From positions 44,224-108,223 of the forward strand of contig JAZLKX010000028.1 in the NCBI GenBank assembly GCA_045597865.1: a stretch of DNA of 64,000 nucleotides, written 5' to 3'. Below the pieces are notes generated by a model. It was not told where the DNA came from and did no database searches. It saw only the letters and a program-made list of their open reading frames with translations. Positions within the stretch are counted from its first letter, which is position 1, and each line of letters begins with the position of its first letter. This stretch comes from Bacilli bacterium (GTDB lineage Bacteria; Bacillota_I; Bacilli_A; RFN20; CAG-826). The position numbers were made by a program, and so were the translations under genes. This document shows, in pieces, positions 1 through 64,000 of this stretch.

Positions 1-363
1 TTCGCCCATCATTTCTGGTGTAGCGACGATTACATCGAATTCGAACCAATTCTCTTTTTGGATTTTTTCAATTAATTCCTTGCCTCCGGCAAAATCCGCA
101 CCGGCTGCTTTTGCATCCTCAACCTTGGATGTGATTGCGCAAATCTTTTTGCTCTTTCCGTTTCCGTTTGGGAGTATGAGAGTACCTCTGATTTGTTGAT
201 CTGCTTGTGTGGTATCAACATTAAAATGGAATGAGACATCGACTGTTGCGTCAAATTTGACGGTTGATGTTTTCTTGACAAGATCACATGCTTCCTTAAT
301 GGAATAAACCTTTGTGGAATCTACGAGTTCTGCGACCTTTTTGTAGTTCTTACCGAATTTCAT
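1..363 (-). CDS. rplA: 50S ribosomal protein L1 (5' part; runs off the window)
   Basis: Own translation from ATG at 363: MKFGKNYKKVAELVDSTKVYSIKEACDLVKKTSTVKFDATVDV...DQQIRGTLILPNGNGK...FDVIVATPEMMG; directly follows rplK. Confidence 0.97.
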   Translation of the reverse strand, partial: MKFGKNYKKVAELVDSTKVYSIKEACDLVKKTSTVKFDATVDVSFHFNVDTTQADQQIRGTLILPNGNGKSKKICAITSKVEDAKAAGADFAGGKELIEKIQKENWFEFDVIVATPEMMGE

Positions 364-365
364 AA

Positions 366-776
366 TTAGTCTTTCACTGAGATACCCATGTTACGGCATG
401 AACCTTCAACAATCTTCATTGCTGATTCAACGTCGTCACAGTTAAGGTCTGGTAACTTGTATTCTGCGATTTCTTTAAGTTGTGCTTTGGTGATTGATCC
501 AACGATAACTTTTGGGTTTGCTGAACCTTTTTTGACACCTGCTGCTTTAAGGATTAATCCTGCAACTGGAGAAGTCTTGATTACAAAGTCATGAGATTTG
601 TCTTCATAAGCTGTAATAATGACTGGAACGATTTCGCCTTTTCTGTCTGCAGTCTTTGCATTAAAGTCTGTACAGAACTTTGGCATGACGACACCTGCTG
701 AAGCAAGTTTTGGTCCTGGTTTAGCTTCGCCGCCTGGGAGTTCCATCTTAACAACTTTGACGATTCTTTTACTCAC
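366..776 (-). CDS. rplK: 50S ribosomal protein L11
   Basis: AKPGPKL...FCTDFNAKT...IVPVIITAYEDKS...IAEYKLPDLN...SCRNMGI; AGGAGG RBS upstream. Confidence 0.97.
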   Translation of the reverse strand: MSKRIVKVVKMELPGGEAKPGPKLASAGVVMPKFCTDFNAKTADRKGEIVPVIITAYEDKSHDFVIKTSPVAGLILKAAGVKKGSANPKVIVGSITKAQLKEIAEYKLPDLNCDDVESAMKIVEGSCRNMGISVKD

Positions 777-811
777 GTGACATTTCCTCCTTTTCTTCTT
801 TAGATTTGTCC

Positions 812-857
812 GTGTCGTGGTCTATTTTGGACCGATCGTTTGGTCCTTCCACGATAC
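812..857 (-). promoter_or_regulatory. rplK leader hairpin, probable L1-binding autoregulatory site
   Basis: CGTGGAAGGACC-loop-GGTCC-AAAATAGA-CCACG stem with asymmetric internal loop just upstream of the rplK RBS. Confidence 0.55.
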
Positions 858-1001
858 GTATGTAACACTTGCGCGCTCTCTCATTCAGCGAACAAAGTGC
901 GTGTGTATTATATATGATAGGTATGTGCGTGTAAAGAAAATTTTTAAAAAGTTTTGCCAGATTATCCAACAAAACTTTCTATAAATACTTTGTATTTAAC
1001 T

Positions 1002-3179
1002 TTATTTAATTTTTCTATAAATTAATGATAAAGAATGCAACGTGAGCAACACGGTTAAGCCTGTGTCTGCGAGTATGCCTACGAACAATGCAGCTTCCCC
1101 AATAACATCTGCCAAAATTAAAGAAATAACAACTATTTTTACAAGCAATGCGAACACAATATTGAAGATTGCGACAAACTTGGTTTTCTTTGCAATTTTG
1201 ATTGAGTCATAAATCTTTAATGGGTGGTCTTGCATGATAACAACATCAGAGTTCTCAACAGCAACATCAGAACCTATTCCGCCCATTGCAAAACCAACGT
1301 CACTTCTAATGATTGAAGGAGTGTCATTTATACCATCACCAGCAAAGGCAATTAAGCGGCCTTTTTCAGCAAAATCTATAGCTTTTTCCACATATTTTGT
1401 CTTATCTTGAGGTAAAAGTTTGGCGTGATATTCTTTGATTCCAACAGCCTCTGCAACCTCTTTAACTGTAGATTCTTTATCGCCAGAAAGTAAGACAACT
1501 TTTATTCCCATTTCATCCAATTTTTTAATCAATAATTTAGCTTTATCTCTAACAACATCTTTTAGAACAACATAACCAATATAGTTACCATTTTTTGCAA
1601 CATGAATTGCAGTTCCTCCAACATCCACTTCCTCCACCACAATTCCTTCATTTTTGAGAAGATCAACATTACCTGCTAAAATCTTATTTCCTTCATATTC
1701 TGTCTTAACTCCAAGACCTGGAACTTCTTCATAATTCTTTTGTGATAAAGCTATTGAAGAAACGTTTTTATGCAAACATATTGCTTTAGCAATTGGATGA
1801 TTAGAACGTGATTCCGCAGCTAAAAGAGCGGTCTCTAATTCTTTTTCAGTTACTTTGACTGGAACAAGCTCACTTACTTCAAAATTCCCATAAGTGAGAG
1901 TTCCAGTCTTATCTATAAACAAAGTTCCAACTTTACAAAGGGAATCTAAGTAGTTGGCACCTTTGATAACAACACCACGGCGTGATGCTAGACCAATTCC
2001 TGCAAAGTAAGCAAGAGGAACAGATATAACAATTGCGCACGGACAAGAGACAACAAGAATAGCTAATCCACCAAAAACTGATTGTGCCCAATCATGAGTA
2101 ATTAAACCTTTAATAACAGCAAATAAAATACCTGCTAAAAATACAGTTGGTGTGTAAATTCGCGCGAATTTTGTAATGAATTTCTCAGCTTTTGCCTTTC
2201 TTTCGCCACTTGATTGAACTAGCTCAAGAATCTTAGAAATGGTTGAATCTGCAAAGACCTTATTCACCTTTATTGTGATTGATCCGCTTCTTAAAATCGA
2301 TCCACTTAACGCATTGTGACCAACTAATGCATCTACAGGCATTGGCTCTCCCGTTAACGAAGAAACATCAAGTGTGCCCTGACCATCAACAATTTCTCCA
2401 TCAGCTGGAACAATTTCTCCGATTCTAACTATTATTTTATCTCCAACTTTAAGCGTCTCAGGTTTAACCTCGACAACTTTGTTGTCGGTTATTAAATTTG
2501 CAGTATCAGCACGAAGGTCAATTGCATTAGTGATTGCATCTTTTGATTTACCTGTTGCAATGTGTTCAAAAAGTTCTCCGATTTGGAACAAAACAATAAC
2601 CATAACTCCATCCATTAAATCAACTTCAAAAGCACCGGAATCCATTCCGTTTTTTACTAAAATTGAAAGAGTAAAAACACCGACAGTTGATAATGTTAAA
2701 AGCAAATTCATGTCTATTGGATTTCTTAATTTAATAATGTTTTTAACAACTCGCCAAACTATGTCATATAGACAAACTAATGCAGCAATTCCATACAAAA
2801 TCGCCGCTAAAACGTACATATTTTGACTATTTTCCATCATTTCCTCGGTGATGGTAAATTTAACAACAAGCATTAAAATAGCTGAGAAAAGAATTCTTCC
2901 AAGCATCACATAAAAATGTTTATTCAAAAACGAATTTTTAACATTTCTTCCTGCTTGCAATTTTTCAATTCTTAATGGATCATCTTCAACCTCTTTGATG
3001 AGTTTTATTAATTCATCTGTTTGAAGTGGTTCATCTTTGTAGTTGATGTACAATCTTTCGTTAGCAAAATCGATTGTGGCTGAGTGAATAATTTCTTGTT
3101 TGTTTAAATAACGCTCAACATTAGCTGCACAGTTGGCGCAATCGAATCCAGAAATGTGATAAATAACCTTTTTTGACAT
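1002..3179 (-). CDS. cadA: P1B-type heavy-metal ATPase (Cd/Zn/Pb exporter, CadA/ZntA-like)
   Basis: N-terminal GFDCANC HMA motif, TGE, SCPC, DKTGTLT, HP, GDGIND; start MSKK at 3179 has a GGAGG RBS. Confidence 0.9.
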   Translation of the reverse strand: MSKKVIYHISGFDCANCAANVERYLNKQEIIHSATIDFANERLYINYKDEPLQTDELIKLIKEVEDDPLRIEKLQAGRNVKNSFLNKHFYVMLGRILFSAILMLVVKFTITEEMMENSQNMYVLAAILYGIAALVCLYDIVWRVVKNIIKLRNPIDMNLLLTLSTVGVFTLSILVKNGMDSGAFEVDLMDGVMVIVLFQIGELFEHIATGKSKDAITNAIDLRADTANLITDNKVVEVKPETLKVGDKIIVRIGEIVPADGEIVDGQGTLDVSSLTGEPMPVDALVGHNALSGSILRSGSITIKVNKVFADSTISKILELVQSSGERKAKAEKFITKFARIYTPTVFLAGILFAVIKGLITHDWAQSVFGGLAILVVSCPCAIVISVPLAYFAGIGLASRRGVVIKGANYLDSLCKVGTLFIDKTGTLTYGNFEVSELVPVKVTEKELETALLAAESRSNHPIAKAICLHKNVSSIALSQKNYEEVPGLGVKTEYEGNKILAGNVDLLKNEGIVVEEVDVGGTAIHVAKNGNYIGYVVLKDVVRDKAKLLIKKLDEMGIKVVLLSGDKESTVKEVAEAVGIKEYHAKLLPQDKTKYVEKAIDFAEKGRLIAFAGDGINDTPSIIRSDVGFAMGGIGSDVAVENSDVVIMQDHPLKIYDSIKIAKKTKFVAIFNIVFALLVKIVVISLILADVIGEAALFVGILADTGLTVLLTLHSLSLIYRKIK

Positions 3180-3180
3180 T

Positions 3181-3555
3181 TTATCTTTCCTCCACATGTT
3201 CTTTTACTACATTTAGAAGCTCTTTTACGTGCCCGTCTTTTAAAGAATAATAAATTTTCAAGCCGTCTCTTCTTGTTTTTACAATATTTTTATCTCTTAA
3301 AACTTTTAATTGATGCGAGACAAGTGATTGGGAACAACCAGTGGCTTCTACGATTTCGGAAACTGACTTCTCAATCATGCAAGAAAGCACTCTACATTTG
3401 CTGCAACAATTGAGTTCGCTACAACAACAAGAGCATTCTCTCTCATTAACAAGTGAAACCATTATTTTTAGGCGTGTTTGATCAGAAACAACCTTCAATA
3501 ATTGTTCCATTTTTCTAATAGTTTGAATGTTAATTCTTTCAAAGTTCATCATCAT
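3181..3555 (-). CDS. ArsR/SmtB-family metal-sensing repressor with Cys-rich insertion
   Basis: SDQTRLKI...SQSLVSHQLKVLR...RRDG..IYYSL.D.HV; upstream of the ATPase; true start may be 3549. Confidence 0.9.
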   Translation of the reverse strand: MMMNFERINIQTIRKMEQLLKVVSDQTRLKIMVSLVNERECSCCCSELNCCSKCRVLSCMIEKSVSEIVEATGCSQSLVSHQLKVLRDKNIVKTRRDGLKIYYSLKDGHVKELLNVVKEHVEER

Positions 3556-3556
3556 T

Positions 3557-3585
3557 ATTATATGAATGGTTGTTCATATAGTCAA
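3557..3585 (-). promoter_or_regulatory. sigmaA promoter with ArsR/SmtB-type operator
   Basis: TTGACT-17 bp-TATAAT; inverted repeat TATATGAA-N6-TTCATATA (3559-3580) overlaps the spacer. Confidence 0.8.
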
Positions 3586-3605
3586 CAATTTTTTTGCAAA
3601 TAAAA

Positions 3606-3628
3606 AACACACTACATAGTAGTGTGTT
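3606..3628 (-). terminator. intrinsic terminator after nusG
   Basis: AACACACTAC/GTAGTGTGTT stem with T-run on minus strand. Confidence 0.7.
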
Positions 3629-3648
3629 AATTATCGAATTTTAATCAA

Positions 3649-4215
3649 TTATAGACGTTCAATTTCTGAGAAATCTACATCGACTGGAGTTGAACGACCG
3701 AAGAAGATTGTTTCAACTCTACAAGCACCAGTCTCCTTATTGATGGATAAGATTTTGCCTTCTGTACCTTCAAGTGGTCCTCTGATGACTCTAACTGGAT
3801 CGCCAATGTTGTAGTGTTCATACATTGCTGAATCAATGATGCCCATACGTTTAAGAACTGGTTCAATTTCTTCTTTAGAAACTGGAGTTGGTTTTTGACC
3901 ACCACCAGATGAACCAACGATACCAACAACGCCTGGAGTGTTACGGACGTGATACCAACTATTGTTGGTCATGAACATTTCTACGAAGATGTTTCCTGGG
4001 AACAAGTTTTTCATCTTAGTCTTTCCTGTAGGAAGACCTGTTTCTCTATCAATTACTGGAACTTCTTGTTCTGCAACTAAAATGTTGGTGATATAATCAC
4101 CCATTCCAAGTTGATCAAATCTTTTTCTAAGGTTTTCAGCAGCTTTTCTCTCGTGTTGAGAATAAGTGGTAACAATGTACCAATGCTTTTCGCCTAATTC
4201 TTCTTTTTCTTCCAT
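3649..4215 (-). CDS. nusG: transcription termination/antitermination factor NusG
   Basis: WYIVTTYS, FPG.IFVEM, VRNTPGV, KOW GD.VRV..GP, FGRSTPV. Confidence 0.97.
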   Translation of the reverse strand: MEEKEELGEKHWYIVTTYSQHERKAAENLRKRFDQLGMGDYITNILVAEQEVPVIDRETGLPTGKTKMKNLFPGNIFVEMFMTNNSWYHVRNTPGVVGIVGSSGGGQKPTPVSKEEIEPVLKRMGIIDSAMYEHYNIGDPVRVIRGPLEGTEGKILSINKETGACRVETIFFGRSTPVDVDFSEIERL

Positions 4216-4230
4216 TGTTTTGTCTCCTTA

Positions 4231-4431
4231 TTATGCTTTGAGTCCTGCAAAAACATTCTTTAAAGCTTCAATAACCTTTCCAGCAGCTAAGTCTTCTAAA
4301 GAAAGGATTAAAGCGCAGAATACACAAATAACAATTGTAGTAATAAGAGCAGTTAAAAATGCTTCTCTTTTAGGCCAACGAACACGTTTGCCTTCTTTGA
4401 TAACTTCTTTGGTATATTTTTTTACACCCAT
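4231..4431 (-). CDS. secE: preprotein translocase subunit SecE
   Basis: E.KRVRWP + single TM, between rpmG and nusG. Confidence 0.92.
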   Translation of the reverse strand: MGVKKYTKEVIKEGKRVRWPKREAFLTALITTIVICVFCALILSLEDLAAGKVIEALKNVFAGLKA

Positions 4432-4442
4432 AGTTATTCCTC

Positions 4443-4589
4443 CTACTTGCTTTCCTTATGCAATGTTTGCTTATTGCAATGTGGACAAAATTTCATTAAT
4501 TCAAGACGTTCAGTTGCGCCTTCTTTTTTGGTAGTTGTGTAATTTCTACTAAGGCATTCAGGGCAAATTAAAATAACTTTCTTTCTCAT
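4443..4589 (-). CDS. rpmG: 50S ribosomal protein L33 (Zn-binding type; not in ORF track)
   Basis: Own translation [48 protein letters not shown]. Confidence 0.95.
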
Positions 4590-4661
4590 AAAACGTTATC
4601 CTATTTAACATCTTGTGCTGTAATCATACATTACTCATTTAACAAAGTCAAGTAAATTGAC

Positions 4662-5486
4662 TTATTTTGCATTCTCAAAAATCTCAATTAGTGGATTTAG
4701 AGAATCTGTTTGATAATCTTCAATATTCCCTTGATCCACTAATTGGGATATTGTTGGATCGATAGGTAATTCTGCAAGAACTTTAATGCCTGATTCTTCA
4801 ATAATTTTCTTTGATTCTTCTGAACCGAAAATTCTAATTTTTTCATCACATTTTGGGCATTTAATGTAAGCCATATTTTCAACAATTCCCAATGTGTTAA
4901 TGTACATCATTTTTGCCATATTAATGGATTTTTTAACAACCATAGAAACTAAATCTTGTGGACTTGTTACAATAATGATTCCATCGATTGGATACATTTG
5001 AAAAATTGTTAATGGAACGTCGCCTGTTCCTGGAGGCATATCAATGAACATATAATCAACATCACCATAGGTGACATCAGTATATAGTTGCTGGACAAAA
5101 CCAGCAATCATTGGTCCTCTCCAGATGATTGGAGATTCATCGTCAGGCATCAATAAATTGGCTGACATAATCTTAATTCCGTGCTTAGTTAACACTGGAT
5201 AAATTGCAGTTTCATCAGAACTCGCCATCTTTCCTTTTAAGCCAAACGCTTGAGGTATAGATGGGCCAGTGATATCGGCATCAACAATAGCAACGTTGTA
5301 GCCCTTTTTATTCATGGCCGATGCAAGCAAAGATGTAACTAAGCTTTTACCCACACCGCCCTTACCAGAAATTACAGCATAACAATGCTTAATTGTGGTA
5401 TTCTCATTTGGTTTTAATTTTTCTATTTTGCGTGATGCACAATCACCTTGTGAACAGCTCGCGCAATCGTGATTACATTCAGACAT
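4662..5486 (-). CDS. mrp: Mrp/NBP35 Fe-S cluster carrier ATPase
   Basis: N-terminal CxxxCxxC, SGKGGVGKS, DADITGPS, WRGP, DMPPGTGD, CPKC. Confidence 0.92.
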   Translation of the reverse strand: MSECNHDCASCSQGDCASRKIEKLKPNENTTIKHCYAVISGKGGVGKSLVTSLLASAMNKKGYNVAIVDADITGPSIPQAFGLKGKMASSDETAIYPVLTKHGIKIMSANLLMPDDESPIIWRGPMIAGFVQQLYTDVTYGDVDYMFIDMPPGTGDVPLTIFQMYPIDGIIIVTSPQDLVSMVVKKSINMAKMMYINTLGIVENMAYIKCPKCDEKIRIFGSEESKKIIEESGIKVLAELPIDPTISQLVDQGNIEDYQTDSLNPLIEIFENAK

Positions 5487-5520
5487 AAAATAACTCCTTG
5501 CTATAATAATAGCATAATAG

Positions 5521-6129
5521 TTATTTAAGTTCTATTTTTAATTTCATTGATTCGAGATCTTTTTGAATTAATTTTTTGATGTACCTATATTGGCCTTCGG
5601 TTAATCTGAGTCTGCGCATGATTTCCATGCTGTTATAACCAGCTGATTGTAACATAAAAACTCTTTTCTTTTTAATTTCTATAGCATCATCAGTTGCTTT
5701 GGGAGATGACATTTGCAAATGGATTTCTTCAAAAGAAATTTGTTCCGGAATTGATGCACAATTACAGTCTTCAACTAATTCATATAAACTTGTTCCGTCC
5801 GATGTTGTTTCGTCTAAAGATTTACCCTGTACACTAAAAATTTTGCACAATTCAACTAATTTAGAAGTAAGCCTTTTGTTCAAAACAAATTTTGCGAAAT
5901 CAAAGAAACTTTTTGTTTCAGATGAAAAAGATGTGTAAACATAGTTTATTATGAATAAAATATAATCATCAATGTCGTCTAAAGTTATATTATAAATCGA
6001 CATTTTTTCCATAAGTGATTTTGCAACTTTTCTTCCATAATTAAAAAGATAATTAGTCAACTCTTGTAAGGCTCTGTTGTCACCATTTTGACTAACCTTA
6101 AAAAGATTATCGACGTAATCTTTATTCAT
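5521..6129 (-). CDS. divergent sigma-70-family factor at the sigH position
   Basis: Region-2-like SFFDFAKFVL, SLDE motif, C-terminal GYNSMEIMRRL HTH; syntenic with sigH between rlmB and rpmG. Confidence 0.6.
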   Translation of the reverse strand: MNKDYVDNLFKVSQNGDNRALQELTNYLFNYGRKVAKSLMEKMSIYNITLDDIDDYILFIINYVYTSFSSETKSFFDFAKFVLNKRLTSKLVELCKIFSVQGKSLDETTSDGTSLYELVEDCNCASIPEQISFEEIHLQMSSPKATDDAIEIKKKRVFMLQSAGYNSMEIMRRLRLTEGQYRYIKKLIQKDLESMKLKIELK

Positions 6130-6162
6130 TACTTTATCCTCCTTTAAGGAAGATTTTATCTT

Positions 6163-6903
6163 TTACTTGTTTACAATTCTTGATAACAAAATTCCAACAG
6201 ACACTGAAACATTAAGACTATTAACGTGTCCTTTCATTGGAATTTTAATAATGAAATCGGAGTTTTCCATAACAAGTCTTGAAGCTCCATGGCCTTCCGA
6301 ACCAACTATTAAAGCAGTTGGACCTGAATAATCTAAAGCTTCATAATTGTCTTTACCGCTACCATCTGCAGTATAAATCCAGAAACCATTTTCCTTTAAT
6401 TTGTTGATTGCTGAAACTATATTATTTACTTCTGCTACCTTTACATATTCGATAGCACCTGTTGAAACTTTGGCGACCGTCATATTTAATGGAACTTGAT
6501 TGCGTGATTTGATAATCACCCCATCGACTCCAAATGCGTCCGCAGAACGCAAAATTGCACCAAAGTTATGTGGATCTTCAATCTCATCCAATATGAGAAT
6601 TAAAGGATGGTCACTCTTTTTGGAACATGAAATGATTTCATCTAAAGATGAATATTCATAAGGAGCTACCTCGACAACGATACCTTGGTGGTTTCCACCA
6701 CGAACTAATGAGTTCAAATAATTCAATTCAACATACTTAGGAGAAAGTTTGTTTCTTTGAATTTCACCAAGGATCTTATCGTCTTTAAATCCTTTTTGAA
6801 GATAAATTGCTTTCACTTTATTTTGCGATAAAGCATTTAAAGAAGGCAATCTTCCATACACTAATTCTACTCTATTTTTTGAAGGTCTATTCCCATTTTT
6901 CAT
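6163..6903 (-). CDS. rlmB: 23S rRNA Gm2251 methyltransferase
   Basis: HQGI, DPHNFGAILRSA, GSEG.G, IPM.G.VNSLNVS (SPOUT). Confidence 0.93.
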   Translation of the reverse strand: MKNGNRPSKNRVELVYGRLPSLNALSQNKVKAIYLQKGFKDDKILGEIQRNKLSPKYVELNYLNSLVRGGNHQGIVVEVAPYEYSSLDEIISCSKKSDHPLILILDEIEDPHNFGAILRSADAFGVDGVIIKSRNQVPLNMTVAKVSTGAIEYVKVAEVNNIVSAINKLKENGFWIYTADGSGKDNYEALDYSGPTALIVGSEGHGASRLVMENSDFIIKIPMKGHVNSLNVSVSVGILLSRIVNK

Positions 6904-6905
6904 AA

Positions 6906-8237
6906 CTAGATAATTTTATTCTCCATTAAGACGTTTCTGAGCTTATCAGATTCCTCAAATTTCTTCTCTGATTTTAATCTCAAATATTCTGCATAAATTT
7001 TCTCTAATTCTGGTGTCAAAATTGGAGCATCTAAATCGATTCCTAAAATTGAAAGCATTGCATTAATTGAAGCGAAAATATTGGAGATTTCCTGGAGATT
7101 TTGCGGATTTTTGCGCAATTCTACGTTTGCAAGTTTAACCTTTTCAAAGAGTGCAGCAAGGGCATTTGAAGTGTTTAAATCATCAGCCATTGCAGCTAAG
7201 AAATCAGCCACTTCTGGGGTACCTGATTTTAGGTCTCCATGATTGACTTGAATTGCCACTGCTAATTGGTTATAAACTTTCTTAATTTTTTCTAATTCGT
7301 TAACAGTTGATTGAACTGTTTCTTCTGTAAATGAAACTGGAGCACGATAATGAGTTTCTAAAATAAGAAGTCTCATAACTTTTCCGCCATATTTTGCAAT
7401 TGCGTCTTTTGCTAAAACAACATTGCCTAATGATTTAGACATTTTCTCGTTTCCAAAATTAACGAAGCCATTATGCATCCAAACGTTTGCAATCTTATTG
7501 TGATCATGTGCTTTTGCTTGAGCAATTTCATTTTCATGGTGTGGGAATTTTAAGTCAAATCCACCGCCGTGAATATCAATCTTTCCATCAAAGATGGAGT
7601 TAATCATAACACAGCATTCTGTATGCCATCCTGGACGGCCTTTTCCCCAAGGGGAATCCCATTGAATGCCAACATCTGTTTTCTTCCATAAGCAGAAATC
7701 TAATGGTGATTCTTTCTTAGAATTTTCTTCAATACGAGCACCAACTACTAAATCATCAATTTTGATATTTGATAATTCACCATAGTCTTGGATTGAACTT
7801 ATTCTAAAGAATACATCTCCATCAATTTCATATGCGGCGCCAGTTTTTACTAGGTCATCAATGTAAGAAATGATGAAACCCATGTATTCGGTGACTCTTG
7901 GGTTTTTATAATGTTGTTTAACATTGAGTTTGCTAAGAACTTCTTTGTAGGCTTTAATGTAACGATCAGTAATAACAGATTCAGAAACTCCTTCTTCCAC
8001 TGCTTTTTTAATAATCTTATCGTCAACATCAGTAAAGTTAGAGACAAGCTTAACATTGTAACCAACGTACTCTAAAAAACGTCTGAGTGTATCAAACACA
8101 ATAACAGGACGAATATTTCCAACGTGTGCATCACCATAGACTGTTGGTCCACAGCAATAAATGGAGACTTCATTTTCTCTAATTGGTTTTAATACTTCAA
8201 CACTATTTGATAATGAGTTAAAAACTTTAATTTCCAT
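6906..8237 (-). CDS. cysS: cysteine--tRNA ligase
   Basis: CGPTVY, HVGN, GRPGWH.EC, FPHHENE, KMSKS. Confidence 0.98.
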   Translation of the reverse strand: MEIKVFNSLSNSVEVLKPIRENEVSIYCCGPTVYGDAHVGNIRPVIVFDTLRRFLEYVGYNVKLVSNFTDVDDKIIKKAVEEGVSESVITDRYIKAYKEVLSKLNVKQHYKNPRVTEYMGFIISYIDDLVKTGAAYEIDGDVFFRISSIQDYGELSNIKIDDLVVGARIEENSKKESPLDFCLWKKTDVGIQWDSPWGKGRPGWHTECCVMINSIFDGKIDIHGGGFDLKFPHHENEIAQAKAHDHNKIANVWMHNGFVNFGNEKMSKSLGNVVLAKDAIAKYGGKVMRLLILETHYRAPVSFTEETVQSTVNELEKIKKVYNQLAVAIQVNHGDLKSGTPEVADFLAAMADDLNTSNALAALFEKVKLANVELRKNPQNLQEISNIFASINAMLSILGIDLDAPILTPELEKIYAEYLRLKSEKKFEESDKLRNVLMENKII

Positions 8238-8249
8238 AGCAATTCTCCA

Positions 8250-9512
8250 TTATTTTGCGTCAATAATGCGCTTTTTATGTTTTGGACGTGCTGGTGTTTT
8301 AGGAGCTTTTTTCATTGCTTTCATGAACGATTCAGCAAGTCCACCTTTAGCTGTTTCACGGTATCTCTTGTTCAAATCTTTTCCGGTTTTGTACATTGTT
8401 TCGACAACTGTATCAAACGAGACAGCATTTGATGCGTGAGCGTATTCTGCAAGTCTTCCAGCAGCAACTGCACGGATTGCAGCAATAGCATTTCTTTCAA
8501 TACACGGTATGATGACGTAGCCACCAACTGGGTCACAGGTCAAACCAAGTGAATGTTCCATAGCGACTTCTGCAGCACATTCAATACCATCAATGTCTTC
8601 TTTTTTGAGATAAGCATAAGCTGCAGCAGCCATTGAACAAGCTGACCCAATTTCAGCCTGACAGCCTGCTTCAGCACCTGCTAGAGAAGCGTTATATTTA
8701 ATAACGTTACCAATAATTCCAGCGACCGCTAAGGCCTCAAGAATTGTTTGTCTTGGTTTTTTATACTTCTCGCCATAATATTTCATTACCGAAGGTAAAA
8801 CACCACAAGAACCACATGTTGGAGCAGTAACAACGACTCCGCCCGATGCATTTTCTTCACTAACAGCAAATGCATAGGCATACATCATTCTAAATGAGTT
8901 TCCGACTTCAGATTCGTCAACATAAAGGGATTTAAGGAAATCTTTAGCTCTACGTTGAACATGAAGTTTACCTGGAAGTTCTCCGGTTGCTTTAAGGCCC
9001 CTATCGATAGCGGCCATCATTGCGTCATAAACTTCACCAAGATAATCAAAGATTTCTTCACCTTCACGATTCACTATGTAATCAACTAAAGTCCAGTTAT
9101 TCTTTTCACAAACTTTACGGATTTCAGCAAAGTTCTTTTCTTTATAAATTTCTGGTTCTGGTGCGCTCTTTTCGTCACCAATACGAATAGAACCGCCGCC
9201 TGGTGAAGTTGCCCATAAAATCTCATGAGTTCCGTCTTTATTATAAACATCAAACTTTACAGTATTTGGATGTTGTGTTTTAGTTTTGTAATCAAAATAA
9301 ATGTTTGTTGGAATTGGAGCACACGAAGTGACAATAGCTTTATCAGTCATGTGACCTCTGCCAGTTAAAGCAAAAGATCCAAATAATGTAACATCAAAAT
9401 GATCTGCATTTGGGAAGTTTTTTACAGCATATTTTGAGATTCTTGAAGGTCCAATTGTATGTGAAGAGGAAGGACCATTTCCTATACGGTATAAATAACG
9501 GATTGATTTCAT
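8250..9512 (-). CDS. sdaA: Fe-S L-serine dehydratase (single chain)
   Basis: GPSSSHT, APTCGSCG, GCQAE, GLTCDP, PCIERN. Confidence 0.93.
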   Translation of the reverse strand: MKSIRYLYRIGNGPSSSHTIGPSRISKYAVKNFPNADHFDVTLFGSFALTGRGHMTDKAIVTSCAPIPTNIYFDYKTKTQHPNTVKFDVYNKDGTHEILWATSPGGGSIRIGDEKSAPEPEIYKEKNFAEIRKVCEKNNWTLVDYIVNREGEEIFDYLGEVYDAMMAAIDRGLKATGELPGKLHVQRRAKDFLKSLYVDESEVGNSFRMMYAYAFAVSEENASGGVVVTAPTCGSCGVLPSVMKYYGEKYKKPRQTILEALAVAGIIGNVIKYNASLAGAEAGCQAEIGSACSMAAAAYAYLKKEDIDGIECAAEVAMEHSLGLTCDPVGGYVIIPCIERNAIAAIRAVAAGRLAEYAHASNAVSFDTVVETMYKTGKDLNKRYRETAKGGLAESFMKAMKKAPKTPARPKHKKRIIDAK

Positions 9513-9553
9513 AGTGCAGTTATTTTAACACATAGACATACAAACGCAAATAA

Positions 9554-9582
9554 AAAAGCGGAGCTACGAAGTAACCCCGCTA
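9554..9582 (-). terminator. terminator at end of the catabolic operon
   Basis: AGCGGG...CCGCT stem followed by TTTTT on minus strand. Confidence 0.6.
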
Positions 9583-9599
9583 ATTTATATTTAGAGCAA

Positions 9600-10610
9600 T
9601 TAACGTCTATCTGATGGTTTCTTGTCGTGAACAAATAATGCCATAACAGCTTTAGCTGTGTGGATTCTGTTCTCAGCTTCTTGATAGACAACTGATTGTG
9701 GTCCATCAATAACTTCATCAACAACTTCGTTAACACGGTCTGCTGGAAGTGCATGCATGTAACGGCAGGTTGGTTTTGCAAGAGCCATTTTGTCTGGTGT
9801 ACATTTCCATGCTTTTAAGGCAAGAAGTGCATCATCGACGACTGTGGTTGATTGGTTGGTGACCCATGAACCCCAGTTCTTTGGGAAGACAACATCAGCA
9901 TCTTTATAAGCTGCATCCATGTCGTGAGTAATAGTGAGAGATCCACCATTTTCAGCGGCATTTTTGCGGGCTTTTTCGATAACCCAGTCTGGTAAATCAT
10001 ATCCTTCTGGGTATGCTAATGTGACATCAATTCCGTATCTTGGGAAGAGTAAAACTTGTGAAACTGGAACTGAAATTGGTTTCTTGTGTGTTGTGGCCAT
10101 TGCCCAAATAACAGAGACCTTTAAGTTCTTAGTTTTGCCAAATTCATCTTCGATTGTCATTAAGTCTGCTAATGCTTGCATTGGGTGATATAAATCACAT
10201 TGTAAGTTAATGATAGGAACTGTTGACCATTTGGCCATTTCACGGATGTATTTGTTTCCGAGTCCCCAGTTACAATATCTACAAGCAATCATGTGACCGA
10301 ATGAAGAAAGAATAACTGCAGTATCTTTTGCTGATTCACCATGAGCAATTTGCATCATTGATGTATCAAGGAATGTGGCGTGGCCACCTAATTGTGCCAT
10401 ACCTGATTCAAATGAGTTTCTTGTACGTGTTGATTGTTCAAAGAACATCAAGAAACCTGTTTTGCCCTCTAAGAAAGGCATTGGTTCGTTAGCATAGAAA
10501 GCATCCTTCATTTCATGGGATACTTTGAGCATGTAGTCGATTTCTTCCTTAGTAAAATCTTCTAAGGTAATAAGATGACGACCTGCGAATCTTGGTTCGA
10601 TTTTTTCCAT
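9600..10610 (-). CDS. ornithine/aspartate carbamoyltransferase-family enzyme (YgeW-like role)
   Basis: STRT, HPMQ, HALP, QEAENR motifs; next to ygeY. Confidence 0.85.
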   Translation of the reverse strand: MEKIEPRFAGRHLITLEDFTKEEIDYMLKVSHEMKDAFYANEPMPFLEGKTGFLMFFEQSTRTRNSFESGMAQLGGHATFLDTSMMQIAHGESAKDTAVILSSFGHMIACRYCNWGLGNKYIREMAKWSTVPIINLQCDLYHPMQALADLMTIEDEFGKTKNLKVSVIWAMATTHKKPISVPVSQVLLFPRYGIDVTLAYPEGYDLPDWVIEKARKNAAENGGSLTITHDMDAAYKDADVVFPKNWGSWVTNQSTTVVDDALLALKAWKCTPDKMALAKPTCRYMHALPADRVNEVVDEVIDGPQSVVYQEAENRIHTAKAVMALFVHDKKPSDRR

Positions 10611-10621
10611 TTTCTATACTC

Positions 10622-11842
10622 CTATTTTTGTTTTGCTAAATTCTCGAGGTAAAGTCCTGGAATTGTAGCGTATAAAGCTGCACAAATGACAAGATCTTGT
10701 TTACGTGTCTTTTCATTTGGTGCGTGAGCTTCTTTTTCATCACCTGGGCCGAAGCCTAAGCAAGGAATTCCAAAACGTCCACAGATTGAGACGCCATTGG
10801 TTGAGAATGTCCACTTATCAATAACTGGAGCTTTTCCAAAGAGTCCTTCGTAACCTTGTTTTAAGGATTGAACGTAGATTGATTCCTCTGGAATAACCCA
10901 AGTTGGGAAGTAACATTCTTGTTTATAAACTAATCCAGTGTAGGCTGGACGTTCATAATCATACATTGTGACTTCTGCTTTAGCAGCTTTAACTGCTGGT
11001 AAGTTTTCGATTTCGGCAATTGATGTCTTATCGTTTTCACCAACTGTTAAACGTCTATCAAGTGAGATCCAGCAACCATCAGCAACTGCACAGCGGCTTG
11101 GTGATTTGTGGAAAATTTGGGAAATAGTAACAGTACCTTTTCCTAAGAATGGATCATAGGCAAGACCTGTTTCGTTAAGTTCCTTAACTTGATTAATAAT
11201 GTCTGCCATTTTGTAAATAGCATTATCGCCACGTTCTGGTGCAGAACCATGGCAGGAAATACCACGGACGTTGACTTTGATTTCCATACGTCCACGGTGA
11301 CCACGATAGATTTGGCAGCTTGTTGGTTCAGTTGAAACAACGAATTCTGGTTTAATCTTATCTTGTTCAATAATGTATTTCCAGCAAAGACCATCACAGT
11401 CTTCTTCTTGAACAGTACCTGTTACAAGAAGTGTGTAATCATCTTCAAGGCCTAAATCTTTAATGATTTTGCCTGCATAGACCATTGAAGCCATACCACC
11501 TTCTTGGTCTGAAGTTCCACGTCCACCAATGTAGACATCATCTTCAAAACCTTCATATGGATCGAACTTCCAGTTCTTAATTTCGCCAATACCGACTGTG
11601 TCGATATGTGCGTCCATAGCGATGAGGTGTTTACCATGGCCAATATAGCCCATTACGTTGCCCATTGGGTCGATTTCGACTTTGTCAAAACCAACTTTGA
11701 GCATTTCTTCTTTAATGCGGAGAACGACATCTTTTTCTTCACATGATTCTGATGGAATCTTAACCATGTCACGAAGGAATTTTGTCATATCAGCCTTATA
11801 TGATTCGGCTTTCTTGAGGATTTCTTCGAATGAAACTTTCAT
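10622..11842 (-). CDS. ygeY: YgeY-family M20 metallohydrolase
   Basis: [40 protein letters not shown]. Confidence 0.9.
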
Positions 11843-13212
11843 TATTTGATTTCCTTTCCACGCATTTCTTTAATCTTCTTATCGTATTCGAAGACTTTGT
11901 TATATTCTGCTTCCCAGAATTCTGGTTTTCTCATGGCATCAAGATATTCTTGTTTGTAGCCGAATTTTAACCAGTCTGATTCTTTTTGTTTGAAGAGTTT
12001 TTCTTTAGCTTCTGCTCCACGTGTATCTAAGATATAGGAACCATCAGCGCCCATAAAGACGTCGTTGAACCATCTCTCTAAAACGTGATCAGTAACTTCG
12101 AGTTCTCTATCATGGAGGTTCTTAATGACTGATGGGTATCTATCAAATGAGTCGGTTGCGATTGTAACGACGTTGTCGTTTGGACCGAGTTTGAGATATT
12201 TTGCCATCTTGATAGCTCCAAGAATATTACAAATACCGGAGACACCAAAGAGGTCTACCATTGAATCTGCAACTTTTGCTGGAACACCATGTGCTTTAAG
12301 GATTTCTTTACCTTCATGGATAACTGCTAAACCACGAACACAATCATCATCGATGATTTGGGTGATGAAGTCAGTTGTTAAGGCGTTGTGAATAAGAGTA
12401 ATCATCTTATCGCCAATACCTTCAATTCTGTGTTGTCCTAAACCACCATTGGTGAGTGTTGAACATTCATGTGGTTCAAGAGCTGCAATTTTACATTCTG
12501 GGAATGCAACTTTAATTTGGTCGCCTGCTGCTAAAGTACCGGCTGAGCCTGGTGCTGAACAGAAACATGCGATACGACCATTACCAATACCTTTAACAGC
12601 TTCGATACAGGAATTACCAGTAACGTGTCTGTGGAAACGATAGTTTGGTAAAAGCTCAAATTGAGCTAAAGTTCTATTCATTGGGTTCTTCTTAAGTTCG
12701 TATGTTCTTTCAAGTGTAAGAATAACGTCTGATTCTGAACCTGGTGTCAAATCAAGTTTTGCACCGTATTTTGAAATACGTTCATATCTTTCTTTTGACA
12801 TGTTGTCTGGCATAATGACGATTGCATCATATTTCATCAAGTTTGTGATGTAAGAAACGCCAATACCAAAGTTGCCTGTTGAAGGGCCGAGAATTGTGTG
12901 TTTTCCTGGGATAATTTCGCCATCAACACATCCTTCCATAAGTGTTGAATAAGCTGGACCAACTTTGTGTGATCCAGATGGAAAATACTTACCAAGTAAG
13001 ACAACGATATTTGCGTCTACACCTGTAAGTTCCTTAGGAAGTACAATTTTATTAACTTCGTCTTTATCATTCTTCCATGTGATATTGAAGAGGTTAATTG
13101 GGTCAAGTTCATTTGCCTTGATTGCTTTGAGAGCATCTGCTCTGACTTTAGGATCTTGATGTGATGGATTTAACATTTCATCATACGTAGGTCCAAATGG
13201 AATTTTTGACAT
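11842..13212 (-). CDS. PLP-dependent fold-type II enzyme (cysteine synthase-like)
   Basis: GSHKVG, STGNFG, GSAGT, HRIEGIG. Confidence 0.8.
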
Positions 13213-13213
13213 T

Positions 13214-14458
13214 TTAAATTGCTCCTTTTTGTCTTAAATACTCATCCAATTTGTCCATGTTAGGTTCAAGTGGATCAGGCATGGATACCGCCTTTTGTCC
13301 GTTGACTGGGTCTTTTAGACCATTACCAGTCACGATAGTAGTAACTGTTTCATTAGGTTTGATGATGCCTAATTCAACAGCCTTTTTGATGCCTGCAATT
13401 GCGGCAACACCGGCAGGTTCACCGAAGATACCTTCGGTTCTTCCGAGTAAACCCATTGCTTTAATGATATCACTATCAGGCACTGAAACCCAAGCACCAT
13501 TACTGAATTTAATTGCATTAAGTGCTTTAATAGGGTTTCTTGGGATGCCAACTGCAATAGAGTCAGCAAGAGTGTTTTCATCTGCTTCTTTGAGTGGTTC
13601 ACCTGTTTCACTTGAAATAACAAATGGACAACATCCAGTAGATTGAACACCAAAAATTTTTGGAATTCGTTTGATTAAACCTAACTTATGGAATTCCATA
13701 AATCCTTTGTATACGCCACCAACTGTGCATCCGTCACCAACAGATACAGCTACCCAATCAGTAGGTTCCCAGTTAAGTTGTTCGGCAATTTCCATAGAAA
13801 CTGTCTTTTTACCTTCAACCATGAATGGGTTTATGGCAGCATTACGGTTGTACCAACCGTATTTATCGATAGCAGCTTTAGAAAGTTGGAATGCGGCTTT
13901 ATAGTCGCCGTCAACTTTCACTAAAGTAGCACCGTATAAACAAATTTGCGTGGCTTTGCCAATAGGTGCTCTTTTTGGGACGAAAATAACTGCTTTGAGT
14001 CCCATATGAGCTGCTTGACAAGCACAGCTTGATGCGGCGTTTCCTGTAGAAGAACAAGCAATAACTTTTGCTCCAGCTTCAACAGCCTTTAAGACTGCAA
14101 CACCAGAAGCTCTATCTTTGCTTGATCCACTTGGATTTAAGCCATCATCTTTTACGTATAGCTTTGCTACACCTAATTCTTTCTCTAAATTTCTTGCATG
14201 ATAGAGTGGAGTCCATCCGACTCTTAACATTTCATCGATGTGATCTTCTTTAATTCCCATGATAGGTGCATAACGCCACATTGAGTAATTACGGTTGTTA
14301 GAAAAGTATTCTTTGGTAAGTACTTTTTTAAGCTCATCGTAATCATAGATTACGTCAAGGATGCCTTTTTCGCCACAGTGAGGACAGGTTAAACCTACTT
14401 CACCTTCTTTAAATTCGGCACCACAGATCGTACAACGATAACCTTTAATATAACTCAT
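13214..14458 (-). CDS. threonine synthase-like PLP enzyme
   Basis: N-terminal CxxC...CxxC, NPSGSSKDR, SSTGNA, EGKKT, TGNGLKD. Confidence 0.85.
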   Translation of the reverse strand: MSYIKGYRCTICGAEFKEGEVGLTCPHCGEKGILDVIYDYDELKKVLTKEYFSNNRNYSMWRYAPIMGIKEDHIDEMLRVGWTPLYHARNLEKELGVAKLYVKDDGLNPSGSSKDRASGVAVLKAVEAGAKVIACSSTGNAASSCACQAAHMGLKAVIFVPKRAPIGKATQICLYGATLVKVDGDYKAAFQLSKAAIDKYGWYNRNAAINPFMVEGKKTVSMEIAEQLNWEPTDWVAVSVGDGCTVGGVYKGFMEFHKLGLIKRIPKIFGVQSTGCCPFVISSETGEPLKEADENTLADSIAVGIPRNPIKALNAIKFSNGAWVSVPDSDIIKAMGLLGRTEGIFGEPAGVAAIAGIKKAVELGIIKPNETVTTIVTGNGLKDPVNGQKAVSMPDPLEPNMDKLDEYLRQKGAI

Positions 14459-15309
14459 TATTTACCTCCTACAACTTTGTCGATAAATTCTGAAACGATG
14501 TTCATTGCAACTTTATGACGGTATTCAGCATTTGAACGTTGGTCATCAATTGGAGTAATGATTTTTCCATACTTCTCAATGAACTCATTTTTACGAGCTT
14601 TTAATTCAGAAACTGATAAGCCAATAATTTCTTTTTCGATGTCATGAGAACGGACTGCTTTAATTGAGACAGAACCGAAAGATAATGCAAATTTCTCGAC
14701 GATTTTCCCGCGAATTCCCCAATATCCTGCTACCATGACCTTAGAAATTGAATCGGCTTTTCTTGAGCCAACTTTCCACCACATATCACCTAAATAATCA
14801 AGTTTTGGGAAGATAAGTTCAGTGATTAATTCATCTGGATGACGATCAATTTTTCTAACGCCAAGAACAAAGTTTTCGACGTCAACAAGTCTTTCACCAT
14901 TTACTGACTCAAGTTTAACTTTTGCATCAAGTAAGAAATCAACAACAATTGTGTCACCTGCTGGAGATGCGTTTGCAAGGTTTCCAGCAAGTGTTGCAAA
15001 GTGTCTAATGTTTGCTGATGCAACTTGGCTAACTGCTTTCTTTAATAATGCAGGTGTAAGTTTTGAATTTAAGACTTCATCAAGAGTTGTGCCAGCTTTG
15101 ACATGAACTCCTGCTTCGTCTTCATAAATACCTTTTAATTCATCAATGTGTGATGTGTATAAAATGTCTTTATCAAACTTAGGTGCTAAACCTGCAGTGT
15201 TTTTCTTCATGACCATGAGGTCAGAACCGCCTGCTACTATGTAGCAATCGTGCTTAGAAAGGACTTCTAATGCTTCTTTTTTAGAAGTTGGAATGTATTT
15301 TTCTACCAT
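14458..15309 (-). CDS. xanthine dehydrogenase-family FAD subunit
   Basis: AGGSDL, ATLAGNLANASPAGD, PIDDQRS.A.YR. Confidence 0.9.
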   Translation of the reverse strand: MVEKYIPTSKKEALEVLSKHDCYIVAGGSDLMVMKKNTAGLAPKFDKDILYTSHIDELKGIYEDEAGVHVKAGTTLDEVLNSKLTPALLKKAVSQVASANIRHFATLAGNLANASPAGDTIVVDFLLDAKVKLESVNGERLVDVENFVLGVRKIDRHPDELITELIFPKLDYLGDMWWKVGSRKADSISKVMVAGYWGIRGKIVEKFALSFGSVSIKAVRSHDIEKEIIGLSVSELKARKNEFIEKYGKIITPIDDQRSNAEYRHKVAMNIVSEFIDKVVGGK

Positions 15310-15773
15310 AATCCTGCTCCTTTCTTAGCAGCTTTTAAGACTGCTTCAACGATTGCTTGATAACCTGTACATCTGCAAAGGTTACCAGACATTTCTTCTC
15401 TAACTTGTGCCTCGGTTGGATGAGGATTGTGTTTGAGAAGTGAGTAGGCTGCAATGATCATTCCTGGAGTACAGAAACCACATTGTGAGCCACCCATTTC
15501 AGCAAATGCTTGTTGTAAAACATCAAATGCTTTTGTTTCTTTTAAACCTTCAATTGTAACGAAGTCATGGCCAATTGCGTTTGCAACTGGAAGTAAGCAT
15601 GAGTTAACGGATTTGCCATCCATTAAAACAACACATGCTCCACATGAGCCTTCACCACATCCTTCTTTGGTGCCATTGAGGTGTAAAACGTCTCTAACAA
15701 CATCAAGGAATCTCATGGATGGATCGACATCAATTTCAACAGGTTTTCCATTCATATTAAAATTAATTTTCAT
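15303..15773 (-). CDS. xanthine dehydrogenase-family 2x[2Fe-2S] subunit
   Basis: GCGEGSCGAC, QCGFCTPG, GNLCRCTGY. Confidence 0.93.
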   Translation of the reverse strand: MKINFNMNGKPVEIDVDPSMRFLDVVRDVLHLNGTKEGCGEGSCGACVVLMDGKSVNSCLLPVANAIGHDFVTIEGLKETKAFDVLQQAFAEMGGSQCGFCTPGMIIAAYSLLKHNPHPTEAQVREEMSGNLCRCTGYQAIVEAVLKAAKKGAGLW

Positions 15774-17859
15774 GTTTCATAACCTCCATAAGATATTCAG
15801 GATTTGCAGGGATTTTTGAAATTTTTCGGCCAATTGCGTTCTCAATTGCGAGTGCAACAGCAGGTGCTCCACCAACCAATGTGAGCTCGCCCATTCCCTT
15901 TGCTCCGTTAGCGCCATAGATAAATGGATTATCGATGAATGCTGTTTCCATATGAGGAGCATCTTCAAATGTTGGAATGATGTAATCAGATAAGTTTCTG
16001 TTTCTCATTCTTCCATCAACACATTTCATTTCTTCTAAGTAGCCATAGCCAAGTCCTTGGAGTAATCCTCCATCAGCTTGACCTACAGCAATTCTTTCGT
16101 CTACAACTCGACCAACGTCATAAGTTGACCAAGTATTTAAGACCGATACTTGATATGTAACTGGATTGAATTCAACTTCAACTACGTTGACACCCCAAGA
16201 ATAACCTGGATAAGCATCACCTTGCATTGTATCTTCATCCCAATGGATGTAGCTTGGTCCAACGTAAGGTTCGACGTACTCTTGTCTTTCTCCGCTCTTC
16301 CAAATTTCTTTTAAGTGTTTTGCACACTTCTCAAATAAGAAGCCGACAATAATTATTGTACGTGATGCAGCTGTTGGTCCAGAGTCAGGAGTGTGGTCTG
16401 TATCAGGTGCTTCAAATGAAACTTGATCTTCTGGGAGACCTAAAGTATTTGAAACAATCTTCTTAAGTGTTGTGCGGTTACCTTGACCAAAATCAACTGG
16501 TGCGGCGTAACAATAAACATGGTCATGTTCATCTTTAACAAGTTTTACTTTGCCGTGAATGATGTCTGACTCACCTGAACCAGTAAATCCGCAACCATGG
16601 AGGAAGATGGACATACCAATGCCTTTATTACAACCTGGTTTTGAATAAGTTTTTAGCTTACGTTTGTAATCTGACATCTTCATAGCCTTTTCCATAAGTT
16701 CTTTTAGAATGATTGGATCATGGAAATGACCGTTATTTGCAGTTACATCACCTTGCTTTGCAAGATATTTAAATCTAAGTTCTAGAGGATCAACTCCAAG
16801 TTCTTTTGCAACGTGATGAATGAACATTTCCATTGCAAAGATTGTTTGAGGAGAACCGAAACCTCTAAATGCTGCAGTTGGAGTTGTGTTTGTCATATAG
16901 ACATCTCCAACAACATCTAAATTTTCAAATACATAAGCATTTGATGAAGCAATTAAAGCACGAGAAAGAACAACACCAGAGCATCCTTTGTATGCTCCGC
17001 CATTTAATCCGACTCTAATCTTTAATCCTAAAATATTGTTGTCTTTATCAACTAATGCTTCATATTCACTAAGTGAAGGATGGCGTTTTGTTGTGAAAGT
17101 AATGTCTTCAGCACGTTCAAAACACATCTTAACTGGTTTATGAAGTGCTAAAGCAGCAACTGCTACTTGTGAGCCAATCATTGATGGATAGTGTTCCTTA
17201 CCACCAAAGGCTCCACCGACTGCTGGTTGGATTACTCTAACTTCGTCATCTTTAAGTCCGCAGGATCTCATAACTGCACGCTTAATATAGAAAGGACATT
17301 GCATTGAACCTGTGAGTGTGAGTTTATCGTTCTCATCAAAGTAACAAATGATGCCTTGGTTCTCTAAGTAAGCTTGCTCTTGATAACCTGTTTCGTAAGT
17401 ATGTTTGATTACCTTAACTGCTTTAGCTTTTGCAGCCTCGTAATCGCCCTTCTTAAATGCCTTGTGAATGTAGCTTTCAGTTAACTCATAAACAGGGGTT
17501 TCTTCTTCATAATCAATTTTGATCTCGGAAGCCAATTTATCCAGGATTTCCTTGTCTTTTCCAACAAAAATACCTATGGATTCCCCAATAAAGTTAACTC
17601 TTCCAGCTGCAAAGACAGGCCAGTCTGAGAAGATAATATTAACGACGTTTTCGCCCTTAATATCATCAGCACAGAACCAGTGATATCCTTCTGGCATTTT
17701 AGGAAGTGTTATCTTCTTAATTTTTCCACGAGCCACTGTAGATCTAACAGTCTTCGCGAAAAGCACATCTGGGAAGCTAATATCATCTGTGAACTTAGCT
17801 TCACCACGAACCTTTTCAGGAAAGTCTACCTTTGCTGTGGAAGTTTTAAATTTATCCAT
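15763..17859 (-). CDS. xanthine dehydrogenase-family molybdopterin subunit
   Basis: GGAFGGK, AFRGFGSPQ, GQG, ASRT, KGMGE. Confidence 0.92.
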   Translation of the reverse strand: MDKFKTSTAKVDFPEKVRGEAKFTDDISFPDVLFAKTVRSTVARGKIKKITLPKMPEGYHWFCADDIKGENVVNIIFSDWPVFAAGRVNFIGESIGIFVGKDKEILDKLASEIKIDYEEETPVYELTESYIHKAFKKGDYEAAKAKAVKVIKHTYETGYQEQAYLENQGIICYFDENDKLTLTGSMQCPFYIKRAVMRSCGLKDDEVRVIQPAVGGAFGGKEHYPSMIGSQVAVAALALHKPVKMCFERAEDITFTTKRHPSLSEYEALVDKDNNILGLKIRVGLNGGAYKGCSGVVLSRALIASSNAYVFENLDVVGDVYMTNTTPTAAFRGFGSPQTIFAMEMFIHHVAKELGVDPLELRFKYLAKQGDVTANNGHFHDPIILKELMEKAMKMSDYKRKLKTYSKPGCNKGIGMSIFLHGCGFTGSGESDIIHGKVKLVKDEHDHVYCYAAPVDFGQGNRTTLKKIVSNTLGLPEDQVSFEAPDTDHTPDSGPTAASRTIIIVGFLFEKCAKHLKEIWKSGERQEYVEPYVGPSYIHWDEDTMQGDAYPGYSWGVNVVEVEFNPVTYQVSVLNTWSTYDVGRVVDERIAVGQADGGLLQGLGYGYLEEMKCVDGRMRNRNLSDYIIPTFEDAPHMETAFIDNPFIYGANGAKGMGELTLVGGAPAVALAIENAIGRKISKIPANPEYLMEVMKHEN

Positions 17860-18956
17860 TATTTAGCCCCCTTGTGATAAGTAAGTGCTTTGACTGGACA
17901 TTTGCTAACACAAAGACCGCATCTGAAACATTTCTCAGAATTGAACTTTGGAGTTCCGTCCATTTCTATTGCGAAATAAGGACAGATTCTGGCACATGTG
18001 CCACACTTGCTACACTTTGTAGCATCAACTGTTGGAGCTTCGCCCATTTCATAGCGAAGTTCTTGATGTAAACCTGTCTTTATAACATCTTCGACTGATT
18101 TGAATCCATACTTTTCAAGTGTTGCTGGGAGGTCAGCAATAATCTTGGCATAGAGTTCTTTTCCACGGAGCATAGCTGCAGACAACATTTGAACTGCACT
18201 TGCACCTGCGAGTAAGAATTCGATGACATCACTTGCAGAAGCAATACCACCAACACCAATAACGGTTAAGGATGGTTCTGCTTTCTTAATTGTATAGACT
18301 GTTGCTAAAGCAATATTCTTAATGTATGGTCCAGAGGTCCATGCAAATCCTTTAGCGTTTCCATAAATAATCTCTCTATTAGCAATATCAATTTTCATTG
18401 ATGGTCCTAATGAGTTAACTGCAACAACACCATTTGCGCCATTAACTTTAATTGTATGGGCAAATCCTTCTGGATCTGGCATATGAGCAGATATCTTCAT
18501 ATAGAATGGCTTTTTGGTAAGTCTTCTAATTGTTGCGACTGTTTCGCCTAATTGATTTAAGTCATTTCCGACGTAGTGAGTTGAAACTTCGAATGCATCT
18601 GCGAATTTATCGAGTAAAGGAATTAACACTTCCATATCTTCTTTGGTATAACCAACTGAAATAATAAGAGGCTTACCAATTGAGTTTTTCTTATAGAAAG
18701 GTAAAAATTCATTAATCCATTTTTCTTTGCTGTATTCTGTCCAGAGTTCACAGTTCATAATGTAATCACGATCGCCGTAAATACATGGGTGTGGAATGTG
18801 AGCATCTTTTGTTGAAATAGTTTTTGCAACAATTGCGCCACAACCTGCAACCTTCTCTAACCAGAGCATTTTTTCTGCATCGCCAACGACTGGTCCAGCA
18901 GCTGGCATAAGTGGATTTTCAAGTACTAATCCGTCAAACTTTGTAGATATGTCCAT
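17859..18956 (-). CDS. dihydroorotate/dihydropyrimidine dehydrogenase (PreA)-like flavoprotein with C-terminal 2x[4Fe-4S]
   Basis: NPLMPAAGP, KTIS, GVGGI, GASAVQ, two CxxCxxCxxxCP motifs. Confidence 0.82.
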   Translation of the reverse strand: MDISTKFDGLVLENPLMPAAGPVVGDAEKMLWLEKVAGCGAIVAKTISTKDAHIPHPCIYGDRDYIMNCELWTEYSKEKWINEFLPFYKKNSIGKPLIISVGYTKEDMEVLIPLLDKFADAFEVSTHYVGNDLNQLGETVATIRRLTKKPFYMKISAHMPDPEGFAHTIKVNGANGVVAVNSLGPSMKIDIANREIIYGNAKGFAWTSGPYIKNIALATVYTIKKAEPSLTVIGVGGIASASDVIEFLLAGASAVQMLSAAMLRGKELYAKIIADLPATLEKYGFKSVEDVIKTGLHQELRYEMGEAPTVDATKCSKCGTCARICPYFAIEMDGTPKFNSEKCFRCGLCVSKCPVKALTYHKGAK

Positions 18957-18958
18957 TG

Positions 18959-20251
18959 TTATTTTCCTCCTTTAACTTTGGCCCATAAATTATCAGCATA
19001 TTGTCTAGCCTCAATAACTTGATTTACTAAGGATTTGCTGGTGATTTTGTAGTTTTTCACGCGTTTTTTACCATAAGTGTAGACATCGCTTGGTTTGAAA
19101 TTTGGGAACAATCCAAACACGATGTGACCGAGTGCGTTGGTCTCGTCCATCTTGGTAAATGGAGTGTATTGAACTCTCATAAAGTCGGCTTCATAACCAG
19201 ACTTAAATTCACCAAGTTTTACACCTAATCTATCTCCAACATATTTGTAAGAGTTTCTAATCATCTTTTGGATGTCACCAACGCCTAATGCAGTTGGAGA
19301 GCCTGCTCTTACATGTCCAGAGAACAAAACGTTCATGTATTCACTTGCCATGTTGGAATTTAAACCATCATTTCCAACCATGACTGGAATATTGTGATCA
19401 ATGTAGTTTTTAACATAAGGTAAACCAACTGCATTGTTCATATTTGAGGTTGTGTTAACAACCATATAACATTTATTTTTGGCAATGATGTCGAGTTCTT
19501 CATCTTTAAGATGGACACCATGAACGATAAGTGAATTTGGAATTAAGATTCCTGCTTCATCAAATCTTTCAATAATTGATTTTCCATATTTAGCATAGCT
19601 ATCTTCTTCATCCATTTCAGATTCTGAAACGTGAACGTGAACTGGAACACCATTTTGAACTTTTGCGATACTCTTTAGAGTCTTATCTGAAATTGACATT
19701 GAAGCGTGCATTCCAAATAATCCTTCACCTGGATACTTTCTAGCAAAGCTAGAGTTCTCTTTTAAACAAGCTTTTACATCGTAACGGTCAGATGTTTCAA
19801 AGCAGAAGATTCCACGCATTTTAAGTGGTCCTACAAATGCTTTGCGGAGTTCTTTAAGTGAACCAAGAATTTCTCCTGAAGCGTGATGGTCAATTACTGA
19901 AGTAACACCATTAAGTAAGAATTCTTCACCTGCACAAATTGCAGAGTAGTAAGTTTCTTTGTTAACAAGTTTAGCATCTAGCTTCCACCACATTTGATCT
20001 AAGATATCTTGGAAATTCTTTGGATTGAATGGAAGAATTAAACCACGAGCAAAGATTGAATAAATGTGTGAGTGTGCGCAAACAAATGTTGGCATAAGTA
20101 AGTCGCCACCAAAATCTTCGACTTTGTCGTAGCCTTTGTTTTTAAAGTTTTTCATGTCACCTACTTCGACAATCTTGTCATCATAAACAAGGTAGCCGTT
20201 TTCGATGTAGGTTACATAGTCATAAATTCTTGCGTTAATAATAGCGTTCAT
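18959..20251 (-). CDS. ssnA: SsnA-like amidohydrolase
   Basis: CAHSHIYS..ARG, WWKLD, DHHAS, CFETSDR, HAS, SNMNNAVG. Confidence 0.82.
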   Translation of the reverse strand: MNAIINARIYDYVTYIENGYLVYDDKIVEVGDMKNFKNKGYDKVEDFGGDLLMPTFVCAHSHIYSIFARGLILPFNPKNFQDILDQMWWKLDAKLVNKETYYSAICAGEEFLLNGVTSVIDHHASGEILGSLKELRKAFVGPLKMRGIFCFETSDRYDVKACLKENSSFARKYPGEGLFGMHASMSISDKTLKSIAKVQNGVPVHVHVSESEMDEEDSYAKYGKSIIERFDEAGILIPNSLIVHGVHLKDEELDIIAKNKCYMVVNTTSNMNNAVGLPYVKNYIDHNIPVMVGNDGLNSNMASEYMNVLFSGHVRAGSPTALGVGDIQKMIRNSYKYVGDRLGVKLGEFKSGYEADFMRVQYTPFTKMDETNALGHIVFGLFPNFKPSDVYTYGKKRVKNYKITSKSLVNQVIEARQYADNLWAKVKGGK

Positions 20252-20252
20252 A

Positions 20253-21557
20253 TTATTTCACCCCGCATTTAATTTCTTTTCCAGTGTGTGGAACAAGTTT
20301 TCTATCTCTTAAAACGAATTTACCACGGATGATAACGTGTTGGAACTCACCTGCTCCAAGAATGCCATCATAGATTGAATAATCGCATGTTCCGTGATTC
20401 TCTTTTTCGAAATAATCTGGGATTTCTTTGAAGATTGAAATGTCTGCATCTTTGCCAACAGAAATCTCGCCTTTTGTAGGGAAATCCTGGAGAATTGCAG
20501 TGTTTTTTGACATTTTTTCAATGATTGGATCACCAAATCTTTTATACATAGTTGAGAAGCTGTGTTCGATTCCACCAACGCCTAATGGGAAGCCCATAAG
20601 GTGTGGATAATCTTTCTCTTTTTTCATAAATGCACAATGGTCGGTGCCAATGCACATTACGTCTGTATAGTATGCTGTTAAGAGTTGTCTTTCTCTTTCA
20701 CTTCTTAGAGGAGGAGCAAATGTAAATAGCTTGCCATTCTTCTCTTCTAAGACTGAATTATTGAATACAAAGTATTGAGGACAAGACTCAACAATGTAGT
20801 TTTTGTTTAAGATATCACTAAATTGTTCTTTTAGAGCTTTAAGTGTTTCTCCGCTTGAACAGTGAACCATATAGAAATTACCGCCAACTTCTCTAACTAG
20901 CTTTGCTAGCTTTAAAGCTTCACTAGTTTCAGAAAGTGATGGACGTGAGACTGGTAAATCTTTGAAAGTATAACTTTCTCTAAGATCAATCATGTTGTCA
21001 TTTTCGATATGAGCTTCAATCATTACATCATATTTCTTTGAAAGTTCGAGTAATGTCTTGATATCTTTATCATAGGTTCTGCGTCCGGTATCAGAATAAG
21101 TTGTAAACAACTTAATTGTCTTCATACCGAGCTTTTTGACGGTTTTAACGTATTCTTCAAGGTCGCCGTTTGGAATCTTTATGCATGCGTGCATATGGTA
21201 GTCAACTATGGATTTCTTTGCCAAAGCAATTCTTTCATAGTATGACTTTTCTAATTCCTCGGCATTACTTGTAGGATCTAAGAAATCTACAATAGTAGTA
21301 ACACCGCCATAGGCGGCTGCAACACTACCAGTGTAGAAATCATCGCACGATGTAACACGACCACAATTAAGCTCAAAGTGAACATGTGGATCAATTAAAC
21401 CTGGTAGGATTCTTAATCCTTCAGCGTCTAATACATCAAAAGCGTTTTTGATTTCATCTCCGATATAAACGATTTTCTCGCCTAAAATAGATAAATTGGT
21501 TTTAACCCATTTACCTTCTAGGTAGACTAATCCGTTTTTAATCGTTAAATCGTTCAT
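20253..21557 (-). CDS. cyclic amidohydrolase (dihydropyrimidinase/HyuA-like)
   Basis: PGLIDPHVH, GGVTT, HIEN, ESCPQY, PPLR, GTDHC. Confidence 0.85.
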   Translation of the reverse strand: MNDLTIKNGLVYLEGKWVKTNLSILGEKIVYIGDEIKNAFDVLDAEGLRILPGLIDPHVHFELNCGRVTSCDDFYTGSVAAAYGGVTTIVDFLDPTSNAEELEKSYYERIALAKKSIVDYHMHACIKIPNGDLEEYVKTVKKLGMKTIKLFTTYSDTGRRTYDKDIKTLLELSKKYDVMIEAHIENDNMIDLRESYTFKDLPVSRPSLSETSEALKLAKLVREVGGNFYMVHCSSGETLKALKEQFSDILNKNYIVESCPQYFVFNNSVLEEKNGKLFTFAPPLRSERERQLLTAYYTDVMCIGTDHCAFMKKEKDYPHLMGFPLGVGGIEHSFSTMYKRFGDPIIEKMSKNTAILQDFPTKGEISVGKDADISIFKEIPDYFEKENHGTCDYSIYDGILGAGEFQHVIIRGKFVLRDRKLVPHTGKEIKCGVK

Positions 21558-23872
21558 TATTTCTTTTCCTTCATTGCCTCAAAGATCTTTTCTGGAGTAA
21601 TTGGTAAGTGATGAATTCTTACGCCAAAAGCGTTATAAACAGCGTTGCATAAAACTGCTGGTGGAGTATCAATACCAATTTCACCAACTGACTTAGCACC
21701 GAACGGTCCTGTTGGTTCATAAGAATCAGCAAATTCGGTAACAAGTTCTCCAACTTCTTTACAGGTTGGAATGTGATAAGTATCAAATGTATTTGAAAGG
21801 AGTTTTCCTTTTTCGTTATAGATAACTGCCTCACTAGAAGCCATACCATAACCTTGAACAATACCACCTTCAACTTGGCCTTTGGCCAATGCTGGGTTGA
21901 TTGTTGTGCCACAGTCAGTAACTGTAACGTACTTAATCATCTTATATTCATAAGTTTCGGTATCAAATTCAAATTCTCCAAATGCTGCCATAAATGGAGG
22001 TGGAGAAACATGACCATGATATGATTCTGTAACAGCGATTTGATGTGTATCGTTGTTATAAAGTCTTCCAGTTGATAAATCAACTAAGGAGATTTCTTTA
22101 TCTCCAGCTTTGAAGACTTTGCCATCAAATTCAACATCATCTGGTTTAGCTTTAAGTTCAACTGCTGCTTCTTTAATGAGTCTTTCTCTCATCTTGCAAG
22201 CTGCATTATATGCAGCATTACCAGAAACATAGGTTGTCGATGAAGCGTAAGCACCACAATCGTATGGAGTTAAGTCTGTATCAGATGAATAGATAATGAC
22301 TTTGTCCATTGTTGTTTGTAGTGCTTCTGCAACGATTTGAGAAATAACGGTATCAGAACCTTGTCCGATATCGGTTGCACCGACAGTAACCATGTAAGAG
22401 CCACCATCATTAAGTTTTATTGTACAAGAACCCATGTCTAAGAATGGAATTCCTGAACCTTGCATAGCAATGGCACAGCCAACTGATCTAATCTTGTGGT
22501 CTCCAACTTTCTTAACTGGGTATTTCTTATCCCAATCCATAAGTTCTCTACCACGTTTAATACAATATGGAAGCTTGCAGGATTCCATAATCATTTCTGT
22601 ACCTTCGGTACCTTCACCCATAATCTTAAAGATTGGTGAAGTTTCTTGCTCTTTCATGGAGTTAATCTCACGAAGTTTGATTGGATCCATGTGAAGAGCT
22701 TCTGCGAGTTCATCTATGATGGACTCGACAGCATAGTTACCTTGAATAGCACCATATCCACGATATGCGCCTGCAGATACGTGGTTGGAGTAAACAACTT
22801 TACCACCAAATTTAACGGCTTTAACTTTGTTATAAAGTGGTAAAACCTTTGAACCAACAATCATGAAGACTGTTAAGGCGTGTTCACCATAAGCACCTGT
22901 ATCAGAAAGTGTTCTACAATCGATTGCGTTAATAACGCCATCTTTGTTAGCACCAACTCTAAGAGAAATTCTCATTGGGTGTCTTGTGTAGGAACAACCA
23001 AAGACTTCTTCACGAGTGTAAACACATTTTGCAGGTCTATTTGTTCTTAAAGTAACAAGGGAAACAAACATTTCTCCATGGAAAGCTTGCTTTCCACCAA
23101 AGCCACCACCAACTCTTGGTTTAATGACTCTAACTCTATCAACTGGAAGACCTAAGGTCTTGCAGATGATTCTACGCATGTGATATGGAGTTTGAGTTGT
23201 AGAATAAACAACAAGTCTATTGTGCTCGTCTAAGCGTGCATTACAAGTGTGTGGCTCAATCATAGCGTGGGCTTGTGCTTGTGAATAGAATGTGTCTTCG
23301 ACAACAACTTCAGATTTCTTTAATTCTTCTTCAACATTACCAACTTCCATCTCATAGGCTGCTGCAACGTTCTTCTTTGGTTCAAAACCAATTGGGAACA
23401 TGTCGTGAATGCCATCTTCTGGGTGAATAACTGATTTGTTTTCGAATGCTTTTTCAAAATCTAAAACTGGTTCTAAAACTTCATAATCAACTTTGATTAA
23501 TTTCATAGCTGCTAGAGCAGTTTCTTCATCAACTGCTGCAACAGCGGCAACTTCATCACCAACATAACGAACGTATTCATCTAAGATGAACTTGTCGTAT
23601 GGTGATGGTTCTGGATAACCTTGGCCCGCACGTGTAAATGAAACATGTGGAACGTTATCTTTTGTAAGAATACAGGCAACACCTGGATACTTTTCAGCTT
23701 CGCTGACATCGATAGATTTAATTCTAGCGAATGCATGTGGAGATCTTAAGATCTTAACAATTAAAGCACCTTGTGGAGCTAAGTCATCGGTGTAAACACC
23801 GCGACCTTGCATTAAGCCTTTTCCATCAACGGAAGGAGTTAAGTTGTTTACAACTTTGAAATTCTTTTTCAT
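21557..23872 (-). CDS. second Mo-hydroxylase large subunit (XdhD/YgfN-like)
   Basis: LRSPHA.ARI, GGGFGGKQ, AYRGYGA.Q, YASSTT, GAKSVGE. Confidence 0.9.
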   Translation of the reverse strand: MKKNFKVVNNLTPSVDGKGLMQGRGVYTDDLAPQGALIVKILRSPHAFARIKSIDVSEAEKYPGVACILTKDNVPHVSFTRAGQGYPEPSPYDKFILDEYVRYVGDEVAAVAAVDEETALAAMKLIKVDYEVLEPVLDFEKAFENKSVIHPEDGIHDMFPIGFEPKKNVAAAYEMEVGNVEEELKKSEVVVEDTFYSQAQAHAMIEPHTCNARLDEHNRLVVYSTTQTPYHMRRIICKTLGLPVDRVRVIKPRVGGGFGGKQAFHGEMFVSLVTLRTNRPAKCVYTREEVFGCSYTRHPMRISLRVGANKDGVINAIDCRTLSDTGAYGEHALTVFMIVGSKVLPLYNKVKAVKFGGKVVYSNHVSAGAYRGYGAIQGNYAVESIIDELAEALHMDPIKLREINSMKEQETSPIFKIMGEGTEGTEMIMESCKLPYCIKRGRELMDWDKKYPVKKVGDHKIRSVGCAIAMQGSGIPFLDMGSCTIKLNDGGSYMVTVGATDIGQGSDTVISQIVAEALQTTMDKVIIYSSDTDLTPYDCGAYASSTTYVSGNAAYNAACKMRERLIKEAAVELKAKPDDVEFDGKVFKAGDKEISLVDLSTGRLYNNDTHQIAVTESYHGHVSPPPFMAAFGEFEFDTETYEYKMIKYVTVTDCGTTINPALAKGQVEGGIVQGYGMASSEAVIYNEKGKLLSNTFDTYHIPTCKEVGELVTEFADSYEPTGPFGAKSVGEIGIDTPPAVLCNAVYNAFGVRIHHLPITPEKIFEAMKEKK

Positions 23873-24324
23873 TATTTCTTACCTCCTAAGAAAGCTTTAA
23901 TTGCTTTTTGTTGGGATTGATAACCTGTGCATCTGCAGAGGTTTCCAACCATGTAATCTTTGATTTCTTCATCGGTTGGATGAGGATTTTCTTTCTTGAG
24001 TGCGTGCACCATGAGTGCAAATGCTGCATTACAGAATCCACATTGATCTGCGCCTTCTTTTGAGAAGCATTCAGAAAGTGCTGCTGCTTCATCTTGAATG
24101 GATTCAACAGTCATCACTTTGTGACCTTCAACTTTTGCAGTTAAAAGTGAACAGGATAAGACTGGTTTATCATCTACTAATACTGTACATGCTCCGCATG
24201 AGGAACCATCACAGCCTTTTTTAACGGATTTAACTCCATAATTACGAAGTGTATCTAAAAGATACTCTCCAGGTTTGACATTGACTTCAACATCTAAACC
24301 ATTAAGGTTGAATTTGACTAACAT
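23872..24324 (-). CDS. [2Fe-2S] subunit of the second Mo-hydroxylase
   Basis: GCDGSSCGAC, QCGFC, GNLCRCTGY. Confidence 0.9.
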   Translation of the reverse strand: MLVKFNLNGLDVEVNVKPGEYLLDTLRNYGVKSVKKGCDGSSCGACTVLVDDKPVLSCSLLTAKVEGHKVMTVESIQDEAAALSECFSKEGADQCGFCNAAFALMVHALKKENPHPTDEEIKDYMVGNLCRCTGYQSQQKAIKAFLGGKK

Positions 24325-25091
24325 TATTTAGATACCTCCTCAAGAGCACGTCTTACGTATGTGAGTGCGAGTTGTTTACGATAAGCACTCTTGGTGGCAA
24401 TGCTATCTCCGAACTTAAGTTCTTCAACTGCAAGTTCGGCAGCTTTAGCAAAATCTTTGCCACCCTCATTTAAGTATTTCATTGAATTTTCGCAAAGTGC
24501 TGCAACTAAAGGACGTGAACCTACAACGACTTTGTATTCTTTGCCTTTTACGACTGCAACATTAAGGATTGGATAATCTAAAGCTGTGATTTCTACCTTC
24601 TTAAAATAGGCTTTGTTTTTATCCTTGAAAATACGGATATTTGTTAAAATTCCATCGTAAAACCCAGGTTTTTTGACATATTCATCAAGTGTAATGACTG
24701 CTTCAGGATAAAAGACAAGTTCAACATGATGAGCAAGTAAAACTGTAATGATATCAGAGAATCCATACTTGCCATAAACTGAACCACCAACAGTTGCGAT
24801 TTCTCTAAATGCTGGGCCCATAATAGCTTTGGTTGCCTCTCTAATAACTTCTGGTACGAGTGGAGATTTTTCAAGTTCTCTTTGGGAAACCATTGCACCG
24901 ACTTCAACATAATCTTTTTTATCTTCAATCTTGTCTAAACCAAGAAGTGAGAGATCGATTAATGTGTCGACATCTGCGTTTCCTTTCTTTAACCAAAGAC
25001 CACCTGCAACAATTTTATTACGAGGAGACTCTTTGACTAACTTGTAAGCTTCTTCTAAAGAAGATGCTCTTAGGAAAGATTTTGCTTTCAT
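24324..25091 (-). CDS. FAD-binding subunit (YgfM-like)
   Basis: AGGLWL, ATVGGSV, S.YR C-terminal motif. Confidence 0.85.
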   Translation of the reverse strand: MKAKSFLRASSLEEAYKLVKESPRNKIVAGGLWLKKGNADVDTLIDLSLLGLDKIEDKKDYVEVGAMVSQRELEKSPLVPEVIREATKAIMGPAFREIATVGGSVYGKYGFSDIITVLLAHHVELVFYPEAVITLDEYVKKPGFYDGILTNIRIFKDKNKAYFKKVEITALDYPILNVAVVKGKEYKVVVGSRPLVAALCENSMKYLNEGGKDFAKAAELAVEELKFGDSIATKSAYRKQLALTYVRRALEEVSK

Positions 25092-25657
25092 AAAGTAAGT
25101 TCCTTTCTTTGTAATTCAATGAATTTGTTGTAATCTTCAATTGTATCAATGTCAAAATTGATAAATGGATCATCTACTGGAATTATTTCCACCACATCAT
25201 TATGTTTAGAAATAAAATCACAGAGCTTAGAATCTAAAGATTCTTCACACAATAATTCAACATATTTCTTTGAAATATAAACAGGATGTCCTGTTTCTCC
25301 TTCATAAGAAGGAATACGGATATCCTTGTTTCCGTGAAGCAAAGCTTCAATTGTTGAATTATTCACATTTGTGATGTCACCTGGGAGTATGAGCACATCA
25401 CTCTTGCTTGCGCGTGCGCCAGCAAGCACCGATGTAAACATGCCTAAAGAAAAATCCTTGTTATAAATAACCTTAACATCAGACAAATGAGGAACGAGTT
25501 CATCATTATATCTTCCGGTTACAACAAGGATTTCATCAACGTAATTTCTTAAAGAGTCAATTGTATGACGAATAAGAGGTTTACGATCTACCTCCAGGAG
25601 GAGCTTATTAACTTTGGCTCGGGATGAACATCCTCCCGCAAGGACAATTCCAACCAT
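25088..25657 (-). CDS. mocA: molybdenum cofactor cytidylyltransferase (MocA/YgfJ-like)
   Basis: LAGG.SSR, KLLL, GM..S, PGD, GHPV, DIDT.EDY; first gene of the Mo-enzyme operon. Confidence 0.8.
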   Translation of the reverse strand: MVGIVLAGGCSSRAKVNKLLLEVDRKPLIRHTIDSLRNYVDEILVVTGRYNDELVPHLSDVKVIYNKDFSLGMFTSVLAGARASKSDVLILPGDITNVNNSTIEALLHGNKDIRIPSYEGETGHPVYISKKYVELLCEESLDSKLCDFISKHNDVVEIIPVDDPFINFDIDTIEDYNKFIELQRKELTL

Positions 25658-25730
25658 TAAGTTTCTCCTATGTGTGTGCCTATATTTTACACGTATATGT
25701 AAGAGGTTTCAATAATTTGTTATATAACAA

Positions 25731-25763
25731 AAAAAGGATTACCGATTTGGCAATCCTTGTTTT
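25731..25763 (-). terminator. terminator between membrane protein gene and mocA
   Basis: AAGGATTGCC/GGTAATCCTT stem + T-run. Confidence 0.65.
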
Positions 25764-25780
25764 GATTAAATTTTAAAGAA

Positions 25781-26464
25781 TTATTTTAAGAAAATTGTGG
25801 AGACAACTGCTGCACAAATCATAACTGCTGCGAAGACTGGTGAATAAGCAAAATGTTGGACTTTTGCAGTGAATTTTGCGAAATTTGGACGCTTTTTAAG
25901 TGCTCTAACACCAACACCGATTCCCATGTATGCAGCGCAATATGCAAACGAAATTGCATTCATTGTGACAACGTATTCAAGAATCTTTGACCAGTTAACA
26001 ATTCCATCTACGATGTATGCACTTTGGAATGGAACTGCTGTTGCCATTGAATAACCAACATAAACGGTTCTAATAAGGGTTGAAGCAACAACGAAAGTAA
26101 CAAAGGATTTTAATGAACAAATCTTTTCTGGTTTTGTAACTGCAAATGCTGCAGCCATAATTCCAGATTCCATAATGATTGCTACCATTGGGTTGATAAC
26201 CTTGTTAACCATTGGAACAAAGAAGAAACAAATAGTCTTAATTGCTGCGGCAACAATACCTACATATAAAGCAGTTCTGGCTTTGCCAGTTACTTTGTAT
26301 GCTCTACCACAGATCATATAAGCAATTGGGAACATGACAGCTGTTGATGCAAAAATAATTGAATCAAATGCATCTAAATGTAAAAGAGTTCCTAAAGTTG
26401 CTTCAAGTAAGCCCCAAAGGCCACCGAGCATTAAGACTGTAATGATGAGTTTTGATTTTTTCAT
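25781..26464 (-). CDS. multi-pass membrane protein, possibly ECF S-component-like
   Basis: ~6-7 hydrophobic segments, GGLWGLLEATLG motif; start MKKSK at 26464 has a GAGGTG RBS. Confidence 0.6.
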   Translation of the reverse strand: MKKSKLIITVLMLGGLWGLLEATLGTLLHLDAFDSIIFASTAVMFPIAYMICGRAYKVTGKARTALYVGIVAAAIKTICFFFVPMVNKVINPMVAIIMESGIMAAAFAVTKPEKICSLKSFVTFVVASTLIRTVYVGYSMATAVPFQSAYIVDGIVNWSKILEYVVTMNAISFAYCAAYMGIGVGVRALKKRPNFAKFTAKVQHFAYSPVFAAVMICAAVVSTIFLK

Positions 26465-26649
26465 AAATTTCACCTCGCTAATAATGAGTTTATCAAAATA
26501 TTTTTGCTTCAAAAAGTAAAAATTTTTGCCTCGCGCGCGCTCAGTTTAACCTTGAAACTGCGGGCGCATAAAAATTATTTTTAATTTAATAAGAGAGTGC
26601 TATAATTTGTCTCGTCGATTTTAGCAGCAAAAAGTTGGTATAAATTTTT

Positions 26650-27201
26650 ATGAGACTCGTAAACAAAAGACCAGTATTCAGAATCACATTTCTTGCTCTC
26701 AATTTAGCACTCTATATTGGGTTATCTTTTATCTCAATTCGTTTGCCTGGACAAGAGATTACTTTTAAAGGTTTGCCGCTCGTCTTTGTTTCTTGCGTTT
26801 CAGGACCATTGGATGGGGTTTTTGTGGCGATTTTCGGCGAATTTATCGCACAACTTACTTCTGCTTATGGCTTAACACCAACCACTGCATTATGGATTTT
26901 ACCGCACGTTTTCAGAGCCTTAATTGTGGGCTTTATGATGCGCAAAAAAGATGTATTTGAAAACAAAAAATGGTGGGTGTTTACTGTCATACTTTCTGGC
27001 ATCGCTGTCACCGTTTCAAATTCTATCGTCATCTACCTTGATGGAGTGATTATGAATTATCCATCAGTGTTAACTGCAATAACAATGTTAACAAGAGCTG
27101 CTGCAAGTATTGCAACATCAATTGTTTATATCATATTAATTCCACTGCTTATAAAACCAATTATGAAAGCAGGAAAACTTGAAAGAAAAAGCAGTGAATA
27201 A
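26650..27201 (+). CDS. ECF transporter S component (folate FolT-like)
   Basis: 183 aa, ~6 TM, ITF..LP.....GP..G pattern. Confidence 0.7.
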   Translation: MRLVNKRPVFRITFLALNLALYIGLSFISIRLPGQEITFKGLPLVFVSCVSGPLDGVFVAIFGEFIAQLTSAYGLTPTTALWILPHVFRALIVGFMMRKKDVFENKKWWVFTVILSGIAVTVSNSIVIYLDGVIMNYPSVLTAITMLTRAAASIATSIVYIILIPLLIKPIMKAGKLERKSSE

Positions 27202-27663
27202 TCACTGCTTTTCAAATCCCTTTTTCATCTTGGCCATCATGCGTTCATCATCACGCTTTTTAATGGTTTCTCTTTTATCGTATAATTTCTTACCTTTTGC
27301 CAATGCAACCTCTACTTTTACTTTGCCTTTCTTAAGATAAACCTTTGTTGGGACAATTGTCATAACTTTCTCTTTTGCCTTTTTGCCCATCTTAAGAATT
27401 TCATTTTTATGTAATAAAAGTTTACGAGTTCTATTTGGTTCATGGTTGAATGAATTGCCGTGTTCATAAGGAGCAATGTGCATGTTTAAAATAAATGCTT
27501 CATCATCCTTAATTACTATGTAAGAATCAGTTAAAGATGCTCCATTTTTACGAATGGATTTAATTTCAGATCCTTTAAGTTCAATTCCGCACTCCAAAAA
27601 ATCCTCTAAGAAATAGAGAAACTTGGCTTTAGAATTGTTGACTAGAATTTTGATTCCTTCCAT
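27202..27663 (-). CDS. smpB: SsrA-binding protein
   Basis: GIEL.GSEIKSIR, NHEP.RTRKLLLHK.EI, GKKLYDKRE. Confidence 0.97.
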   Translation of the reverse strand: MEGIKILVNNSKAKFLYFLEDFLECGIELKGSEIKSIRKNGASLTDSYIVIKDDEAFILNMHIAPYEHGNSFNHEPNRTRKLLLHKNEILKMGKKAKEKVMTIVPTKVYLKKGKVKVEVALAKGKKLYDKRETIKKRDDERMMAKMKKGFEKQ

Positions 27664-27673
27664 TCTTTTTACC

Positions 27674-30600
27674 TCAGTGTTTCTTCTTCAAAGCAACACA
27701 TATAATAGTAATTATAGCACCAACAGCTACTGCTCCACCACCAGCAGCTCCTGCAATAACTGCAATATTTGGATTTTCCTTTGGTGGTTCAGGTGTTTGC
27801 TTTTCATTTATTTTAACAATGTAATGAACTGTTTTTTCTACACCATTTTCCTTATAGGAAACAGTAATAATATCATTACCAGCTTTTGTTCCATTAAAAC
27901 CGCTAACTGAGGTTGGTTGAACAACCTTGCTTGATGAGTTGTTGTAGAAAGCAGTTACAACTAATCCTTCCATTGAGAAAGTATCTCCGACATCATACTC
28001 AGCTTTGTAATCGCCAGAAACTTCGATATAACTAAGCTGTAATTGGATTAACTTAATTGTGTAAGTTGCAGAAACTGAAACACCATCTTCTTCGTATGAA
28101 ACGGTAATTGTTTGATAACCAACTTCAGTAGAACTAAATCCACTAACATCGAATGTATCGATTTCTCTTGTAGTACCATCAGAATAAATAGCGGTAACTT
28201 TCAATCCATCATATGTAAATTCATCACCTGTATAGAACTCTTTTGGATACTTTCCAGAGAGTTTGATGGAAGATAGTGTTACAGGTGAAATAACCGTGAT
28301 TTCGTAGGTATTTTCCACTGTTTTCCCGTTTTCTTCATATTCTACAAGAATTTCTTGATCGCCTGGTTCTAACATGTCATAACCGCTAATTGATGTAGGC
28401 TCAACTATCTTGCTTGAACCATCGTCATAATGAGCTGTTACAATCAATCCATCAGAGTTAAATTCTTCACCTAATTCAAATTCTTCTTGGTAATCTCCAG
28501 AGAGGGAGATGTGTGTCAAGACAACAGGAATTTCTTCAACATTAATTTTGTATGTTGCATAAAGTTCACCATAATAAACTGTTACCGTTTGTTCTCCTGC
28601 TTCTTGCATATCATAACCAGTAATCTCGGTTGGAGAAACTTTGCCTTCGGTTTTGTTATTGTATTTTGCAGTAACAATCAATCCTTCACTTGTAAAAGTA
28701 TCTCCTACTATGTAGGAAGTCTTATAAGTTCCAGATAATTCAATCGATTCAGCTTCAACAGCAATAACTGTTACATCAAACGTTGCGGTTTTCTCTATTC
28801 CTAATTCATTTACATATACTGTAATAGTTTGTTTGCCTACTAAATTTTTATCATAACCAATAATGTTTGTTGGATAAGTTTCTTTATGACTTCCATTGTT
28901 ATAATATGCTTCAACTTTCAAACCTGCAGTAAGTAAGTCTTCTCCTACAAAGTAGGTTGTTTTGTTTGGTTCAGAAGTAATTACAATGTGATCAAGCAAA
29001 ATAGCATTTACAGTAATTGAATAAGTATCAGTTACTGTTTTGCTTCCCTCAGTATAACTGACTGTTACCGTTTGTTCACCAATTTCATCCATGTCGTAAC
29101 CAGTAAATATGACATCATCTGAAACATCGATAATGCATCCATTATCTAATGTGCATTTTGCAACAATTCCAGCACCAGAAAATTCATCACCTACAAAGTA
29201 GGAAGTCTTTGATGGCTCGCTTTCGATATCTAACGAAAGTGGGGTGGCAGCAACAACAGTGACTGTGTATGTTTCAGTTAAAGTTGTTCCTTTTTCAACA
29301 TAAGTAACAGTGATTGTTTGGTCGCCCAATTTTGTCTTATTATAACCTGTTACTGAGTAATTGGTTATTTGGTTACTATCGCCATTGTTATAATTGCAAA
29401 CAACAACTAAACCATCATATGTAAAATCTTGGTTTTCAATAAATGTTGTTTTGTAATTTCCTGATAAAACAATTTCAGTTGGAATAATATTACTTACAGT
29501 AATTGAATAAGAATCAGACTCAGTGACATTATTTTCGGTGTATGAAACAGTTACAGTTTGATTTCCGGCAACTGATAAATCATAACCTGAGAATTCTGGC
29601 TCAACTTGAGAATATAAACCATTACTAAATTGGGCAGTTGTTACCAAACCACTTGTATTGAGTTGATCACCAACAAAATATGAAGTTTGATATGAACCGC
29701 TAATAGCAACATCTTCAAGTACTCGTGCACTTGGAGTTCCACCGCTATAAGTTACCTCAATTGAAATGATTTTTACTTGGCCGCTTGTTCCGCCAGAACT
29801 ATTTCCTACATTATAGAAAAGTGAATCACAACTAGTTGTAATTGAACCACCTGAAACAAGTGGAACATTTTTGAATAATAATGAACCATTATTTGCAGGT
29901 GTATAAACAATAATGACTTCATTTAATTTGTAACCTTCATCAACTGAAACAGTTAGAACTGGAGATTCACTTTGATAAATTCTCCACTCGTACCCACTTG
30001 AATAATATTTTCCAGAATTAGAGCCACCTGAAACCGAAACAGTAACAACATTATCTAAATCAAAACTTGTATATTTGCTTGAATTTGCCCAAGAATTTTC
30101 AGATGCAATACTTTGTATTGTTTTTGATACATTTACAGCTTGAGCTGGATCTTTAATAACTGAAATTGTGTATGAGGCATCAACGTTTTCTTTATAGGTT
30201 ACGGTTATAGTTTTTGTGCCTACTGTACTCATGTCTGGATTAGAAATTGAGCATTTATCCGAAACATCGAAAGTTGTTCCGTTATTGTTGTGTGCAGTTA
30301 TTACTAAACCTTCACTAGTAAATGTTTCGCCTTGAATGAATTCGATTTTATAATCACCGCTTAAATCAATTGAAATAACACTAATATTATTAACTTTTAC
30401 TTGATAACCAGATGATTTAGTCACTCCGCCTTCAGTGTAAGAAACAACCAGTTTTTTGTAACCTGTTGTACTTGAATCAAAACCTGTAATAACTACTGAT
30501 GAAGTTACATCAACAGTTGAGAAATCACTGTAGTGAGCATTAACTACAAGACCAGTATTATCAAAAGCGTCGCCCTTATAAAATTGTGTTTTAGGGGTTC

Positions 30601-32941
30601 CATCAATTGTTATTGAAAGTAATGATTTTCCAGCGTCCTTTGAGTCGTCATAAACAACTTTAATTTCTTTAATACGTCTATGACCGCTTGTTGACCCAGA
30701 TAATGTAAAGGTAACTGAATCTGCTCCATCTGCCTTAGTCCAATGACCAGTTTCAGGATCAACTGTACCCTTATCAACATTGTAAACATTTGTTCCTCTA
30801 TTATCACCACTACCATAGGTAAAGGAAATTTCTACTATCTTTTTACTACCAGCAATTGTGAATGAGTTTTCGTGATAAACTCTAATTCCGGTACCAGTAT
30901 TGTAATAAGCAGCAGCTGTTTCTGGGCCAAAGAAAGTTACTGTATAATCTCCACTTGAAACTGAACTAATTGTTTGACCGTTTTCGAATTCATAACTTGG
31001 GAAAGAGAAAGTTACAGTGTTTTCCTCGACTGGAACTGCTTCAATTTTTACATTATAACTTGTGTATTTACCATTATAGTTAGCATACACAGTGCAATTG
31101 CCAACAGTGCTTGAGTCAAAACCAGAGAATTCGGTATATTCAGTTACATCTTCGTTACTTACATCAACACCGCCCTGCTTATAAAAAGCAGTTACTATAA
31201 TTCCTTTGTTTGAATAGCTATCACCTTGATAGAAAGTTGTTTTATAATCGCCACTTAATACGATTCTATCTAAAACAATTGGTTCTGGAACAGTAACGGT
31301 TGCACTTCCAAAAACAGAACTGGCAGTATCTTTTGTTATAGCTTTAATTGTTGCAGTACCTGGTCCAACAGCAGTTACATAACCTGTGCTAGAAACTGTT
31401 GCAACATCAGTGTTACTTGAAGTCCAAGTGACACCTTTTGTTGTTGTGTCAGCAGGTAAAACTGTGGCTGTTAAACGTCTTGAAGAACCGCTCTCTAATT
31501 CAAATGAATTTGGCGAAATTGTTATGGAATTTGGGTGAATTACCGAGGATTTTACAGTGATATTTACGTCTGCGGTCTTTCCGCCATATGAAATTGTAAC
31601 CTTGGTAATTGATGTTGAAAGTACACCGTTTGGTGACCATGTATAACCTGTAACAGGAACAGAGGTTCCGTCGTCATAATTTGCCTTAACAACCATACCT
31701 GTTGGGTTAAAACTTTCTGTATCCAAATATGAAGTTTTATCAGGATTGGTTGTAACCGAAATACTTAGTAATTGTTTCTCGATTGAAGATCCATTGATTT
31801 TGTCATGTTCAGGATCAGCGATTCTTGAAGAATCGCCAAAAGCAATGTCTGCCCAGTCTGGGAAGTCAATAAATGGGTTTCTGTTATGTGTGAAGTTTGT
31901 ATACAAAAGATTGTTTCTATGAATTTCGTATTCATCAGGTGGATCAATCTTGTTCCATTCGAGTAAGTCTGATAATACACCCATACAATATGGGTCGCTT
32001 GGTCCAGAAGTGCCTGTTCTATTATCAATTGTGTCACTTAAAATAAGGTTTGGCTCATTGCCATCAATGTCTTTTGTAGCGCCAGCATAGTTATTGTATC
32101 TAGCGGCCATATAAAATATGGCTCTAGCAATATCGCCTTTATCACAGTCTTGTGGTTCAAAAACTGTGCCGCTTCCAAGAGTTAATGATTTGCCCTTATA
32201 GTTATGTCCAACAGTTTCTGGATATCTTGTGTTTGCATCGGTGATATCACCATCATTTAAATCGACGTATCCGAAATAATAATTTGAGTGAACGTTATTT
32301 GCCCATCCGTTTCCGGCCCATAAATGCATTGGGTCACCACGAGCACCGCCAGATGTTCCAGTCGGAACACTATCAAAACCATGTGATTTTGCCCAAATAT
32401 GTTCTTGGTTAATACCAGTTCCGTTTTGTTCGTGATTTCCCCATGCTTTAACAGGATTATCAATGTCTCGATTTATGTATAAAGCATGAACATATGGGTT
32501 TTTAGTCTCATCAGATTTACCAGCTGCAAAGGTATAACCTTTGATTGTGTTTGTTGTCTTATCGTATGTACCATTTTTAACTGCTGATGCAGGAGATTTT
32601 TCCCAATCACGATCACTAATTTCATAAAGTCTCCATATAGATTCTTTACCGTTATCATAAGAAAAATATTTTTGACCTTCTGAAAGAATTGGTTTTAAGT
32701 TCTTTAAAAGATTTGTTCCCTTTTTATTTGCGGCAGTTAATCCATTCAAGTCAGAATAGTAGTTTCTAATATCTTCGGAAGATGTGTCATTTAAGTTAAT
32801 GTCCATCTTGCTTAAGGATGTATAGTCATACGCTTCGACAGGAGAAGCTTTCGCTGTTTTATCAACAAAAATAACTCCCAACGCAAACGAAATTGGAAGT
32901 AATGCAATGATAGAATTTTTAATAAAATTGCTATTTTTCAT
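27674..32941 (-). CDS. 1755-aa surface Endonuclease I (His-Me finger) with Big_2/Big_3 Ig repeats and C-terminal TM anchor
   Basis: Signal peptide; EHIWAKS, D.MHL, FEP.D.DKGDIAR, NRNPFID; repeated Y.GD.F...GL.V.A.Y units; TM + KKKH tail. Confidence 0.88.
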   Translation of the reverse strand: MKNSNFIKNSIIALLPISFALGVIFVDKTAKASPVEAYDYTSLSKMDINLNDTSSEDIRNYYSDLNGLTAANKKGTNLLKNLKPILSEGQKYFSYDNGKESIWRLYEISDRDWEKSPASAVKNGTYDKTTNTIKGYTFAAGKSDETKNPYVHALYINRDIDNPVKAWGNHEQNGTGINQEHIWAKSHGFDSVPTGTSGGARGDPMHLWAGNGWANNVHSNYYFGYVDLNDGDITDANTRYPETVGHNYKGKSLTLGSGTVFEPQDCDKGDIARAIFYMAARYNNYAGATKDIDGNEPNLILSDTIDNRTGTSGPSDPYCMGVLSDLLEWNKIDPPDEYEIHRNNLLYTNFTHNRNPFIDFPDWADIAFGDSSRIADPEHDKINGSSIEKQLLSISVTTNPDKTSYLDTESFNPTGMVVKANYDDGTSVPVTGYTWSPNGVLSTSITKVTISYGGKTADVNITVKSSVIHPNSITISPNSFELESGSSRRLTATVLPADTTTKGVTWTSSNTDVATVSSTGYVTAVGPGTATIKAITKDTASSVFGSATVTVPEPIVLDRIVLSGDYKTTFYQGDSYSNKGIIVTAFYKQGGVDVSNEDVTEYTEFSGFDSSTVGNCTVYANYNGKYTSYNVKIEAVPVEENTVTFSFPSYEFENGQTISSVSSGDYTVTFFGPETAAAYYNTGTGIRVYHENSFTIAGSKKIVEISFTYGSGDNRGTNVYNVDKGTVDPETGHWTKADGADSVTFTLSGSTSGHRRIKEIKVVYDDSKDAGKSLLSITIDGTPKTQFYKGDAFDNTGLVVNAHYSDFSTVDVTSSVVITGFDSSTTGYKKLVVSYTEGGVTKSSGYQVKVNNISVISIDLSGDYKIEFIQGETFTSEGLVITAHNNNGTTFDVSDKCSISNPDMSTVGTKTITVTYKENVDASYTISVIKDPAQAVNVSKTIQSIASENSWANSSKYTSFDLDNVVTVSVSGGSNSGKYYSSGYEWRIYQSESPVLTVSVDEGYKLNEVIIVYTPANNGSLLFKNVPLVSGGSITTSCDSLFYNVGNSSGGTSGQVKIISIEVTYSGGTPSARVLEDVAISGSYQTSYFVGDQLNTSGLVTTAQFSNGLYSQVEPEFSGYDLSVAGNQTVTVSYTENNVTESDSYSITVSNIIPTEIVLSGNYKTTFIENQDFTYDGLVVVCNYNNGDSNQITNYSVTGYNKTKLGDQTITVTYVEKGTTLTETYTVTVVAATPLSLDIESEPSKTSYFVGDEFSGAGIVAKCTLDNGCIIDVSDDVIFTGYDMDEIGEQTVTVSYTEGSKTVTDTYSITVNAILLDHIVITSEPNKTTYFVGEDLLTAGLKVEAYYNNGSHKETYPTNIIGYDKNLVGKQTITVYVNELGIEKTATFDVTVIAVEAESIELSGTYKTSYIVGDTFTSEGLIVTAKYNNKTEGKVSPTEITGYDMQEAGEQTVTVYYGELYATYKINVEEIPVVLTHISLSGDYQEEFELGEEFNSDGLIVTAHYDDGSSKIVEPTSISGYDMLEPGDQEILVEYEENGKTVENTYEITVISPVTLSSIKLSGKYPKEFYTGDEFTYDGLKVTAIYSDGTTREIDTFDVSGFSSTEVGYQTITVSYEEDGVSVSATYTIKLIQLQLSYIEVSGDYKAEYDVGDTFSMEGLVVTAFYNNSSSKVVQPTSVSGFNGTKAGNDIITVSYKENGVEKTVHYIVKINEKQTPEPPKENPNIAVIAGAAGGGAVAVGAIITIICVALKKKH

Positions 32942-33042
32942 TAGGCACTTATAATAGCATTCTTAATTGAGTTTTCAACAAAATTACAAATTTTGCCAAT
33001 CTATTGTAGAGATTTTTTTAAACATAATTTAAAATAGAAAGC

Positions 33043-33975
33043 ATGAAAACAAAAGAACTCATTTTAAAGTTTGAAGAGAAAGAAAATACATACAATTTTG
33101 TTGATAAAATTAACAAAATTGATGACCCAAAATTAGTCAAAATTTTAGGAAGAGAAAATATCAAAAATTCAAACTCAACATTGATTATAAAATCAATGAA
33201 TTTACCAATTTTTGACGTTATTCAATTCAAAATTAACGTCGCTGAAGTTGGATCATTTTTATTCAATTTTGAAAAGAGCAAAATGGATGATAAAACTCGT
33301 GAAGAAATCCTCTCAAAAATATCAAAATTACACGATGATGTTGAACCAACAAAAGAACTTCAAATCAATAAAGTAAAAAACTTGATAAAAATTGTTTCAG
33401 AATACGAAGAAATCTACTGTAGTTATCTTCCAAATGGTAAATTCAAATTTACTTTTGAAGAACTTTCTGAAACCTTAAAAAATGTTAATTTTGATTTTCC
33501 AATTCTCGCTCTTGAAAATAAAGAAAAAGATGTATTTGATGTAGAAGGAAGCAAACTTGGATTTAGAAAATTTACAATCGACTATCTATTTACTTCAATT
33601 TTCTCTATCTTAATGTCTTTTGGCATTATGACTGGAATTTATCAAATCTATAACAAACAATCTATTGCTGCTTTCTTGCTTGTCTTAGCTTTTGTATTCT
33701 TTGGTGTGCTCTGTTATGCAATTTACAGTGTTGTCTATAAGCAACATAAAGAAGTTAACAAGGGCTTGAAGTATTTCTTACTAATTTACACAACAATTGG
33801 AATTGCACTTGGAATTGTCCTTTCCTTTGTTGTTTGTAAGTTCGCACTAACTGCAGAAGTTGAAGGTTTAAGCCTTACCAAAATAGGCCTTATTTCAGGC
33901 GGCGTTTCTTTAGCAATTTCTATTGGTGCAATTTTCGTTCCAAAACTAATCAATTTAGTTGTTAAGAAAATCTAA
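33043..33975 (+). CDS. hypothetical protein with 4 C-terminal TM helices
   Basis: ORF; TAAAAT 7 nt upstream of ATG. Confidence 0.7.
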   Translation: MKTKELILKFEEKENTYNFVDKINKIDDPKLVKILGRENIKNSNSTLIIKSMNLPIFDVIQFKINVAEVGSFLFNFEKSKMDDKTREEILSKISKLHDDVEPTKELQINKVKNLIKIVSEYEEIYCSYLPNGKFKFTFEELSETLKNVNFDFPILALENKEKDVFDVEGSKLGFRKFTIDYLFTSIFSILMSFGIMTGIYQIYNKQSIAAFLLVLAFVFFGVLCYAIYSVVYKQHKEVNKGLKYFLLIYTTIGIALGIVLSFVVCKFALTAEVEGLSLTKIGLISGGVSLAISIGAIFVPKLINLVVKKI

Positions 33976-33994
33976 AATATCAAGGAAAACATAT

Positions 33995-34023
33995 GAAAAT
34001 CCCGCGGAATTCGCGGGATTTTT
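33995..34023. terminator. bidirectional terminator between convergent genes
   Basis: AAAATCCCGCG-GAATT-CGCGGGATTTT. Confidence 0.75.
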
Positions 34024-34038
34024 AATGTTTTAAGTTAA

Positions 34039-36747
34039 TTAATTTTCTTTACGTTTTTTGTAGATTACGAACACACCAATTGCAGCAACTCCAACTATAC
34101 AAATAACGACAATTGCAATGGTTGAATTATCTAGCACGCTACGCATAAATCTATTCGCTAATGAAACGTTGGTTGGAGCATTACCGCTTCCATCAACAAC
34201 GAAGTCCTCAAGTTGAGCATCTTCACCATAAGTATCAACAATATAGCGATAATGTCTCATACATTCACTAACTAAGAAACTTGGAGTTGTAGAACAGAAA
34301 GCGTTCTTACCATCTGATTCCATAGCTAAATATTCAGTTTTAACATCACTCCAAAGAGCTTTTAAACCATTCAACTTTGTTGTCAGATTAGATGATAAGC
34401 ATGGACCATTTGAGCCTCTTGTAACATCGATAAAGTAGTTTGCCCAAGCTTCAGCTTGTTCTTGACCGCTATAGGAATTAACTATTGATGTTTCTGTTTT
34501 TACTTCAAAGGCTCTAATATAAATTGCAACATCTGATGTTTGTGCCCACTCTGCAGTAACGTTACCAGTAGCATCGCCTTCGAAAACGTATTCTGTTGAT
34601 GTTGTTGTGAGTGTGGCTGTATCAATAACATCACCGGCTTCAGCAACAGCTGCACCACTAGGGTTACTAATGTATGAGAAATATGTTGAGCCAACTCTAA
34701 CTTTTAAGGTTCCGCCTTTAAAGCCTGTTGCGCCACTTGTTGTAACAGCAACACGTGTTACTCTCATTTGGTTATTTTTAGTAAGAGACATTGTTGCTGG
34801 ACCATCACCTGATTTTCCAATAGCTTGGCCTCTACCTTCGTATGTTGAACCAAATGTTGAAGTGTCAGCAGTTAAAGAGAAAATTTCTCCATTAATTGAA
34901 ACGTTACCGTTTCCATAGAATGTTTTGGAATTAATTTCTGTTTTTGATGTAGATCCTTCAATTTCTTCAGTATGAGAAGAAGACCCTGTATTTGTAACTC
35001 TAAAATCTGCTTCGCAGGTTTTTGTAACACCATCAAATTTATAAGTAGCTTTAACGTGTTGTGTACCTAATCTTGTCGTGTCAACATATACAGAAGGCGA
35101 TATTTGATTTGTTACATCTAGTGATGCACCGCTTTGATAATGTGCAGTAACACTAAGATCAAAAATTCCGTCGCCTGACATGTAAGAGACTGTATTATTT
35201 GTTGGTAAATTTGTAAATTCAATACTTGTCAAAATATCATTAACTGTAAATGTTTTTGCATTTGAAACAACATTGCTTCCATCTTTTGCTTTAGCAGTAA
35301 TATTTGCGGAACCAGGTCCAACTGCCGTAACTAAACCATTTGAATCTACTGTTAAAACGTCAGTGTTTGATGAAATCCAATCAACTGTTTTGTTTGATGC
35401 ATTGCTAGGCGAAATTGTTGAAACATTGACCTGTACGGTGTCACCAACCTTTAACGATGATTTTGCACAAGTAATTGTTATCGAAGTAACAAGAACTGGA
35501 GTAACTGTAACGGTACAAGTAGCGTACTTAGTACTATCAGCGGCTGAAGTAACTTTAACTGTTGCAGTACCAATAGCATTTGCTGTGACTCTACCACTTG
35601 TGTTTACAGAAACACATCCACTAGGATCAGCATTTTCAACAGTCCAAGTAACATTCTTATTTGAAGCATCAGATGGATTTACTGTAACAGATAAAGTTGA
35701 ATCGCTGCTACCACAAGGAATACTTAATGTATTCTTATTTAATGAAACGCTTGTAACAGCAATTGGATTTACTGTTACAGTACAAGTGTCTGTTTTACTG
35801 CCATCAACAGTTGTAACTGTGATTGTTGCAGAGCCTGGTGCAACTGCAGTAATTGTCCCGTTCGAAACTGTTGCAACACTAGGGTTGCTTGTAGACCACG
35901 TAACAGTTTTATTATCAGCGTTTGAAGGGGAAACTGTTGCTGTCAAAGTATCTGTTCCTCCAGGTAATAATGTTGTTGAGTTCTTATTCAAAGAAACACC
36001 CGTTACTCTTGTAATTGAATCACTAAATGCAAGATCTGCCCATTCAGGGTGATCAATATATGGGTTTCTATTGCCTTGGATTGAGGCAGCATAATTATTT
36101 CTAACCATTTCTGCGCTATCAACAGGATCAGCATGATGCCATTCTAATAATAGTTCTTTTGCAAGAGCCTCACTATTTGCATTCATAATATAGTGCAATT
36201 GTAAATTACCACAATAGCTTGATTTGCCAGATGGAGTTGAACCGCCAGCACCTGTAGCATAGTGAGTATACAAATACATAATAATACGAGCAACGTTACC
36301 TTTTACAGAATCTAAAGGTTCAAAAACATCACCAGATTTCCAACCACCTAAATACAAAGTATTATCATTCTTGTCTTTTGAATATTTTTCAGTAGAACTT
36401 GTGTGTTGGCTAACAATACCATATGGGCTGTTATTTCTTGCAGAATTTAATGTAGATTCAACTGGTCTTAAATGATGTAAATCAGAGCCAGCTTGGCTTG
36501 TTCCATATAATTGATTACCTTGTGGATCTTTTGAAAGAGATTGACACCAAACGTGTTCACGATTCCACGTACCAATCGCACCTTCCCCCCAAGTTTTAGC
36601 TATATCCCTTTGAGTATAAAAGTCGATAATGTAGTTAGAACTTGAACCAGGTTCCATGCCATAATAGTATGTTGGATTTTTACAAGCATCGTAGTTTGTA
36701 TAGGTGCTATGAGTATTAAACATCAAAGTATGCAAATCTCCAGACAT
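34039..36747 (-). CDS. Endonuclease I + Ig-like repeats + TM anchor (likely C-terminal part of a frameshifted gene starting at 38260)
   Basis: WNREHVW, SDLHHLRP, FEP.D.VKGNVAR, QGNRNPYIDHP; Big_2 repeats; no signal peptide; frame stays open upstream to ~36850. Confidence 0.8.
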   Translation of the reverse strand: MSGDLHTLMFNTHSTYTNYDACKNPTYYYGMEPGSSSNYIIDFYTQRDIAKTWGEGAIGTWNREHVWCQSLSKDPQGNQLYGTSQAGSDLHHLRPVESTLNSARNNSPYGIVSQHTSSTEKYSKDKNDNTLYLGGWKSGDVFEPLDSVKGNVARIIMYLYTHYATGAGGSTPSGKSSYCGNLQLHYIMNANSEALAKELLLEWHHADPVDSAEMVRNNYAASIQGNRNPYIDHPEWADLAFSDSITRVTGVSLNKNSTTLLPGGTDTLTATVSPSNADNKTVTWSTSNPSVATVSNGTITAVAPGSATITVTTVDGSKTDTCTVTVNPIAVTSVSLNKNTLSIPCGSSDSTLSVTVNPSDASNKNVTWTVENADPSGCVSVNTSGRVTANAIGTATVKVTSAADSTKYATCTVTVTPVLVTSITITCAKSSLKVGDTVQVNVSTISPSNASNKTVDWISSNTDVLTVDSNGLVTAVGPGSANITAKAKDGSNVVSNAKTFTVNDILTSIEFTNLPTNNTVSYMSGDGIFDLSVTAHYQSGASLDVTNQISPSVYVDTTRLGTQHVKATYKFDGVTKTCEADFRVTNTGSSSHTEEIEGSTSKTEINSKTFYGNGNVSINGEIFSLTADTSTFGSTYEGRGQAIGKSGDGPATMSLTKNNQMRVTRVAVTTSGATGFKGGTLKVRVGSTYFSYISNPSGAAVAEAGDVIDTATLTTTSTEYVFEGDATGNVTAEWAQTSDVAIYIRAFEVKTETSIVNSYSGQEQAEAWANYFIDVTRGSNGPCLSSNLTTKLNGLKALWSDVKTEYLAMESDGKNAFCSTTPSFLVSECMRHYRYIVDTYGEDAQLEDFVVDGSGNAPTNVSLANRFMRSVLDNSTIAIVVICIVGVAAIGVFVIYKKRKEN

Positions 36748-36838
36748 ATCACCAGATGTCGAATTGTAAATAGGTTGATAATATGAAGAAGTTGAAGCAG
36801 ATTCAACAATAATAGAACTCTCAGCAGTTGCTTGTGGG

Positions 36839-38260
36839 TTATAGAGAAATTGCGTGAACTTTAGTTACTCCCTCTGAAATACCCATAATAGTTCCAGTAG
36901 AATCCACATCAGCAATGTCGCCATCATCAGAATACAAAAACACGTCATTTTTGGAAGCTGTTGAAGGATTTGTTTCAACATTCAAAGTTGTTTCTTCTTC
37001 AATCTTAATTCCTTTCCCGCTTTCCATTGATATTCCGGTTACTGGAACAATATCGCTTGTACCACCTAAAAGAGCTGAAATATCAAGTCTTCCATAACCA
37101 AAATTACTAGAATTTCCTAAATCAACACAAGAACCTACTAATTCACTTAAAAATTGAGAATAACTTTTATTTGGATATTTTTCTTTCCATAAAGCTGCAG
37201 CTGCTGAAGCAATTGGTGAGGAAAATGAGGTTCCTTGTGTTTCTTTATAAGTACCTCCATCGTCTGGAACATAAACATTACCAACAACAGTGATATCTGT
37301 ATTATTTGTAAAATTTGTATTGAATGAACTATTAAAATTTGAATAAGTGGCAATTTCAGTTGTGCTAAATTTTGAGAGAGCTCCAACACCAATAATGTAT
37401 GGATCTGATGCAGGATAATATTTATCCGAAGTAGTATGATTTCCTGCAGAAGCAAAGATAATTGTGCCGTCTTCTGTACATGCTCTAGCATATTGTGCAA
37501 TCGTATCCCAGGTTGAAGTGGCTTCAATAGAAATATTAACAACATCTACTTTAGTAGCTGGATCTGTATTTAAATCGGTGTGAATATATTTCAAGATTTC
37601 ACCAATAGTGTCTGTATAGAAATCGCACTTGAATGGAATTAATGTTGCTCTTGGAGCAATTCCAATTGTTCCTGTTCCGGACTTAACATGTCCGTGAGCG
37701 GCTAATGTACCGGCAACGTTAGTACCGTGTGATGTAGCGCCTCTATGCTCAATTATTTGATGCGCAGGAATATATTCGCCATTGAGACTGAAGTTACCAT
37801 TTACAGATGTACTAAATCTCATTATTTTTCCAGAGGAATTGCCTGATTCGATAAAATGGTTATCCGAGGCGGATGGATTTGAAATATGAGTAAAATACGC
37901 AGCAGTATTGAAATCTATTATTGACTGTCCATACTCATCAAAGAAATCTGGATGGTCAATATCGATACCACTATCAATATAAGCGATTCTAACGCCTTCA
38001 CCTTGATATTTGTCCCAAACATTATAAATGTTTCCAACATAATCATGATATGTTTTATTACTATTTTCAGATTTATACGAAATAAATTCGGAATCAATCG
38101 GAGTATAACTTGGATTGCCTTTTTTAGCCAACCCATTTCCTTCACTCATTGCGACACCAGGTTGAGCAATTTCATCTTTGTTAATAGGTGAAAAAGAAAT
38201 AGCACCAGCAACTAATGCTAATGTTGTCCCAAGTAATAAACCAAATTTATTCTTATGCAT
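36839..38260 (-). CDS. secreted subtilisin-like S8 peptidase + partial Big_2 (likely N-terminal part of a frameshifted fusion)
   Basis: IDSG, HGTNVAG, ASAGN, GTSFSSP catalytic motifs; signal peptide from MHKNK. Confidence 0.85.
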   Translation of the reverse strand: MHKNKFGLLLGTTLALVAGAISFSPINKDEIAQPGVAMSEGNGLAKKGNPSYTPIDSEFISYKSENSNKTYHDYVGNIYNVWDKYQGEGVRIAYIDSGIDIDHPDFFDEYGQSIIDFNTAAYFTHISNPSASDNHFIESGNSSGKIMRFSTSVNGNFSLNGEYIPAHQIIEHRGATSHGTNVAGTLAAHGHVKSGTGTIGIAPRATLIPFKCDFYTDTIGEILKYIHTDLNTDPATKVDVVNISIEATSTWDTIAQYARACTEDGTIIFASAGNHTTSDKYYPASDPYIIGVGALSKFSTTEIATYSNFNSSFNTNFTNNTDITVVGNVYVPDDGGTYKETQGTSFSSPIASAAAALWKEKYPNKSYSQFLSELVGSCVDLGNSSNFGYGRLDISALLGGTSDIVPVTGISMESGKGIKIEEETTLNVETNPSTASKNDVFLYSDDGDIADVDSTGTIMGISEGVTKVHAISL

Positions 38261-41200
38261 TTCTTCTTCTCTTTGATACTTTAACAGCAATTATTATAAT
38301 AATTACAACTAAAAATACGATTCCAACAATAATACCAACAATAAATAAAGGTTTTGTTTCTGATTCTGGAGTTGGTGTTGGTTCTGGTGTTGGATCTGGA
38401 GCTTTTGGATTACGTCCAATAAAGTCAGTGAATCCTTCATCTTTATGTAATAAATAAATCTCATCGTAATTTGAGATACATTCTTTTAATTTTTCTGATA
38501 ATCCATCTTCTGCACTAACAGCGCCATTACCATAATTGGTAACAATGTTCTTGAGAGCATTCTTTGCATCATTGCTTAAGGAGTTGTAATTATATTCAAG
38601 AACATTCCACATACTTAAAGTAACGTTTTCTTTTTCAACGTTTTCTAATTCGTTTTTGAAGATATATGTATAATCTGCTGCTTTATGTTCAACAGTAATT
38701 GTGCCTGTTTCAATAGTAACTTGGAATTGGGCAACAAGTTCACCAAAAATTACTTTAACAATGTTGTTCTTTTTAAAGTCGAAATCAAAGGTAACCATTT
38801 GAGTTACATCTTTAACTTTACTTCCAATTTTTGCTTCAACTTGTAAGCCAAGTGGATTGAACTCTTCAGATGCAAAATAATTGAGTTTTAGTGGGAATTT
38901 TGCAATTTTTAACTCAGAAACCTCATCTTTTATAACTTCAATCTTGAATGAAATATTTGTGAAAGTTCCGAATGTAATGTTGATTGTTTTTGTACCTGCA
39001 ATTGACATGCTTGCAGGTGCACTAAATTCACATTCGCTGGTAACGTCTGCAACAGTACCGTCGAGATAGTGAGCTTCAACAACTAAACCCGTTGAATCAA
39101 ATTCTTCACCAACGTTATAGATCGTCTTATCTGGATATTTTGCAACAACAACTTCAACAATGTCGTTTACAGGAGCTTTTCTAACAACACTAATAGTGCA
39201 ACTATCTGAAACTTTTCCATCAACAGTAGAAACTGTGATGGTTGAGTCATCATAGTCAATAGCATTTATTAAACCAGTGTCTGAAACTGTAATAGTTCTT
39301 GAATCTGAAGATGACCAAACTAAAGTTTTGTCAGTTGCATTGCTTGGTAAAATCTCAACCTCTAATTGTAATTCATCGTTAAGATACATAGTAGATGGAG
39401 CATTTTTAATTTCAATGCTTTCTACTGGTATTGGATCAATTGGAGTTTCACTAACAACCAATTCTACTTGTTCAATTACGTCAGAGCCATCTAAAGCATG
39501 AACTTGAATCATTGTTGATCCAACACCAACACAAGAAACTAAACCAGTTGAGCTAACAGTTGCAACATCTTCGTCTTCGACGATAAACTCAACATTCTTG
39601 TTTGTTGCATTACTTGGATAAACAGTCCAATCAAGTTGAACTTCATCACCTACATAGTGAGTTCCGTAAATTTGATCAACTTGAATTGATTCAACTTCAA
39701 TATCTGGTTCTTTTACAACGGAAAGAGAAATGGTTTTCTTTACAGAAGAATTGTCAACTGAAGTAACAGTAAGTGTTGTGTTACCAATCTTCTTACAAGT
39801 AACTAAACCAGAAGATGAAACTGTTGCTACAGATGTATCACTAGAATTAAATGTAACACTCTTGTTTGTTGCATTACTTGGTGAAACTGTATATGAAATT
39901 TGGAAAGTATCACTAATATGGTGATCGTTTGATGGAATACTTGCATCAATAGAACTTACATGGATAACATCGCCTTTTGTAACGTTTCTATCAAGTGTAA
40001 CTTCATCGCTTCCTTTAAACTTAAAGTAATCGGTTGAATTTTCAATATATCCATATCCATGGAAGATAATTGTGTCGCCTGTTTCAAGAACATCATATTG
40101 ATCTTTTGTCATGTTAAGTGAGTTAACAGTTACAACAGAACTTGTCGATTCAAGGTCTTTTACATACATCTTGTGTCTGAATGTTGAATCTTCACTTGTT
40201 AAGAATGAACCCGCAACACCTTTACAATAAATTTGTTGTTTTGTATATGAGCCACTGGTTGTGCATTCATTTTCAATAATCTTTTTAGCAGCAGAAACAC
40301 TTATTGGGTTTTCAAGTGTTCCGTAGTTAACTGTAGCTTCTGTTACAGTAATGCCACTTACAGTGGCGGTTTGAGTTACTGAACCGAAGGTATAAGAAAG
40401 AGTTACAGAAGTTGTTCCTTTTGTTAATGGATCTGGGCTAACAGTAACTTTACTAGTAACATTTTCAGTTGAATTATCATCAAATGTAGCAGTAACGGTT
40501 AAACCTGCTGTGTCGAAATGTTCTCCAGCAACATAAGATTTCTTTGTTGGAGTACCAGAAACTGCAATCTTAGTTAGAGTTTTTGTTGGTGTTGGTTCAT
40601 CACCATCAGTCCAACCATTGTATTGATCACAATATTTTTTGGTGTCTGAGTTAGCGTTGCCCCAAATTTTACAAGCATAGCTTCTATGATCAATAAATGG
40701 ATTTCTATTTCCTTGAAGGTATTCAGCACCTTCATTTCTATTTTGTTCTCTTTCCAATACAGGATTTTCAAGATGCCATTTAATTAGGTGACTAAGTCTT
40801 CCCATTAAATTGTCTCTATTTGAATTTGATGTTGAATGTGAATCAGCTTCAAGCAAAGAAAGTTTGCTGTTAGCAACTACACAGTAGAAAATAATACGAG
40901 CTGAGTCGCCTCGATATGACTCGAGTCCAAAGTCTTCCATTGCTGGATCCCATCCATTGGATGAATGGCATTTTCCCTCAACATAGAAAGAGTTTCCGCG
41001 GCTACCATTTTCAGCATTTAAAGTTGGTCTAGGCATGTGAATATCATCTTCAACACTGTTGCCACCATGACTGTTTGGCCAAACGTGTTCTCTGTTCATG
41101 CCTGATGTAGCAGAATTTCCTGAGTAAAAAGTGATTAATTTAGTGCCATATGGTTGCCCATTTGAATCATATTGAACAGAATTTGGATCATAATCAGTGT

Positions 41201-41471
41201 ATTTAAATTGGCCAGAAGGGCTTGTACCCATTCCGCTATAACCTACGGTTGTTTTTCTTTTGCTTGAGTTTAGTGATTGAAGAGCAGAAAGTAGATCGTT
41301 ACCTGTTAAATCATCTGAAATACCACTATAGTAAGTATCAGCATCATGATTTGTGTAAGTTGCAAATGTTGGTACAACTTCATTTGAAGCTGTTTTAGCA
41401 GCTAAGCCAAGACCGCAAATTGATGTTGCGGCAAAGGCTAACAATATAAACGGTAATCTAATCTTCTTCAT
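38253..41471 (-). CDS. 1072-aa surface Endonuclease I with Ig repeats and TM anchor
   Basis: MNREHVWP.SHG, DDIHM.RP, RGDSAR, QGNRNPFID; Big_3/Big_2 repeats; PT-rich linker, TM, RRR tail. Confidence 0.88.
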   Translation of the reverse strand: MKKIRLPFILLAFAATSICGLGLAAKTASNEVVPTFATYTNHDADTYYSGISDDLTGNDLLSALQSLNSSKRKTTVGYSGMGTSPSGQFKYTDYDPNSVQYDSNGQPYGTKLITFYSGNSATSGMNREHVWPNSHGGNSVEDDIHMPRPTLNAENGSRGNSFYVEGKCHSSNGWDPAMEDFGLESYRGDSARIIFYCVVANSKLSLLEADSHSTSNSNRDNLMGRLSHLIKWHLENPVLEREQNRNEGAEYLQGNRNPFIDHRSYACKIWGNANSDTKKYCDQYNGWTDGDEPTPTKTLTKIAVSGTPTKKSYVAGEHFDTAGLTVTATFDDNSTENVTSKVTVSPDPLTKGTTSVTLSYTFGSVTQTATVSGITVTEATVNYGTLENPISVSAAKKIIENECTTSGSYTKQQIYCKGVAGSFLTSEDSTFRHKMYVKDLESTSSVVTVNSLNMTKDQYDVLETGDTIIFHGYGYIENSTDYFKFKGSDEVTLDRNVTKGDVIHVSSIDASIPSNDHHISDTFQISYTVSPSNATNKSVTFNSSDTSVATVSSSGLVTCKKIGNTTLTVTSVDNSSVKKTISLSVVKEPDIEVESIQVDQIYGTHYVGDEVQLDWTVYPSNATNKNVEFIVEDEDVATVSSTGLVSCVGVGSTMIQVHALDGSDVIEQVELVVSETPIDPIPVESIEIKNAPSTMYLNDELQLEVEILPSNATDKTLVWSSSDSRTITVSDTGLINAIDYDDSTITVSTVDGKVSDSCTISVVRKAPVNDIVEVVVAKYPDKTIYNVGEEFDSTGLVVEAHYLDGTVADVTSECEFSAPASMSIAGTKTINITFGTFTNISFKIEVIKDEVSELKIAKFPLKLNYFASEEFNPLGLQVEAKIGSKVKDVTQMVTFDFDFKKNNIVKVIFGELVAQFQVTIETGTITVEHKAADYTYIFKNELENVEKENVTLSMWNVLEYNYNSLSNDAKNALKNIVTNYGNGAVSAEDGLSEKLKECISNYDEIYLLHKDEGFTDFIGRNPKAPDPTPEPTPTPESETKPLFIVGIIVGIVFLVVIIIIIAVKVSKRRRNA

Positions 41472-41579
41472 ATCTTCATCTCACCTTTATTAGGTGATAT
41501 TACCATATACCCAAAATATAAAAAAAGCAAGTATTTTAATAATACTTACTCTTTTAATAGTTAATTTTAAGGACTAATT

Positions 41580-42080
41580 TTAATCCTGTTTTCTAACGTA
41601 TGTGCAAAATCTGATTGTGAAGTCTCCATCTTGCATTGGAATGCCTTCATCGATACATTCGAATGCTGGATCAAGATCAAGATTTGGGAAGAAAACTTCA
41701 GCCTCTCCATCAGCATCAACCTTGGTCAAAAGTACCTTGTCAACGTATGGTAAAGTTTGACGATAAATGGATGCTCCACCGATAACGTAAACATCTTCAT
41801 TTTTACCAAAATCCTGGAGAATTTGTAGGAATTTTTCAAAATTATGGATGTTTTCGACACCATCGTAATTATGAGTTGGATCACCGCTTAGGACGAAATG
41901 TTCACGGTTTCCAAGTGGCTTACCTCCAGGGAAAGAGAGCAAGGTATTTTCACCTAAGAAAACCTTGTGGCCTCTTGTCTCAAGTCTGAAATGTTTCATG
42001 TCGAGAGGCAAGTTAAAAAGAAGGCCGTTTTTCTTGCCGATACCATATTTGTTGTCAACACATAAAATTGAAATAATCAT
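41580..42080 (-). CDS. folA: dihydrofolate reductase
   Basis: GIG..N.L...LP.DM.HF, KPL.NR, VIGGASIY, FFP. Confidence 0.95.
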   Translation of the reverse strand: MIISILCVDNKYGIGKKNGLLFNLPLDMKHFRLETRGHKVFLGENTLLSFPGGKPLGNREHFVLSGDPTHNYDGVENIHNFEKFLQILQDFGKNEDVYVIGGASIYRQTLPYVDKVLLTKVDADGEAEVFFPNLDLDPAFECIDEGIPMQDGDFTIRFCTYVRKQD

Positions 42081-42081
42081 A

Positions 42082-42912
42082 TTAAATAGCCACCGGAATC
42101 TTTTCTTCTAATTTTTCGTATTCATAGTCTACGAGTTCGAAGTCTTCAACTTTGAAATCATAGAAATTTTTAACATTTGGATTAACTTTTAAGGTTGGTG
42201 CCTTATGTTGAGGTTTTGCGATAACTTTCTTAACTAAATCAACGTGTCTATCATAGATGTGTGCATCTGCAATAACATGTACGAGTGTACCAGGTTTTAA
42301 ACCAGAAACTTGAGCAAACATTATTAATAATAATGAATATTGTAAAACGTTCCAGTTATTTGCAGTTAACATGTCGTTACTTCTTTGATTTAAAATGCCG
42401 TTTAATGTATCTCCAGTGACATTAAATGTCATTGAGTAAGCACATGGATAAAGATGCATTTCATGAAGATCTTGGAAGTTATAGATGTTTGTCATAATTC
42501 TTCTTGATTGAGGATTGTGTTTTAAATCATAAAGAACTCTATCAACTTGATCAAAGTCTCCTTCAGGATAATGATGTTTAACTCCTAATTGGTATCCATA
42601 GGCTTTGCCTATTGAACCAGTTTCATCAGCCCAGCTATCCCAAATATGAGATTTCAAATCATGAATGTTATTGGATTTCTTTTGCCAAATCCAAAGAAGT
42701 TCATCTAAACATGACTTAAATGCTGTTCTTCTAATAGTTAAAATTGGTAATTCTTCTTGTAAGTTGTAACGGTTAACAATACAGAATTTCTTGATTGTAT
42801 GAGCAGGTGTCCCGTCTTCCCAATGTGGTCTAACTGGAAGCTTCTCATCTGAAAAACCAGTCTCAAGAATTTCCTTCATGTTTGCTACAAAAATTTCATC
42901 TGCACGTGACAT
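42082..42912 (-). CDS. thyA: thymidylate synthase
   Basis: ELLW, IWD.WAD, SRR, LYPC, QRS.D, DAHIY. Confidence 0.96.
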   Translation of the reverse strand: MSRADEIFVANMKEILETGFSDEKLPVRPHWEDGTPAHTIKKFCIVNRYNLQEELPILTIRRTAFKSCLDELLWIWQKKSNNIHDLKSHIWDSWADETGSIGKAYGYQLGVKHHYPEGDFDQVDRVLYDLKHNPQSRRIMTNIYNFQDLHEMHLYPCAYSMTFNVTGDTLNGILNQRSNDMLTANNWNVLQYSLLLIMFAQVSGLKPGTLVHVIADAHIYDRHVDLVKKVIAKPQHKAPTLKVNPNVKNFYDFKVEDFELVDYEYEKLEEKIPVAI

Positions 42913-43099
42913 AAAAGTTATCTCCTTGGTGAATAGTATACCAGTTTATACAATAAACTCCACTGTTATCAAAACTTTTTTAATTATATTAAAGTAATAA
43001 CTGTGGAGTTTTTATAGCTTTTTCGCATGACTAAAACAAAGAAAAAGCCGGGATTTCCCGGCAATTTCCCCGCAAAATCGCGGATATTTTTAATTTTTG

Positions 43100-46000
43100 T
43101 TATTTGCAAATACTTGGCATTTCAGTGTCTAATTTTACACTAACTGATTTTCCTGGTTTATCCAAATAATTGGCATCATAACTTGCCTTTTCTTCAGCAC
43201 TCTTGTTGTTATAATAGCCGCAAATTTTTTCAAATCTTTCGTGAGCTGCTTTATAAATGTTGCTTGTTGCCCATGATTCAGAAGTTGGCTCAATGTCAAC
43301 GAGGTTAATGGTTGCATCTAATCCGATTGTAACAATTGCTTGAACTGATAATTTACCCTTAAGTTGATTGAGGTAGCAGCTTTCGTCATCGCCATTTGCA
43401 ACTTTAGAACCATAAAGTTTTGCATCAAGAGATTTGAGGGCGGAAATACCACTGACTCTGTCAAGGTTCATTCCAATATCCCATTCATACTTGTTATTTG
43501 CGACATCGATTTTGTCGACAAATCCATTTTCTTTGAACATGGATTCATAATCTGCAACACCTGCTCCAGTATCGAGATTAATCTTACCAACTTGAGAGGC
43601 AAGGGTGTCTCTAAAGTCAAGGACGCCTGCAAGTAAGTATTGAGCAATATTGTCAACAAATCCTTTGGATGTTGCTCTATAGTAATATTGTTCAAAACCG
43701 TGTCTGAAGGCACCAGTGTGGTTTTCATTTCTAACAATGTGGAAATAACCGCCAACATTATCAGATGAAGTTATATCGTAATGCCTTGCAGGTTCAAACA
43801 AGAACTCTGATGAAACAGTAGTAAATGCGTCGTTAGAAGCAATAATAATGTATGGAATGTCTTTAAAGACACCATAAACTTTTGTATCTTCACCAACAAC
43901 TTCGATATAGAAATCTAACTTAATTTTGACTAAATCAATAACTGACAAGTTAATTGTTACATCTGCTGTTAAGTGGTAACAGTTAAGTTCGGTTGATTCA
44001 ATACCAAATTGAACAAGTGTTGCAAGTGATGAGAAGTTCATGAATGTGTCTTCTACATTAACTGGATTTTCCATTTCTGGATCGAAATCTTGTAATGTAA
44101 TCTTAAGATTAACGACTTTGTTTCCTAATGTTTCATTCAAAACAAGATTAATGATTTCGATAGATTCAAGTTGTTTAACTTCATTTACAACTTTGAAGTT
44201 GAGGTGAATCTTCATATCTTCTTCAACAAAGCCTGCGAAGAGATCTTTTGATAAATCAAGCTCTAAATATGTTCCTTCGATATTTTGTGCAATCTTATGA
44301 ACAAAGCCTGATCCTGCAAGTCTTAAATAGTCTTTTCCTGCAATAATTTGTCCAATAGCAGATTCATAAATAATCTTAATGATTGGATCTAAGAATTTCA
44401 TAAATCTACGATCTTGTTTTTCAATAACTCTCATGACAACTGCAATGATGTCATCTAAAGATGAAACTTGTAATTTACCTTTAAGTTTTCCGGTTGGACC
44501 GTAAACAAGTTTCATATCATTGTCTTCTTCATTATTTGAAGTGTTGTTAACAAAAATACTGATTGGATGTGTTTCAGATTTTTCTGCAACATTTTCTGCG
44601 TTTTTGTGGTTGTAGATATTAATATCTCCAAAGCCCCACTTTTCGCCATAATCAAGTTGTCCTTTTCCTTCAAATGACATACCTAATTGGTCTTGACCAA
44701 GTAATGAGCCTTCGAGTTTAAAACCAGTTTGTTTAGAATCAAGGATTTGTGTAACTTGATCAAAAACACCCGAGACAAAGTCTAATGGTTGATAATTATC
44801 TTTATCTTCTAAAACTGCATCAATATTTGTTTTTTCATATGGTCTAGTAGTTAAGTCGAGTTGGAAAATACCTTCTGCCATTTGAATATCTGAACACTTC
44901 AATGAAGTGACACCTGTTTCTCCATTTTGTGTTGCACCTAAAGTAAGTTCAACTTTGGAGTTTTCACCAAGACCAAGTGAACTTAAATTTAATTTAAGAT
45001 CTAAGCCTTCTTCTAAGGAAGAGATGGATTCAAGAACATCAATAATTCCTTCGTAATGTCCGGCTTTAATGTCTTCGACAAGAATTGATTTTGTGATGAA
45101 ATCAAATAAGCCTTCTTCTTGTGGTTCACCACGAACTGCTCTTCTAGCTCTTTCATCAGCGTCGCCTTCAATAAGTGGGCTAACTTTATCAATGATTAAG
45201 TTAAGGGATTCAATATCCATCTTAGCTTTAATAACATCATCATTTAATGATAAGTATGCATTTTGATCTGCGTATGTAAGATTTAAGTCTGCATAGTGTT
45301 CTTCATCTCTGTTTACAGAGAGACCAATGCCAGCATTAATGTTATCAAGAAGTTTTTCAACAACAGTTTCTTCTCCATCTTCAGATCTAGTAACTTGTTT
45401 TGTAACAATTTCTTCTTTTCTGAAGGTTTCAGCATTGATTACTTTTGGAATGTATGAAAGTAAATCAAATTGAGATAAATCAACATCAATATCTCCACTG
45501 ATTTGACCGATATTTGTAACATCTTCACCAACAATTTGATCAACATTGAAATCTAAGTCAAGACCAATGGTTCTTTCGTTAATTAAATTAAAGACATCGG
45601 TAAACCAAGATTTGTAGTTAATAATTTCAATAAACGTTTTGTCTTTATAATCATGGAGACCATCATAACGTTCATCATCGAATGCATAAACTTCATGGTC
45701 TTTAAAGATTTCAAGGCTTACTGAACCTGAAATGCTAACATTTCCAATATTAACACTTACAAGGTCTGCACCAAGTAAATCATTGGTTTCTTTATCAAGA
45801 TAAAGTGCAAGCTTAATTGGATCTTCTCCTTCGCCTAAAGCGATAGATAAATCTACTTCTACTTTTTTCTCATCAAAATCTTTTTCTTCGGTTTCAAGAC
45901 CAAGTCCACCGCCACCAGACATAAGTGAACCAATATCAAAATCGCTAAGTAAACCATCAATAACACTATCAATATCAAAATCGATACCTAAACCTTCTTC

Positions 46001-46510
46001 TTCAGAAACACTAGGATTGAAGAATAATGTGTTAAGGTGATCAAATAAATCTTGTGTAGAGTTATGGCTTGATTTGAGATATAAATCTTGGAATGCAAGA
46101 TAGAAATCTCTGCCTATGTAGCCTATGGCTAAATCAACAGTTTTTGTGTTGTATTCAACACCTAAATCTAAAGTAACATCAAAATCATTGATGCTTTCCA
46201 TTGAAAGAGCTAAGGAACCATCAATAGTAACTTCGTTATCTGGCCATTCAATCTTAAGTGAATCGATAGAGCCAACAATACCTTCTAATTTTTCATCTGA
46301 ATCAACATCGACTGCATTCATAAGTCTTGAAACAAACTTTGAAAAGTGTGTTTCTTCAGGTGTTTCAATTTCAGGTTCGTCAAAGACGATATTTCTAATT
46401 CTACCTGGAACAAGGAAAAATGTGGCAGCTAAACCTGCTGCGAATGCAAGAAAGCCTGATCCAATACGAATCGACCATTTTTTAATTTTTTGTTTCTTTT
46501 CTTTTGTCAT
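43100..46510 (-). CDS. 1136-aa acidic beta-rich protein with N-terminal membrane anchor
   Basis: Long ORF, single N-terminal TM; no family recognised. Confidence 0.7.
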   Translation of the reverse strand: MTKEKKQKIKKWSIRIGSGFLAFAAGLAATFFLVPGRIRNIVFDEPEIETPEETHFSKFVSRLMNAVDVDSDEKLEGIVGSIDSLKIEWPDNEVTIDGSLALSMESINDFDVTLDLGVEYNTKTVDLAIGYIGRDFYLAFQDLYLKSSHNSTQDLFDHLNTLFFNPSVSEEEGLGIDFDIDSVIDGLLSDFDIGSLMSGGGGLGLETEEKDFDEKKVEVDLSIALGEGEDPIKLALYLDKETNDLLGADLVSVNIGNVSISGSVSLEIFKDHEVYAFDDERYDGLHDYKDKTFIEIINYKSWFTDVFNLINERTIGLDLDFNVDQIVGEDVTNIGQISGDIDVDLSQFDLLSYIPKVINAETFRKEEIVTKQVTRSEDGEETVVEKLLDNINAGIGLSVNRDEEHYADLNLTYADQNAYLSLNDDVIKAKMDIESLNLIIDKVSPLIEGDADERARRAVRGEPQEEGLFDFITKSILVEDIKAGHYEGIIDVLESISSLEEGLDLKLNLSSLGLGENSKVELTLGATQNGETGVTSLKCSDIQMAEGIFQLDLTTRPYEKTNIDAVLEDKDNYQPLDFVSGVFDQVTQILDSKQTGFKLEGSLLGQDQLGMSFEGKGQLDYGEKWGFGDINIYNHKNAENVAEKSETHPISIFVNNTSNNEEDNDMKLVYGPTGKLKGKLQVSSLDDIIAVVMRVIEKQDRRFMKFLDPIIKIIYESAIGQIIAGKDYLRLAGSGFVHKIAQNIEGTYLELDLSKDLFAGFVEEDMKIHLNFKVVNEVKQLESIEIINLVLNETLGNKVVNLKITLQDFDPEMENPVNVEDTFMNFSSLATLVQFGIESTELNCYHLTADVTINLSVIDLVKIKLDFYIEVVGEDTKVYGVFKDIPYIIIASNDAFTTVSSEFLFEPARHYDITSSDNVGGYFHIVRNENHTGAFRHGFEQYYYRATSKGFVDNIAQYLLAGVLDFRDTLASQVGKINLDTGAGVADYESMFKENGFVDKIDVANNKYEWDIGMNLDRVSGISALKSLDAKLYGSKVANGDDESCYLNQLKGKLSVQAIVTIGLDATINLVDIEPTSESWATSNIYKAAHERFEKICGYYNNKSAEEKASYDANYLDKPGKSVSVKLDTEMPSICK

Positions 46511-47429
46511 TTTGCTGCCTCCTCATTTAATCCTTTGTAATCAATTTTTTCTGCAAGTTCTGGGAATTTCATTTCTTTCCCTGGGAAATAGTAATACATG
46601 AGGTCGTTTTCAACGCCCGCTGATACTCCAACCATTGTTGCAGTGAATTTTGAATGTTCATTCATCTTCACAATATTTAGATTCTCATCTAACCAATAGG
46701 TTAGGTCTAACAACGAGAACGTTGGATACGTTGCCAAATCAGAAATCGTCTTCATTTGGTAACGGTAGTTATATGCACCTTTTGTTGGCTGTAAGCTAAG
46801 CGTTACTTTGTAACCATCACCGTCTTTTACAAGTTCCTGTTTTTCGACGGTGCTTGTTGCAATCAAATAGATTGCCATGTCTGGGAGATTGCGCCCCCAC
46901 GCCTCTTTGTACTCATTGTACTTGTACACAACAGGCTCGCTCTTGAATGTAGCGTGTGCATCATTACCATCTACGATAACGTCACCGCTGCCTGTTTCAT
47001 TAAATACTTTAGTATCTTCAAGTTCGCCTTCTTGTAACATACGTTTGGCAACGCCAACCATTGAAGATTTTGAGATTTGTTCTTCGAAGTATGAGTTATT
47101 TCTCTTTATTTGAACACTTCGAATGTATTGTTTAACTGCTGTATCTGCTAAACCAGTACAGAATGAAACTGAATATTCGTTTTGTTTATACTTCTCAAAG
47201 GAGTAATTAACGATTTCGAAAGGTTGAAGTTGTTCAGTAGCAGCTTTTACAGATCCTGCTTTCTCAACTGCCTTGAATAATTCATCAGCATTTGGTTTGC
47301 AGGCTTCTGGATTAAAGCCAACAATGTTTTCGACTGGTTCAACGATGCATCTTTTGTAGATAACACCTGCTCCAGCTCCAACAACTAGTGCGCTTCCTCC
47401 AATGATTGATAACAGTACAGCCGTTTTCA
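46507..47429 (-). CDS. hypothetical membrane-anchored protein
   Basis: ORF (track start 47448; MKTAV start ~47430) with N-terminal TM, overlapping the next gene. Confidence 0.6.
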
Positions 47430-47607
47430 TAACGCATATAGTGTACACGGAAGTTGAGCGTGTGTTCTATATTGTTTGGAACCAGAAAGAGAGAGAAGAG
47501 AGTTGACTCTCAAAATCAGAGAGTTTGGAGAAAAATATTCTCCTGGTACCCACCAAAATCGCATTTTTTCATTGAAAAGGGCTGAAAATAGTGTAAAATG
47601 GTGTTGT

Positions 47608-48222
47608 ATGGAAAAATTAGATCAAATCATTGCAACGAACCTCACCTACCTAAGAAGGAGAGCCAAATTAACCCAATTAGAGTTCGGGGAGAAGTTCAAT
47701 TATAGCGACAAAACCGTCTCAAAATGGGAAATGGGCACAGTAATTCCAAGTGTCGAAACTTTAAAACAAATTGCTGATTTTTATGGTGTCTCACTTGACT
47801 ATATTTGCACACAACACAAGTCATCAAAAGACTATGAATCTGAAAAAGGAAAAGTTGTTAAGCCACAAGAAAAGATGATCTTCATGGCATTGTTCGTTAG
47901 TGTCATTTGGTTTATTGCAGCTGTTGTTTATGCAGTTGGCTATATGAGACTCGGTACAGCAGACTCAGCACAAAATACTTGGTGGGTCGCCTTTATTTAC
48001 GCTGTTCCAGTTTCATTCATGGTTTTGGCATACTTTGTTACCAGATATTTCAAAGGTTCAAAATGGTCATACATTTTCTTCTCTGCATTCATCTGGTCAC
48101 TTCTCGGATCCATTTATGCAAACCTATTTGTATTAGGTTCTAATTACTGGTTCTTGTTCCTTATTGGTGTACCTGCGCAAGCGTCTATTATCTTATTAAG
48201 AAAGTTAAGAAAAAATAACTAA
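47608..48222 (+). CDS. XRE-family HTH regulator with C-terminal TM helices
   Basis: LRR...LTQ.E......YSDKTVSKWE.G...P....L..IA..YGVSLD; start at 47608 follows TTGAAA-16-TAAAAT. Confidence 0.85.
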   Translation: MEKLDQIIATNLTYLRRRAKLTQLEFGEKFNYSDKTVSKWEMGTVIPSVETLKQIADFYGVSLDYICTQHKSSKDYESEKGKVVKPQEKMIFMALFVSVIWFIAAVVYAVGYMRLGTADSAQNTWWVAFIYAVPVSFMVLAYFVTRYFKGSKWSYIFFSAFIWSLLGSIYANLFVLGSNYWFLFLIGVPAQASIILLRKLRKNN

Positions 48223-48491
48223 AATATTCGAGAATATGAGCGAAAATCCTCCAAATTCTGGAAGATTTTTTCTTTTTTGATACCTCTAAGTGCTTGTGTT
48301 CCAATTAGTGCAAATGTATCCCCTTGAACACACCAACATGGATGAAACTTATCATCATTTCTTAGCTCTTCATACATCAATTTAAAGCCAAGATTTTCTA
48401 AAAATTTGATCAATTCTTTTTGCTCTTTTTTGCTACTAACAAAAATGGCGTGGCCTTCTTGAAAAATTGCCTTATTAATTTGGTTTGACAT
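48219..48491 (-). CDS. 90-aa hypothetical protein under SAM riboswitch control
   Basis: AGGAGG RBS (48501-48506) before MSNQINK; lies downstream of the riboswitch terminator. Confidence 0.75.
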   Translation of the reverse strand: MSNQINKAIFQEGHAIFVSSKKEQKELIKFLENLGFKLMYEELRNDDKFHPCWCVQGDTFALIGTQALRGIKKEKIFQNLEDFRSYSRIF

Positions 48492-48532
48492 ATATAATTT
48501 CCTCCTTATGTCTTGCCATAAAGAAGAACAAA

Positions 48533-48549
48533 GCCCATACAAGATGGGC
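48533..48549 (-). terminator. riboswitch-controlled terminator
   Basis: GCCCAT-CTTGT-ATGGGC + TTTGTTCTTCTTT; 5' arm CCCATCT can alternatively pair with AGATGGG at the P1 3' strand. Confidence 0.8.
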
Positions 48550-48568
48550 AAAGTAATAAAAAAATAAC

Positions 48569-48648
48569 CCATCTACCAAGCTTTAGCACCTTACTATTTG
48601 CAGGTTGCTGACGGGTCATTGAGCTTGTCTCTCGCCGTCTCTTTATGG
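48569..48648 (-). ncRNA. SAM-I (S-box) riboswitch, compact P4-less form
   Basis: CCAT-AAAGAG-ACGG-CGAGAG-ACAAG-CTC-AATGA-CCCGT-CAGCAACC...AGGTGCTAA-AGCTTG-GTAG-ATGG: P1, kink-turn P2, GCAACC/GGTGC P3 and CAAGC/GCTTG pseudoknot; TGaTATAAT promoter at 48656-48664. Confidence 0.88.
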
Positions 48649-48748
48649 TGCATATATTATATCACAAATAAGCTCCAATTTCCATTAAATCTGGCATAGG
48701 GATTATTATTACTTACAAAACAAAAGTTTTCCGTGTATAATAAAGCCT

Positions 48749-50638
48749 ATGTACGTAATTAACCAGATTTACGGATTAGCAATCGCAGTAGTTCTATTAA
48801 TATTATTCATGACTACTAGAAGACTTACCTTAAAAGGTACTTCTTCTTTCTTACGAACAATTGTTATTGTTATTATCTGTCTTTTCTTTGATGCTCTTTC
48901 CTGTGTTGCAATTAAAAACTGGTACACACCAGAAAATTCAAATGGCCTCAACTTGTTAGTCCAAGCAATATGTAAAACATATTTAATCACGATGATTTGG
49001 GTTGGTTGGACAAACTTCTGTTACGTATGTCTTGACCTGAACTCAACCAAAAAGAAACATAATAGACTTTGTTTTATTATGGCTGGCATTACTTTAGTAA
49101 TGTCTGTAATTATTGGCGTCTTACCTATTGATGTTGTTTATATTTCAGAAAAAGAAATGTTTACACAAGGTGCTGCAGTTATTGCAACCTATGTTTGTGC
49201 TCTTTTCTTTATCTTCTCATCAATCATCGTTGCAATCTATGTCTTAAGAGTCAGAAATAGAAGACGTGGATTTGCAGTTTTGTTCTCGCACATTATTTGG
49301 ATTTCTGCAGCGGGCGTACAGGCATTTAATAATGCTTTATTGCTTGTTGGCTTAGCAATGGCTGTTGGTTTGCTTATCCTTTATATTGTTATGGAAAATC
49401 CAGACGCACACATTGATAGAGCGCTTGAATGTTATTCAAGCTCTGCCTTTAATGAGTATTTGGAGTACATTTTCGAAAAGAAAAAAGAAGTTTGTGTTCT
49501 TGATGTTTCTGTCACTTCTACATCAGCGATGGAAGGCAAAGGTGTCAACATCCAAAAAGAAGTCAAAAAATTGATCCATTATGCTTCTAAAAATAGAAAA
49601 ATTCGTATCTTTAAAACATTTAACGTTGGAATAGCTATTGTCGCTGAAAATAAAGAGATAATTATTAATGCAATTCAAGACTTAGTTAAGGTTGCTCAAG
49701 AGAAACAAGTCAGCAAAAATATCCTTATTCTTTTCATCCCAAGTCTTGAGGGTGTAAACGATACTTATAACCTTACAAGATTAATGACTTTTGCAAGACA
49801 ACAATTTAGAGAAAAAACTGGAGAAATCAACGAAATTACCCTTGAATTCGTGGATAAATTCAATTCTTTAGACATTGTTAACAACGAAATTTTAAAAGCC
49901 TTAGATGATGATAGAGTCGAGGTATTTTATCAACCAATTTATAACACAAAACAAAAGACTTTTGAACTCGCAGAAGCCCTTTGTAGAATTAGAAATTCAG
50001 ATGGTTCATTAATGTCTCCGGGAACTTTTATTCCTGTATCGGAATCTACAGGTTCTGTTTCGCTTTTAGGTGAACGCGTTTATAGAAAAGTATGTGATTT
50101 CTATAATGAAGATAAAATCGAAACTCTTGGTGTTCAAAATATTGACGTTAATCTATCCGCAGTACAATGCGATAATCTTGAACTTGCAAGGAAGTTTGCA
50201 GACATCGCAAAAGAAAAAGGAATTGCTCCGAGCATGATTTCATTTGAAATTACTGAAACAGCATTCTCCTCAGTAAAAGCAAATATGTTAAACAATATGA
50301 ATCAATTAATTGATTCTGGTTTCGAATTTGCACTTGATGACTTTGGTAAAGGTGCTTCTAACCTTATGTACGCAATTGAGATGCCTGTTAAAGTTATTAA
50401 ACTCGACATGGAACTCACACAACTCTTTATGAAAGACGAGAAAGCAAAAGCTGTTGTTAATGCAATTATTAAGATGTCACACGATATGAATCTTAAGGTT
50501 GTATCAGAAGGTGTAGAAACAAAAGAGCAAGTTGATATCATTGCAAAGGCTGGTATTGACTATATTCAAGGCTTCTACTTCTCAAAACCACTACCAAAAC
50601 AAGAATATTTAGAGTTCTTGAAAGGACATCAAAAATAG
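48749..50638 (+). CDS. membrane-bound EAL-domain c-di-GMP phosphodiesterase (degenerate middle domain)
   Basis: ~7 N-terminal TMs; YQPI, EAL, VNLS, EITE, LDDFG.G, KLD, EGVE, QGFYFS. Confidence 0.9.
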   Translation: MYVINQIYGLAIAVVLLILFMTTRRLTLKGTSSFLRTIVIVIICLFFDALSCVAIKNWYTPENSNGLNLLVQAICKTYLITMIWVGWTNFCYVCLDLNSTKKKHNRLCFIMAGITLVMSVIIGVLPIDVVYISEKEMFTQGAAVIATYVCALFFIFSSIIVAIYVLRVRNRRRGFAVLFSHIIWISAAGVQAFNNALLLVGLAMAVGLLILYIVMENPDAHIDRALECYSSSAFNEYLEYIFEKKKEVCVLDVSVTSTSAMEGKGVNIQKEVKKLIHYASKNRKIRIFKTFNVGIAIVAENKEIIINAIQDLVKVAQEKQVSKNILILFIPSLEGVNDTYNLTRLMTFARQQFREKTGEINEITLEFVDKFNSLDIVNNEILKALDDDRVEVFYQPIYNTKQKTFELAEALCRIRNSDGSLMSPGTFIPVSESTGSVSLLGERVYRKVCDFYNEDKIETLGVQNIDVNLSAVQCDNLELARKFADIAKEKGIAPSMISFEITETAFSSVKANMLNNMNQLIDSGFEFALDDFGKGASNLMYAIEMPVKVIKLDMELTQLFMKDEKAKAVVNAIIKMSHDMNLKVVSEGVETKEQVDIIAKAGIDYIQGFYFSKPLPKQEYLEFLKGHQK

Positions 50639-50639
50639 T

Positions 50640-50777
50640 ATGAAAAAAGAGAAGAAAAACGAGGCACCAAGAACTATCTCAAAAGCCGATCAAGATATGA
50701 TTGATGAACTCGATTACGAGTATAAAAAAGCCCACAAGCCTTATGACAAGTGGGAGAGACATTGGGACGAAGCTTAA
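50640..50777 (+). CDS. 45-aa small protein (not in ORF track)
   Basis: MKKEKKNEAPRTISKADQDMIDELDYEYKKAHKPYDKWERHWDEA; starts 1 nt after the EAL stop, AAAGGA upstream. Confidence 0.5.
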   Translation: MKKEKKNEAPRTISKADQDMIDELDYEYKKAHKPYDKWERHWDEA

Positions 50778-50837
50778 TCGTCCCTTTTATTTGGGTTTTT
50801 ACGGGGATTTCCACGCAAAATCCCAAATATTTTGCCT

Positions 50838-52970
50838 TTAAAGTATCTTTGCTTTTAATTTGATTTTGCCATCGCTGACATGCTTAAGAACATCATAAAT
50901 AATGACTGTTCCCCAAGAGTCAATTTTACAGTATGCGAGGGCTTGACCAAGCATCTCATTTTCGTCTGGATCATTATCAGTTGGATCAATATGATTTCTT
51001 ACGAGTAAAGCCTTAAAAAGATCGAGACAAATGCCACCGTTATAAACAAGAGCGCCTTCTTTGTGATAATCAAGCGAAAATCTTAAATCAAAAGGTAAAT
51101 TAATGGAATCATAATAGGCTTGAACGTCTTCATCATCACATAAAGTTGGTTGAACAACCTTAAGTGAGCCTCTTCCATTGAATTTTGTGCCATAGAATGA
51201 ACCAGAAGTAAAGAAATCAAGTAAGTCAACGACATTGTCATTAAAGTTTTGAACAAAATTAATAAGATCAGCGTCTACTTCAGGATGAGAAGCATAAAGT
51301 CTCACAAACTCATCCATTCTTGTTTTCTCAAAGTTTTGATTAAATACAACTACTTTGTAGTTCTTTGCCATTGGATTAATGCCAAAGTCAATTAATTGCT
51401 CTTTTAGAGTCTTAAAAAGGCTAAATTCAGGGTTTATATAGCCATCTATAGATGGATGACCAATAAATTCATAATGAGAACAGTTTCCGCCTCTTCCTTT
51501 GGCGAAATCATGTTTAGTTAAATCATAGCCTCTTCCAACAATATGCATTGAGTATTGAGTAACTACTTGTTGCCAAGGATGAGCATCTTTCATAAGAGGA
51601 ACTGGATTTTGAATTGATTCAAAGTCAAAGAAAACAAGATAATCAATATCATCGTTTAAATAATCTCTATGAAGGATTGAATTCATAAGATCCATATGAA
51701 TGACATAGTCAAACCCTTTTCCTAACCATTCAGTTTGGAATTTAATTTGGCTTCTAGCGTTTCCATATTTAATAACGCCATCTTTTTCACTTTCTTCTTT
51801 GTATTCATTCACTACTGAAGTTGGAATATCAGAAATATGTTCAATTCCAGCTTCAATAAGTTTCTTTGAACGTTGCCAAGTGCCACCATAAATATTCCAT
51901 CTTGTTAACTTAAATATTGAATTTGGATTATCTGCGTCATTAAAACAAGAGAGTAAGAAAGGACATTTTCCGCCTTTAACACATTCATAATGTTTATTTG
52001 GTTCAACTTCAAACTTAGTCGCGATAAATCTGATGTCTGAAATAACTTCTTCAATAGGAGTAATTTTAGGGTTACCATCCTTGTCTATCTTCTGATAGGC
52101 ATCTGAATCAAAGTAAGTAATAATTGGTACAATTTCAGTTTCTTCTTTGTTTTTCTTTAAATTAAGGTCAAATGATAACCTAAAAAGGTTATTAACGTCT
52201 TCATTACTTAAATTTGGGTAATTAACATCGCTTGAAGAGAATTTAAATTCTCTATTTAGGTGTAAATAGCCTAATCTAGCGATGTTAATACCTTCTTTGG
52301 TATAAATGTAGTACTGGAATAAAAGATCGTATAAATACGGGATTTTAATTCCGGTATGAATTTCATACTCTTTTTTCGGATGAGTGAAAGGTGAATTGGA
52401 ACCTTTGGCCTCAATTAGGGTAAAGGTTCCATTATCTTCTTTCACGAGTACATCAAATCTTGCTCTTAAGTCGTTATGCTCAACTTGGCCTTCAAAGATA
52501 ACTTTGACTGATGGATCTTTTAAGTATTGTTTGGTTTTCTCAACAATGTATTTTTGGTTAGTGGTTTCCACTCCAAAATCATTAACGTCGCATCTACGAC
52601 ATTTGTCTTCACCATAAATAAGTTCAATGTATCTTCTAGATAATCTCGCGGTTACTTGAGTATCTTCATATTTCTTAAGTAATCCATAAAGTGGATTTTC
52701 TTGTTGATGCTTGATGATAAGTTTTTCAATATCTTCTTTAAGATATAGATAATCTTTCATTATTTCGATGATATCAAATGTTTTATCAACACTTGGATCA
52801 TCGTTATCATCAAAAGCATCATCGACAATAGCTTCTTCAATGTCTTCTTTAGAGCCAAACTCTAAATAAGACTCGATGAGTCTAAGAAGCGTATTATCAT
52901 CTATTGATGCTTTTGCAAGATATGGACATTTTCTTGCAACATAATCTTTAATTATGCTTTTTGTGATCAT
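50838..52970 (-). CDS. DUF2779-type protein: PD-(D/E)XK (Cas4/RecB-like) nuclease + RNase H-like domain
   Basis: RFDVL...LIEAK, DL.FQYY, C....CPF...C, FFDFES, QYS.H, FE, DL, SLK.V, YC..D. Confidence 0.75.
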   Translation of the reverse strand: MITKSIIKDYVARKCPYLAKASIDDNTLLRLIESYLEFGSKEDIEEAIVDDAFDDNDDPSVDKTFDIIEIMKDYLYLKEDIEKLIIKHQQENPLYGLLKKYEDTQVTARLSRRYIELIYGEDKCRRCDVNDFGVETTNQKYIVEKTKQYLKDPSVKVIFEGQVEHNDLRARFDVLVKEDNGTFTLIEAKGSNSPFTHPKKEYEIHTGIKIPYLYDLLFQYYIYTKEGINIARLGYLHLNREFKFSSSDVNYPNLSNEDVNNLFRLSFDLNLKKNKEETEIVPIITYFDSDAYQKIDKDGNPKITPIEEVISDIRFIATKFEVEPNKHYECVKGGKCPFLLSCFNDADNPNSIFKLTRWNIYGGTWQRSKKLIEAGIEHISDIPTSVVNEYKEESEKDGVIKYGNARSQIKFQTEWLGKGFDYVIHMDLMNSILHRDYLNDDIDYLVFFDFESIQNPVPLMKDAHPWQQVVTQYSMHIVGRGYDLTKHDFAKGRGGNCSHYEFIGHPSIDGYINPEFSLFKTLKEQLIDFGINPMAKNYKVVVFNQNFEKTRMDEFVRLYASHPEVDADLINFVQNFNDNVVDLLDFFTSGSFYGTKFNGRGSLKVVQPTLCDDEDVQAYYDSINLPFDLRFSLDYHKEGALVYNGGICLDLFKALLVRNHIDPTDNDPDENEMLGQALAYCKIDSWGTVIIYDVLKHVSDGKIKLKAKIL

Positions 52971-53643
52971 ATGTAATATCTATGAATTCGATTCCGTCTT
53001 CGACAGGATGTAATTTCTTGTCCAAGACTTCTTCGTGGTATTCGAATTTAGGTTTGATAATATCAAGAATTAAACAAGAGTCTTCTGGTTTAATTTCTTC
53101 ATATTTTCCTTGGGACGCCATAACAACTTCTAAGAAGTGTTTTACGCAGTCATAGAAGCTTTCAAGGGTGTCTCCACTAGCGTACTTATGTAATGAAAGT
53201 TTCGCATTGAAATCTTTAATCGCACCACCAATTGATTCATAAATCATTCCTAAAGAAGCATAAGCTTCCTCTCTAGATATAGAAGTGAATGATGTCCAAT
53301 GGAAATGAGGAAGCTTTGCTTCTATCATATGTGGTAATGAATCATGAATTGCTAAACCTTCAATGATTTCAACTCTTTCATCAATAAGTTTTCCGTCATT
53401 AATCGCGAGTTGGAGAACAGAGTATTGAAGAAGAATATCAAATGACTTTAAAGAGTATTCTTTCATATACTCTGTATTGCCTCTAAATTCTTCACCTTCA
53501 TTGAAGAGTTTGAAAACATGTTCATTTAAAAATGAAACTAAGTTATCGTATTCTCTTTTCGCTACTGTGAAAAAGTTTTCAAAATCATCACTTAAATCTT
53601 CTTTTTGATCGTATACTTCTTCTAAAACTTTATTTTCTTCCAT
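52948..53643 (-). CDS. hypothetical protein
   Basis: 231-aa ORF with GAGGA RBS, overlapping the DUF2779 gene. Confidence 0.7.
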   Translation of the reverse strand: MEENKVLEEVYDQKEDLSDDFENFFTVAKREYDNLVSFLNEHVFKLFNEGEEFRGNTEYMKEYSLKSFDILLQYSVLQLAINDGKLIDERVEIIEGLAIHDSLPHMIEAKLPHFHWTSFTSISREEAYASLGMIYESIGGAIKDFNAKLSLHKYASGDTLESFYDCVKHFLEVVMASQGKYEEIKPEDSCLILDIIKPKFEYHEEVLDKKLHPVEDGIEFIDITYDHKKHN

Positions 53644-53749
53644 AAGTATATCCTCGCGTATTCGTTAACTTAAATTTTACCAAAGATTTAAGTTCGCCTC
53701 AATAAAAATAAAAGCCGTTGAGATTATCTCTCAAACGGCTCTAATTCAA

Positions 53750-53784
53750 GTGATAGAAGCTAGTCTTTGTATCACCCGATTTTT
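53750..53784 (-). repeat. hairpin element A, copy 1 (terminator at 53713-53740)
   Basis: AAAAATCGG-GTGATA-C-AAAG-ACTAG-CTTC-TATCAC overlapping the CDF stop codon. Confidence 0.85.
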
Positions 53785-54961
53785 AGTGAATATAACTGTT
53801 ATCAATCTTAATAACTGTTTTGTATTTTGAATCTTTATTAGAAATTGCTTCCTTAAGTGCTTCCACTATTTCGTCTTGATTCATGTTGCTTCCTAGTGGA
53901 ATGACCACATCAAATAAGACATTGGTGTGTGTTGGTCCTTTAACCATTCTTAAATCATGAAAAGTGAGTTCTTTATGGAATTTTCCTAGTGTTTTCGCGA
54001 TTATTTCCTTTAAAACCTTGAGTTCTGGATTCTTTGTATCGACAGGATCCATATGGATTGTAAGTTCAATTCCGTACTTACTTCCAACTTCACTTTCAAT
54101 GTTATCAATTAGGTCATGGGATTCCATCACATTGACATATGCATCAACCTCAACATGGAGGGTGATGAATATCTTGGTCTCTCCATAAGAATGAACGACA
54201 AGGTCGTGAATTCCAAGAACACCTTTGTATGATTTAACATCTTTAAGAATTGCCTTAACAAAGTCAGTGTCAGGAGTTAACCCAATAAGTGGAGATGTTG
54301 TCTCCATAACAAGTTTGATACCAGAGTAAAGAATGAATAATGCTACTGCGATAGAAACAGCAGGATCAAGCCACCATAAATCTGGGAAGAAATAAATAAT
54401 GATAGCAGTCACTAAAACTGCAGAAGTTGAAATAGCGTCGTTAATTGAATCTTGCATATTAGCTTTTAGGCTAACTGAATCAATTGCCTTGCCCATACCT
54501 CTATAGAAAAGACCAAGAAGTATCTTTCCGACAATTGCAACACCAAGAACAATAAAGGATGCAATTGTGAATGTTACATTAACATCATGGTTGATTAAAG
54601 CCATGATAGATGTGTAACCAAGCACAATTGCGACCGCAATAATGATAAAAGAAACAATCATGCCTGTAACATACTCTACACGCTCATGTCCATATGGATG
54701 TTTCTTGTCTGCAGGTTTTGATGCAATCTTAAAACCAAATAATGAAACAATATTGCTAACTAAATCAGTTAAGTTATTGATTGCATCTGAAATAATGGCT
54801 CTTGAACCTGCAAGAATACCAATTAAGAATTTAACGCCAAATAAAACAAGGTTAACAATAATGCCACCAATGGAGGCTACAAGTCCGTGTTTTTCACGTA
54901 CTTTCTTATCCTTAACGTTCTTATAATCTTTAATAAAGATTTTTCTTATTAAATTTATCAT
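53783..54961 (-). CDS. cation diffusion facilitator transporter (FieF-like)
   Basis: SDAINNLTD, PAD..HPYGHER.EY, D..ND, HDL.VH.YG. Confidence 0.92.
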   Translation of the reverse strand: MINLIRKIFIKDYKNVKDKKVREKHGLVASIGGIIVNLVLFGVKFLIGILAGSRAIISDAINNLTDLVSNIVSLFGFKIASKPADKKHPYGHERVEYVTGMIVSFIIIAVAIVLGYTSIMALINHDVNVTFTIASFIVLGVAIVGKILLGLFYRGMGKAIDSVSLKANMQDSINDAISTSAVLVTAIIIYFFPDLWWLDPAVSIAVALFILYSGIKLVMETTSPLIGLTPDTDFVKAILKDVKSYKGVLGIHDLVVHSYGETKIFITLHVEVDAYVNVMESHDLIDNIESEVGSKYGIELTIHMDPVDTKNPELKVLKEIIAKTLGKFHKELTFHDLRMVKGPTHTNVLFDVVIPLGSNMNQDEIVEALKEAISNKDSKYKTVIKIDNSYIH

Positions 54962-55034
54962 GGCAACATTTTAACACTTCTTATTAAATAAGTTCATATT
55001 ATTTTCAAATCTAATCTATAAGAAAACTCATATA

Positions 55035-55069
55035 GTCATAGAAGCTAGTCTTTGTATGACCCGATTTTT
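55035..55069 (-). repeat. hairpin element A, copy 2
   Basis: AAAAATCGG-GTCATA-C-AAAG-ACTAG-CTTC-TATGAC; differs from copy 1 only by one compensatory base pair. Confidence 0.85.
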
Positions 55070-55200
55070 CAAAAATGCCTTTCGTTTTCATCCTTAATGG
55101 TAATAAGCAATTTATAATGAGACCAATTTAGATGTTGCCACAGTGTAGCAACAAAGTATATTTTAGAAAATTTTACCATTCGAGATAGTTCTGAAAAGGA
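55069..55200 (-). pseudogene. DUF1016 (YhcG) N-terminal domain remnant
   Basis: Own translation SFSELSRMVKFSKIYFVATLWQHLNWSHYKLLITIKDENERHF*; aligns with FSRRNLARM...LSWSHY..LL......ERIFY of 55958..56911. Confidence 0.8.
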
Positions 55201-55368
55201 AAATAAATTATAATAAATATAATTTAATACCCTTTTAATTTTGCTAACAAAAAACTTCTCTTAATTCTGTTTTATTGAATGTGTATCAACTTCTATGTGT
55301 AAAATTACCCATATAAGTTTTCCAAAAGAATATTTTCACCACAAGACTCTTTCAAATGATGGATTTCA

Positions 55369-55507
55369 AAACCCCCCGAAATCGGTGGGTTTAAACGAGT
55401 CGAATTCGAGGCGGTTAAAATTTCAAAATCGATAAGTATTCCTCAAACCCGTCGAAATCGGTGGGTCTAAACCAGTCAAATTTGACTAATTTAATTTAGT
55501 CAAATTA
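55369..55507. repeat. tandem array of ~6 imperfect 24-bp palindromes
   Basis: AAACCCCCCGAAATCGGTGGGTTT / AAACGAGTCGAATTCGAGGCGGTT / degenerate unit / AAACCCGTCGAAATCGGTGGGTCT / AAACCAGTCAAATTTGACTAATTT / partial unit. Confidence 0.8.
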
Positions 55508-55543
55508 ATTTTTAAATTTCAAAAAGTATTTTCAAAAACAAGA

Positions 55544-55632
55544 TTGCTTTTTAAAAATAAAATGTAATAATTATTATTAGTCAGTAGGACCGATTACGGC
55601 CGGACTATTTGCTCCTGAAAAGGAGCTTTTTT
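55544..55632 (+). ncRNA. candidate small RNA 1 (promoter, hairpin, terminator)
   Basis: TTGCTT..TGtAATAAT, hairpin TAGTC..GACCG-ATTA-CGGCC..GACTA, terminator GCTCCT-GAAA-AGGAGC-T6; no ORF. Confidence 0.5.
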
Positions 55633-55723
55633 ATATCAAATTTTGCTCTTTTTGAAACTCTTCGATCTTTTGAGCGAATTCTTGTTCCTTCGCGAGGATC
55701 TCTTCTCATATTGCTCATCTATA

Positions 55724-55758
55724 CCCATAGACTGTAATAGTCGTATGGGCCGAATTTT
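55724..55758 (-). repeat. hairpin element A, copy 3
   Basis: AAAATTCGG-CCCATA-C-GACT-ATTAC-AGTC-TATGGG, then a truncated terminator half. Confidence 0.85.
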
Positions 55759-55771
55759 CATAAAAATACTA

Positions 55772-55848
55772 TTTACAAAAAACTGACGAATTGTACAATA
55801 TAAGTGAACCCAAGGTAGCGGATTAAGCTACAATCGGTTCTTTTTTTT
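55772..55848 (+). ncRNA. candidate small RNA 2 / orphan attenuator
   Basis: TTTACA-16-TACAAT, then GAACC..GTAGC-GGATTAA-GCTAC..GGTTC-T8; no downstream ORF. Confidence 0.45.
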
Positions 55849-55957
55849 ATTTCTTTTTAAATTTGTTTAAATAATTATTCACTATATCCTTAGGATAGAT
55901 ACTAACAAGTTTGTTAATATTAGCATTATAATCATTTATTAAAAAATCAATCATACA

Positions 55958-56911
55958 TCATTTGTTCATAAGCTTTTGAATTTCTAATTTCAATAACTCT
56001 TTATCCGGCAGTTGAGTTAAATATTTTCTCACAAAAATTTGATTAGAAATTGAACCTAAAGCATATTCAATTTGAATATCGTCTTTGTCCTGGCACAAAA
56101 CTATACCGATTGGATCACAGTCTGTGTCTTGATTTACTTCTTTTTTATAATAATTAAGATAAAAATTTAATTGCTCAATTGAATTATTGGTAATCTTTCC
56201 TTTCTTAAGTTCTATTAATACAAAGCATTTTAAATTTGTGTTATAGAAAACCATATCCATAAAATAAGATTTGTTATTTATTACTATTCTTTGTTGCTCA
56301 CCAATGAATGCAAAACCTTTTCCGAGTTCGAGCAAAAACATTTTTAAATGCTTAACTAATTCACTCTCCAAGTCTTTTTCTTTGAAATCATCTTTAAGAT
56401 TTAAAAACTCAAAAACTAACGGATTTTTTAAAAATACATTTTCTTTAATGTCTTTTGTTATTAGTTTGTTCTTTGGCGTTGTATCCAATTCTCCAAGCAA
56501 TACTCTTTCATATAATGATGATTTTATTTGCCTTCTAAGTTCACGAACACTCCAACACGCCCTTGAACACTCGCGTTCATAAAAAATTCTTTCCTCATAA
56601 TTTTCAAGAGCTAATAGTTCAGAATAATGTGACCAAGATAAATTGGGCGACACTGTCGCCCCATCACTATAATCTTTATAAAAGATTATCATTCTCGCAA
56701 GATTTCTTCTTGAAAAGCCTTCACCATACTTTGGTCTTAATTCTTTTTCAAGTTCATTAAGTGGCACATTTCTAGAGTTACAGATTATTTCTCCAATTTT
56801 AAGATAGCTTTTAAGTAATACTATGTTAACTGTTGAAACAACATATGATTGGGCTTCTTTAACAACCAACTCAATTTGATTAATAATTTCTTTGTTTTGA
56901 ATCTCTTTCAT
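55958..56911 (-). CDS. DUF1016/YhcG-family PD-(D/E)XK nuclease
   Basis: GFS..NL..M, LSWSHY, WSVRELRRQI...LYER, FLLELGKGFAF, D..FY...LKCFVLIELK, PIGIVLC. Confidence 0.92.
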   Translation of the reverse strand: MKEIQNKEIINQIELVVKEAQSYVVSTVNIVLLKSYLKIGEIICNSRNVPLNELEKELRPKYGEGFSRRNLARMIIFYKDYSDGATVSPNLSWSHYSELLALENYEERIFYERECSRACWSVRELRRQIKSSLYERVLLGELDTTPKNKLITKDIKENVFLKNPLVFEFLNLKDDFKEKDLESELVKHLKMFLLELGKGFAFIGEQQRIVINNKSYFMDMVFYNTNLKCFVLIELKKGKITNNSIEQLNFYLNYYKKEVNQDTDCDPIGIVLCQDKDDIQIEYALGSISNQIFVRKYLTQLPDKELLKLEIQKLMNK

Positions 56912-57041
56912 TAAATGTCCTCCTAATTATAATTTCAGGAGAATTTGTCATTTCCGATAAAAAACTTTCTAAGTCACTAAGTGACTTGTTTTTTTATAAT
57001 AAAAGCCATAAGAGATTTCTTTCTCATATGGCTCATCTATA

Positions 57042-57074
57042 CCCATAGACTGTAATAGTCGTATGGGCCGATTT
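57042..57074 (-). repeat. hairpin element A, copy 4 (terminator at 57004-57033)
   Basis: AAATCGG-CCCATA-C-GACT-ATTAC-AGTC-TATGGG overlapping the KilA-N stop codon. Confidence 0.88.
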
Positions 57075-57882
57075 ACTGCAATAATTTAGGCTTATAACTA
57101 GTAAATAATAGCTTTTCCTTATTGGCTTCTTCATTCAATAATACCAAGCGATCAGATTGTGGAATTCCCTTTTCAATTAACTTAGAATTAAGAAGTTCAA
57201 GATTTGAGAGAATTGTTAATTCAATAACATTTGCGAAATCACGAATATTACCATTTTGATTTGGATTTGCTTGTTTCCATTCATTTGCAGTTACCCCAAA
57301 CAAAGCAACATTAATAACATCTGCTTCTGATGCATATATAAAAGAAATCTGTTGTGGTTTTAAATCAATCTGAATAATGTTTTTCTTAATAGCGTCTGTT
57401 TGAAGCAGATAATTCAAACTTGATAGTTGGCGTTTTCCAGCCCAATCAAGACGTTTGTTTTCTTCTTCTTTTAAACGTTGATATTCACGAATAAGTAAGA
57501 CCTTGAATTCTGCAGATATCCAACTTGCGAATTCAAAAGCAATATCTTTGTGTGCGTATGTACCGCCACCATTTCTTCCAGATTTGACTCTAAGGCCGAT
57601 TGCATTTGTAAGATTAATCCATTTTGCTGGTGACATTGTAAAAGCATTCGTTCCTGGTTTGGTTTTAAACATATCGAAATCGATAGGTTTGAATTCTGAG
57701 TTGAATATAAATTCCCAAAAATGCAAAAATTCTAATGTATCAATTCTTCTCAACCAGTTACAAATTACAATGAATGGCTCTTCTGAATTTTTAGATCTTG
57801 CGATATCTGTAAGTGAGATATAATCATCTTCGTTAACTCCAGTAATGTTAATGTCCAAATTTTTAATTGTAAGTTTTTTCAT
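57073..57882 (-). CDS. KilA-N domain DNA-binding protein
   Basis: DYISLTDIA, NWLR...TLEFL..WE, GR.GGGTYAHKDIAFEFASWIS.EF, YASEAD..N.ALFG.TA..W, GNIRD. Confidence 0.9.
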   Translation of the reverse strand: MKKLTIKNLDINITGVNEDDYISLTDIARSKNSEEPFIVICNWLRRIDTLEFLHFWEFIFNSEFKPIDFDMFKTKPGTNAFTMSPAKWINLTNAIGLRVKSGRNGGGTYAHKDIAFEFASWISAEFKVLLIREYQRLKEEENKRLDWAGKRQLSSLNYLLQTDAIKKNIIQIDLKPQQISFIYASEADVINVALFGVTANEWKQANPNQNGNIRDFANVIELTILSNLELLNSKLIEKGIPQSDRLVLLNEEANKEKLLFTSYKPKLLQ

Positions 57883-58168
57883 AATTGAAACTCCTTTATT
57901 AAGTATGAGAAGAAAAAGAATTCAGTGCGTCATGCACTTAATCCTTCCTTCATCTTTCTCTACAAATATTATATTAAAAATAAGGCGAAAATTGAAGTTA
58001 AAATTAAAGAAATTAAATTATACAAAGTATAATTTAAAATCATACGTATTAAATATATAAATTAAATTTTATTATATTTAATACTCTTTCAAATTTGTTA
58101 ATAAATATTGTAATGATTTTTAAATTAATAAGCCGTGTGAGATGTATTTCTCATATGGCTCATCTATA

Positions 58169-58203
58169 CCCATAGACTGTAATAGTCGTATGGGCCGATT
58201 TTT
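58169..58203 (-). repeat. hairpin element A, copy 5 (terminator at 58131-58160)
   Basis: Near-identical to copy 4 over ~70 bp including the terminator. Confidence 0.88.
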
Positions 58204-58270
58204 CATCAAAATCCTAAGGTTTTCCTTGATATTTATATAATGGAAGGGTATTTAACCGTCATTGTGAATA

Positions 58271-58966
58271 TTAGAATCTCATTCCGCATCCATACATAAT
58301 AAGAATGGCTACACCTATAATTCCACCCATTACTAGAATTCCAATACCGACAATAATTAGAACGCTCTTTATAACATACTTTCTATCATTTGAAGCTTCT
58401 TTAGATAACGATATATTAACAACATTAGTAATGAGTTTATTTTCTAATGTGGCTTTTGTCATTTTTCCAGTTATATCGTTATCTTCTAGAGATGAGGTAT
58501 CAACCTCTTGTTTCATATATGCCTCGATAGTTTGTTTTACATTAAGTAACTTTTTTTGTGTTTCTTGAGAAATTGAATCTGTATACATTTCAAAAACAGG
58601 ACCAGCTAGGTTCCATTCCTTAGTAAGAACATAACTTCTTCTGGAATTGAATGATAAAGAATATGATGAAACATCACCATTTTTTGTAAAATAAGTAATC
58701 GTGATAGTCCAAATAAGAGGATTTCCAACGGTTGATAATGGAGCAGATCCTCCTATAATACCAATTCTACCTGATGTAGATATTGCACCGCCACTTACTG
58801 GTGTTCTTAAAATGTTATTTCTAACTCCTGAATTAGACACCTGAACGGATGATATATTTTCTATTGGGCATATGAATTGCTCAGCAAAATGATAGATGAC
58901 AACAAGGGCTGTGGCTTTTACCGCAGCTACTGCAACCTTAGAATTGAGTAAATCAATTAAAGACAT
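58271..58966 (-). CDS. hypothetical protein with C-terminal TM
   Basis: 231-aa ORF with AAGGAG RBS. Confidence 0.65.
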   Translation of the reverse strand: MSLIDLLNSKVAVAAVKATALVVIYHFAEQFICPIENISSVQVSNSGVRNNILRTPVSGGAISTSGRIGIIGGSAPLSTVGNPLIWTITITYFTKNGDVSSYSLSFNSRRSYVLTKEWNLAGPVFEMYTDSISQETQKKLLNVKQTIEAYMKQEVDTSSLEDNDITGKMTKATLENKLITNVVNISLSKEASNDRKYVIKSVLIIVGIGILVMGGIIGVAILIMYGCGMRF

Positions 58967-59126
58967 AAAGTTCTCCTTTCGTAATGAGCGAACTGCTCTA
59001 TGAAAGACATCAGTAGCTAAACCTCTTCAATTATATCACTTATATTTTTTATATCATCTTAAATAGTGTTTTCGTTTGTTGGCTCGCGTTACAATGTTTT
59101 CATTAGCCTTATTCAATGATATGGTC

Positions 59127-59162
59127 AAAAATTCGGCCAATACGACCTCTTCGGTCTATTGG
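59127..59162 (+). repeat. hairpin element A, copy 6 (followed by palindrome B at 59174-59221)
   Basis: AAAAATTCGG-CCAATA-C-GACC-TCTTC-GGTC-TATTGG. Confidence 0.85.
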
Positions 59163-59596
59163 TGATTATTAGAAAATATCCAGGATTTTAAAGGGATTTT
59201 CCCTGAAATTCCTGGATATTTCTTATTGAAGCACTGTAAGGAATAGGTGCTTAAACTAAGCGTATTTATTAAATAGCGAGTTTACCTTATATTAGTAATC
59301 TAAAATTCAAAAGTTATAGGTTCTAAATAATTATAACTATCAGTGTGGTCTCATTAACAATACATATTAACCAGACCACTTAGTAATCCAAAATATTAAA
59401 AGACTCAATTCATCCTTGCGGCTGAACCCAGTCTTTTCTTATACCTCTATTTTTACTGTTTATAAGTTTTTGGGCATTTTTGTGCTTTTTATTTACAAAG
59501 TAAATAATTTCGTTCACGAAAAATGGGAATAGATTTTTTGTACGCGTGTTATGATTTATATAACCCATAAACATATCAATGCGAAAGGATAAATAT

Positions 59597-60586
59597 ATGA
59601 ATATCGATGAATTAATTAATTTACTTATTAACAAACAAATCAACACTCGAAATAATGCGACTTATTGTGTTAATCAAATGCTTTTAGACATGAATATGTT
59701 TTTTGGCAAATATATTAGCGATTATATAGAAGAAAACAAAAAGCAAAAGAACTGCAAAAAATTAACAATCAGCAAAATTTCTGAAGAACTTACAAAACAG
59801 CTAGGTAAGGGATACTCCAGACAAAATTTGTCAAAGATGTTAATTTTTTATACTATGTATAAAAAATGCTCGGAGGTTCCGAGCAATTTGTCTTGGTCAC
59901 AAATATGCGAACTCCTATATATCAAAAATATCAACGAACGTAAATTCTATGAAATTGAATGTGTAAAACAAAGATGGTCATCAACAGAATTGAGAAGGCA
60001 AATTCAAACTGGCTATTATCAAAGAGTACTGCTCGGTTCGAAAGAAAATATTCAAACAAAAGCAAACCAATTGTCCACTATTGGAAATGAAATTATTGAA
60101 CCTAGAGATATTTTGGTAGACCCCATTGTCTTAAATTTCTTTAAACAAAAAACAAACCTTAAAGAAAAAGATATCGAAACTGGAATTATTGGCCATTTAA
60201 AAGAATTTCTTCTTGAGCTTGGCTCTGGATTTAGATTCATCGACAATCAATATCAATTCAATATATCAAACAAGAAATATTTTGTTGATTTAGTATTCTA
60301 TAATGAAGTGCTTAAATGCTACGTTCTAATAGAGCTAAAGTCAGCACCGTTCCATAAAGATGTTATTGGCCAAATCAATACCTACCTCAACTATTTCAAA
60401 AGCAACATAAACAAACCTGGAGACAACGATCCAATTGGCATTGTTATGTGCACTGATTTTGAACATATACAAGTTGAATATGCATTAGGGAATATATCGA
60501 ATCAAATATTCGTGACAAAATACATTACCCATCTTCCAAAGAAAGAAGATCTCGAAAGAGAATTATTATTAGCTCAAAAACGTTAA
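59597..60586 (+). CDS. second DUF1016/YhcG-family PD-(D/E)XK nuclease
   Basis: GKGYS..NL..M, LSWS, WS..ELRRQI, FLLELG.GF.F, DLVFY...LKCYVLIELK, PIGI; start MNIDE after AAAGGA. Confidence 0.92.
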   Translation: MNIDELINLLINKQINTRNNATYCVNQMLLDMNMFFGKYISDYIEENKKQKNCKKLTISKISEELTKQLGKGYSRQNLSKMLIFYTMYKKCSEVPSNLSWSQICELLYIKNINERKFYEIECVKQRWSSTELRRQIQTGYYQRVLLGSKENIQTKANQLSTIGNEIIEPRDILVDPIVLNFFKQKTNLKEKDIETGIIGHLKEFLLELGSGFRFIDNQYQFNISNKKYFVDLVFYNEVLKCYVLIELKSAPFHKDVIGQINTYLNYFKSNINKPGDNDPIGIVMCTDFEHIQVEYALGNISNQIFVTKYITHLPKKEDLERELLLAQKR

Positions 60587-60623
60587 AATTCGGCCCATAC
60601 GAGCAAAGAGAGTGCTCTATGGG
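60585..60623 (+). repeat. hairpin element A, copy 7 (followed by palindrome B at 60631-60678)
   Basis: AAAATTCGG-CCCATA-C-GAGCA-AAGAGAG-TGCTC-TATGGG overlapping the DUF1016 stop codon. Confidence 0.88.
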
Positions 60624-60753
60624 AATATAGAAATATCCAGGAATTTAAGTGAAAATCCCCAGAAAATCCTGGATATTTTAAAAGAATCATATATAAGACA
60701 TACAAAAACTCAATGACTTATTAGAAGAAAGAAATCTTCCTATTATTGAGTAA

Positions 60754-61671
60754 TTATATTTTTGAGTAGCCACAACCGCACGCTCCACAATGAGGGCAAA
60801 TAATCCAACCGCATTTTGGGCATATTTCCATATACAATGAATCTAAGTTCTGCTGGCACTTGTAACAATGGGTTACTCTTCTATTTAATTTTCTTAGTAT
60901 TCCTTTTGATCCGTATTTTCGTGTGTACTCCAAAACAGACTTATCTAAATCAGAATTGTTATAAATAACATCTTCCACTATATCTTTGTTGATACGGTAA
61001 TCGCCAACATCAACATAAAGTTGTATCCAAGCATTTTGTTCATCTATTATTTCAAGTGTTTTACGATGTTTAATGCCATATTTGTTCATAAGGTAGATAA
61101 TTGCCTTATCTTTAAATGTTTCACCTTCTTGAATGTCGTATATTAAATCGTAATCATAAATTGAAAGTTTATAGTTTTTAAATGTTGAGTTGTCACCGTC
61201 ATATGTAAAGCCTTGGTTTGCATCAAATTGTTTTACAACTTCAATATGTTTAATACCAATTACATTTTTACAATAATCACCAAGTAACGATTTTAATTCA
61301 TTTACTGATTTGCCATATACAATAGAAAAAACTTTTTCTGTTTGCTTACTAGTGCTTTCTAAATAAACGGCACCACCATAACTTATGTTATAAGCAAGGT
61401 TATTCAAAAAAGCCATCTTTATGCGTGGATTAATTGACTCAATACATTTCCCATCTATAAGCGGCAAGAAACAGTATTTGCATCTTGGTGTATTTGAATC
61501 AACGAGCTGATATTCCTTCAAAAACTCTTCTTCAGTAAGCGATTCAATAACATTAGGAGAAGAAACTTTTGCAAAACAAATTTTCCTGCAAGTTGAAAAT
61601 TGAATGATATTAACTACAACACAAAAATCTTGTTTGTTTGTATAAAGTGAATTTATTTCAATGTTAGCCAT
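60754..61671 (-). CDS. hypothetical protein with C-terminal Cys-rich zinc ribbon
   Basis: CYKC...CPKCGWIICPHCGACGC; AGGAG RBS. Confidence 0.7.
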   Translation of the reverse strand: MANIEINSLYTNKQDFCVVVNIIQFSTCRKICFAKVSSPNVIESLTEEEFLKEYQLVDSNTPRCKYCFLPLIDGKCIESINPRIKMAFLNNLAYNISYGGAVYLESTSKQTEKVFSIVYGKSVNELKSLLGDYCKNVIGIKHIEVVKQFDANQGFTYDGDNSTFKNYKLSIYDYDLIYDIQEGETFKDKAIIYLMNKYGIKHRKTLEIIDEQNAWIQLYVDVGDYRINKDIVEDVIYNNSDLDKSVLEYTRKYGSKGILRKLNRRVTHCYKCQQNLDSLYMEICPKCGWIICPHCGACGCGYSKI

Positions 61672-61685
61672 AAATGTCTCCTATA

Positions 61686-61916
61686 TTATATTGATTCATT
61701 CTCGGAATGTGTATACTCGCCTGTGGACATATTAACTTTAGTTGGGTAGCCATCTTTTATTTTGATTGTTAATGTTTTAACGATTGATCCTTCTTCAGTC
61801 GCAAAATAATTAATAGCTTCAATTAAACACGCTAGTAAATTTGCATACTGATTGTCATTCATTGTTTGTTTTTTTAAATGTTTCGTGAATAACTTAATTT
61901 TTTGTTTGTCTGTCAT
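61686..61916 (-). CDS. 76-aa hypothetical protein
   Basis: AGAGGT RBS before MTDKQK; probably co-transcribed with the zinc-ribbon gene. Confidence 0.55.
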   Translation of the reverse strand: MTDKQKIKLFTKHLKKQTMNDNQYANLLACLIEAINYFATEEGSIVKTLTIKIKDGYPTKVNMSTGEYTHSENESI

Positions 61917-62198
61917 AAATACCTCTTTTATTTTATGCGGGTGACCATAAGATATAAAACTTAGGCCACCCATATGTAAGGAGAGCTGTACGTTTTAAGT
62001 ACACTTATATTATACACTGGATATTTGACAAAATTTCGTTGTTATAGACTAAGTCTATAAAAATTCCTTGCTCTTCTAAACTTTCTATCACCTATCTTAG
62101 GAATTATATTAATATAATTCCGCCTATCTTATCCCTATAGTCCCTTCTCTTATTCTTTCCTAAATCTTCTTTTTGACATATATCAAATACATGGTCAG

Positions 62199-62238
62199 AA
62201 ATCGTACCCATACGAGCAAAGAGAGTGCTCTATGGGTA
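62199..62238 (+). repeat. hairpin element A, copy 8 (terminator at 62244-62273)
   Basis: AAATCGTA-CCCATA-C-GAGCA-AAGAGAG-TGCTC-TATGGG, same hairpin as copy 7. Confidence 0.85.
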
Positions 62239-62407
62239 AATAAAAAGACAAGGGTTCTAACTCCCTTGCCTTTAAAGATTATCTCCGTCTAAGAGATATT
62301 AATATTATACACCTAATTTGTTAAAAGAAAACCCACGCTCTAGAAACGTGGGCTCGTCCGAGGAAAGACGTATAGTCTGGATAAGTCTCAATAAGGAGTA
62401 AAGAGAG

Positions 62408-63202
62408 CTAATCCCTTAAATTTAATTTTTTAAGTATATTGAGCGATACATCCTTCTTTGCTTCAACCTTAGTTGTGCCATAACCTTCATCTTTTAATTG
62501 AATTGTTTTGGAACCTTTTCTGTAGGTTACAATACATTTACATTTCCACATCTTCCAGCCATCAATGTCATACATTTTGTTATCAAAAGAATACTTTGCA
62601 TCTAAAAGAATACGTTTATCCACTAATTCTTTGAGCTTACTTGTAGCTTCATTTAATTCTATTTGAGAATCAACATAGCATTTAATTCTTTCTTTTGCTT
62701 TTAAGACTCCTTTTGAATCAAGCAACTTTTCAACAACCGGAACAATCTTCTTCATATCGTAATTTGAATCTATGGCCATCGCTCCAATGATTGCCTCAAT
62801 TAGATCAGCTTTAACTTTTGTAGTGTTCACCACATTATTTTTCTTATCTGCATCTCCTAAATACATATAGCCTGCTAAACCTAACTTATCTACAATTCCT
62901 GCTAGATATTCATTAGAAGTTAAGTCTTGTTTGTACTCGGTGAAATTGAATTCTGTTAAGTTACCTTCAGAATATAATTCCTTGGGTTTTTCCATTGAAA
63001 TCCCCATAAATTCACGAGTAAATATGTTGATTACGCAATATTCGAGGATTGTATCGCCAATGAATTCCAAGAGTTCATTTGACTCTCCTCCGTGATCAAC
63101 AACATAGCTTTTTCTTTTGAATGCTTGATATAGCAAATCTTTGTTATTAAATTGATAGCCAATCAATTCCATGACTTTTTCATTATTTTGTTTTAAATCC
63201 AT
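62408..63202 (-). CDS. ribonuclease III-family protein (accessory, divergent) with dsRBD-like C-terminus
   Basis: IGYQF....LL.QAF...SY, NELLEFIGD, ADLIEAIIGA..ID, G.G.TK.EAK. Confidence 0.85.
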   Translation of the reverse strand: MDLKQNNEKVMELIGYQFNNKDLLYQAFKRKSYVVDHGGESNELLEFIGDTILEYCVINIFTREFMGISMEKPKELYSEGNLTEFNFTEYKQDLTSNEYLAGIVDKLGLAGYMYLGDADKKNNVVNTTKVKADLIEAIIGAMAIDSNYDMKKIVPVVEKLLDSKGVLKAKERIKCYVDSQIELNEATSKLKELVDKRILLDAKYSFDNKMYDIDGWKMWKCKCIVTYRKGSKTIQLKDEGYGTTKVEAKKDVSLNILKKLNLRD

Positions 63203-63416
63203 ATCTAAAACCTCTTTCTATCCCAAAGAAAGAATCCATGATTAACAAAACGACCAATGGATATTAGTTTCAAATAATTTTTGTAGTCACATCCATATAA
63301 ATAAGAGCCTAGAACTTTTACTTATATAAATCAGATTACTCGATTAGTTCAAACCAATTTCTTATTGGGATGCACTTATTCTATCAAAAATATACCCATA
63401 TATCAATTATGGGCAT

Positions 63417-63452
63417 AAAAAATCGGATGATACGAGAACTAGTCTTTATCGG
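63417..63452 (+). repeat. hairpin element A, copy 9 (terminator-like hairpin at 63461-63483)
   Basis: AAAAAATCGG-ATGATA-C-GAGA-ACTAG-TCTT-TATCGG; same ACTAG loop as copies 1 and 2; degenerate CCCATA/TATGGG hairpin just upstream (63395-63413). Confidence 0.75.
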
Positions 63453-63593
63453 TATAGAAAAGCCGGCTTCACTTTAGCCGGCTCTGACAAGTTTTTACTT
63501 GTAGGAAGATATTACATGCCTTATCTTCGAATTTTTAGAAAAAGAAAAGCAAAAAGTGCTTGGTAATCTTTTTGCTTTTCAATGTTAGAAAGA

Positions 63594-63824
63594 TTATTTT
63601 TCTCTTAATGGTGCACCAACATTATCTCTGAACGCGCCGGTTGCGATTTTTAGTAAATCAATTAACCAGCCTAAGAGAAAGCAGCCACCTGTTATAGCGA
63701 ATAAGAGTCCTCTACCAATTCTACCAACGTAGAAATTGTGTAAACCAATAATTCCACCGAAAGCACAAAAAATTAATGCTTTACGTTTGCTCTTATCACT
63801 TGTTTGTGTAACGTAAGAAGACAT
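63594..63824 (-). CDS. TM2-domain membrane protein
   Basis: KSK..ALI.C.FGG..GLH.FYVG....G.L...T.G....GW.ID; GGGAGG RBS. Confidence 0.88.
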   Translation of the reverse strand: MSSYVTQTSDKSKRKALIFCAFGGIIGLHNFYVGRIGRGLLFAITGGCFLLGWLIDLLKIATGAFRDNVGAPLREK

Positions 63825-63850
63825 AAACTTTCCTCCCTTATAATATTTTT

Positions 63851-63883
63851 ATTCTATAGAGAGAGAGAGAGAGAGAGAGTCAA
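63851..63883 (-). promoter_or_regulatory. promoter with (TC)11 microsatellite spacer
   Basis: TTGACT (63883-63878), 21-bp spacer of TC repeats, TAGAAT (63856-63851). Confidence 0.75.
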
Positions 63884-63907
63884 GCACTTTCACTATGTGA
63901 GTGCTAA
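63881..63907 (-). promoter_or_regulatory. CIRCE-like (HrcA) operator
   Basis: TTAGCACTC-N9-AAGTGCTTG: one perfect arm, exact 9-bp spacer, second arm 6/9, overlapping the -35 box. Confidence 0.6.
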
Positions 63908-63957
63908 ATTTTTAAAATAAAAAACGCACGGTTATTCCGAGCGTTGTGAATGTTTTA

Positions 63958-63999
63958 TTAATCTACTGTTGCTGAGAACTCAACATCCTTTTTGTCAGC
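63958..63999 (-). CDS. 3' end of a gene entering from the right edge
   Basis: ...ADKKDVEFSATVD followed by TAA TAA and a terminator-like hairpin at 63921-63945. Confidence 0.45.
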   Translation of the reverse strand, partial: ADKKDVEFSATVD

Positions 64000-64000
64000 T

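Follow-up and report, generated by a model that had tools for sequence, protein, structure and literature searches.

REP elements carry a GTAG motif, occur in hundreds of genome-wide copies and are associated with RAYT transposases. The folded attC sites of integrons are 57-141 nt long. Y1 HUH transposases work with a bulged hairpin next to a single-stranded motif. Another relevant repeat is bcr1 of the Bacillus cereus group, a MITE-like, lineage-specific intergenic element with a conserved predicted fold, compensatory changes and presence/absence polymorphism. REP/RAYT systems, the REPtrons of Proteobacteria, are the subject of a review (PMC3184786). In T4-type phages, PeSLs are regulatory cassettes described as promoter and terminator stem-loop modules that recombine by homology (Arbiol et al., 2010, PMC2839356; Comeau et al., 2014, PMC4122927).

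The element described here, termed E, is a repeat of about 40 nt in which the motif AAAAWTCGG precedes a hairpin of 10 bp that carries a single bulged C. Within the hairpin, the core ATA-C-GA / TC-TAT is invariant, and the outer and inner ends of the stem covary. Nine copies lie in the window, the whole 64-kb stretch of contig C28 of genome G000 that was analysed. A search with the pattern TCGG-NNNATAC-8..16-TATNNN recovered seven of them against 0.08 expected from 100 shuffles. The copies at 60585 and 62199 escaped it because the loop is longer or the 5' motif altered; a whole-genome regular expression picks up the former and a covariance model both. The only matches of this model in the window are the nine sites given in the preliminary description, so at its sensitivity there is indeed no E in the first 53 kb. 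The spacing, first put at 0.7-1.6 kb, measures 689-1614 bp. The copies and adjoining hairpins are listed below with the evidence for each in brackets, where A1 is an alignment of 10 E copies.

53702-53742, minus strand: terminator hairpin after copy 1 (fold); kept in G017 without the preceding E
53750-53784, minus strand: E copy 1, GTGATA/TATCAC type, with an A-run that overlaps the stop codon of CDF; placed exactly between the CDF block and a conserved terminator-231aa block (pattern, A1, model)
55035-55069, minus strand: E copy 2, GTCATA/TATGAC type, lying before the promoter of CDF (pattern, model)
55724-55758, minus strand: E copy 3, CCCATA/TATGGG type (pattern, A1, model)
56995-57034, minus strand: terminator hairpin after copy 4, of the AGCCATATGAG...CTTATGGCTTTT type, which partners E most often (fold, z = -5.5 for E plus terminator)
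57042-57075, minus strand: E copy 4, overlapping the KilA-N stop codon (pattern, A1, model)
58169-58203, minus strand: E copy 5, the last minus-strand copy (pattern, A1, model)
59128-59162, plus strand: E copy 6, CCAATA/TATTGG type, where the plus-strand copies begin (pattern, A1, model)
59171-59223, plus strand: long hairpin T-b after copy 6, ATATCCAGG...CCTGGATAT, repeated after copy 7 (fold)
60585-60623, plus strand: E copy 7, with a 7-nt loop, overlapping the second DUF1016 gene at its stop codon (regular expression, A1, model)
60632-60680, plus strand: T-b hairpin after copy 7
62197-62236, plus strand: E copy 8, with the altered 5' motif AGAAATCGTA, antisense to both neighbours (A1, model)
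62244-62273, minus strand: terminator hairpin by copy 8, oriented for the minus-strand RNase III-like gene (fold)
63418-63452, plus strand: E copy 9, ATGATA/TATCGG, containing G.U pairs and a single mismatch; both neighbouring genes run antisense to it (pattern, A1, model)

Structure is conserved while sequence varies. In A1, 96% of the stem cells are paired, five of the ten stem pairs change on both sides, and every covarying stem reported at the outset is present; shifting the 3' partners by 1 to 3 columns lowers pairing to 21-42%. A larger alignment, A2, holds 38 copies, with 97.8% of cells paired. The same five pairs covary in it, with the number of pair types at each given as up to 4 and as 3-5; four pairs are without any variation across 37 distinct sequences, and the bulged C, as read from the alignment, is replaced by T in a single copy. 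The 38 copies stem from four genomes and one stray contig and form about six subfamilies, so the shuffle control overstates their independence. Covariation in quasi-palindromes can also come from intrastrand template switching, without selection. An invariant core within a variable stem is unlikely to arise by shared ancestry alone. Counts of G.U against A.C pairs do not indicate which strand folds.

The family has a narrow range. In the genus Ca. Fiminaster (RFN20 Bacilli), 3 genomes out of 37 carry it, with one weak copy in a fourth genome and the stray contig, and its hosts are a few horse-gut bacteria only. Searches of 150 other genomes of the family and 24 genomes from other families of the order returned no copy, and E has no Rfam, phage or plasmid match. 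All genomes compared are metagenome-assembled, with contig breaks at the arrays. The window array itself continues across such a break:

63860-64000, no strand assigned: contig overlap, a unique 141-mer that matches the terminal 141 nt of contig C37, in reverse complement, at 100% identity

Contig C37 holds six further copies, all on the plus strand once it is joined to C28. The joined array contains about 15 copies in about 17 kb, five minus and then ten plus, with the 5' ends of copies 5 and 6 pointing toward each other. Across the whole of G000 the covariance model gives 19 matches at E-values up to 10, of which 17 were accepted: 15 in this array (nine in the window, six at the C37 end) and two singletons elsewhere. 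Within G000, E is concentrated in a single hyperplastic island spanning about 17 kb, where it separates short gene units with the following cargo.

53783-54961, minus strand: CDF cation-efflux transporter, 89-95% identical in G008 and G017
55958-56911, minus strand: DUF1016/YhcG PD-(D/E)XK nuclease, copy 1
57073-57882, minus strand: KilA-N protein, matching the PADLOC candidate defence family PDC-S22
58271-58966, minus strand: 231-aa protein at the flip in E orientation, no family match
59579-60586, plus strand: DUF1016/YhcG copy 2, PADLOC PDC-S02
60754-61973, minus strand: two genes of 305 aa and 95 aa, no family match
62408-63202, minus strand: RNase III-like protein, under the equivalog cut-off for true RNase III
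63594-63824, minus strand: TM2-domain protein

The C37 part of the array adds a truncated DUF1016/YhcG copy that is 91% identical to copy 2. Overall, the cargo comprises candidate defence genes, toxin-antitoxin pairs, one transporter and unknowns, with matches that include PDC-S22, PDC-S02, AbiEii, a HipA-like protein, YafQ and DUF2442-HTH. This is the kind of cargo found in cassette banks. The units appear self-contained, each with its own promoter, gene or genes and terminator, the promoters being read by eye only.

E lies mostly at gene 3' ends. The upstream gene is co-oriented at 26 of the 36 copies for which one was called, and four copies lie between convergent genes and none between divergent genes. 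Four overlaps with stop codons had been proposed. Those with CDF, KilA-N and the second DUF1016 gene stand; the fourth does not, as tblastn found no DUF1016 remnant ending at the copy at 55724. The terminator-like hairpin said usually to follow E is borne out: a single stable hairpin (-9 kcal/mol or better, starting within about 20 nt after E) follows 25 of the 36 copies with sufficient contig sequence beyond them. The E hairpin and the terminator are separate structures, and four of six folded sites give two clean hairpins with z of -4.9 to -5.5.

Co-orientation and the three stop-codon overlaps fit an RNA 3'-end element equally well. E would then be a hairpin in the 3' UTR, serving as a target for an RNase or RNA-binding protein and stabilising or insulating transcripts together with the terminator, and it would sit at unit joints only because it is carried along with the gene it serves. 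The second hairpin also agrees with this role, which is a serious rival, if on the whole an unlikely one. It is harder to reconcile with the 10 of 36 copies (both neighbours called) that are antisense to both neighbours, or with the fact that 15 of 17 copies share a single variable island instead of following genes across the genome.

Comparison between relatives bears on the same question. Between genomes, homology breaks off precisely at one or other boundary of E, namely |AAAAWTCGG or the hairpin's 3' foot; breakpoints at AAAWTCGG were what the preliminary description had proposed to look for among strains. The CDF unit is common to G000, G008 and G017, in which the homologous stretch begins at the upstream E, in its A-run, and ends with the stop codon of CDF; the flanks outside it are unrelated. 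Copy 2 is retained in all three, and the flanks 5' of its A-run are unrelated. Both edges of copy 1 are synteny breakpoints against G017 and G008. The terminator-231aa block of G000 and G017 becomes homologous at 53751, the 3' foot of copy 1, and in G017 this copy is absent ahead of the very same terminator, an absence that counts against the RNA role. Metagenome contigs from four runs of three studies part in context exactly left of 59128, 60585 and 63418 and show loose ends at 57073, and the hairpin 3' ends at 62236 and 63452/3 are attached to differing terminator modules. A joint 60753->62242, seen in three runs of two studies, skips 60754-62241, which contains two genes and E copy 8; its left end is away from any E. 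These comparisons show that E is discrete and sharp-edged on both sides, and that units bearing an E at one end are gained and lost. The original view of E as discrete, structure-conserved elements on the joints between gene units is upheld, since their edges are breakpoints in genomes and metagenomes alike.

The core rpoC locus provides a case free of cargo. In G000 and G017 a module of about 90 nt, consisting of E and a terminator, lies between the rpoC terminator and the next promoter; it is missing in G008 and at the same junction in G030. This presence and absence fits the earlier suggestion of a non-autonomous mobile hairpin-terminator element. Such polymorphism between close relatives, together with lineage-specific intergenic location, a conserved predicted fold and compensatory changes, is shared with bcr1; E, however, is much shorter and concentrated at the cassette joints of one island. 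No clear terminal inverted repeats or target duplication were found for E. The copy after rpoC is stably orthologous in the two species G000 and G017, which points to persistence and not to mobility. Its two versions differ by one compensatory pair, and pairing kept through a two-sided change agrees with an RNA function as well. However, an E located past the terminator of rpoC and ahead of the next promoter should be little transcribed.

A second joint in the metagenome contigs, 59176->60634, falls inside the T-b repeat with nine ambiguous letters, and as a sequence difference between strains it looks like plain homologous recombination. It recalls the PeSL cassettes. PeSLs too are described as small conserved stem-loop/terminator modules that flank non-essential genes in hyperplastic regions, with differences between relatives mapping to the modules. 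E and its terminators could likewise be portable homology shuffled by RecA or replication slippage, with no factor recognising E. Free combination of E and terminator subfamilies is consistent with such a passive role, as is T2, an unrelated terminator-type repeat that bounds gene units in the sister species G030 and on contig C1 of G000. We nevertheless assign this explanation a small probability. About 40 nt is short for efficient homologous exchange, and four invariant pairs, with a bulge altered in one copy, beside five variable pairs speak against it. Unlike PeSLs, E resides on the chromosome, is distinct from the terminator, lacks a demonstrated promoter and possesses an invariant bulged core, which suggests specific recognition.

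The search for a dedicated enzyme was negative. The integron integrase IntI is absent from the four genomes (best match 78 bits against a cut-off of 265), Y1_Tnp was not found in G000 and G017, and Rep_trans, Mob_Pre and MobA_MobL were not found in G000, G008 and G017. The arrays of the three genomes have no recombinase or transposase in common, no recombinase lies at or near any array, and the tyrosine recombinases are Xer-sized and far from the array. An enzyme outside the window, as initially supposed, could thus not be confirmed anywhere in the genome by these IntI and HUH-type searches. The only IS605-type element seen lies in the G008 array and is TnpB-only; its own hairpins (CTCGG...CCGAG) are unrelated to E, and it is a separate insertion missing from the matching G017 cassette. 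The lack of a DNA enzyme is in keeping with both the RNA and the passive explanation.

These results also set E apart from described systems. Like attC sites in CALIN arrays, E is a folded site with an extrahelical base, a conserved structure and free sequence, present once per gene unit, often over the stop codon, beside cargo rich in toxin-antitoxin and defence genes. However, E is about 40 nt long and lacks both IntI and the R''/R' core motifs, which match in just 2 of the 38 copies, in each case fortuitously within the flanking sequence. Identification as an integron was therefore rejected. The ends of IS200/IS605 elements and PATEs similarly place a subterminal bulged hairpin near a single-stranded motif, whereas E has one hairpin per unit without a left-end/right-end pair, and TnpA is absent from G000 and G017. 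A RAYT/IS200 system was rejected because those two genomes lack a Y1 gene. GTAG is found in the 5' flank of none of the 38 copies; E carries neither the attC nor the REP signature, as first reported.

A true Gram-positive analogue of integrons would employ a dedicated recombinase that reads folded E through its bulge and captures, excises and reorders circular cassettes of cargo plus E. Conserved structure with an extrahelical base and a flanking motif, the two sharp edges, homogeneous copies within an array and cargo similar to that of chromosomal integrons are all compatible with it, and the 60754-62241 indel and the CDF-E|terminator junction resemble cargo with a 3' E. We regard it as markedly improbable. 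Besides the missing IntI, recombinase and core motifs, orientation within the array is mixed, the units seem, by eye, to have their own promoters and terminators, one indel has a left end that is not E, and one deletion lies inside T-b. The unrelated repeat that bounds units in G030 argues for a general rather than a dedicated process. What stands of the integron-like or HUH proposal is the discrete folded joints; the corresponding enzymes and a recombinase at the locus do not.

E also resembles REP elements. Each is an imperfect palindrome some 35-40 nt long, bearing a short single-stranded motif of conserved sequence on its 5' side; each lies outside genes, at their 3' ends, and falls into subfamilies with covarying stems. 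In E the motif is AAAAWTCGG rather than GTAG, no Y1/RAYT gene was found in G000 or G017, inverted doublets (REPINs) were not seen, and there are about 17 copies, of which 15 share a single island, compared with hundreds genome-wide for REP. E is a lineage-specific, REP-like palindromic DNA element at gene 3' ends beside intrinsic terminators. Our preferred reading, at a probability of roughly 0.45, is that it is a recombinogenic hairpin marking cassette joints and acted on by a putative trans factor. E would act at the DNA level as a joint for unit exchange, its hairpin forming in single-stranded DNA and its invariant bulged core being recognised by a trans-acting host or mobile-element factor. 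This factor would be encoded away from the locus and would be neither IntI nor a Y1/HUH transposase nor a member of the relaxase families tested. Repeated modules of E and terminator would also undergo ordinary recombination with one another, adding further shuffling to the island, much as in the PeSL cassettes of T4-type phages.

All nine copies of element E reported from the window, a repeat of about 40 nt in which AAAAWTCGG precedes a 10-bp hairpin with one bulged C, proved real when checked by pattern against shuffled sequence, by regular expression and by covariance model. A loose pattern (TCGG, three free positions, ATAC, 8-16 free positions, TAT) matched seven of them, the expectation from 100 shuffles being 0.08. 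The two that it missed, at 60585 (7-nt loop) and 62199 (altered 5′ motif), were both regained by the covariance model R1, the former also by a whole-genome regular expression, and the matches of R1 within the 64-kb window were the nine sites and no others. R1 was built from an alignment, A1, of the nine window copies and one copy from another contig. In the fold the bulged C separates a stem of 6 bp from a second one of 4 bp, which a loop closes; 96% of cells pair, as against 21-42% when the 3′ partners are slid by 1-3 columns. Five of the ten pairs change on both sides, which bears out the covariation described for the stems.

A larger alignment to the model, A2, holds 38 copies: 16 from the source genome, 15, 4 and 1 from its relatives G017, G008 and G030, and two from a stray contig. 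Here pairing holds in 97.8% of cells, covariation is seen at five of ten pairs, and a single C is bulged. No variation is seen in the three A-U/U-A/A-U pairs beside the bulge or in the inner-stem A-U pair, giving invariant columns ATA-C-GA / TC-TAT, with the bulged C replaced by T in one copy. The three outer and two innermost pairs each occur as three to five standard pair types, and about six subfamilies can be distinguished. The 5′ motif AAAA(A/T)TCGG is well conserved and nothing is conserved farther upstream. On the element strand, G.U pairs are about as frequent as A.C mismatches, a balance that favors neither strand as the one that folds. In quasi-palindromes, one template-switching event can produce changes that look compensatory, so covariation here is weaker proof of selection than in an ordinary RNA. 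Frequent change at the stem ends with pairing kept, around a bulge core that is nearly invariant, is read as recognition of the folded core, which some factor would carry out.

No known Rfam family accounts for the element. Rfam 15 gave no match to E at or near the gathering score, either in a gathering-level scan of the window or at an E-value ≤ 5 over 53600-64000, and the weak matches touching the element (RF00841, potC, int-alpA and snoR775) reached 23-27 bits against gathering scores of 36-72. The sole gathering-level match in the window is a SAM riboswitch (RF00162, 48.3 bits) at 48548-48651 on the minus strand. A short hairpin motif, CCC..GAAATCGGTGGGT.TAAAC, which also contains AAATCGG, occurs twice at 55360-55470, in a 640-bp gene-free stretch between copies 2 and 3. 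This motif has no Rfam match either, and the interval 55438-55704 is 91% identical in G017.

The family is narrowly distributed. Candidatus Fiminaster corresponds to GTDB genus UBA3207 in family CAG-826, order RFN20, as given in an excerpt of PMC8957277. At an E-value ≤ 0.001, E is present in three of the 37 species genomes of the genus: the source genome, G008 (four copies) and G017 (13-14 copies). A single diverged copy (34.7 bits) occurs in G030. These carriers are also the closest to the source genome by the protein of the CDF transporter (95% identity in G017, 89% in G008 and 67% in G030; ≤ 50% in the other matching genomes of the genus), so the family belongs to one subclade and not to scattered lineages. 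No copy was found in 150 other genomes of the family, covering 48 genera, or among 24 from the order's other families. When one genome per GTDB species was scanned for the exact pattern, 24 stretches were returned, among which the real ones were from the G017 and G008 MAGs, recorded as 'Bacilli bacterium ... Horse_feces354' and 'Candidatus Fiminaster equi', and from one contig, L037. Nineteen of the 24 were scored by the model, which gave two strong matches, both on L037, and one weak match. L037 is a 5.4-kb contig with two copies of E, binned as 'Ca. Kurthia equi'; it is 88-99% identical to the G017 array contigs over matching stretches and is probably a mis-binned Fiminaster contig. JGI metagenomes (21 stretches) and IMG/VR (one stretch) yielded two weak model matches of 29-31 bits, taken as chance, and blastn of E with its terminator-like hairpin against phage and plasmid collections gave no match.

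Most copies are accompanied by such a second hairpin: a stable one starts within about 20 nt after E in 25 of 36 testable copies. Its types, among them AGCCATATGAG..., ATATCCAGG...CCTGGATAT and AAGACTCAATTC..., are mutually unrelated and combine freely with the subfamilies of E. Folded as RNA, five of six stretches containing both elements give the modelled bulged hairpin followed by the second hairpin (z -3.1 to -5.5), and at the 63411 copy the second hairpin alone is stable (z = -1.6). Of 38 copies in all, 20 have a gene in the same orientation as E on either side, 10 lie between two genes that are both antisense to E, four between convergent genes and none between divergent genes; four lack one neighbor. 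By these counts E is located where terminators are and not in regions that hold promoters only, and the direction in which it points depends only loosely on that of transcription. Promoter-like sequences were read by eye after E, before the CDF gene and before a lipoprotein gene; a promoter consensus scan found 53 sites against 55 expected and showed no promoter inside the E module.

An RNA role at gene 3′ ends would agree with the constant company of terminators, with an upstream gene that points the same way as E at 26 of 36 copies, and with overlaps between E and stop codons. Three such overlaps were found; the preliminary description had counted four, and the fourth fell away because a search for a DUF1016 remnant ending at the 55724 copy found none. 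Copies antisense to transcription favor a role in DNA instead, and the RNA role is considered the less probable of the two, though a serious rival.

The source MAG comprises 1.74 Mb in 58 contigs, and the window forms the end of one of these, C28. The covariance model returned 19 matches at an E-value ≤ 10, of which 17 were accepted: nine in the window, six on contig C37 (64.2-69.5 kb, on a single strand and 1.6-7 kb from the contig end), one downstream of rpoC at C28:34642 and one at position 20475 of contig C1. A match at an E-value of 0.09 was rejected because, on a reading of its flank, it lies inside a putative P-loop coding frame; another, at an E-value of 7, was also rejected. The terminal 141 nt of C28 match those of C37 in reverse complement at 100% identity, and since this 141-mer is unique in the assembly the two contigs can be joined. 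The overlap begins at a (GA)n run at about 63860-63881. The joined island spans about 17 kb and carries 15 copies, five on the minus strand followed by ten on the plus strand, whose 5′ ends face each other across a 231-aa gene at 58271-58966. Fifteen of the 17 accepted copies cluster in one locus.

Features of the array in the source genome and its edge
Window 63860-64000 and L001 15007-15147: overlap of C28 and C37, an exact unique 141-mer
L001 9798-10903 (C37): IS3-family pair (HTH orfA and rve orfB) within the stretch of the array on C37
Window 50838-52970, minus strand: DUF2779/UU173-family protein of 710 aa, 0.8 kb from the array edge

The cargo in the window consists of a CDF transporter, two DUF1016/YhcG nucleases (PADLOC candidate family PDC-S02), a KilA-N protein (PDC-S22), an RNase III-like protein, a TM2 protein and three proteins without a family match. 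On C37 the cargo also includes a third DUF1016, which is truncated, and the IS3-type transposase pair. The arrays of G017 and G008 hold AbiEii, a HipA-like kinase, YafQ with an HTH partner, DUF2442-HTH, zinc-ribbon membrane proteins, an iron ABC transporter operon and TnpB. Only CDF, DUF1016, one HTH protein and one 75-aa protein are common to the arrays; no recombinase is. The 710-aa protein beside the array is conserved in G017 (92%) and G030 (79%). A single conserved chromosomal site was sought for the arrays, and the flanks were found to differ among the four genomes, which indicates that the region has been rearranged.

Comparison of the genomes places changes of context at the edges of E. 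The CDF unit is common to the source genome, G008 and G017, and in all three its homology runs from the A-run of the E copy upstream of the CDF promoter to the CDF stop codon; beyond it, on both sides, the sequences are unrelated. Directly after the stop codon stands copy 1 in the source genome and a plain terminator in G017. To the left of the array lies a block, conserved in G017, of a terminator hairpin, a promoter, a 231-aa gene and the DUF2779 gene. Its homology between the two genomes begins at 53751, the first base past the hairpin of copy 1, and in G017 a different gene without E stands in front of it. Copy 1 is therefore placed exactly between two blocks that are not adjacent in G017.

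An insertion without cargo is suggested downstream of rpoC. At this locus, where the RpoC proteins are 98-99% identical, the source genome and G017 have about 90 nt more than G008. The extra sequence, in which a spacer separates E from a second hairpin with a T-tract, contains no gene and is placed between the terminator of rpoC itself and the promoter-like sequence of a lipoprotein gene. The junction in G030 lacks E, as in G008, so that by parsimony the module appears to be a cargo-free insertion in the lineage of the source genome and G017. Between these orthologous copies both sides of one pair have changed (GCCATA/TATGGC versus CCCATA/TATGGG). Of the two hallmarks of a MITE, a target-site duplication and terminal inverted repeats, a TAAA duplication is possible in the empty and filled pair, though not clear, and no terminal inverted repeats are evident there beyond the A-tract and T-tract. 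The gene that follows rpoC, at L006 5056-6615 (C28) and L022 7257-8828 (G017), encodes a signal peptide with a putative lipobox. Its protein is only 77% identical between the two genomes, its neighbors being 97-99% identical, and the divergence begins past the signal peptide. In G030 (L071, contig C9) an additional gene, about 1 kb long and internally repetitive, is inserted between rpoC and the lipoprotein gene, and the promoter-like region is duplicated, with one copy on each side of it.

Metagenomic strains extend this picture. Logan contigs from four gut or faeces runs of three studies were aligned to 50000-64000 at 85% similarity, and the breakpoints described here come from the best-supported subset, 15 of 116 joints together with 24 of over 1100 loose ends. 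Among those, several contexts stop exactly left of 59128, 60585 and 63418, each the first A of the motif, and the hairpin 3′ ends at 62236 and 63452/3 are joined to other terminator modules at 59171/2, 59395 and 60623. In one contig form 59176 is joined to 60634 inside the ATATCCAGG repeat, with nine ambiguous letters, and the DUF1016 unit is lost. A joint between 60753 and 62242, seen in three runs from two studies, removes two genes and copy 8; the right end of this indel lies 5 nt past the hairpin, and its left end is the stop codon of a 305-aa gene and not E. Almost no cover was obtained in the four runs for 58406-58872 and 62609-63075, which is not taken as absence. The proposal that breakpoints fall at AAAWTCGG is upheld by genomes and metagenome contigs alike: the edges of E are places where contexts change within the genome, between species and between strains.

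Some of this shuffling clearly took place inside repeated terminators, as a purely passive role would have it. Such a role is known from PeSL modules, in which a promoter and a terminator stem-loop flank the genes of hyperplastic regions. E has a terminator partner at 25 of 36 copies, differences between relatives map to its modules, and the consensus scan showed no promoter inside them. A passive role leaves the invariant core unexplained and is regarded as improbable.

Enzymes that might act on E were sought in the same genomes. Linked tyrosine recombinase or Y1/HUH genes had been proposed; such genes are present elsewhere, as Xer-sized recombinases and as Y1 in G008, and none lies at the arrays. 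The integron integrase model (IntI, TIGR02249), for a gene that normally adjoins the array, scored no higher than 78 bits, the cut-off being 265, in the source genome, G008, G017 and G030, its matches being Xer-sized tyrosine recombinases on other contigs; no tyrosine recombinase, Xer-sized or among the few others, is on an array contig. Y1 transposases (PF01797) are absent from the source genome (96.9% complete) and G017 (93%), and the two matches in G008 are on other contigs. Rep_trans, Mob_Pre and MobA_MobL (PF02486, PF01076 and PF03389) were not found in the source genome, G008 or G017; they occur in 5, 1 and 0 of the 37 genus genomes, none of which carries E. Serine recombinases, found only in the source genome (contig C57, not near the array) and in G010, which lacks E, were rejected, as were IS110 transposases, which are found both in genomes that carry E and in genomes that lack it. 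The source genome has three IS110 copies, on small IS-only contigs with no E at the contig ends. DUF1016 was considered on account of six copies or fragments in the arrays, and rejected as the enzyme because it occurs in 18 of 37 genus genomes, 15 of them without E; it is treated as ordinary mobile-element cargo, following an excerpt of PMC4316617. TnpB in the G008 array was set aside as an independent IS605-type insertion with its own left-end and right-end hairpins, interrupting an HTH cassette that is intact in G017.

Independent insertion in the G008 array
L002 8272-9812 (G008, contig C2): TnpB-only IS605-type element, end hairpins CTCGG...CCGAG, unrelated to E

Like an integron attC site, E is a predicted folded site with an extrahelical base, in which structure is kept over sequence. 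As the preliminary description held, the attC signature RYYYAAC/GTTRRRY, expected at the foot of the hairpin, is lacking: one or the other motif occurs in only 2 of 38 copies, both times in the flank. Integron cassettes are mostly promoterless and co-oriented behind Pc/attI, whereas E flips from five minus to ten plus copies, and 10 of 36 copies are antisense to both neighboring genes. A full integron analogue would require an enzyme that the searches of these genomes did not find, and is very doubtful. To our knowledge, integrons are essentially unknown in Bacillota chromosomes. It would be a long shot that these Gram-positive RFN20 Bacilli capture cassettes without an integrase, through folded hairpins of about 40 nt recognized by a new kind of enzyme, as an independently arisen analogue of integrons. 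Such an enzyme, being neither IntI, Y1 HUH nor a known relaxase, would excise, insert and reorder defense and toxin-antitoxin units.

With REP elements E shares the form of a short extragenic imperfect palindrome at gene 3′ ends, and in form it is closest to these. REP sequences carry GTAG 5′ of the palindrome, whereas E has the 5′ motif AAAAWTCGG and, in accordance with the earlier description, GTAG in none of 38 copies. REP systems also have many copies and a RAYT-type Y1 enzyme (PF01797) in the genome; E has about 17 copies, 15 of them in one locus, and the source genome and G017 lack any such enzyme. Derivatives of IS200/IS605 have a pair of left-end and right-end hairpins with TnpA in trans, in contrast to the single hairpin type of E at each joint, and TnpA was not found in the source genome or G017. 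E thus lacks what defines integrons, REPtrons and IS200/IS605 derivatives. It is a small structured junction repeat whose genomic role is closest to those of attC sites and of the PeSL modules of T4-type phages, so far as an excerpt of PMC2839356 describes the latter.

Clustering in one island, copies antisense to transcription and the cargo-free rpoC insertion together favor a DNA-level role for E, as a mobile or recombinogenic joint; from these sequence comparisons we place its probability at roughly 0.45. The original alternatives, an integron-like array or a mobile hairpin-terminator element, survive in part: E stands at unit joints and a cargo-free insertion of E with a terminator is suggested, but IntI was not found in the four genomes searched, nor were attC core sites at the foot of the hairpins.

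A second repeat family, unrelated to E, consists of a long terminator hairpin, AAAGATAACACCT...AGGTGTTTTCTTTT, whose copies in G030 flank its CDF gene on both sides. This family also bounds gene units, so that repeat-bounded units seem to be a wider habit of the genus.

Copies of the second repeat family
L018 11608-19588 (G030, contig C2): six copies of the AAAGATAACACCT...AGGTGTTTTCTTTT repeat, 1-2 kb apart
C1 36754-43947 (source genome): three copies of the AAAGATAACACCT...AGGTGTTTTCTTTT repeat

Element E bears on how gut Bacilli with small genomes build and turn over islands of defense and toxin-antitoxin genes. The joints of such an island are here occupied by a structure-conserved bulged hairpin that is polymorphic among closely related genomes and occurs where the usual enzymes were not found. 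Under the modest reading, that of a REP-like junction repeat, it is a concrete marker for cassettes in uncultured horse-gut bacteria, and the covariance model can delimit cassettes and track gene flow at strain level. Should there be a factor specific to the hairpin, its discovery would give a new member to the few enzyme-site pairs that act on folded single-stranded DNA.

What the first reader, a model, noticed from the sequence alone, without database searches (positions are those of the whole stretch)
53713..63907. Synthesis: candidate modular, diversifiable defence/accessory cassette system
Several features co-occur within 10 kb. The cargo is hairpin-delimited and typical of conflict islands (2.5 DUF1016 nucleases, KilA-N, extra RNase III, zinc-ribbon protein, TM2 protein, CDF). 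There are palindromic variable segments in two DNA-binding families, a variant array, two orphan small-RNA units and a slippage promoter. The element-A leader (AAATCG/AATTCG) equals the centre-right part of the KilA-N-type palindromes (CG-AAAT-CG / CG-AATT-CG). This could mean one protein recognises both, or it could be chance in AT-rich DNA. The link between the parts is inference only.
Basis: inference. Interest (0 to 1): 0.75.

Follow-up and report, generated by a model that had tools for sequence, protein, structure and literature searches.

The report
Hairpin-punctuated defence gene cassette array
The last 10 kb of the window is part of a 17-kb row of small toxin-antitoxin and anti-phage-type gene units, each separated by the same newly seen 45-base hairpin element at which related gut bacteria have gained, lost or swapped units, so it behaves like an integron although no integron machinery is present.

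Summary
Partly confirmed. Nine copies of one about 45-nt element lie in window 53.7-63.5 kb and none in the first 53.7 kb. Each has an A-run plus WTCGG leader, then a 10-bp hairpin with an invariant ATA-C-GA/TC-TAT core and a bulged C. The stem covaries strongly. Each copy separates a unit of 0-2 genes and is usually followed by a terminator-type hairpin.

The array runs over the contig end into another contig. It spans about 17 kb and holds 15 of the genome's 17 copies. Cargo is conflict-type: DUF1016 (PADLOC PDC-S02), KilA-N (PDC-S22), and TA and Abi genes in relatives.

The element occurs in 3 of 37 genomes of the genus, 0 of 150 other genomes sampled from the order, and no Rfam family. Comparisons show unit gain, loss and swapping with breaks at the element's edges, one element-only insertion, and one hybrid element.

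No recombinase sits in the array.

Best reading: a clade-private, hairpin-forming DNA junction and recombination site (integron attC / REP-like logic) with an unknown enzyme. The scan has noted similar repeat-delimited arrays on other DNA.

The parts
53746..53790 (-). Element A copy 1 (leader + hairpin). Its A-run begins in the CDF stop codon.
   Evidence: Model R1, 51.9 bits, E 5e-9; sequence
53701..53741 (-). Second hairpin of unit 1, terminator type (stem then T-run)
   Evidence: Fold; coordinates
53783..54961 (-). CDF cation-efflux gene (392 aa). It is the conserved end of the array in all three element-bearing genomes.
   Evidence: Pfam PF01545 and PF16916; 95% and 89% aa identity in G017 and G008, 67% or less elsewhere in the genus
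55031..55075 (-). Element A copy 2, about 70 nt upstream of the CDF start. It is kept at this place in G017 and G008.
55369..55503 (.).
   Evidence: 55438-55704 is 91% identical to G017 C22 662-929
55438..55704 (-). The 3' remnant of a 138-aa gene plus its downstream region. The gene is intact in G017 (L048 345-761). It is cut off here about 20 nt after the hairpin of element copy 3.
55720..55764 (-). Element A copy 3
   Evidence: R1, 60.1 bits
55958..56911 (-). DUF1016/YhcG PD-(D/E)XK nuclease a (317 aa)
   Evidence: Pfam PF06250 and PF17761; PADLOC PDC-S02, E 1e-103
56996..57034 (-). Second hairpin (terminator type) of unit 4
57038..57082 (-). Element A copy 4. The KilA-N stop codon lies in its leader.
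57073..57882 (-). KilA-N domain protein (269 aa)
   Evidence: Pfam PF04383; PADLOC PDC-S22, E 1e-109
58125..58161 (-). Second hairpin of unit 5
58165..58209 (-). Element A copy 5. It is the last minus-strand copy; the orientation switches after it.
   Evidence: R1, 60.8 bits
58271..58966 (-). 231-aa protein of no known family with a hydrophobic C-terminus. It lies between the two oppositely oriented halves of the array.
   Evidence: no Pfam, PADLOC or PHROG match
59122..59165 (+). Element A copy 6
59166..59593 (+). Conserved non-coding leader, including the 44-nt hairpin at 59176-59219. It is 91% identical to a stretch upstream of a different gene on contig C37.
   Evidence: L025 14033-14497 against window 59593-59128
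59579..60586 (+). DUF1016/YhcG nuclease b (335 aa)
60579..60627 (+). Element A copy 7. Its A-run begins in the stop codon. It is followed by hairpin 60633-60676.
60754..61973 (-). Two-gene unit: a 305-aa protein with C-terminal Cys-X2-Cys pairs and a 95-aa protein, neither in a known family
   Evidence: contigs of 3 public runs join 60753 to 62242 without this unit
62192..62240 (+). Element A copy 8 (leader variant), followed by hairpin 62244-62273
   Evidence: R1, 37.7 bits
62408..63202 (-). RNase III-domain protein (264 aa) with an uncharacterised C-terminal part
   Evidence: Pfam PF14622 and PF00636; phrog_28637
63412..63456 (+). Element A copy 9, followed by hairpin 63461-63483
   Evidence: R1, 51.8 bits. 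The single-sequence fold does not recover its first hairpin.
63594..63824 (-). TM2-domain membrane protein (76 aa)
   Evidence: Pfam PF05154
63859..63878 (.). (GA)10 run about 35 nt upstream of the TM2 start. The assembly breaks here. The last 141 nt of the window overlap the reverse complement of the end of contig C37.
   Evidence: one search reports reads cut at 63843-63888

Best explanation
Window 53.7-64 kb is the window-side part of an accessory gene-cassette array of about 17 kb. The array continues over the contig end into contig C37. It is built of self-contained units of 0-2 genes, mostly conflict-type, with their own promoter regions and terminators.

The units are separated by a clade-private element of about 45 nt. 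Each copy has 4-5 A followed by WTCGG, then a 10-bp hairpin. The hairpin's core (ATA, a bulged C, GA ... TC, TAT) is invariant, and its outer and inner base pairs covary. A second, terminator-type hairpin usually follows.

I think the element acts on DNA. It is the junction at which units are inserted, deleted and exchanged, most likely as a folded single-strand or cruciform recombination site. The enzyme would act in trans and is not encoded in the array (integron-attC / REP logic). Ordinary homologous recombination between copies probably contributes. The second hairpin insulates each unit transcriptionally.

SHOWN: the element, its covariation, its clustering, its narrow distribution, the unit differences with breaks at its edges, one element-only insertion, and one hybrid element.

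INFERRED: that it acts as DNA, that it acts in folded form, and that a trans-acting enzyme exists.
For: STRUCTURE. In 14 copies of this genome, 97.1% of 140 pair cells are paired. Five of 10 pairs change on both sides, and 0 of 500 shuffles reach the covariation score. Sliding the partners gives 23-41% paired. In 36 copies from three genomes the figure is 97.2% of 358 cells, on an alignment fitted to the model. Six of 7 two-hairpin units fold better than all 200 shuffles, with z from -3.6 to -5.9.

CLUSTERING. Fifteen of the genome's 17 copies lie in about 17 kb of a 1.74-Mb genome.

POLARITY INDEPENDENT OF GENES. All copies on a contig point one way:
- L025: 6 of 6 minus.
- L057: 7 of 7 plus, although most genes there are on the minus strand.
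- L058: 5 of 5.
- L048: 2 of 2.
- L059: 4 of 4.
- The window: 5 minus, then 4 plus, with one switch.

JUNCTION BEHAVIOUR.
- The CDF unit is shared by three genomes from the first A of its upstream element to its stop codon, with three different upstream neighbours.
- The single element before CDF in G008 has the upstream flank of one G017 copy and the downstream flank of another. G017 carries at least one whole unit between those two copies.
- Downstream of rpoC, G000 and G017 have an insertion of about 90 nt consisting only of the two-hairpin unit. G008 and G042 have the empty site.
- At a locus on contig C1, a 104-nt terminator-plus-element block is 93% identical in G000 and G017. The flanks differ on both sides, and one break lies exactly at the outer end of the A-run.
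- Contigs of 4 public runs from 3 studies have loose ends with several different sequences starting at 59128 and 60585, the starts of two A-runs. They also have joints that remove single units: 60753>62242 in 3 runs, 62296>63458, 55758>56999 and 60579>63429.

No Rfam family matches.
Against: - No recombinase gene lies in or beside the array. The six PF00589 hits of G000 are on other contigs. There is no Y1 transposase in G000 or G017. Serine recombinases occur only on contig C57.
- No recombinase is shared by just the three element-bearing genomes. The third Xer-like gene of G017 has no orthologue in G000.
- Breaks on the 3' side of the hairpin scatter over about 1-20 nt. This fits illegitimate or homologous events better than one fixed cut.
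- The hybrid element and the deletions between direct copies are equally what RecA would give.
- A second island in the same genus is punctuated by a different private repeat that looks like an ordinary terminator. No special structure may therefore be needed.
- The polarity of each event (gain or loss) is mostly unknown.
- The public-run contigs are short. Joint sides are 20-63 nt and reads were laid at 88% likeness, so some joints may come from related species or from repeats.
- Only three species carry the element.
Confidence: 0.47

Rival explanations
1. Passive punctuation. The two-hairpin unit is a lineage-specific terminator/insulator module, or a 3' RNA stability or processing element. 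It travels with genes circulating in this clade's accessory gene pool. Copies are kept alike by gene conversion. All unit gain and loss is ordinary RecA recombination or illegitimate deletion between short repeats.
For: - The region holds 18 terminator-like hairpins against 3.8 +/- 1.9 in shuffles.
- Units sit at the 3' ends of genes in nearly all cases.
- The second hairpin has a T-run.
- A different private repeat that is a plain terminator punctuates another island: 6 copies in 8 kb of G042, 3 in G000 and 2 in G017.
- No recombinase was found.
- Breaks 3' of the hairpin are imprecise.
Against: - The first hairpin has no T-run in the sense orientation.
- In many copies it lies antisense to the gene it follows. 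Examples are most copies in L057 and window copies 8 and 9.
- An invariant core with a bulged base, beside covarying flanking pairs, is more than a terminator needs.
- Copies keep one polarity per contig regardless of gene strand.
- The unit inserted alone behind the existing rpoC terminator.
Confidence: 0.3
2. Selfish miniature element. The unit is a REP- or MITE-like mobile sequence that spreads by itself and piles up in a permissive, gene-poor island. It marks unit borders only because it lands in intergenic DNA.
For: - The element-only insertion of about 90 nt behind rpoC.
- The REP-like anatomy: a conserved single-stranded leader plus an imperfect palindrome with an extrahelical base.
- Subfamilies with different second hairpins.
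Against: - No Y1/RAYT transposase in G000 or G017.
- Only 17 copies, 15 of them in one island.
- No terminal inverted repeats or clear target duplication at the rpoC site.
- It does not explain the hybrid element or the one-element-per-unit regularity.
Confidence: 0.15
3. One DNA-binding protein (KilA-N type) recognises both the element's leader and the AAATCG/AATTCG-centred palindromes. The palindromic segments and the 'variant array' diversify the system.
For: The palindromes at 55369-55503 and one inside the KilA-N gene do share the AAWTCG hexamer with the leader.
Against: - The hexamer count is at chance level: 90 against 79.2 +/- 8.7.
- G008 and G017 carry element arrays but have no KilA-N gene, and 8 genomes have KilA-N without the element.
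- The palindrome inside KilA-N is coding sequence.
- The array lies in a decayed spacer that is partly conserved in G017.
Confidence: 0.03

Closest known systems
Sedentary chromosomal integron cassette arrays and CALINs (clusters of attC sites lacking an integrase)
   Same: - A co-oriented structured site with extrahelical base(s), roughly one per unit of 1-2 genes.
- Sites are more alike within an array or lineage than between. I saw this stated for attC in passages of PMC4889954.
- Cargo is rich in toxin-antitoxin and anti-phage genes (abstract of bioRxiv 10.1101/2024.07.02.601686, seen in the listing).
- Some stop codons lie inside the site.
- Gene remnants are common.
   Different: - No IntI, attI or Pc. 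No tyrosine recombinase lies on the array's contigs.
- The site is a hairpin of 26-34 nt plus a 9-nt leader, not the longer R''-L''...L'-R' attC (recalled).
- Units carry their own promoter regions and terminators.
- Both gene orientations are common.
- The host is a member of Bacillota, where complete integrons were not found (passages of PMC4889954).
REP/BIME elements with RAYT transposases (REPINs)
   Same: A short conserved single-stranded leader directly 5' of an imperfect palindrome with an unpaired base. The location is extragenic, mostly at 3' ends of genes. Families are lineage-private.
   Different: - No Y1/RAYT gene in G000 or G017.
- 17 copies rather than hundreds.
- 15 of the 17 copies lie in one island.
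- One polarity per array.
- Association with swapping of whole gene units.
Neisseria Correia/dRS3 repeats with 'minimal mobile elements', and Xer-dependent pdif modules of Acinetobacter plasmids (both recalled, not read here)
   Same: Small repeats flank exchangeable gene modules without a dedicated recombinase gene in the module. Exchange uses host functions.
   Different: There is no dif-like 11-6-11 architecture. Orientation does not alternate. Loop length varies from 5 to 7 nt or more. No terminal inverted repeats of the Correia type are present.
Rho-independent terminators
   Same: The second hairpin of each unit is a stem followed by a T-run.
   Different: The first, conserved hairpin lacks a T-run in the sense orientation. 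It has an invariant core with a bulged C and a conserved 5' leader.

Membership tests
Integron (IntI + attI + attC cassettes) | Integron-type tyrosine recombinase gene at the head of the array | tested here: not met
   PF00589 gives 6 hits in G000, on contigs C25, C57 (two), C48, C13 and C46. None is on C28 or C37. ORF lists of both array contigs show none.
Integron (IntI + attI + attC cassettes) | One co-oriented, structured recombination site per cassette | tested here: met
   Nine sites bound 8 intervals in the window. Polarity is uniform on 5 of 6 contigs, with one switch in the window.
Integron (IntI + attI + attC cassettes) | attC architecture (paired R and L boxes, about 57-141 nt; recalled) | tested here: inconclusive
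   The element is a leader plus a hairpin of 26-34 nt. No Rfam family matched at gathering score or at E<=1. I did not run a dedicated attC model.
Integron (IntI + attI + attC cassettes) | Cassettes mostly promoterless and read from a common promoter | tested here: not met
   Units have their own terminators: 18 terminator-like sites against 3.8 expected. They also have conserved upstream regions and lie on both strands.
REP / RAYT | Conserved short leader 5' of an imperfect palindrome | tested here: met
   Alignment A1 and pair counts.
REP / RAYT | A Y1 (HUH) RAYT transposase in the genome | tested here: not met
   PF01797 gives 0 hits in G000 (96.9% complete) and 0 in G017. The 2 hits in G008 are on contigs without the element.
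REP / RAYT | Many copies dispersed over the chromosome | tested here: not met
   There are 17 copies, 15 of them in one stretch of about 17 kb.
Intrinsic terminator | Stem-loop directly followed by a T-run | tested here: inconclusive
   Met by the second hairpin of most units. Not met by the conserved first hairpin in its sense orientation. On the other strand a T-run follows only after 4 nt.
Xer/dif-type module sites | 28-nt site with two 11-nt arms and a 6-nt centre, alternating in orientation (recalled) | tested here: not met
   The centre varies in length and the copies share one orientation.
Cargo: PADLOC phage-defence candidates PDC-S02 and PDC-S22 | Match to the library's profile | tested here: met
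   DUF1016a and DUF1016b match PDC-S02 at E 1e-103 and 2e-97. KilA-N matches PDC-S22 at E 1e-109. These are candidates by genomic association; defence was not tested here.

The most novel reading that the evidence does not exclude
This is an integrase-less cassette system of Bacillota. A 45-nt folded DNA site would be recombined in trans by a housekeeping or cargo enzyme, for example XerC/D or the recurrent DUF1016 PD-(D/E)XK nuclease. That enzyme would shuffle self-contained defence and TA units. The system would be one instance of a wider, undescribed class of repeat-delimited arrays that this scan has also noted in CPR, DPANN and other gut lineages.
Probability: 0.2. Interest if true: 0.85.

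Novelty: new variant of a known kind. Interest (0 to 1): 0.6.

Why it matters
Complete integrons were not found in Firmicutes or Tenericutes (passages of PMC4889954). Small-genome gut Bacillota nevertheless have to renew their anti-phage and toxin-antitoxin repertoire. Here is a concrete, short, structured sequence at which that renewal visibly happens in nature. It comes with empty and filled sites, a hybrid site, and population variants.

This makes the question of how defence islands are assembled without a dedicated recombinase testable with a 45-nt oligonucleotide and a two-site reporter. The covariance model also gives a way to find such arrays. The cargo includes several proteins of no known family that sit where defence genes sit.

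Tried and rejected
- RNA evidence: the look-up of sequencing runs listed no RNA holder. Nothing can be said about expression.
- JGI metagenome scan with a degenerate element pattern: 3 stretches. None is a true copy; the best model score is 15.9 bits at E 0.057.
- GTDB genome scan with a pattern: 73 stretches. I ran the model on 18 of the 73 (the Bacillota-like ones) and only L111 matched, with 2 copies. Seven stretches are from horse-faeces MAG records that carry the arrays. The remaining 48 were not modelled; I take them for chance, since about 100 chance hits were expected (my own estimate).
- Plasmid and phage collections: no match to a 101-nt unit.
- Flanks of 10 DUF1016 loci in four element-free genomes: no element-like hairpin and no other shared flank repeat.
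- IS110-family genes are present in the 3 element genomes and absent from G042. The three G000 copies sit on contigs of 1.2-1.6 kb without usable flanks or overlaps, so no link could be made.
- The third Xer-like gene of G017 has no orthologue in G000; the best hit is 32% identical, to a Xer gene.
- A wobble-pair strand test was inconclusive. G-T and A-C cells occur at the same pair on both strands.
- Target-site duplication at the rpoC insertion: I could not find a convincing one.
- The promoter scan was uninformative: 53 sites against 55.3 expected.
- Orthologous empty sites in G000 for four further element sites of G017 and G008: their flanks are absent from G000.

Full report
ANATOMY. The window's last 10 kb reads, from left to right, as follows (E = element A, with its strand):
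- E1(-)
- CDF transporter
- E2(-)
- a decayed spacer holding palindromes and the 3' remnant of a 138-aa gene
- E3(-)
- DUF1016a
- E4(-)
- KilA-N
- E5(-)
- a 231-aa unknown protein
- E6(+)
- a 430-nt conserved leader and DUF1016b
- E7(+)
- a 305-aa Cys-rich protein plus a 95-aa protein
- E8(+)
- an RNase III-domain protein
- E9(+)
- a TM2 protein
- (GA)10
- contig end

This map rests.

Element A is 4-5 A followed by WTCGG and then a hairpin. The hairpin has three variable pairs, ATA/TAT, an unpaired C, GA/TC, two or three variable pairs, and a loop of 5-7 nt or more. A second hairpin of one of at least four types follows within about 3-10 nt. It usually carries a T-run.

MORE THAN CHANCE. A simple pattern gives 9 matches against 0.76 expected. 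The covariance model R1 finds 9 copies in the window, all after 53.7 kb.

The stem is kept by compensatory changes. In 14 copies, 97.1% of cells are paired, 5 of 10 pairs change on both sides, and 0 of 500 shuffles reach the covariation score. Slid controls give 23-41% paired. Thirty-six copies from three genomes give the same picture, on a model-fitted alignment.

Six of 7 units fold better than all 200 shuffles. The seventh, E9, does not, and its first hairpin is not recovered by the single-sequence fold.

No Rfam family matches at gathering score or at E<=1.

THE ARRAY IS LARGER THAN THE WINDOW. The window ends at the end of contig C28. Its last 141 nt equal the reverse complement of the end of contig C37, which is an assembly-graph overlap starting at the (GA)n run. 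Going into C37 there are six more copies, all in one orientation. They lie among:
- a 387-aa coiled-coil membrane protein;
- a 120-aa protein behind a 91% copy of the window's 59128-59593 leader;
- a 5'-truncated DUF1016 that is 91% identical to DUF1016b;
- an IS3 copy;
- a 240-aa membrane protein;
- two repeats with short hydrophobic ORFs.

In all, 15 of the genome's 17 copies lie in about 17 kb. The other two lie behind rpoC and at a locus on contig C1.

CARGO.
- DUF1016 matches PADLOC's candidate PDC-S02, and KilA-N matches PDC-S22.
- Arrays in the two relatives carry YafQ/ParE with an HTH partner, AbiEii, Abi_2, DUF4160 with DUF2442-HTH, a Phd/YefM-like gene, a weak HipA_C match, another DUF1016, and a TnpB insertion.
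- Passages of PMC9881135 list DUF1016 among annotations enriched next to restriction and BREX loci. Passages of PMC4316617 describe it on mobile elements.
- Several genes are remnants: the 138-aa gene here, an Abi_2 gene in G017, and two DUF1016 fragments.

DISTRIBUTION. The element is in 3 of 37 genomes of the genus: G000 with 16-17 copies, G017 with 13, and G008 with 4. It is in 0 of 150 other genomes drawn from 47 genera of the order. It is also absent from plasmid, phage and JGI metagenome collections.

The three carriers are each other's closest relatives. Their CDF proteins are 89-95% identical, against 67% for the next genome. Titled public records with true copies are horse-faeces MAGs. 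One of them is a 5.4-kb contig binned under another genus.

KilA-N is in 9 of 37 genomes, but not in G008 or G017. DUF1016 is in 18 of 37 genomes. Both are distributed independently of the element.

WHAT HAPPENS AT THE ELEMENT.
(i) The CDF unit is shared by the three genomes from the first A of E2 to the stop codon. Upstream of that A, all three differ. Downstream of the stop, G000 has E1 while the others have unrelated sequence.
(ii) The one element before CDF in G008 joins the upstream flank of one G017 copy to the downstream flank of another. G017 has at least the 138-aa/Phd unit between them. It has three more ORFs there if its contigs C16 and C22 join as their 98% end match suggests. This is a recombinant between two copies.
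(iii) Behind rpoC, G000 and G017 carry about 90 nt that consist of the two-hairpin unit alone. It lies between the rpoC terminator and the next gene's -10 box. G008 and G042 have the empty site.
(iv) On contig C1 a 104-nt terminator-plus-element block is conserved at 93%. G000 has an extra 551-aa ORF on one side and two small ORFs on the other. The second break lies exactly at the outer end of the A-run.
(v) Two truncated genes start 3 nt and about 20 nt after the hairpin.
(vi) Short contigs of four public runs from three studies show loose ends with several different sequences beginning at 59128 and 60585. They also show joints lacking single units: the 305+95-aa pair in 3 runs, the RNase III unit, DUF1016a, KilA-N and DUF1016b. 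Joint sides are only 20-63 nt and likeness was set at 88%, so some joints may stem from related species.

A SECOND PRIVATE REPEAT. In G042, the nearest genome without element A, the island upstream of CDF holds HEPN/MNT-like, AbiE and other units. It is punctuated by a different repeat of about 70 nt that is a plain terminator. All 6 copies lie within 8 kb, including both sides of CDF. G000 has 3 copies in an island on contig C1, and G017 has 2. In the G000 island two 75-aa ORFs are 95-98% copies of the last 66-69 residues of the neighbouring 447-aa gene. That is the footprint of repeated integration into that gene's 3' end. Private junction repeats are thus a habit of this genus, and element A is the structured, non-terminator version.

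THE ENZYME. None was found. Tyrosine recombinases lie on other contigs. There is no Y1 transposase in G000 or G017. Serine recombinases occur only on contig C57 of G000. IS110-family genes occur in all three carriers and not in G042, but in G000 only on tiny contigs without flanks. Five of the 6 DUF1016 genes of the three carriers lie inside arrays, while the sixth is on a 4-kb contig without the element. That is suggestive only, because 15 genomes have DUF1016 without the element.

- The shared hexamer is at chance level.
- The palindromic units lie in a spacer whose left part is conserved in G017, upstream of a Phd-like gene that G000 has lost. Operator remnants are a fair guess.
- The 'orphan small-RNA units' are element-plus-hairpin units without a gene.
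- The (GA)10 run sits about 35 nt before the TM2 start, where the assembly breaks. Phase-variable expression is plausible but untested.

MECHANISM AND VERDICT. Four observations point to a DNA-level junction or recombination site with integron/REP-like logic:
- the invariant core with a bulged base beside covarying pairs;
- a polarity that follows the array rather than the genes;
- the element-only insertion;
- the hybrid copy.

Three observations keep a passive terminator-plus-RecA reading alive:
- the missing enzyme;
- the imprecise 3' breaks;
- the terminator-type sister repeat.

The element family is new. The kind of thing, a repeat-delimited accessory cassette array, is known from integrons. 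This scan has also noted it on other DNA (those notes were not checked here, and one carries a later correction).

LIMITS. The data are MAGs only and the assemblies are fragmented at the repeats. Only three species carry the element. There are no RNA data. PADLOC 'PDC' names are candidates by association. REP, Correia and pdif features are recalled, not read. Supplements of the papers cited were not available; they could hold DUF1016 context data.

Noticed in passing
L159 (G042:C2) 13615-19310; G000 contig C1 36717, 38691, 43883; G017 contig C34 75440, 77416: A second private junction repeat of about 70 nt that looks like a terminator. It punctuates another TA/Abi island: 6 copies within 8 kb in G042, on both sides of the CDF gene.
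   Followed up: partly
G000 contig C1 36770-36997 and 38736-38963: Two 75-aa ORFs are 95-98% copies of the last 66-69 residues of the 447-aa gene at C1 32682-34025. Each follows a copy of the second repeat. This looks like tandem accretion of inserts at that gene's 3' end.
   Followed up: partly
L025 (G000 contig C37) about 9440-9620 and 12180-12360, minus strand: Two 83%-alike repeats of about 440 nt each hold a 19-codon hydrophobic ORF behind a Shine-Dalgarno-like AGGAGG. They resemble type I toxin modules. This was read by eye and by translation only.
   Followed up: partly
window 63859-63878: A (GA)10 run lies about 35 nt upstream of the TM2 gene, exactly where two contigs overlap by 141 nt. 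Repeat-length variation may both break the assembly and vary the gene's expression.
   Followed up: partly
window 59166-59593; L025 14033-14497; L057 75-321: A non-coding stretch of about 430 nt with several hairpins and no ORF is 91% conserved upstream of two different genes (DUF1016b and a 120-aa gene). It may be a portable promoter/leader or a small-RNA region.
   Followed up: no
window 60585-60753: A 169-nt block (element 7, its hairpin and 77 nt more) has several different neighbours on both sides in public-run contigs. Its last 70 nt recur upstream of two other genes (L025 15852-15914; L057 3-76).
   Followed up: no
L059 (G008:C2) 10272-11812: A TnpB-only IS605-family insertion (465 aa) sits inside the G008 array relative to G017, with local duplications around it.
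   Followed up: partly
L111: A 5.4-kb contig binned under a different genus title carries two element copies and an intact Abi_2 gene that is truncated in G017. Either it was mis-binned or it was transferred.
   Followed up: no
G000 contigs C43, C9, C27: Three IS110-family transposase genes sit on contigs of 1.2-1.6 kb. The family is present in the three element-bearing genomes and was not found in G042.
   Followed up: partly
window 48548-48651 (-): A SAM riboswitch, 48.3 bits, above Rfam's gathering score.
   Followed up: no
window 50838-53643 (-): A 710-aa DUF2779 protein and an overlapping 231-aa unknown protein form the left border of the array in G000. G008 has different genes on that side of CDF.
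   Followed up: no

Follow-up and report, generated by a model that had tools for sequence, protein, structure and literature searches.

A gene-private palindrome at a fixed codon of DUF1016/YhcG genes, with a putative role as a self-carried operator-like site

The 64,000-nucleotide stretch of Bacilli DNA analyzed here (the window) carries two DUF1016/YhcG genes and the remnant of a third, and a sequence-only reading had reported that each of the three holds a different palindrome in exactly the same codon register. The question raised by this locus is what keeps a palindrome symmetrical inside coding DNA when its letters differ from one gene to the next. Direct reading of the DNA located all three palindromes where they had been reported, and a palindrome scan recovered them again (Table 1). 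The common register was likewise confirmed: in all three, the centre falls on base 1 of the codon that precedes the conserved W of L(S/N)WS by six positions.

Table 1. Coordinates of the DUF1016/YhcG genes, the remnant and the palindromes in the window.
Feature	Position	Strand	Size or arms	Sequence	Location or basis
DUF1016/YhcG gene 1	55958-56911	minus	317 aa		ORF, Pfam, PADLOC, AF2 model
DUF1016/YhcG gene 2	59579-60586	plus	335 aa from first ATG		
Third DUF1016_N remnant	55072-55272	minus			Pfam positions 41-111, one stop inside
Palindrome 1	56645-56661		8+1+8	GGGCGACACTGTCGCCC	inside gene 1
Palindrome 2	59867-59885		8+3+8	TGCTCGGAGGTTCCGAGCA	inside gene 2
Palindrome 3	55133-55153		10+1+10, one mismatch	TGTTGCCACAGTGTAGCAACA	in the DUF1016_N remnant
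AT-rich palindrome	56669-56689		9+3+9		gene 1, spanning codons IIFYKDY
AT-rich palindrome	59843-59867		11+3+11		gene 2, spanning codons IFYTMYKK

Genes 1 and 2 are both full genes in the Pfam analysis, combining a DUF1016_N domain (98.3 and 103.8 bits, respectively; PF17761, gathering cut-off 32.8) with a YhcG_C PD-(D/E)XK nuclease domain (182.3 and 170.8 bits; PF06250, cut-off 32.5). The corresponding E-values for gene 1 are 5e-28 and 7e-54, and PADLOC assigns this gene to the candidate defence family PDC-S02. For gene 2 the end originally given was correct, while the start at 59597 proved to be the second ATG. The remnant, at 99295-99495 of contig C28, translates as ...VATLWQHLNWSHY... and then runs into a stop.

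Palindrome 1 codes for G-A-T-V-S-P within loop residues 82-92 and has a GC content of 76%, versus 35% for the genome; an arm of 8 at the same site was obtained in 0 of 5000 synonymous-codon shuffles of gene 1. Palindrome 2, coding for C-S-E-V-P-S, becomes 9+1+9 if the centre-adjacent G.T is counted, and its arm of 8 was matched in 19 of 5000 shuffles of gene 2. Folded as DNA, the hairpins of the window reach -8.2 (palindrome 1, z -4.1), -9.6 and -5.9 kcal/mol, and that of the family gene L117 reaches -16.7 kcal/mol, with z between -3.6 (the value for palindrome 3) and -5.9. Across the whole 1.74-Mb genome there are only three CASTG-core palindromes with arms of at least 8, two within DUF1016 genes and the third 166 nt upstream of one. 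In gene 2 the CA-S-TG core is swapped for a compensated A-T pair. A fourth DUF1016 copy (contig C37), 5'-truncated and 91% identical to gene 2, carries a 9+1+9 palindrome; a compensated change of a pair sets it apart from the palindrome of gene 2 and keeps the symmetry. Much weaker evidence was obtained for the additional AT-rich palindromes that had been pointed out in genes 1 and 2: they were matched in 59 (56669-56689) and 490 (59843-59867) of 5000 synonymous shuffles, and their registers differ from each other. The first probably arises as a by-product, from the protein motif combined with AT-rich codons, and the second is probably a by-product as well.

The same signal is present throughout the family, as assessed on a non-redundant set of 163 DUF1016 genes that covers many phyla as well as phages. 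In 60 of the 163 genes, the base exactly 18 nt ahead of the W codon is the centre of a perfect odd palindrome whose arms measure 8 or more, against a mean of 0.12 and a maximum of 2 genes at the same site in 200 synonymous shuffles of these genes. With up to two mismatches allowed, the number of genes palindromic at the fixed codon rises to 125 of 163 (chance mean 4.8, maximum 9, in 30 synonymous shuffles). Among 165,150 positions, 82 perfect palindromes with arms of at least 8 were identified in all, 60 of them at the base 18 nt before the W codon and the remaining 22 scattered over other gene positions. The arms extend to 14 bp (14+1+14) in the longest case, the core is CA-(C/G)-TG in most genes, and the palindrome is found in bacteria, archaea and phages, and in every genomic context. 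Nearly every DUF1016/YhcG gene carries a private palindrome at this fixed codon. No published report of the phenomenon was found in the literature.

Privacy of the arms extends to paralogues: in four genomes all paralogue arms differ, except for a duplicated copy within one gene (L198). A loose-pattern search of four genomes returned 11 further matches, ten of which lie in other DUF1016 paralogues, the eleventh not being a palindrome. An extra copy of an arm within 600 nt of the gene was seen at only 1 of 124 loci, so that a promoter-proximal operator is absent, which counts against an operator-like role. Some genes hold the palindrome twice, at a spacing of 54 or 108 nt, and one subfamily contains 5.8 in-frame tandem units of 60 nt with two palindromes per unit.

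How the arms change was analyzed in 93 canonical DUF1016 genes. Watson-Crick pairing is observed at depths 2-8 in 84 to 93 of the 93 genes, and all four Watson-Crick pair types are found at every depth from 6 to 9. The arms co-vary along with amino-acid change (e.g. SHTLCDQ in L003 versus SHALRGQ in L004), and the depth-2 core pair is replaced by a compensated pair in 6 of the 93 genes, as in gene 2. The 744 pairs at depths 2-9 include 4 G.T pairs in the sense orientation, 20 in the antisense orientation and 26 mismatches of other kinds. Although a hairpin cannot form the innermost pair, 81 of the 93 genes keep it complementary; 88 of the 93 have C or G as the central base, both orientations being common. 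Arm GC averages 57%, against 39% for the genes (higher in the arms in 81 of 93), correlates with gene GC at only r = 0.17 and stays at 57% even in 30%-GC genes; arm composition therefore reflects selection independent of genome composition.

Among 15 close pairs of genes, divergence is 0.094 in the palindrome versus 0.192 in the flanks, and within the palindrome 0.158 at depths 6-9 versus 0.040 at depths 1-5; third codon positions differ by 0-0.13 inside the palindrome and by 0.41 in the flanks. The 15 pairs show nine compensated double changes and 13 single changes. The central base differs in 40% of close pairs and undergoes 20 changes on a tree built from 88 genes, compared with 24.5 with shuffled labels; the C/G transversion swaps Leu (CTG) and Val (GTG), yet it flips as fast as silent sites. 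The signal resides in the DNA, not in the RNA, since G.T pairs are not tolerated, complementarity extends all the way inward and the C/G at the centre flips at this silent-site rate. That symmetry is kept while sequence changes, as had been proposed for the three window paralogues, is hence true family-wide (163-gene shuffles, 93-gene covariation), and the argument that protein-level selection alone cannot yield it is strongly upheld at the same scale.

Comparison of 28 DUF1016_N with 14 ParB HTH domains by hhalign (probability 95.1%, E 3.4e-8, 66 columns) indicates that the DUF1016 N-terminal domain is, at the level of sequence profiles, homologous to the ParB HTH; one of five N-domains scanned, that of L117, also has a Pfam HTH_ParB hit below the cut-off (19.4 versus 22.6 bits, E 0.0012). 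Residues 27-139 of the model superimpose on the DNA-binding domains of Noc, ParB and Spo0J, some solved on their palindromic sites, with rmsd 2.6-3.0 over 91-101 residues. The Z-scores of 9.2-9.8 (7nfu, 7ol9, 6y93, 4umk, 7o0n) are alone not decisive for an all-helical domain, as Z below about 13 can reflect a common helical arrangement. In the AF2 model of gene 1 the palindrome is predicted to encode an 11-residue surface loop (residues 82-92) between helices 68-81 and 93-100, right after the recognition helix of the HTH domain. The predicted C-terminal fold resembles NucS/EndoMS (Z 12.5, rmsd 2.7 over 112 residues). A homodimer model scored 0.69, against 0.01 for the best of three controls, on a mark passed by 20 of 30 proteins solved as same-chain pairs and 1 of 23 solved as single chains, a score that may have profited from related nucleases already solved as dimers; the runs share 84% or more of their contacts, partner pLDDT is at least 68 and the long N-terminal helix makes up the main part of the interface. 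The modelling thus supports a putative two-fold symmetric DUF1016 dimer. The ParB N-terminal (CTP-binding) domain gave no Pfam match at E up to 0.01 in either window protein, so ParB-like loading and spreading are not expected.

Our tentative explanation, to which we assign a probability of about 0.4, is that the palindrome is a putative operator-like cognate site of the dimer encoded by the same gene, kept perfect by template switching. We infer both that the protein binds its own palindrome and that such binding has an effect. For a nuclease gene that has no promoter and moves horizontally, binding of the dimer to the DNA that encodes it could form a roadblock and so hold down transcription of the gene; alternatively, binding could keep the nuclease parked where its gene lies. 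The putative site and its reader protein would travel as one unit, self-regulation would work in whatever operon or cassette array the gene enters, and private arms among paralogues of one genome would prevent cross-talk. Template switching between the arms during replication would additionally maintain exact symmetry and would flip the central C/G, exchanging Leu CTG and Val GTG. A self-encoded operator was one of three mechanisms that the sequence-only reading had offered, and it gains support from the ParB-HTH homology and the symmetric dimer model. The parallel that had been drawn with a KilA-N gene of the window is real: its homologues have a palindrome at one codon in 9 of 13 cases (0.09 in shuffles), this genome having only one KilA-N gene according to Pfam. 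KilA-N is a second, unrelated DNA-binding family with the same phenomenon and counts in favor of a self-recognized site. Against recognition of such a site, the 14-bp DUF1016 half-site exceeds the ParB half-site, which is 8 bp because, in the part of PMC10786196 that describes them, ParB sites are inverted repeats of about 16 bp. The same recognition-helix motif (GFSRSNL) also occurs with different bases at depths 6-9, so that covariation at these depths is not explained by co-evolving specificity and calls for either the added template switching or true base pairing. The compensated depth-2 core swaps (gene 2; 6 of 93 genes) similarly fit pairing or arm homogenization better than recognition of a fixed core.

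A first alternative possibility is that the palindrome is functionless and self-perpetuating, an ancestral inverted repeat in the DNA of a tolerant loop that is kept only by template switching, with amino-acid selection acting on one pair partner and conversion dragging the other along. Complementarity up to the very centre, the absence of any preference for wobble pairs, the silent-site-fast central base and the persistence of a palindrome in the dead remnant all agree with this account. The portions of PMC8604942 and PMC5941160 on the subject respectively describe spacer inversion as a signature of template switching, which the central flip matches, and report perfect inverted repeats conserved in this way in Proteobacteria. 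Homogenized arms and spacer inversion are both found in the DUF1016 palindrome, the process itself being what we infer from them. A functionless repeat would, however, have to persist at one site across bacteria, archaea and phages while other sites keep none; it would have to hold its arms at 57% GC in 30%-GC genes; and the in-frame amplification of the unit in some lineages, the recurrence of the feature in KilA-N and its location in a domain of the palindrome-binding kind all make this reading doubtful.

A second possibility is that the functional form is a single-stranded DNA hairpin or an extruded cruciform used by host or element machinery, as a recombination, priming or nicking signal for cassette movement or as a substrate of the gene's own nuclease. 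The window DUF1016 genes sit in a cassette array with a bulged hairpin repeat after each cassette, metagenome contigs join across single cassettes, and strict Watson-Crick pairing along variable positions, the stability of the DNA hairpins and a predicted C-terminal fold like that of a nuclease recognizing DNA structure would suit such a role. The palindrome, however, lies mid-gene and not at cassette ends, lacks the bulges of the cassette-end repeats and occurs in all genomic contexts; its innermost pair is conserved although no hairpin can form it; and recombination has left no trace there, as the segments on its two sides form a mosaic in only 2 of 3741 pairs. This role hence appears improbable. 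Integron attC sites, which lie at the 3' ends of cassettes, are imperfect hairpins that have extrahelical bases and whose outer core sites are conserved; identity with attC was rejected, the DUF1016 palindrome being bulge-free and mid-gene and the bulged cassette-end repeats being a different element.

An mRNA hairpin had also been put forward. Whether sense or antisense, it could control a toxic nuclease by terminating or attenuating transcription within the gene, by offering a site to RNase III or by letting the protein bind its own message; this reading is highly improbable. The hairpins are stable, a simple scan calls the window palindromes terminator-like (gene 1 in sense, gene 2 on both strands) and antisense G.U-type mismatches exceed sense ones; yet these amount to 2.7% and 0.5% of the 744 pairs and do not outnumber other mismatches, unlike selected RNA stems, both centre orientations are common, and the innermost pair is complementary where no hairpin can use it. 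A structured RNA element was rejected on the same mismatch counts, and an Rfam search up to E 10 gave no match beyond chance-level rows. An intrinsic terminator was rejected family-wide, despite the flagged window palindromes, as T-rich tails follow 3 of 125 palindromes in sense and 17 of 125 in antisense. The third mechanism offered, a hairpin-templated hotspot existing to vary the N-terminal-domain loop, is barely plausible: arms differ among all same-genome paralogues, depths 6-9 are the most variable and the centre toggles Leu/Val, but the palindrome is less diverged than its flanks among close relatives (9.4% versus 19.2%), the loop is short, only its encoding DNA is present with no template copy, and the surroundings of the window genes showed neither a reverse transcriptase nor a donor copy (ORF list, five ORFs Pfam-scanned).

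For a self-carried operator-like site, the closest known relatives are those of the ParB family (parS, the Noc site, KorB operators and sopC), which have a homologous HTH domain of similar fold and short inverted repeats as sites. One parS of B. subtilis lies inside the spo0J coding sequence, in a linker region, the operators of KorB are palindromes of odd length centred on G/C, and sopC is a tandem array with a palindrome in each unit; the tandem DUF1016 arrays resemble the tandem-palindrome centromeres of ParB-family systems. Consensus parS was found inside the parB genes of 0 of 14 relatives. DUF1016 proteins differ from ParB in lacking its N-terminal domain and in having a PD-(D/E)XK nuclease as partner domain, and their palindrome, a putative site only, differs from ParB sites in being odd, up to 29 bp long, different in every gene and located within the DNA encoding the DNA-binding domain itself.

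Palindromic DNA inside open reading frames is also tolerated in the Rickettsia palindromic elements, mobile repeats of shared sequence inserted in frame within unrelated genes. The DUF1016 palindrome resembles them in its in-frame amplification in one subfamily and differs in its fixed position, its gene-private sequence and the absence of copies elsewhere in the genome. The template-switch inverted repeats of Lavi et al. 2018 (PMC5941160) likewise keep perfect arms over evolutionary time, and the inversion of the centre is a further resemblance; the DUF1016 palindrome, in contrast, occupies one site in one gene family across phyla, with long, GC-rich, co-varying and amino-acid-changing arms. 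In the relevant part of PMC6649704 (2019), perfect inverted repeats also lie within functional coding sequence as a compromise between protein and DNA structure, but these are numerous and long, reaching 284 bp, and each is specific to a lineage of a single genome type, whereas DUF1016 genes have one short palindrome at a fixed codon, in the DNA-binding domain of one prokaryotic family.

The sequence-only reading had reported three palindromes, one in each of the two full DUF1016/YhcG genes of the window (gene 1 and gene 2, both composed of the N-terminal domain DUF1016_N and the C-terminal PD-(D/E)XK nuclease domain YhcG_C) and one in a DUF1016 remnant. All were recovered where it had placed them, by reading of the sequence and by scan, and their shared register held in three of three: the symmetry is centred on the opening base of the sixth codon upstream of the conserved W of L(S/N)WS. 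The frame of the remnant reads ...VATLWQHLNWSHY... and then meets a stop. When codons were shuffled synonymously, the arm observed at this standard site was reached in 0 of 5000 shuffles of gene 1 and in 19 of 5000 shuffles of gene 2.

Coordinates of palindromes and cassette-end repeats in the window
Feature	Coordinates	Strand	Structure	Location	Basis
Palindrome 1	56645-56661		8+1+8	inside gene 1 (55958-56911, -)	sequence read and scan
Palindrome 2	59867-59885		8+3+8	inside gene 2 (59579-60586, +)	sequence read and scan
Palindrome 3	55133-55153		10+1+10, one mismatch	minus-strand DUF1016 remnant	
KilA-N palindrome	57667-57690			codon 68 of KilA-N gene (57073-57882, -)	
Cassette-end repeat	~55700-55751	-			
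Cassette-end repeat	~57020-57069	-			
Cassette-end repeat	~58145-58196	-			
Cassette-end repeat	~59135-59180	+			
Cassette-end repeat	~60592-60640	+			

DUF1016 genes were collected in three ways, by searching 61 related genomes with Pfam, by scanning a single genome of each species with a 13-protein alignment, and by scanning IMG/VR viral contigs. The patterns used with the alignment were taken from the nuclease domain, which avoided any selection for the palindrome region; a single-protein query of genome contigs returned nothing, and it was the alignment query that succeeded. Among the resulting 190 loci (designated by L-numbers), one had no hit over the W column, 183 presented the conserved W, and six with another residue or a stop at that position were dropped (L021, L022, L148 and L150 (F), L162 (L) and L038 (TGA)). 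Together with gene 1 of the window this yielded 184 genes, reduced to 163 by merging identical 72-nt contexts; according to record titles, the genes originate from Bacteroidota, Proteobacteria, Firmicutes, Cyanobacteria, Spirochaetes, Verrucomicrobia, Planctomycetes, archaeal MAGs and phage contigs. Precisely 18 nt upstream of the W codon, 60 of the 163 genes have the centre of a perfect odd palindrome whose arms measure at least 8 nt, versus a mean of 0.12 and a maximum of 2 in 200 synonymous shuffles, which confirms in a large gene set the enrichment of symmetry suspected from the window. Arms at the same base extend to at least 10 nt in 26 genes and to at least 13 nt in 21, and this one base accounts for 60 of the 82 perfect palindromes with arms of at least 8 nt detected across the 165,150 positions scanned in these genes. 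When as many as two mismatches and slight shifts are tolerated, 125 of the 163 genes present a palindrome (30 shuffles: mean 4.8, maximum 9), and several of the 38 genes scored without one carry a weaker or further-upstream instance. The palindrome is a property of the DUF1016 family, and the finding extends far beyond what was first reported.

With depth defined as the pair position counted outward from the centre, the palindrome of the 93 canonical genes reaches depth 14 and ends there; in locus L117, for instance, both arms are perfect over 14 nt (CAATTTGCCAGACACTGTCTGGCAAATTG). Depths 1-5 mostly read CAGACA / TGTCTG or relatives, with an almost fixed CA-(C/G)-TG core, and depths 10-14 mostly CAATT / AATTG. 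Every depth from 6 to 9 shows all four Watson-Crick pair types, yet 70-90 of the 93 genes are paired there; the arms thus co-vary, and symmetry is indeed kept despite differing sequence, as had been proposed from the three window instances. The protein follows the arms, as illustrated by L003 (SHTLCDQ) and L004 (SHALRGQ), which differ through paired ACA/TGT to GCA/CGT changes. In the AlphaFold2 model of gene 1 (mean pLDDT 80.5), the residues encoded by the palindrome (82-92) form a predicted loop between helices 68-81 and 93-100. This loop is enlarged in the PLTSDG...LSW subfamily by in-frame 60-nt tandem units containing two palindromes each, with 5.8 such units in L191 (745-1094, G015:C9). 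Two copies per gene are also seen in L198 (~677-731 and 785-839, 108 nt apart) and L201 (~756-810 and 810-864, 54 nt apart). In L198 the second copy coincides with the helix that precedes the HTH turn, and the peptide QIVVTLSRQL consequently appears twice. In L038, from a record of Eubacterium sp. TM05-53, the palindrome is perfect and the context otherwise looks intact, and the conserved W codon, TGG in all other genes, is TGA; the locus may be a pseudogene or contain a sequencing error, or TGA may be translated as W there.

Fold comparison matches the C-terminal part of the model to NucS/EndoMS (Z 12.5), Can2 and the Shedu nuclease. For residues 27-139 the matches are the DNA-binding domains of Noc, ParB and Spo0J, several of which were solved on their palindromic sites, but the scores (Z 9.2-9.8, rmsd 2.6-3.0, 91-101 residues) are of a size that is not decisive for helical domains, and sequence was therefore also compared. 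An HTH_ParB hit below threshold (E 0.0012) was obtained for one of five N-domains scanned, and an hhalign comparison of 28 DUF1016_N with 14 ParB HTH sequences from related genomes returned a probability of 95.1% (E 3.4e-8, 66 columns). In this alignment GFSxSNLxxMRxFY falls on the recognition helix of ParB and LSWSHY on its L(S/T)xGH motif, so that the palindrome encodes the segment right behind the recognition helix. Searching the PDB by sequence gave no match, and NCBIfam held no family for the five proteins searched. Modeled as a homodimer, the protein scored 0.69, against 0.01 for the best of three controls; among proteins of solved structure, 20 of 30 same-chain pairs and 1 of 23 single chains attained this mark. 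The homodimer runs share at least 84% of contacts, with partner pLDDT of at least 68 and an interface formed chiefly by the long N-terminal helix, a prediction that supports, rather than shows, a two-fold symmetric dimer. ParB-family sites can fall in coding DNA, can be odd with a central G/C, and can form tandem arrays, and the parS site inside the parB gene of B. subtilis provides a precedent. None of the 14 parB genes of relatives presented an internal parS. ParB sites are described in PMC10786196 as inverted repeats of about 16 bp. HTH_ParB hits with E up to 1e-8 were absent from the window's genome and present in 1 of 24 genomes of the genus and in 13 of 16 from other families in the order; this genus may lack canonical ParB, with the caveat that its genomes are incomplete.

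The best explanation, which we hold tentatively at a probability of about 0.4, is that the palindrome is a self-carried, operator-like duplex site, a candidate target of the dimeric ParB-HTH nuclease that the same gene encodes. The encoded dimer would recognise the palindrome within its own coding DNA, and template switching would hold the arms perfect. GC content of the arms (depths 3-9) is 57% irrespective of gene GC (gene mean 39%; arms higher in 81 of 93 genes; r = 0.17). In 15 pairs of close relatives with 19% flank divergence, 9.4% of palindrome positions diverge, and third codon positions differ at rates of 0-0.13 inside the palindrome vs 0.41 in the flanks. These pairs present nine compensated double changes and 13 single changes, and their centre base is unlike in 40%. 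A quick tree was built, with the loop left out, from the 88 canonical genes whose centre is C or G; on it the centre changed 20 times vs 24.5 (range 19-29) for shuffled labels, being saturated like silent sites, and arm positions changed about half as often as shuffled ones. The frequent C/G transversion, which swaps Leu and Val, is presumably the pattern expected from template-switch inversion of a one-base spacer. Such spacer inversion is described in PMC8604942, and template switching is invoked for conserved perfect repeats in PMC5941160.

Two observations weaken this explanation: the arms at depths 6-9 co-vary although the recognition helix stays unchanged, and the core shows compensated changes too. 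Both would sooner be expected from base pairing or conversion between the arms than from a protein that reads the sequence. A palindrome that has no function and merely perpetuates itself is unlikely in our assessment. The KilA-N gene lying between the two full DUF1016 genes had been put forward as a parallel case, and the parallel extends to its relatives, on which it was examined because Pfam and tblastn searches of the window's genome identified that single KilA-N gene only: the palindrome occupies the same codon in 9 of 13 KilA-N homologues from related genomes (L221-L233), vs a shuffle mean of 0.09 and maximum of 1, with co-varying outer arms around a common core. The same design in two unrelated DNA-binding families argues for function rather than accident.

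A signal acting as single-stranded DNA or as a cruciform is decidedly less probable, given that there are no mosaic genes to speak of: a recombination breakpoint at the palindrome was rejected, with 2 of 3741 pairs mosaic, both involving L033. An mRNA hairpin, which the sequence-only reading had also entertained, is very improbable. In 744 pairs at depths 2-9, there were 4 sense and 20 antisense G.T pairs versus 26 other mismatches, so that wobble pairs receive no special tolerance, in contrast to RNA stems under selection. The innermost pair, which could not be made in a hairpin whose centre is a single base, is complementary in 81 of 93 genes; this complementarity involves a third codon position, occupied by A in 79 of 93 genes. 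At the centre, 88 of 93 genes have C or G, though TTG (Leu) would suit the protein. Comparison with Rfam yielded chance-level rows only and no match. The window genes were flagged as terminator-like by scan in an AT-rich context, but T-rich tails follow the palindrome in just 3 of 125 genes in sense and 17 of 125 in antisense orientation, and termination was therefore rejected as the family function. We conclude that the constraint works at the DNA level. The third mechanism initially suggested, a hotspot of diversification, appears the most improbable of all.

The candidate sites are largely private to each gene. Searching five genomes with a loose palindrome pattern identified 13 sites, two of them the query loci's own; ten of the other eleven lie in further DUF1016 paralogues, with arms that differ except between the two copies within L198, and the eleventh is asymmetric and outside DUF1016 genes. 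In the window's genome (1.74 Mb, 58 contigs, 35% GC), three CA-(C/G)-TG-core palindromes have arms of at least 8 nt, two of them in DUF1016 genes. A 5'-truncated DUF1016 copy with 91% identity to gene 2 lies on another contig (C37, 67614-68438, -); its palindrome is 9+1+9 and, relative to gene 2, exchanges C-G for A-T in both arms. The third genomic palindrome (8+1+8) lies 166 nt upstream of this copy, in a non-coding, terminator-like context. A second copy of the gene's 10-nt arm within 600 nt was found in just 1 of 124 loci, and a matching promoter-proximal operator was dropped for that reason. AT-rich upstream palindromes were likewise rejected as a comparable signal, since shuffles show them to be largely explained by the FYxxYK motif and AT-rich codons.

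Both full DUF1016 genes of the window are assigned by PADLOC to PDC-S02, and the KilA-N gene to PDC-S22. It is conceivable, if doubtful, that they represent an undescribed general architecture, in which single-gene, horizontally mobile defence candidates carry a private palindromic candidate site inside the coding DNA of their own DNA-binding domain. Such self-addressed genes would so far comprise at least the DUF1016 ParB-HTH nucleases (PDC-S02) and a KilA-N family (PDC-S22). Each such gene would combine protein and site in an inseparable, orthogonal and promoter-independent unit, and the site would serve autoregulation, or the tethering or licensing of the effector at its own locus. DUF1016/YhcG is among the commonest uncharacterised nuclease families, encountered in defence islands, Type I restriction operons, conjugative elements and phages according to PMC9881135, PMC4316617 and PADLOC. 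The predicted ParB-type DNA-binding domain, the predicted dimer and a candidate cognate site readable from each gene provide new handles on it. The palindrome also offers an unusually clean natural case of DNA symmetry overriding protein sequence, in which amino acids shift to keep the arms complementary and the Leu/Val toggle records inversion of the centre, presumably via template switching. If the same is true for KilA-N and others, the sites bound by many orphan DNA-binding defence proteins could be predicted from palindromes in the DNA that encodes their domains. In the openly searchable full text of articles, no mention of a palindrome in DUF1016/YhcG genes was found.

Metagenome contigs of four runs mapped to the region provided nothing informative at the palindromes and left 58249-59036 nearly uncovered. 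A repeat of about 50 nt follows each gene of the stretch, folding into a hairpin with one bulged C whose stem co-varies between copies. About ten copies of this cassette-end repeat occur in two arrays, the second on contig C37 (64.2-68.6 kb), where the same repeats border the DUF1016 copy. The gene stretch looks like a cassette array, and metagenome contigs bridge single cassettes, for instance from 59176 to 60634 and from 60579 back to 59127.
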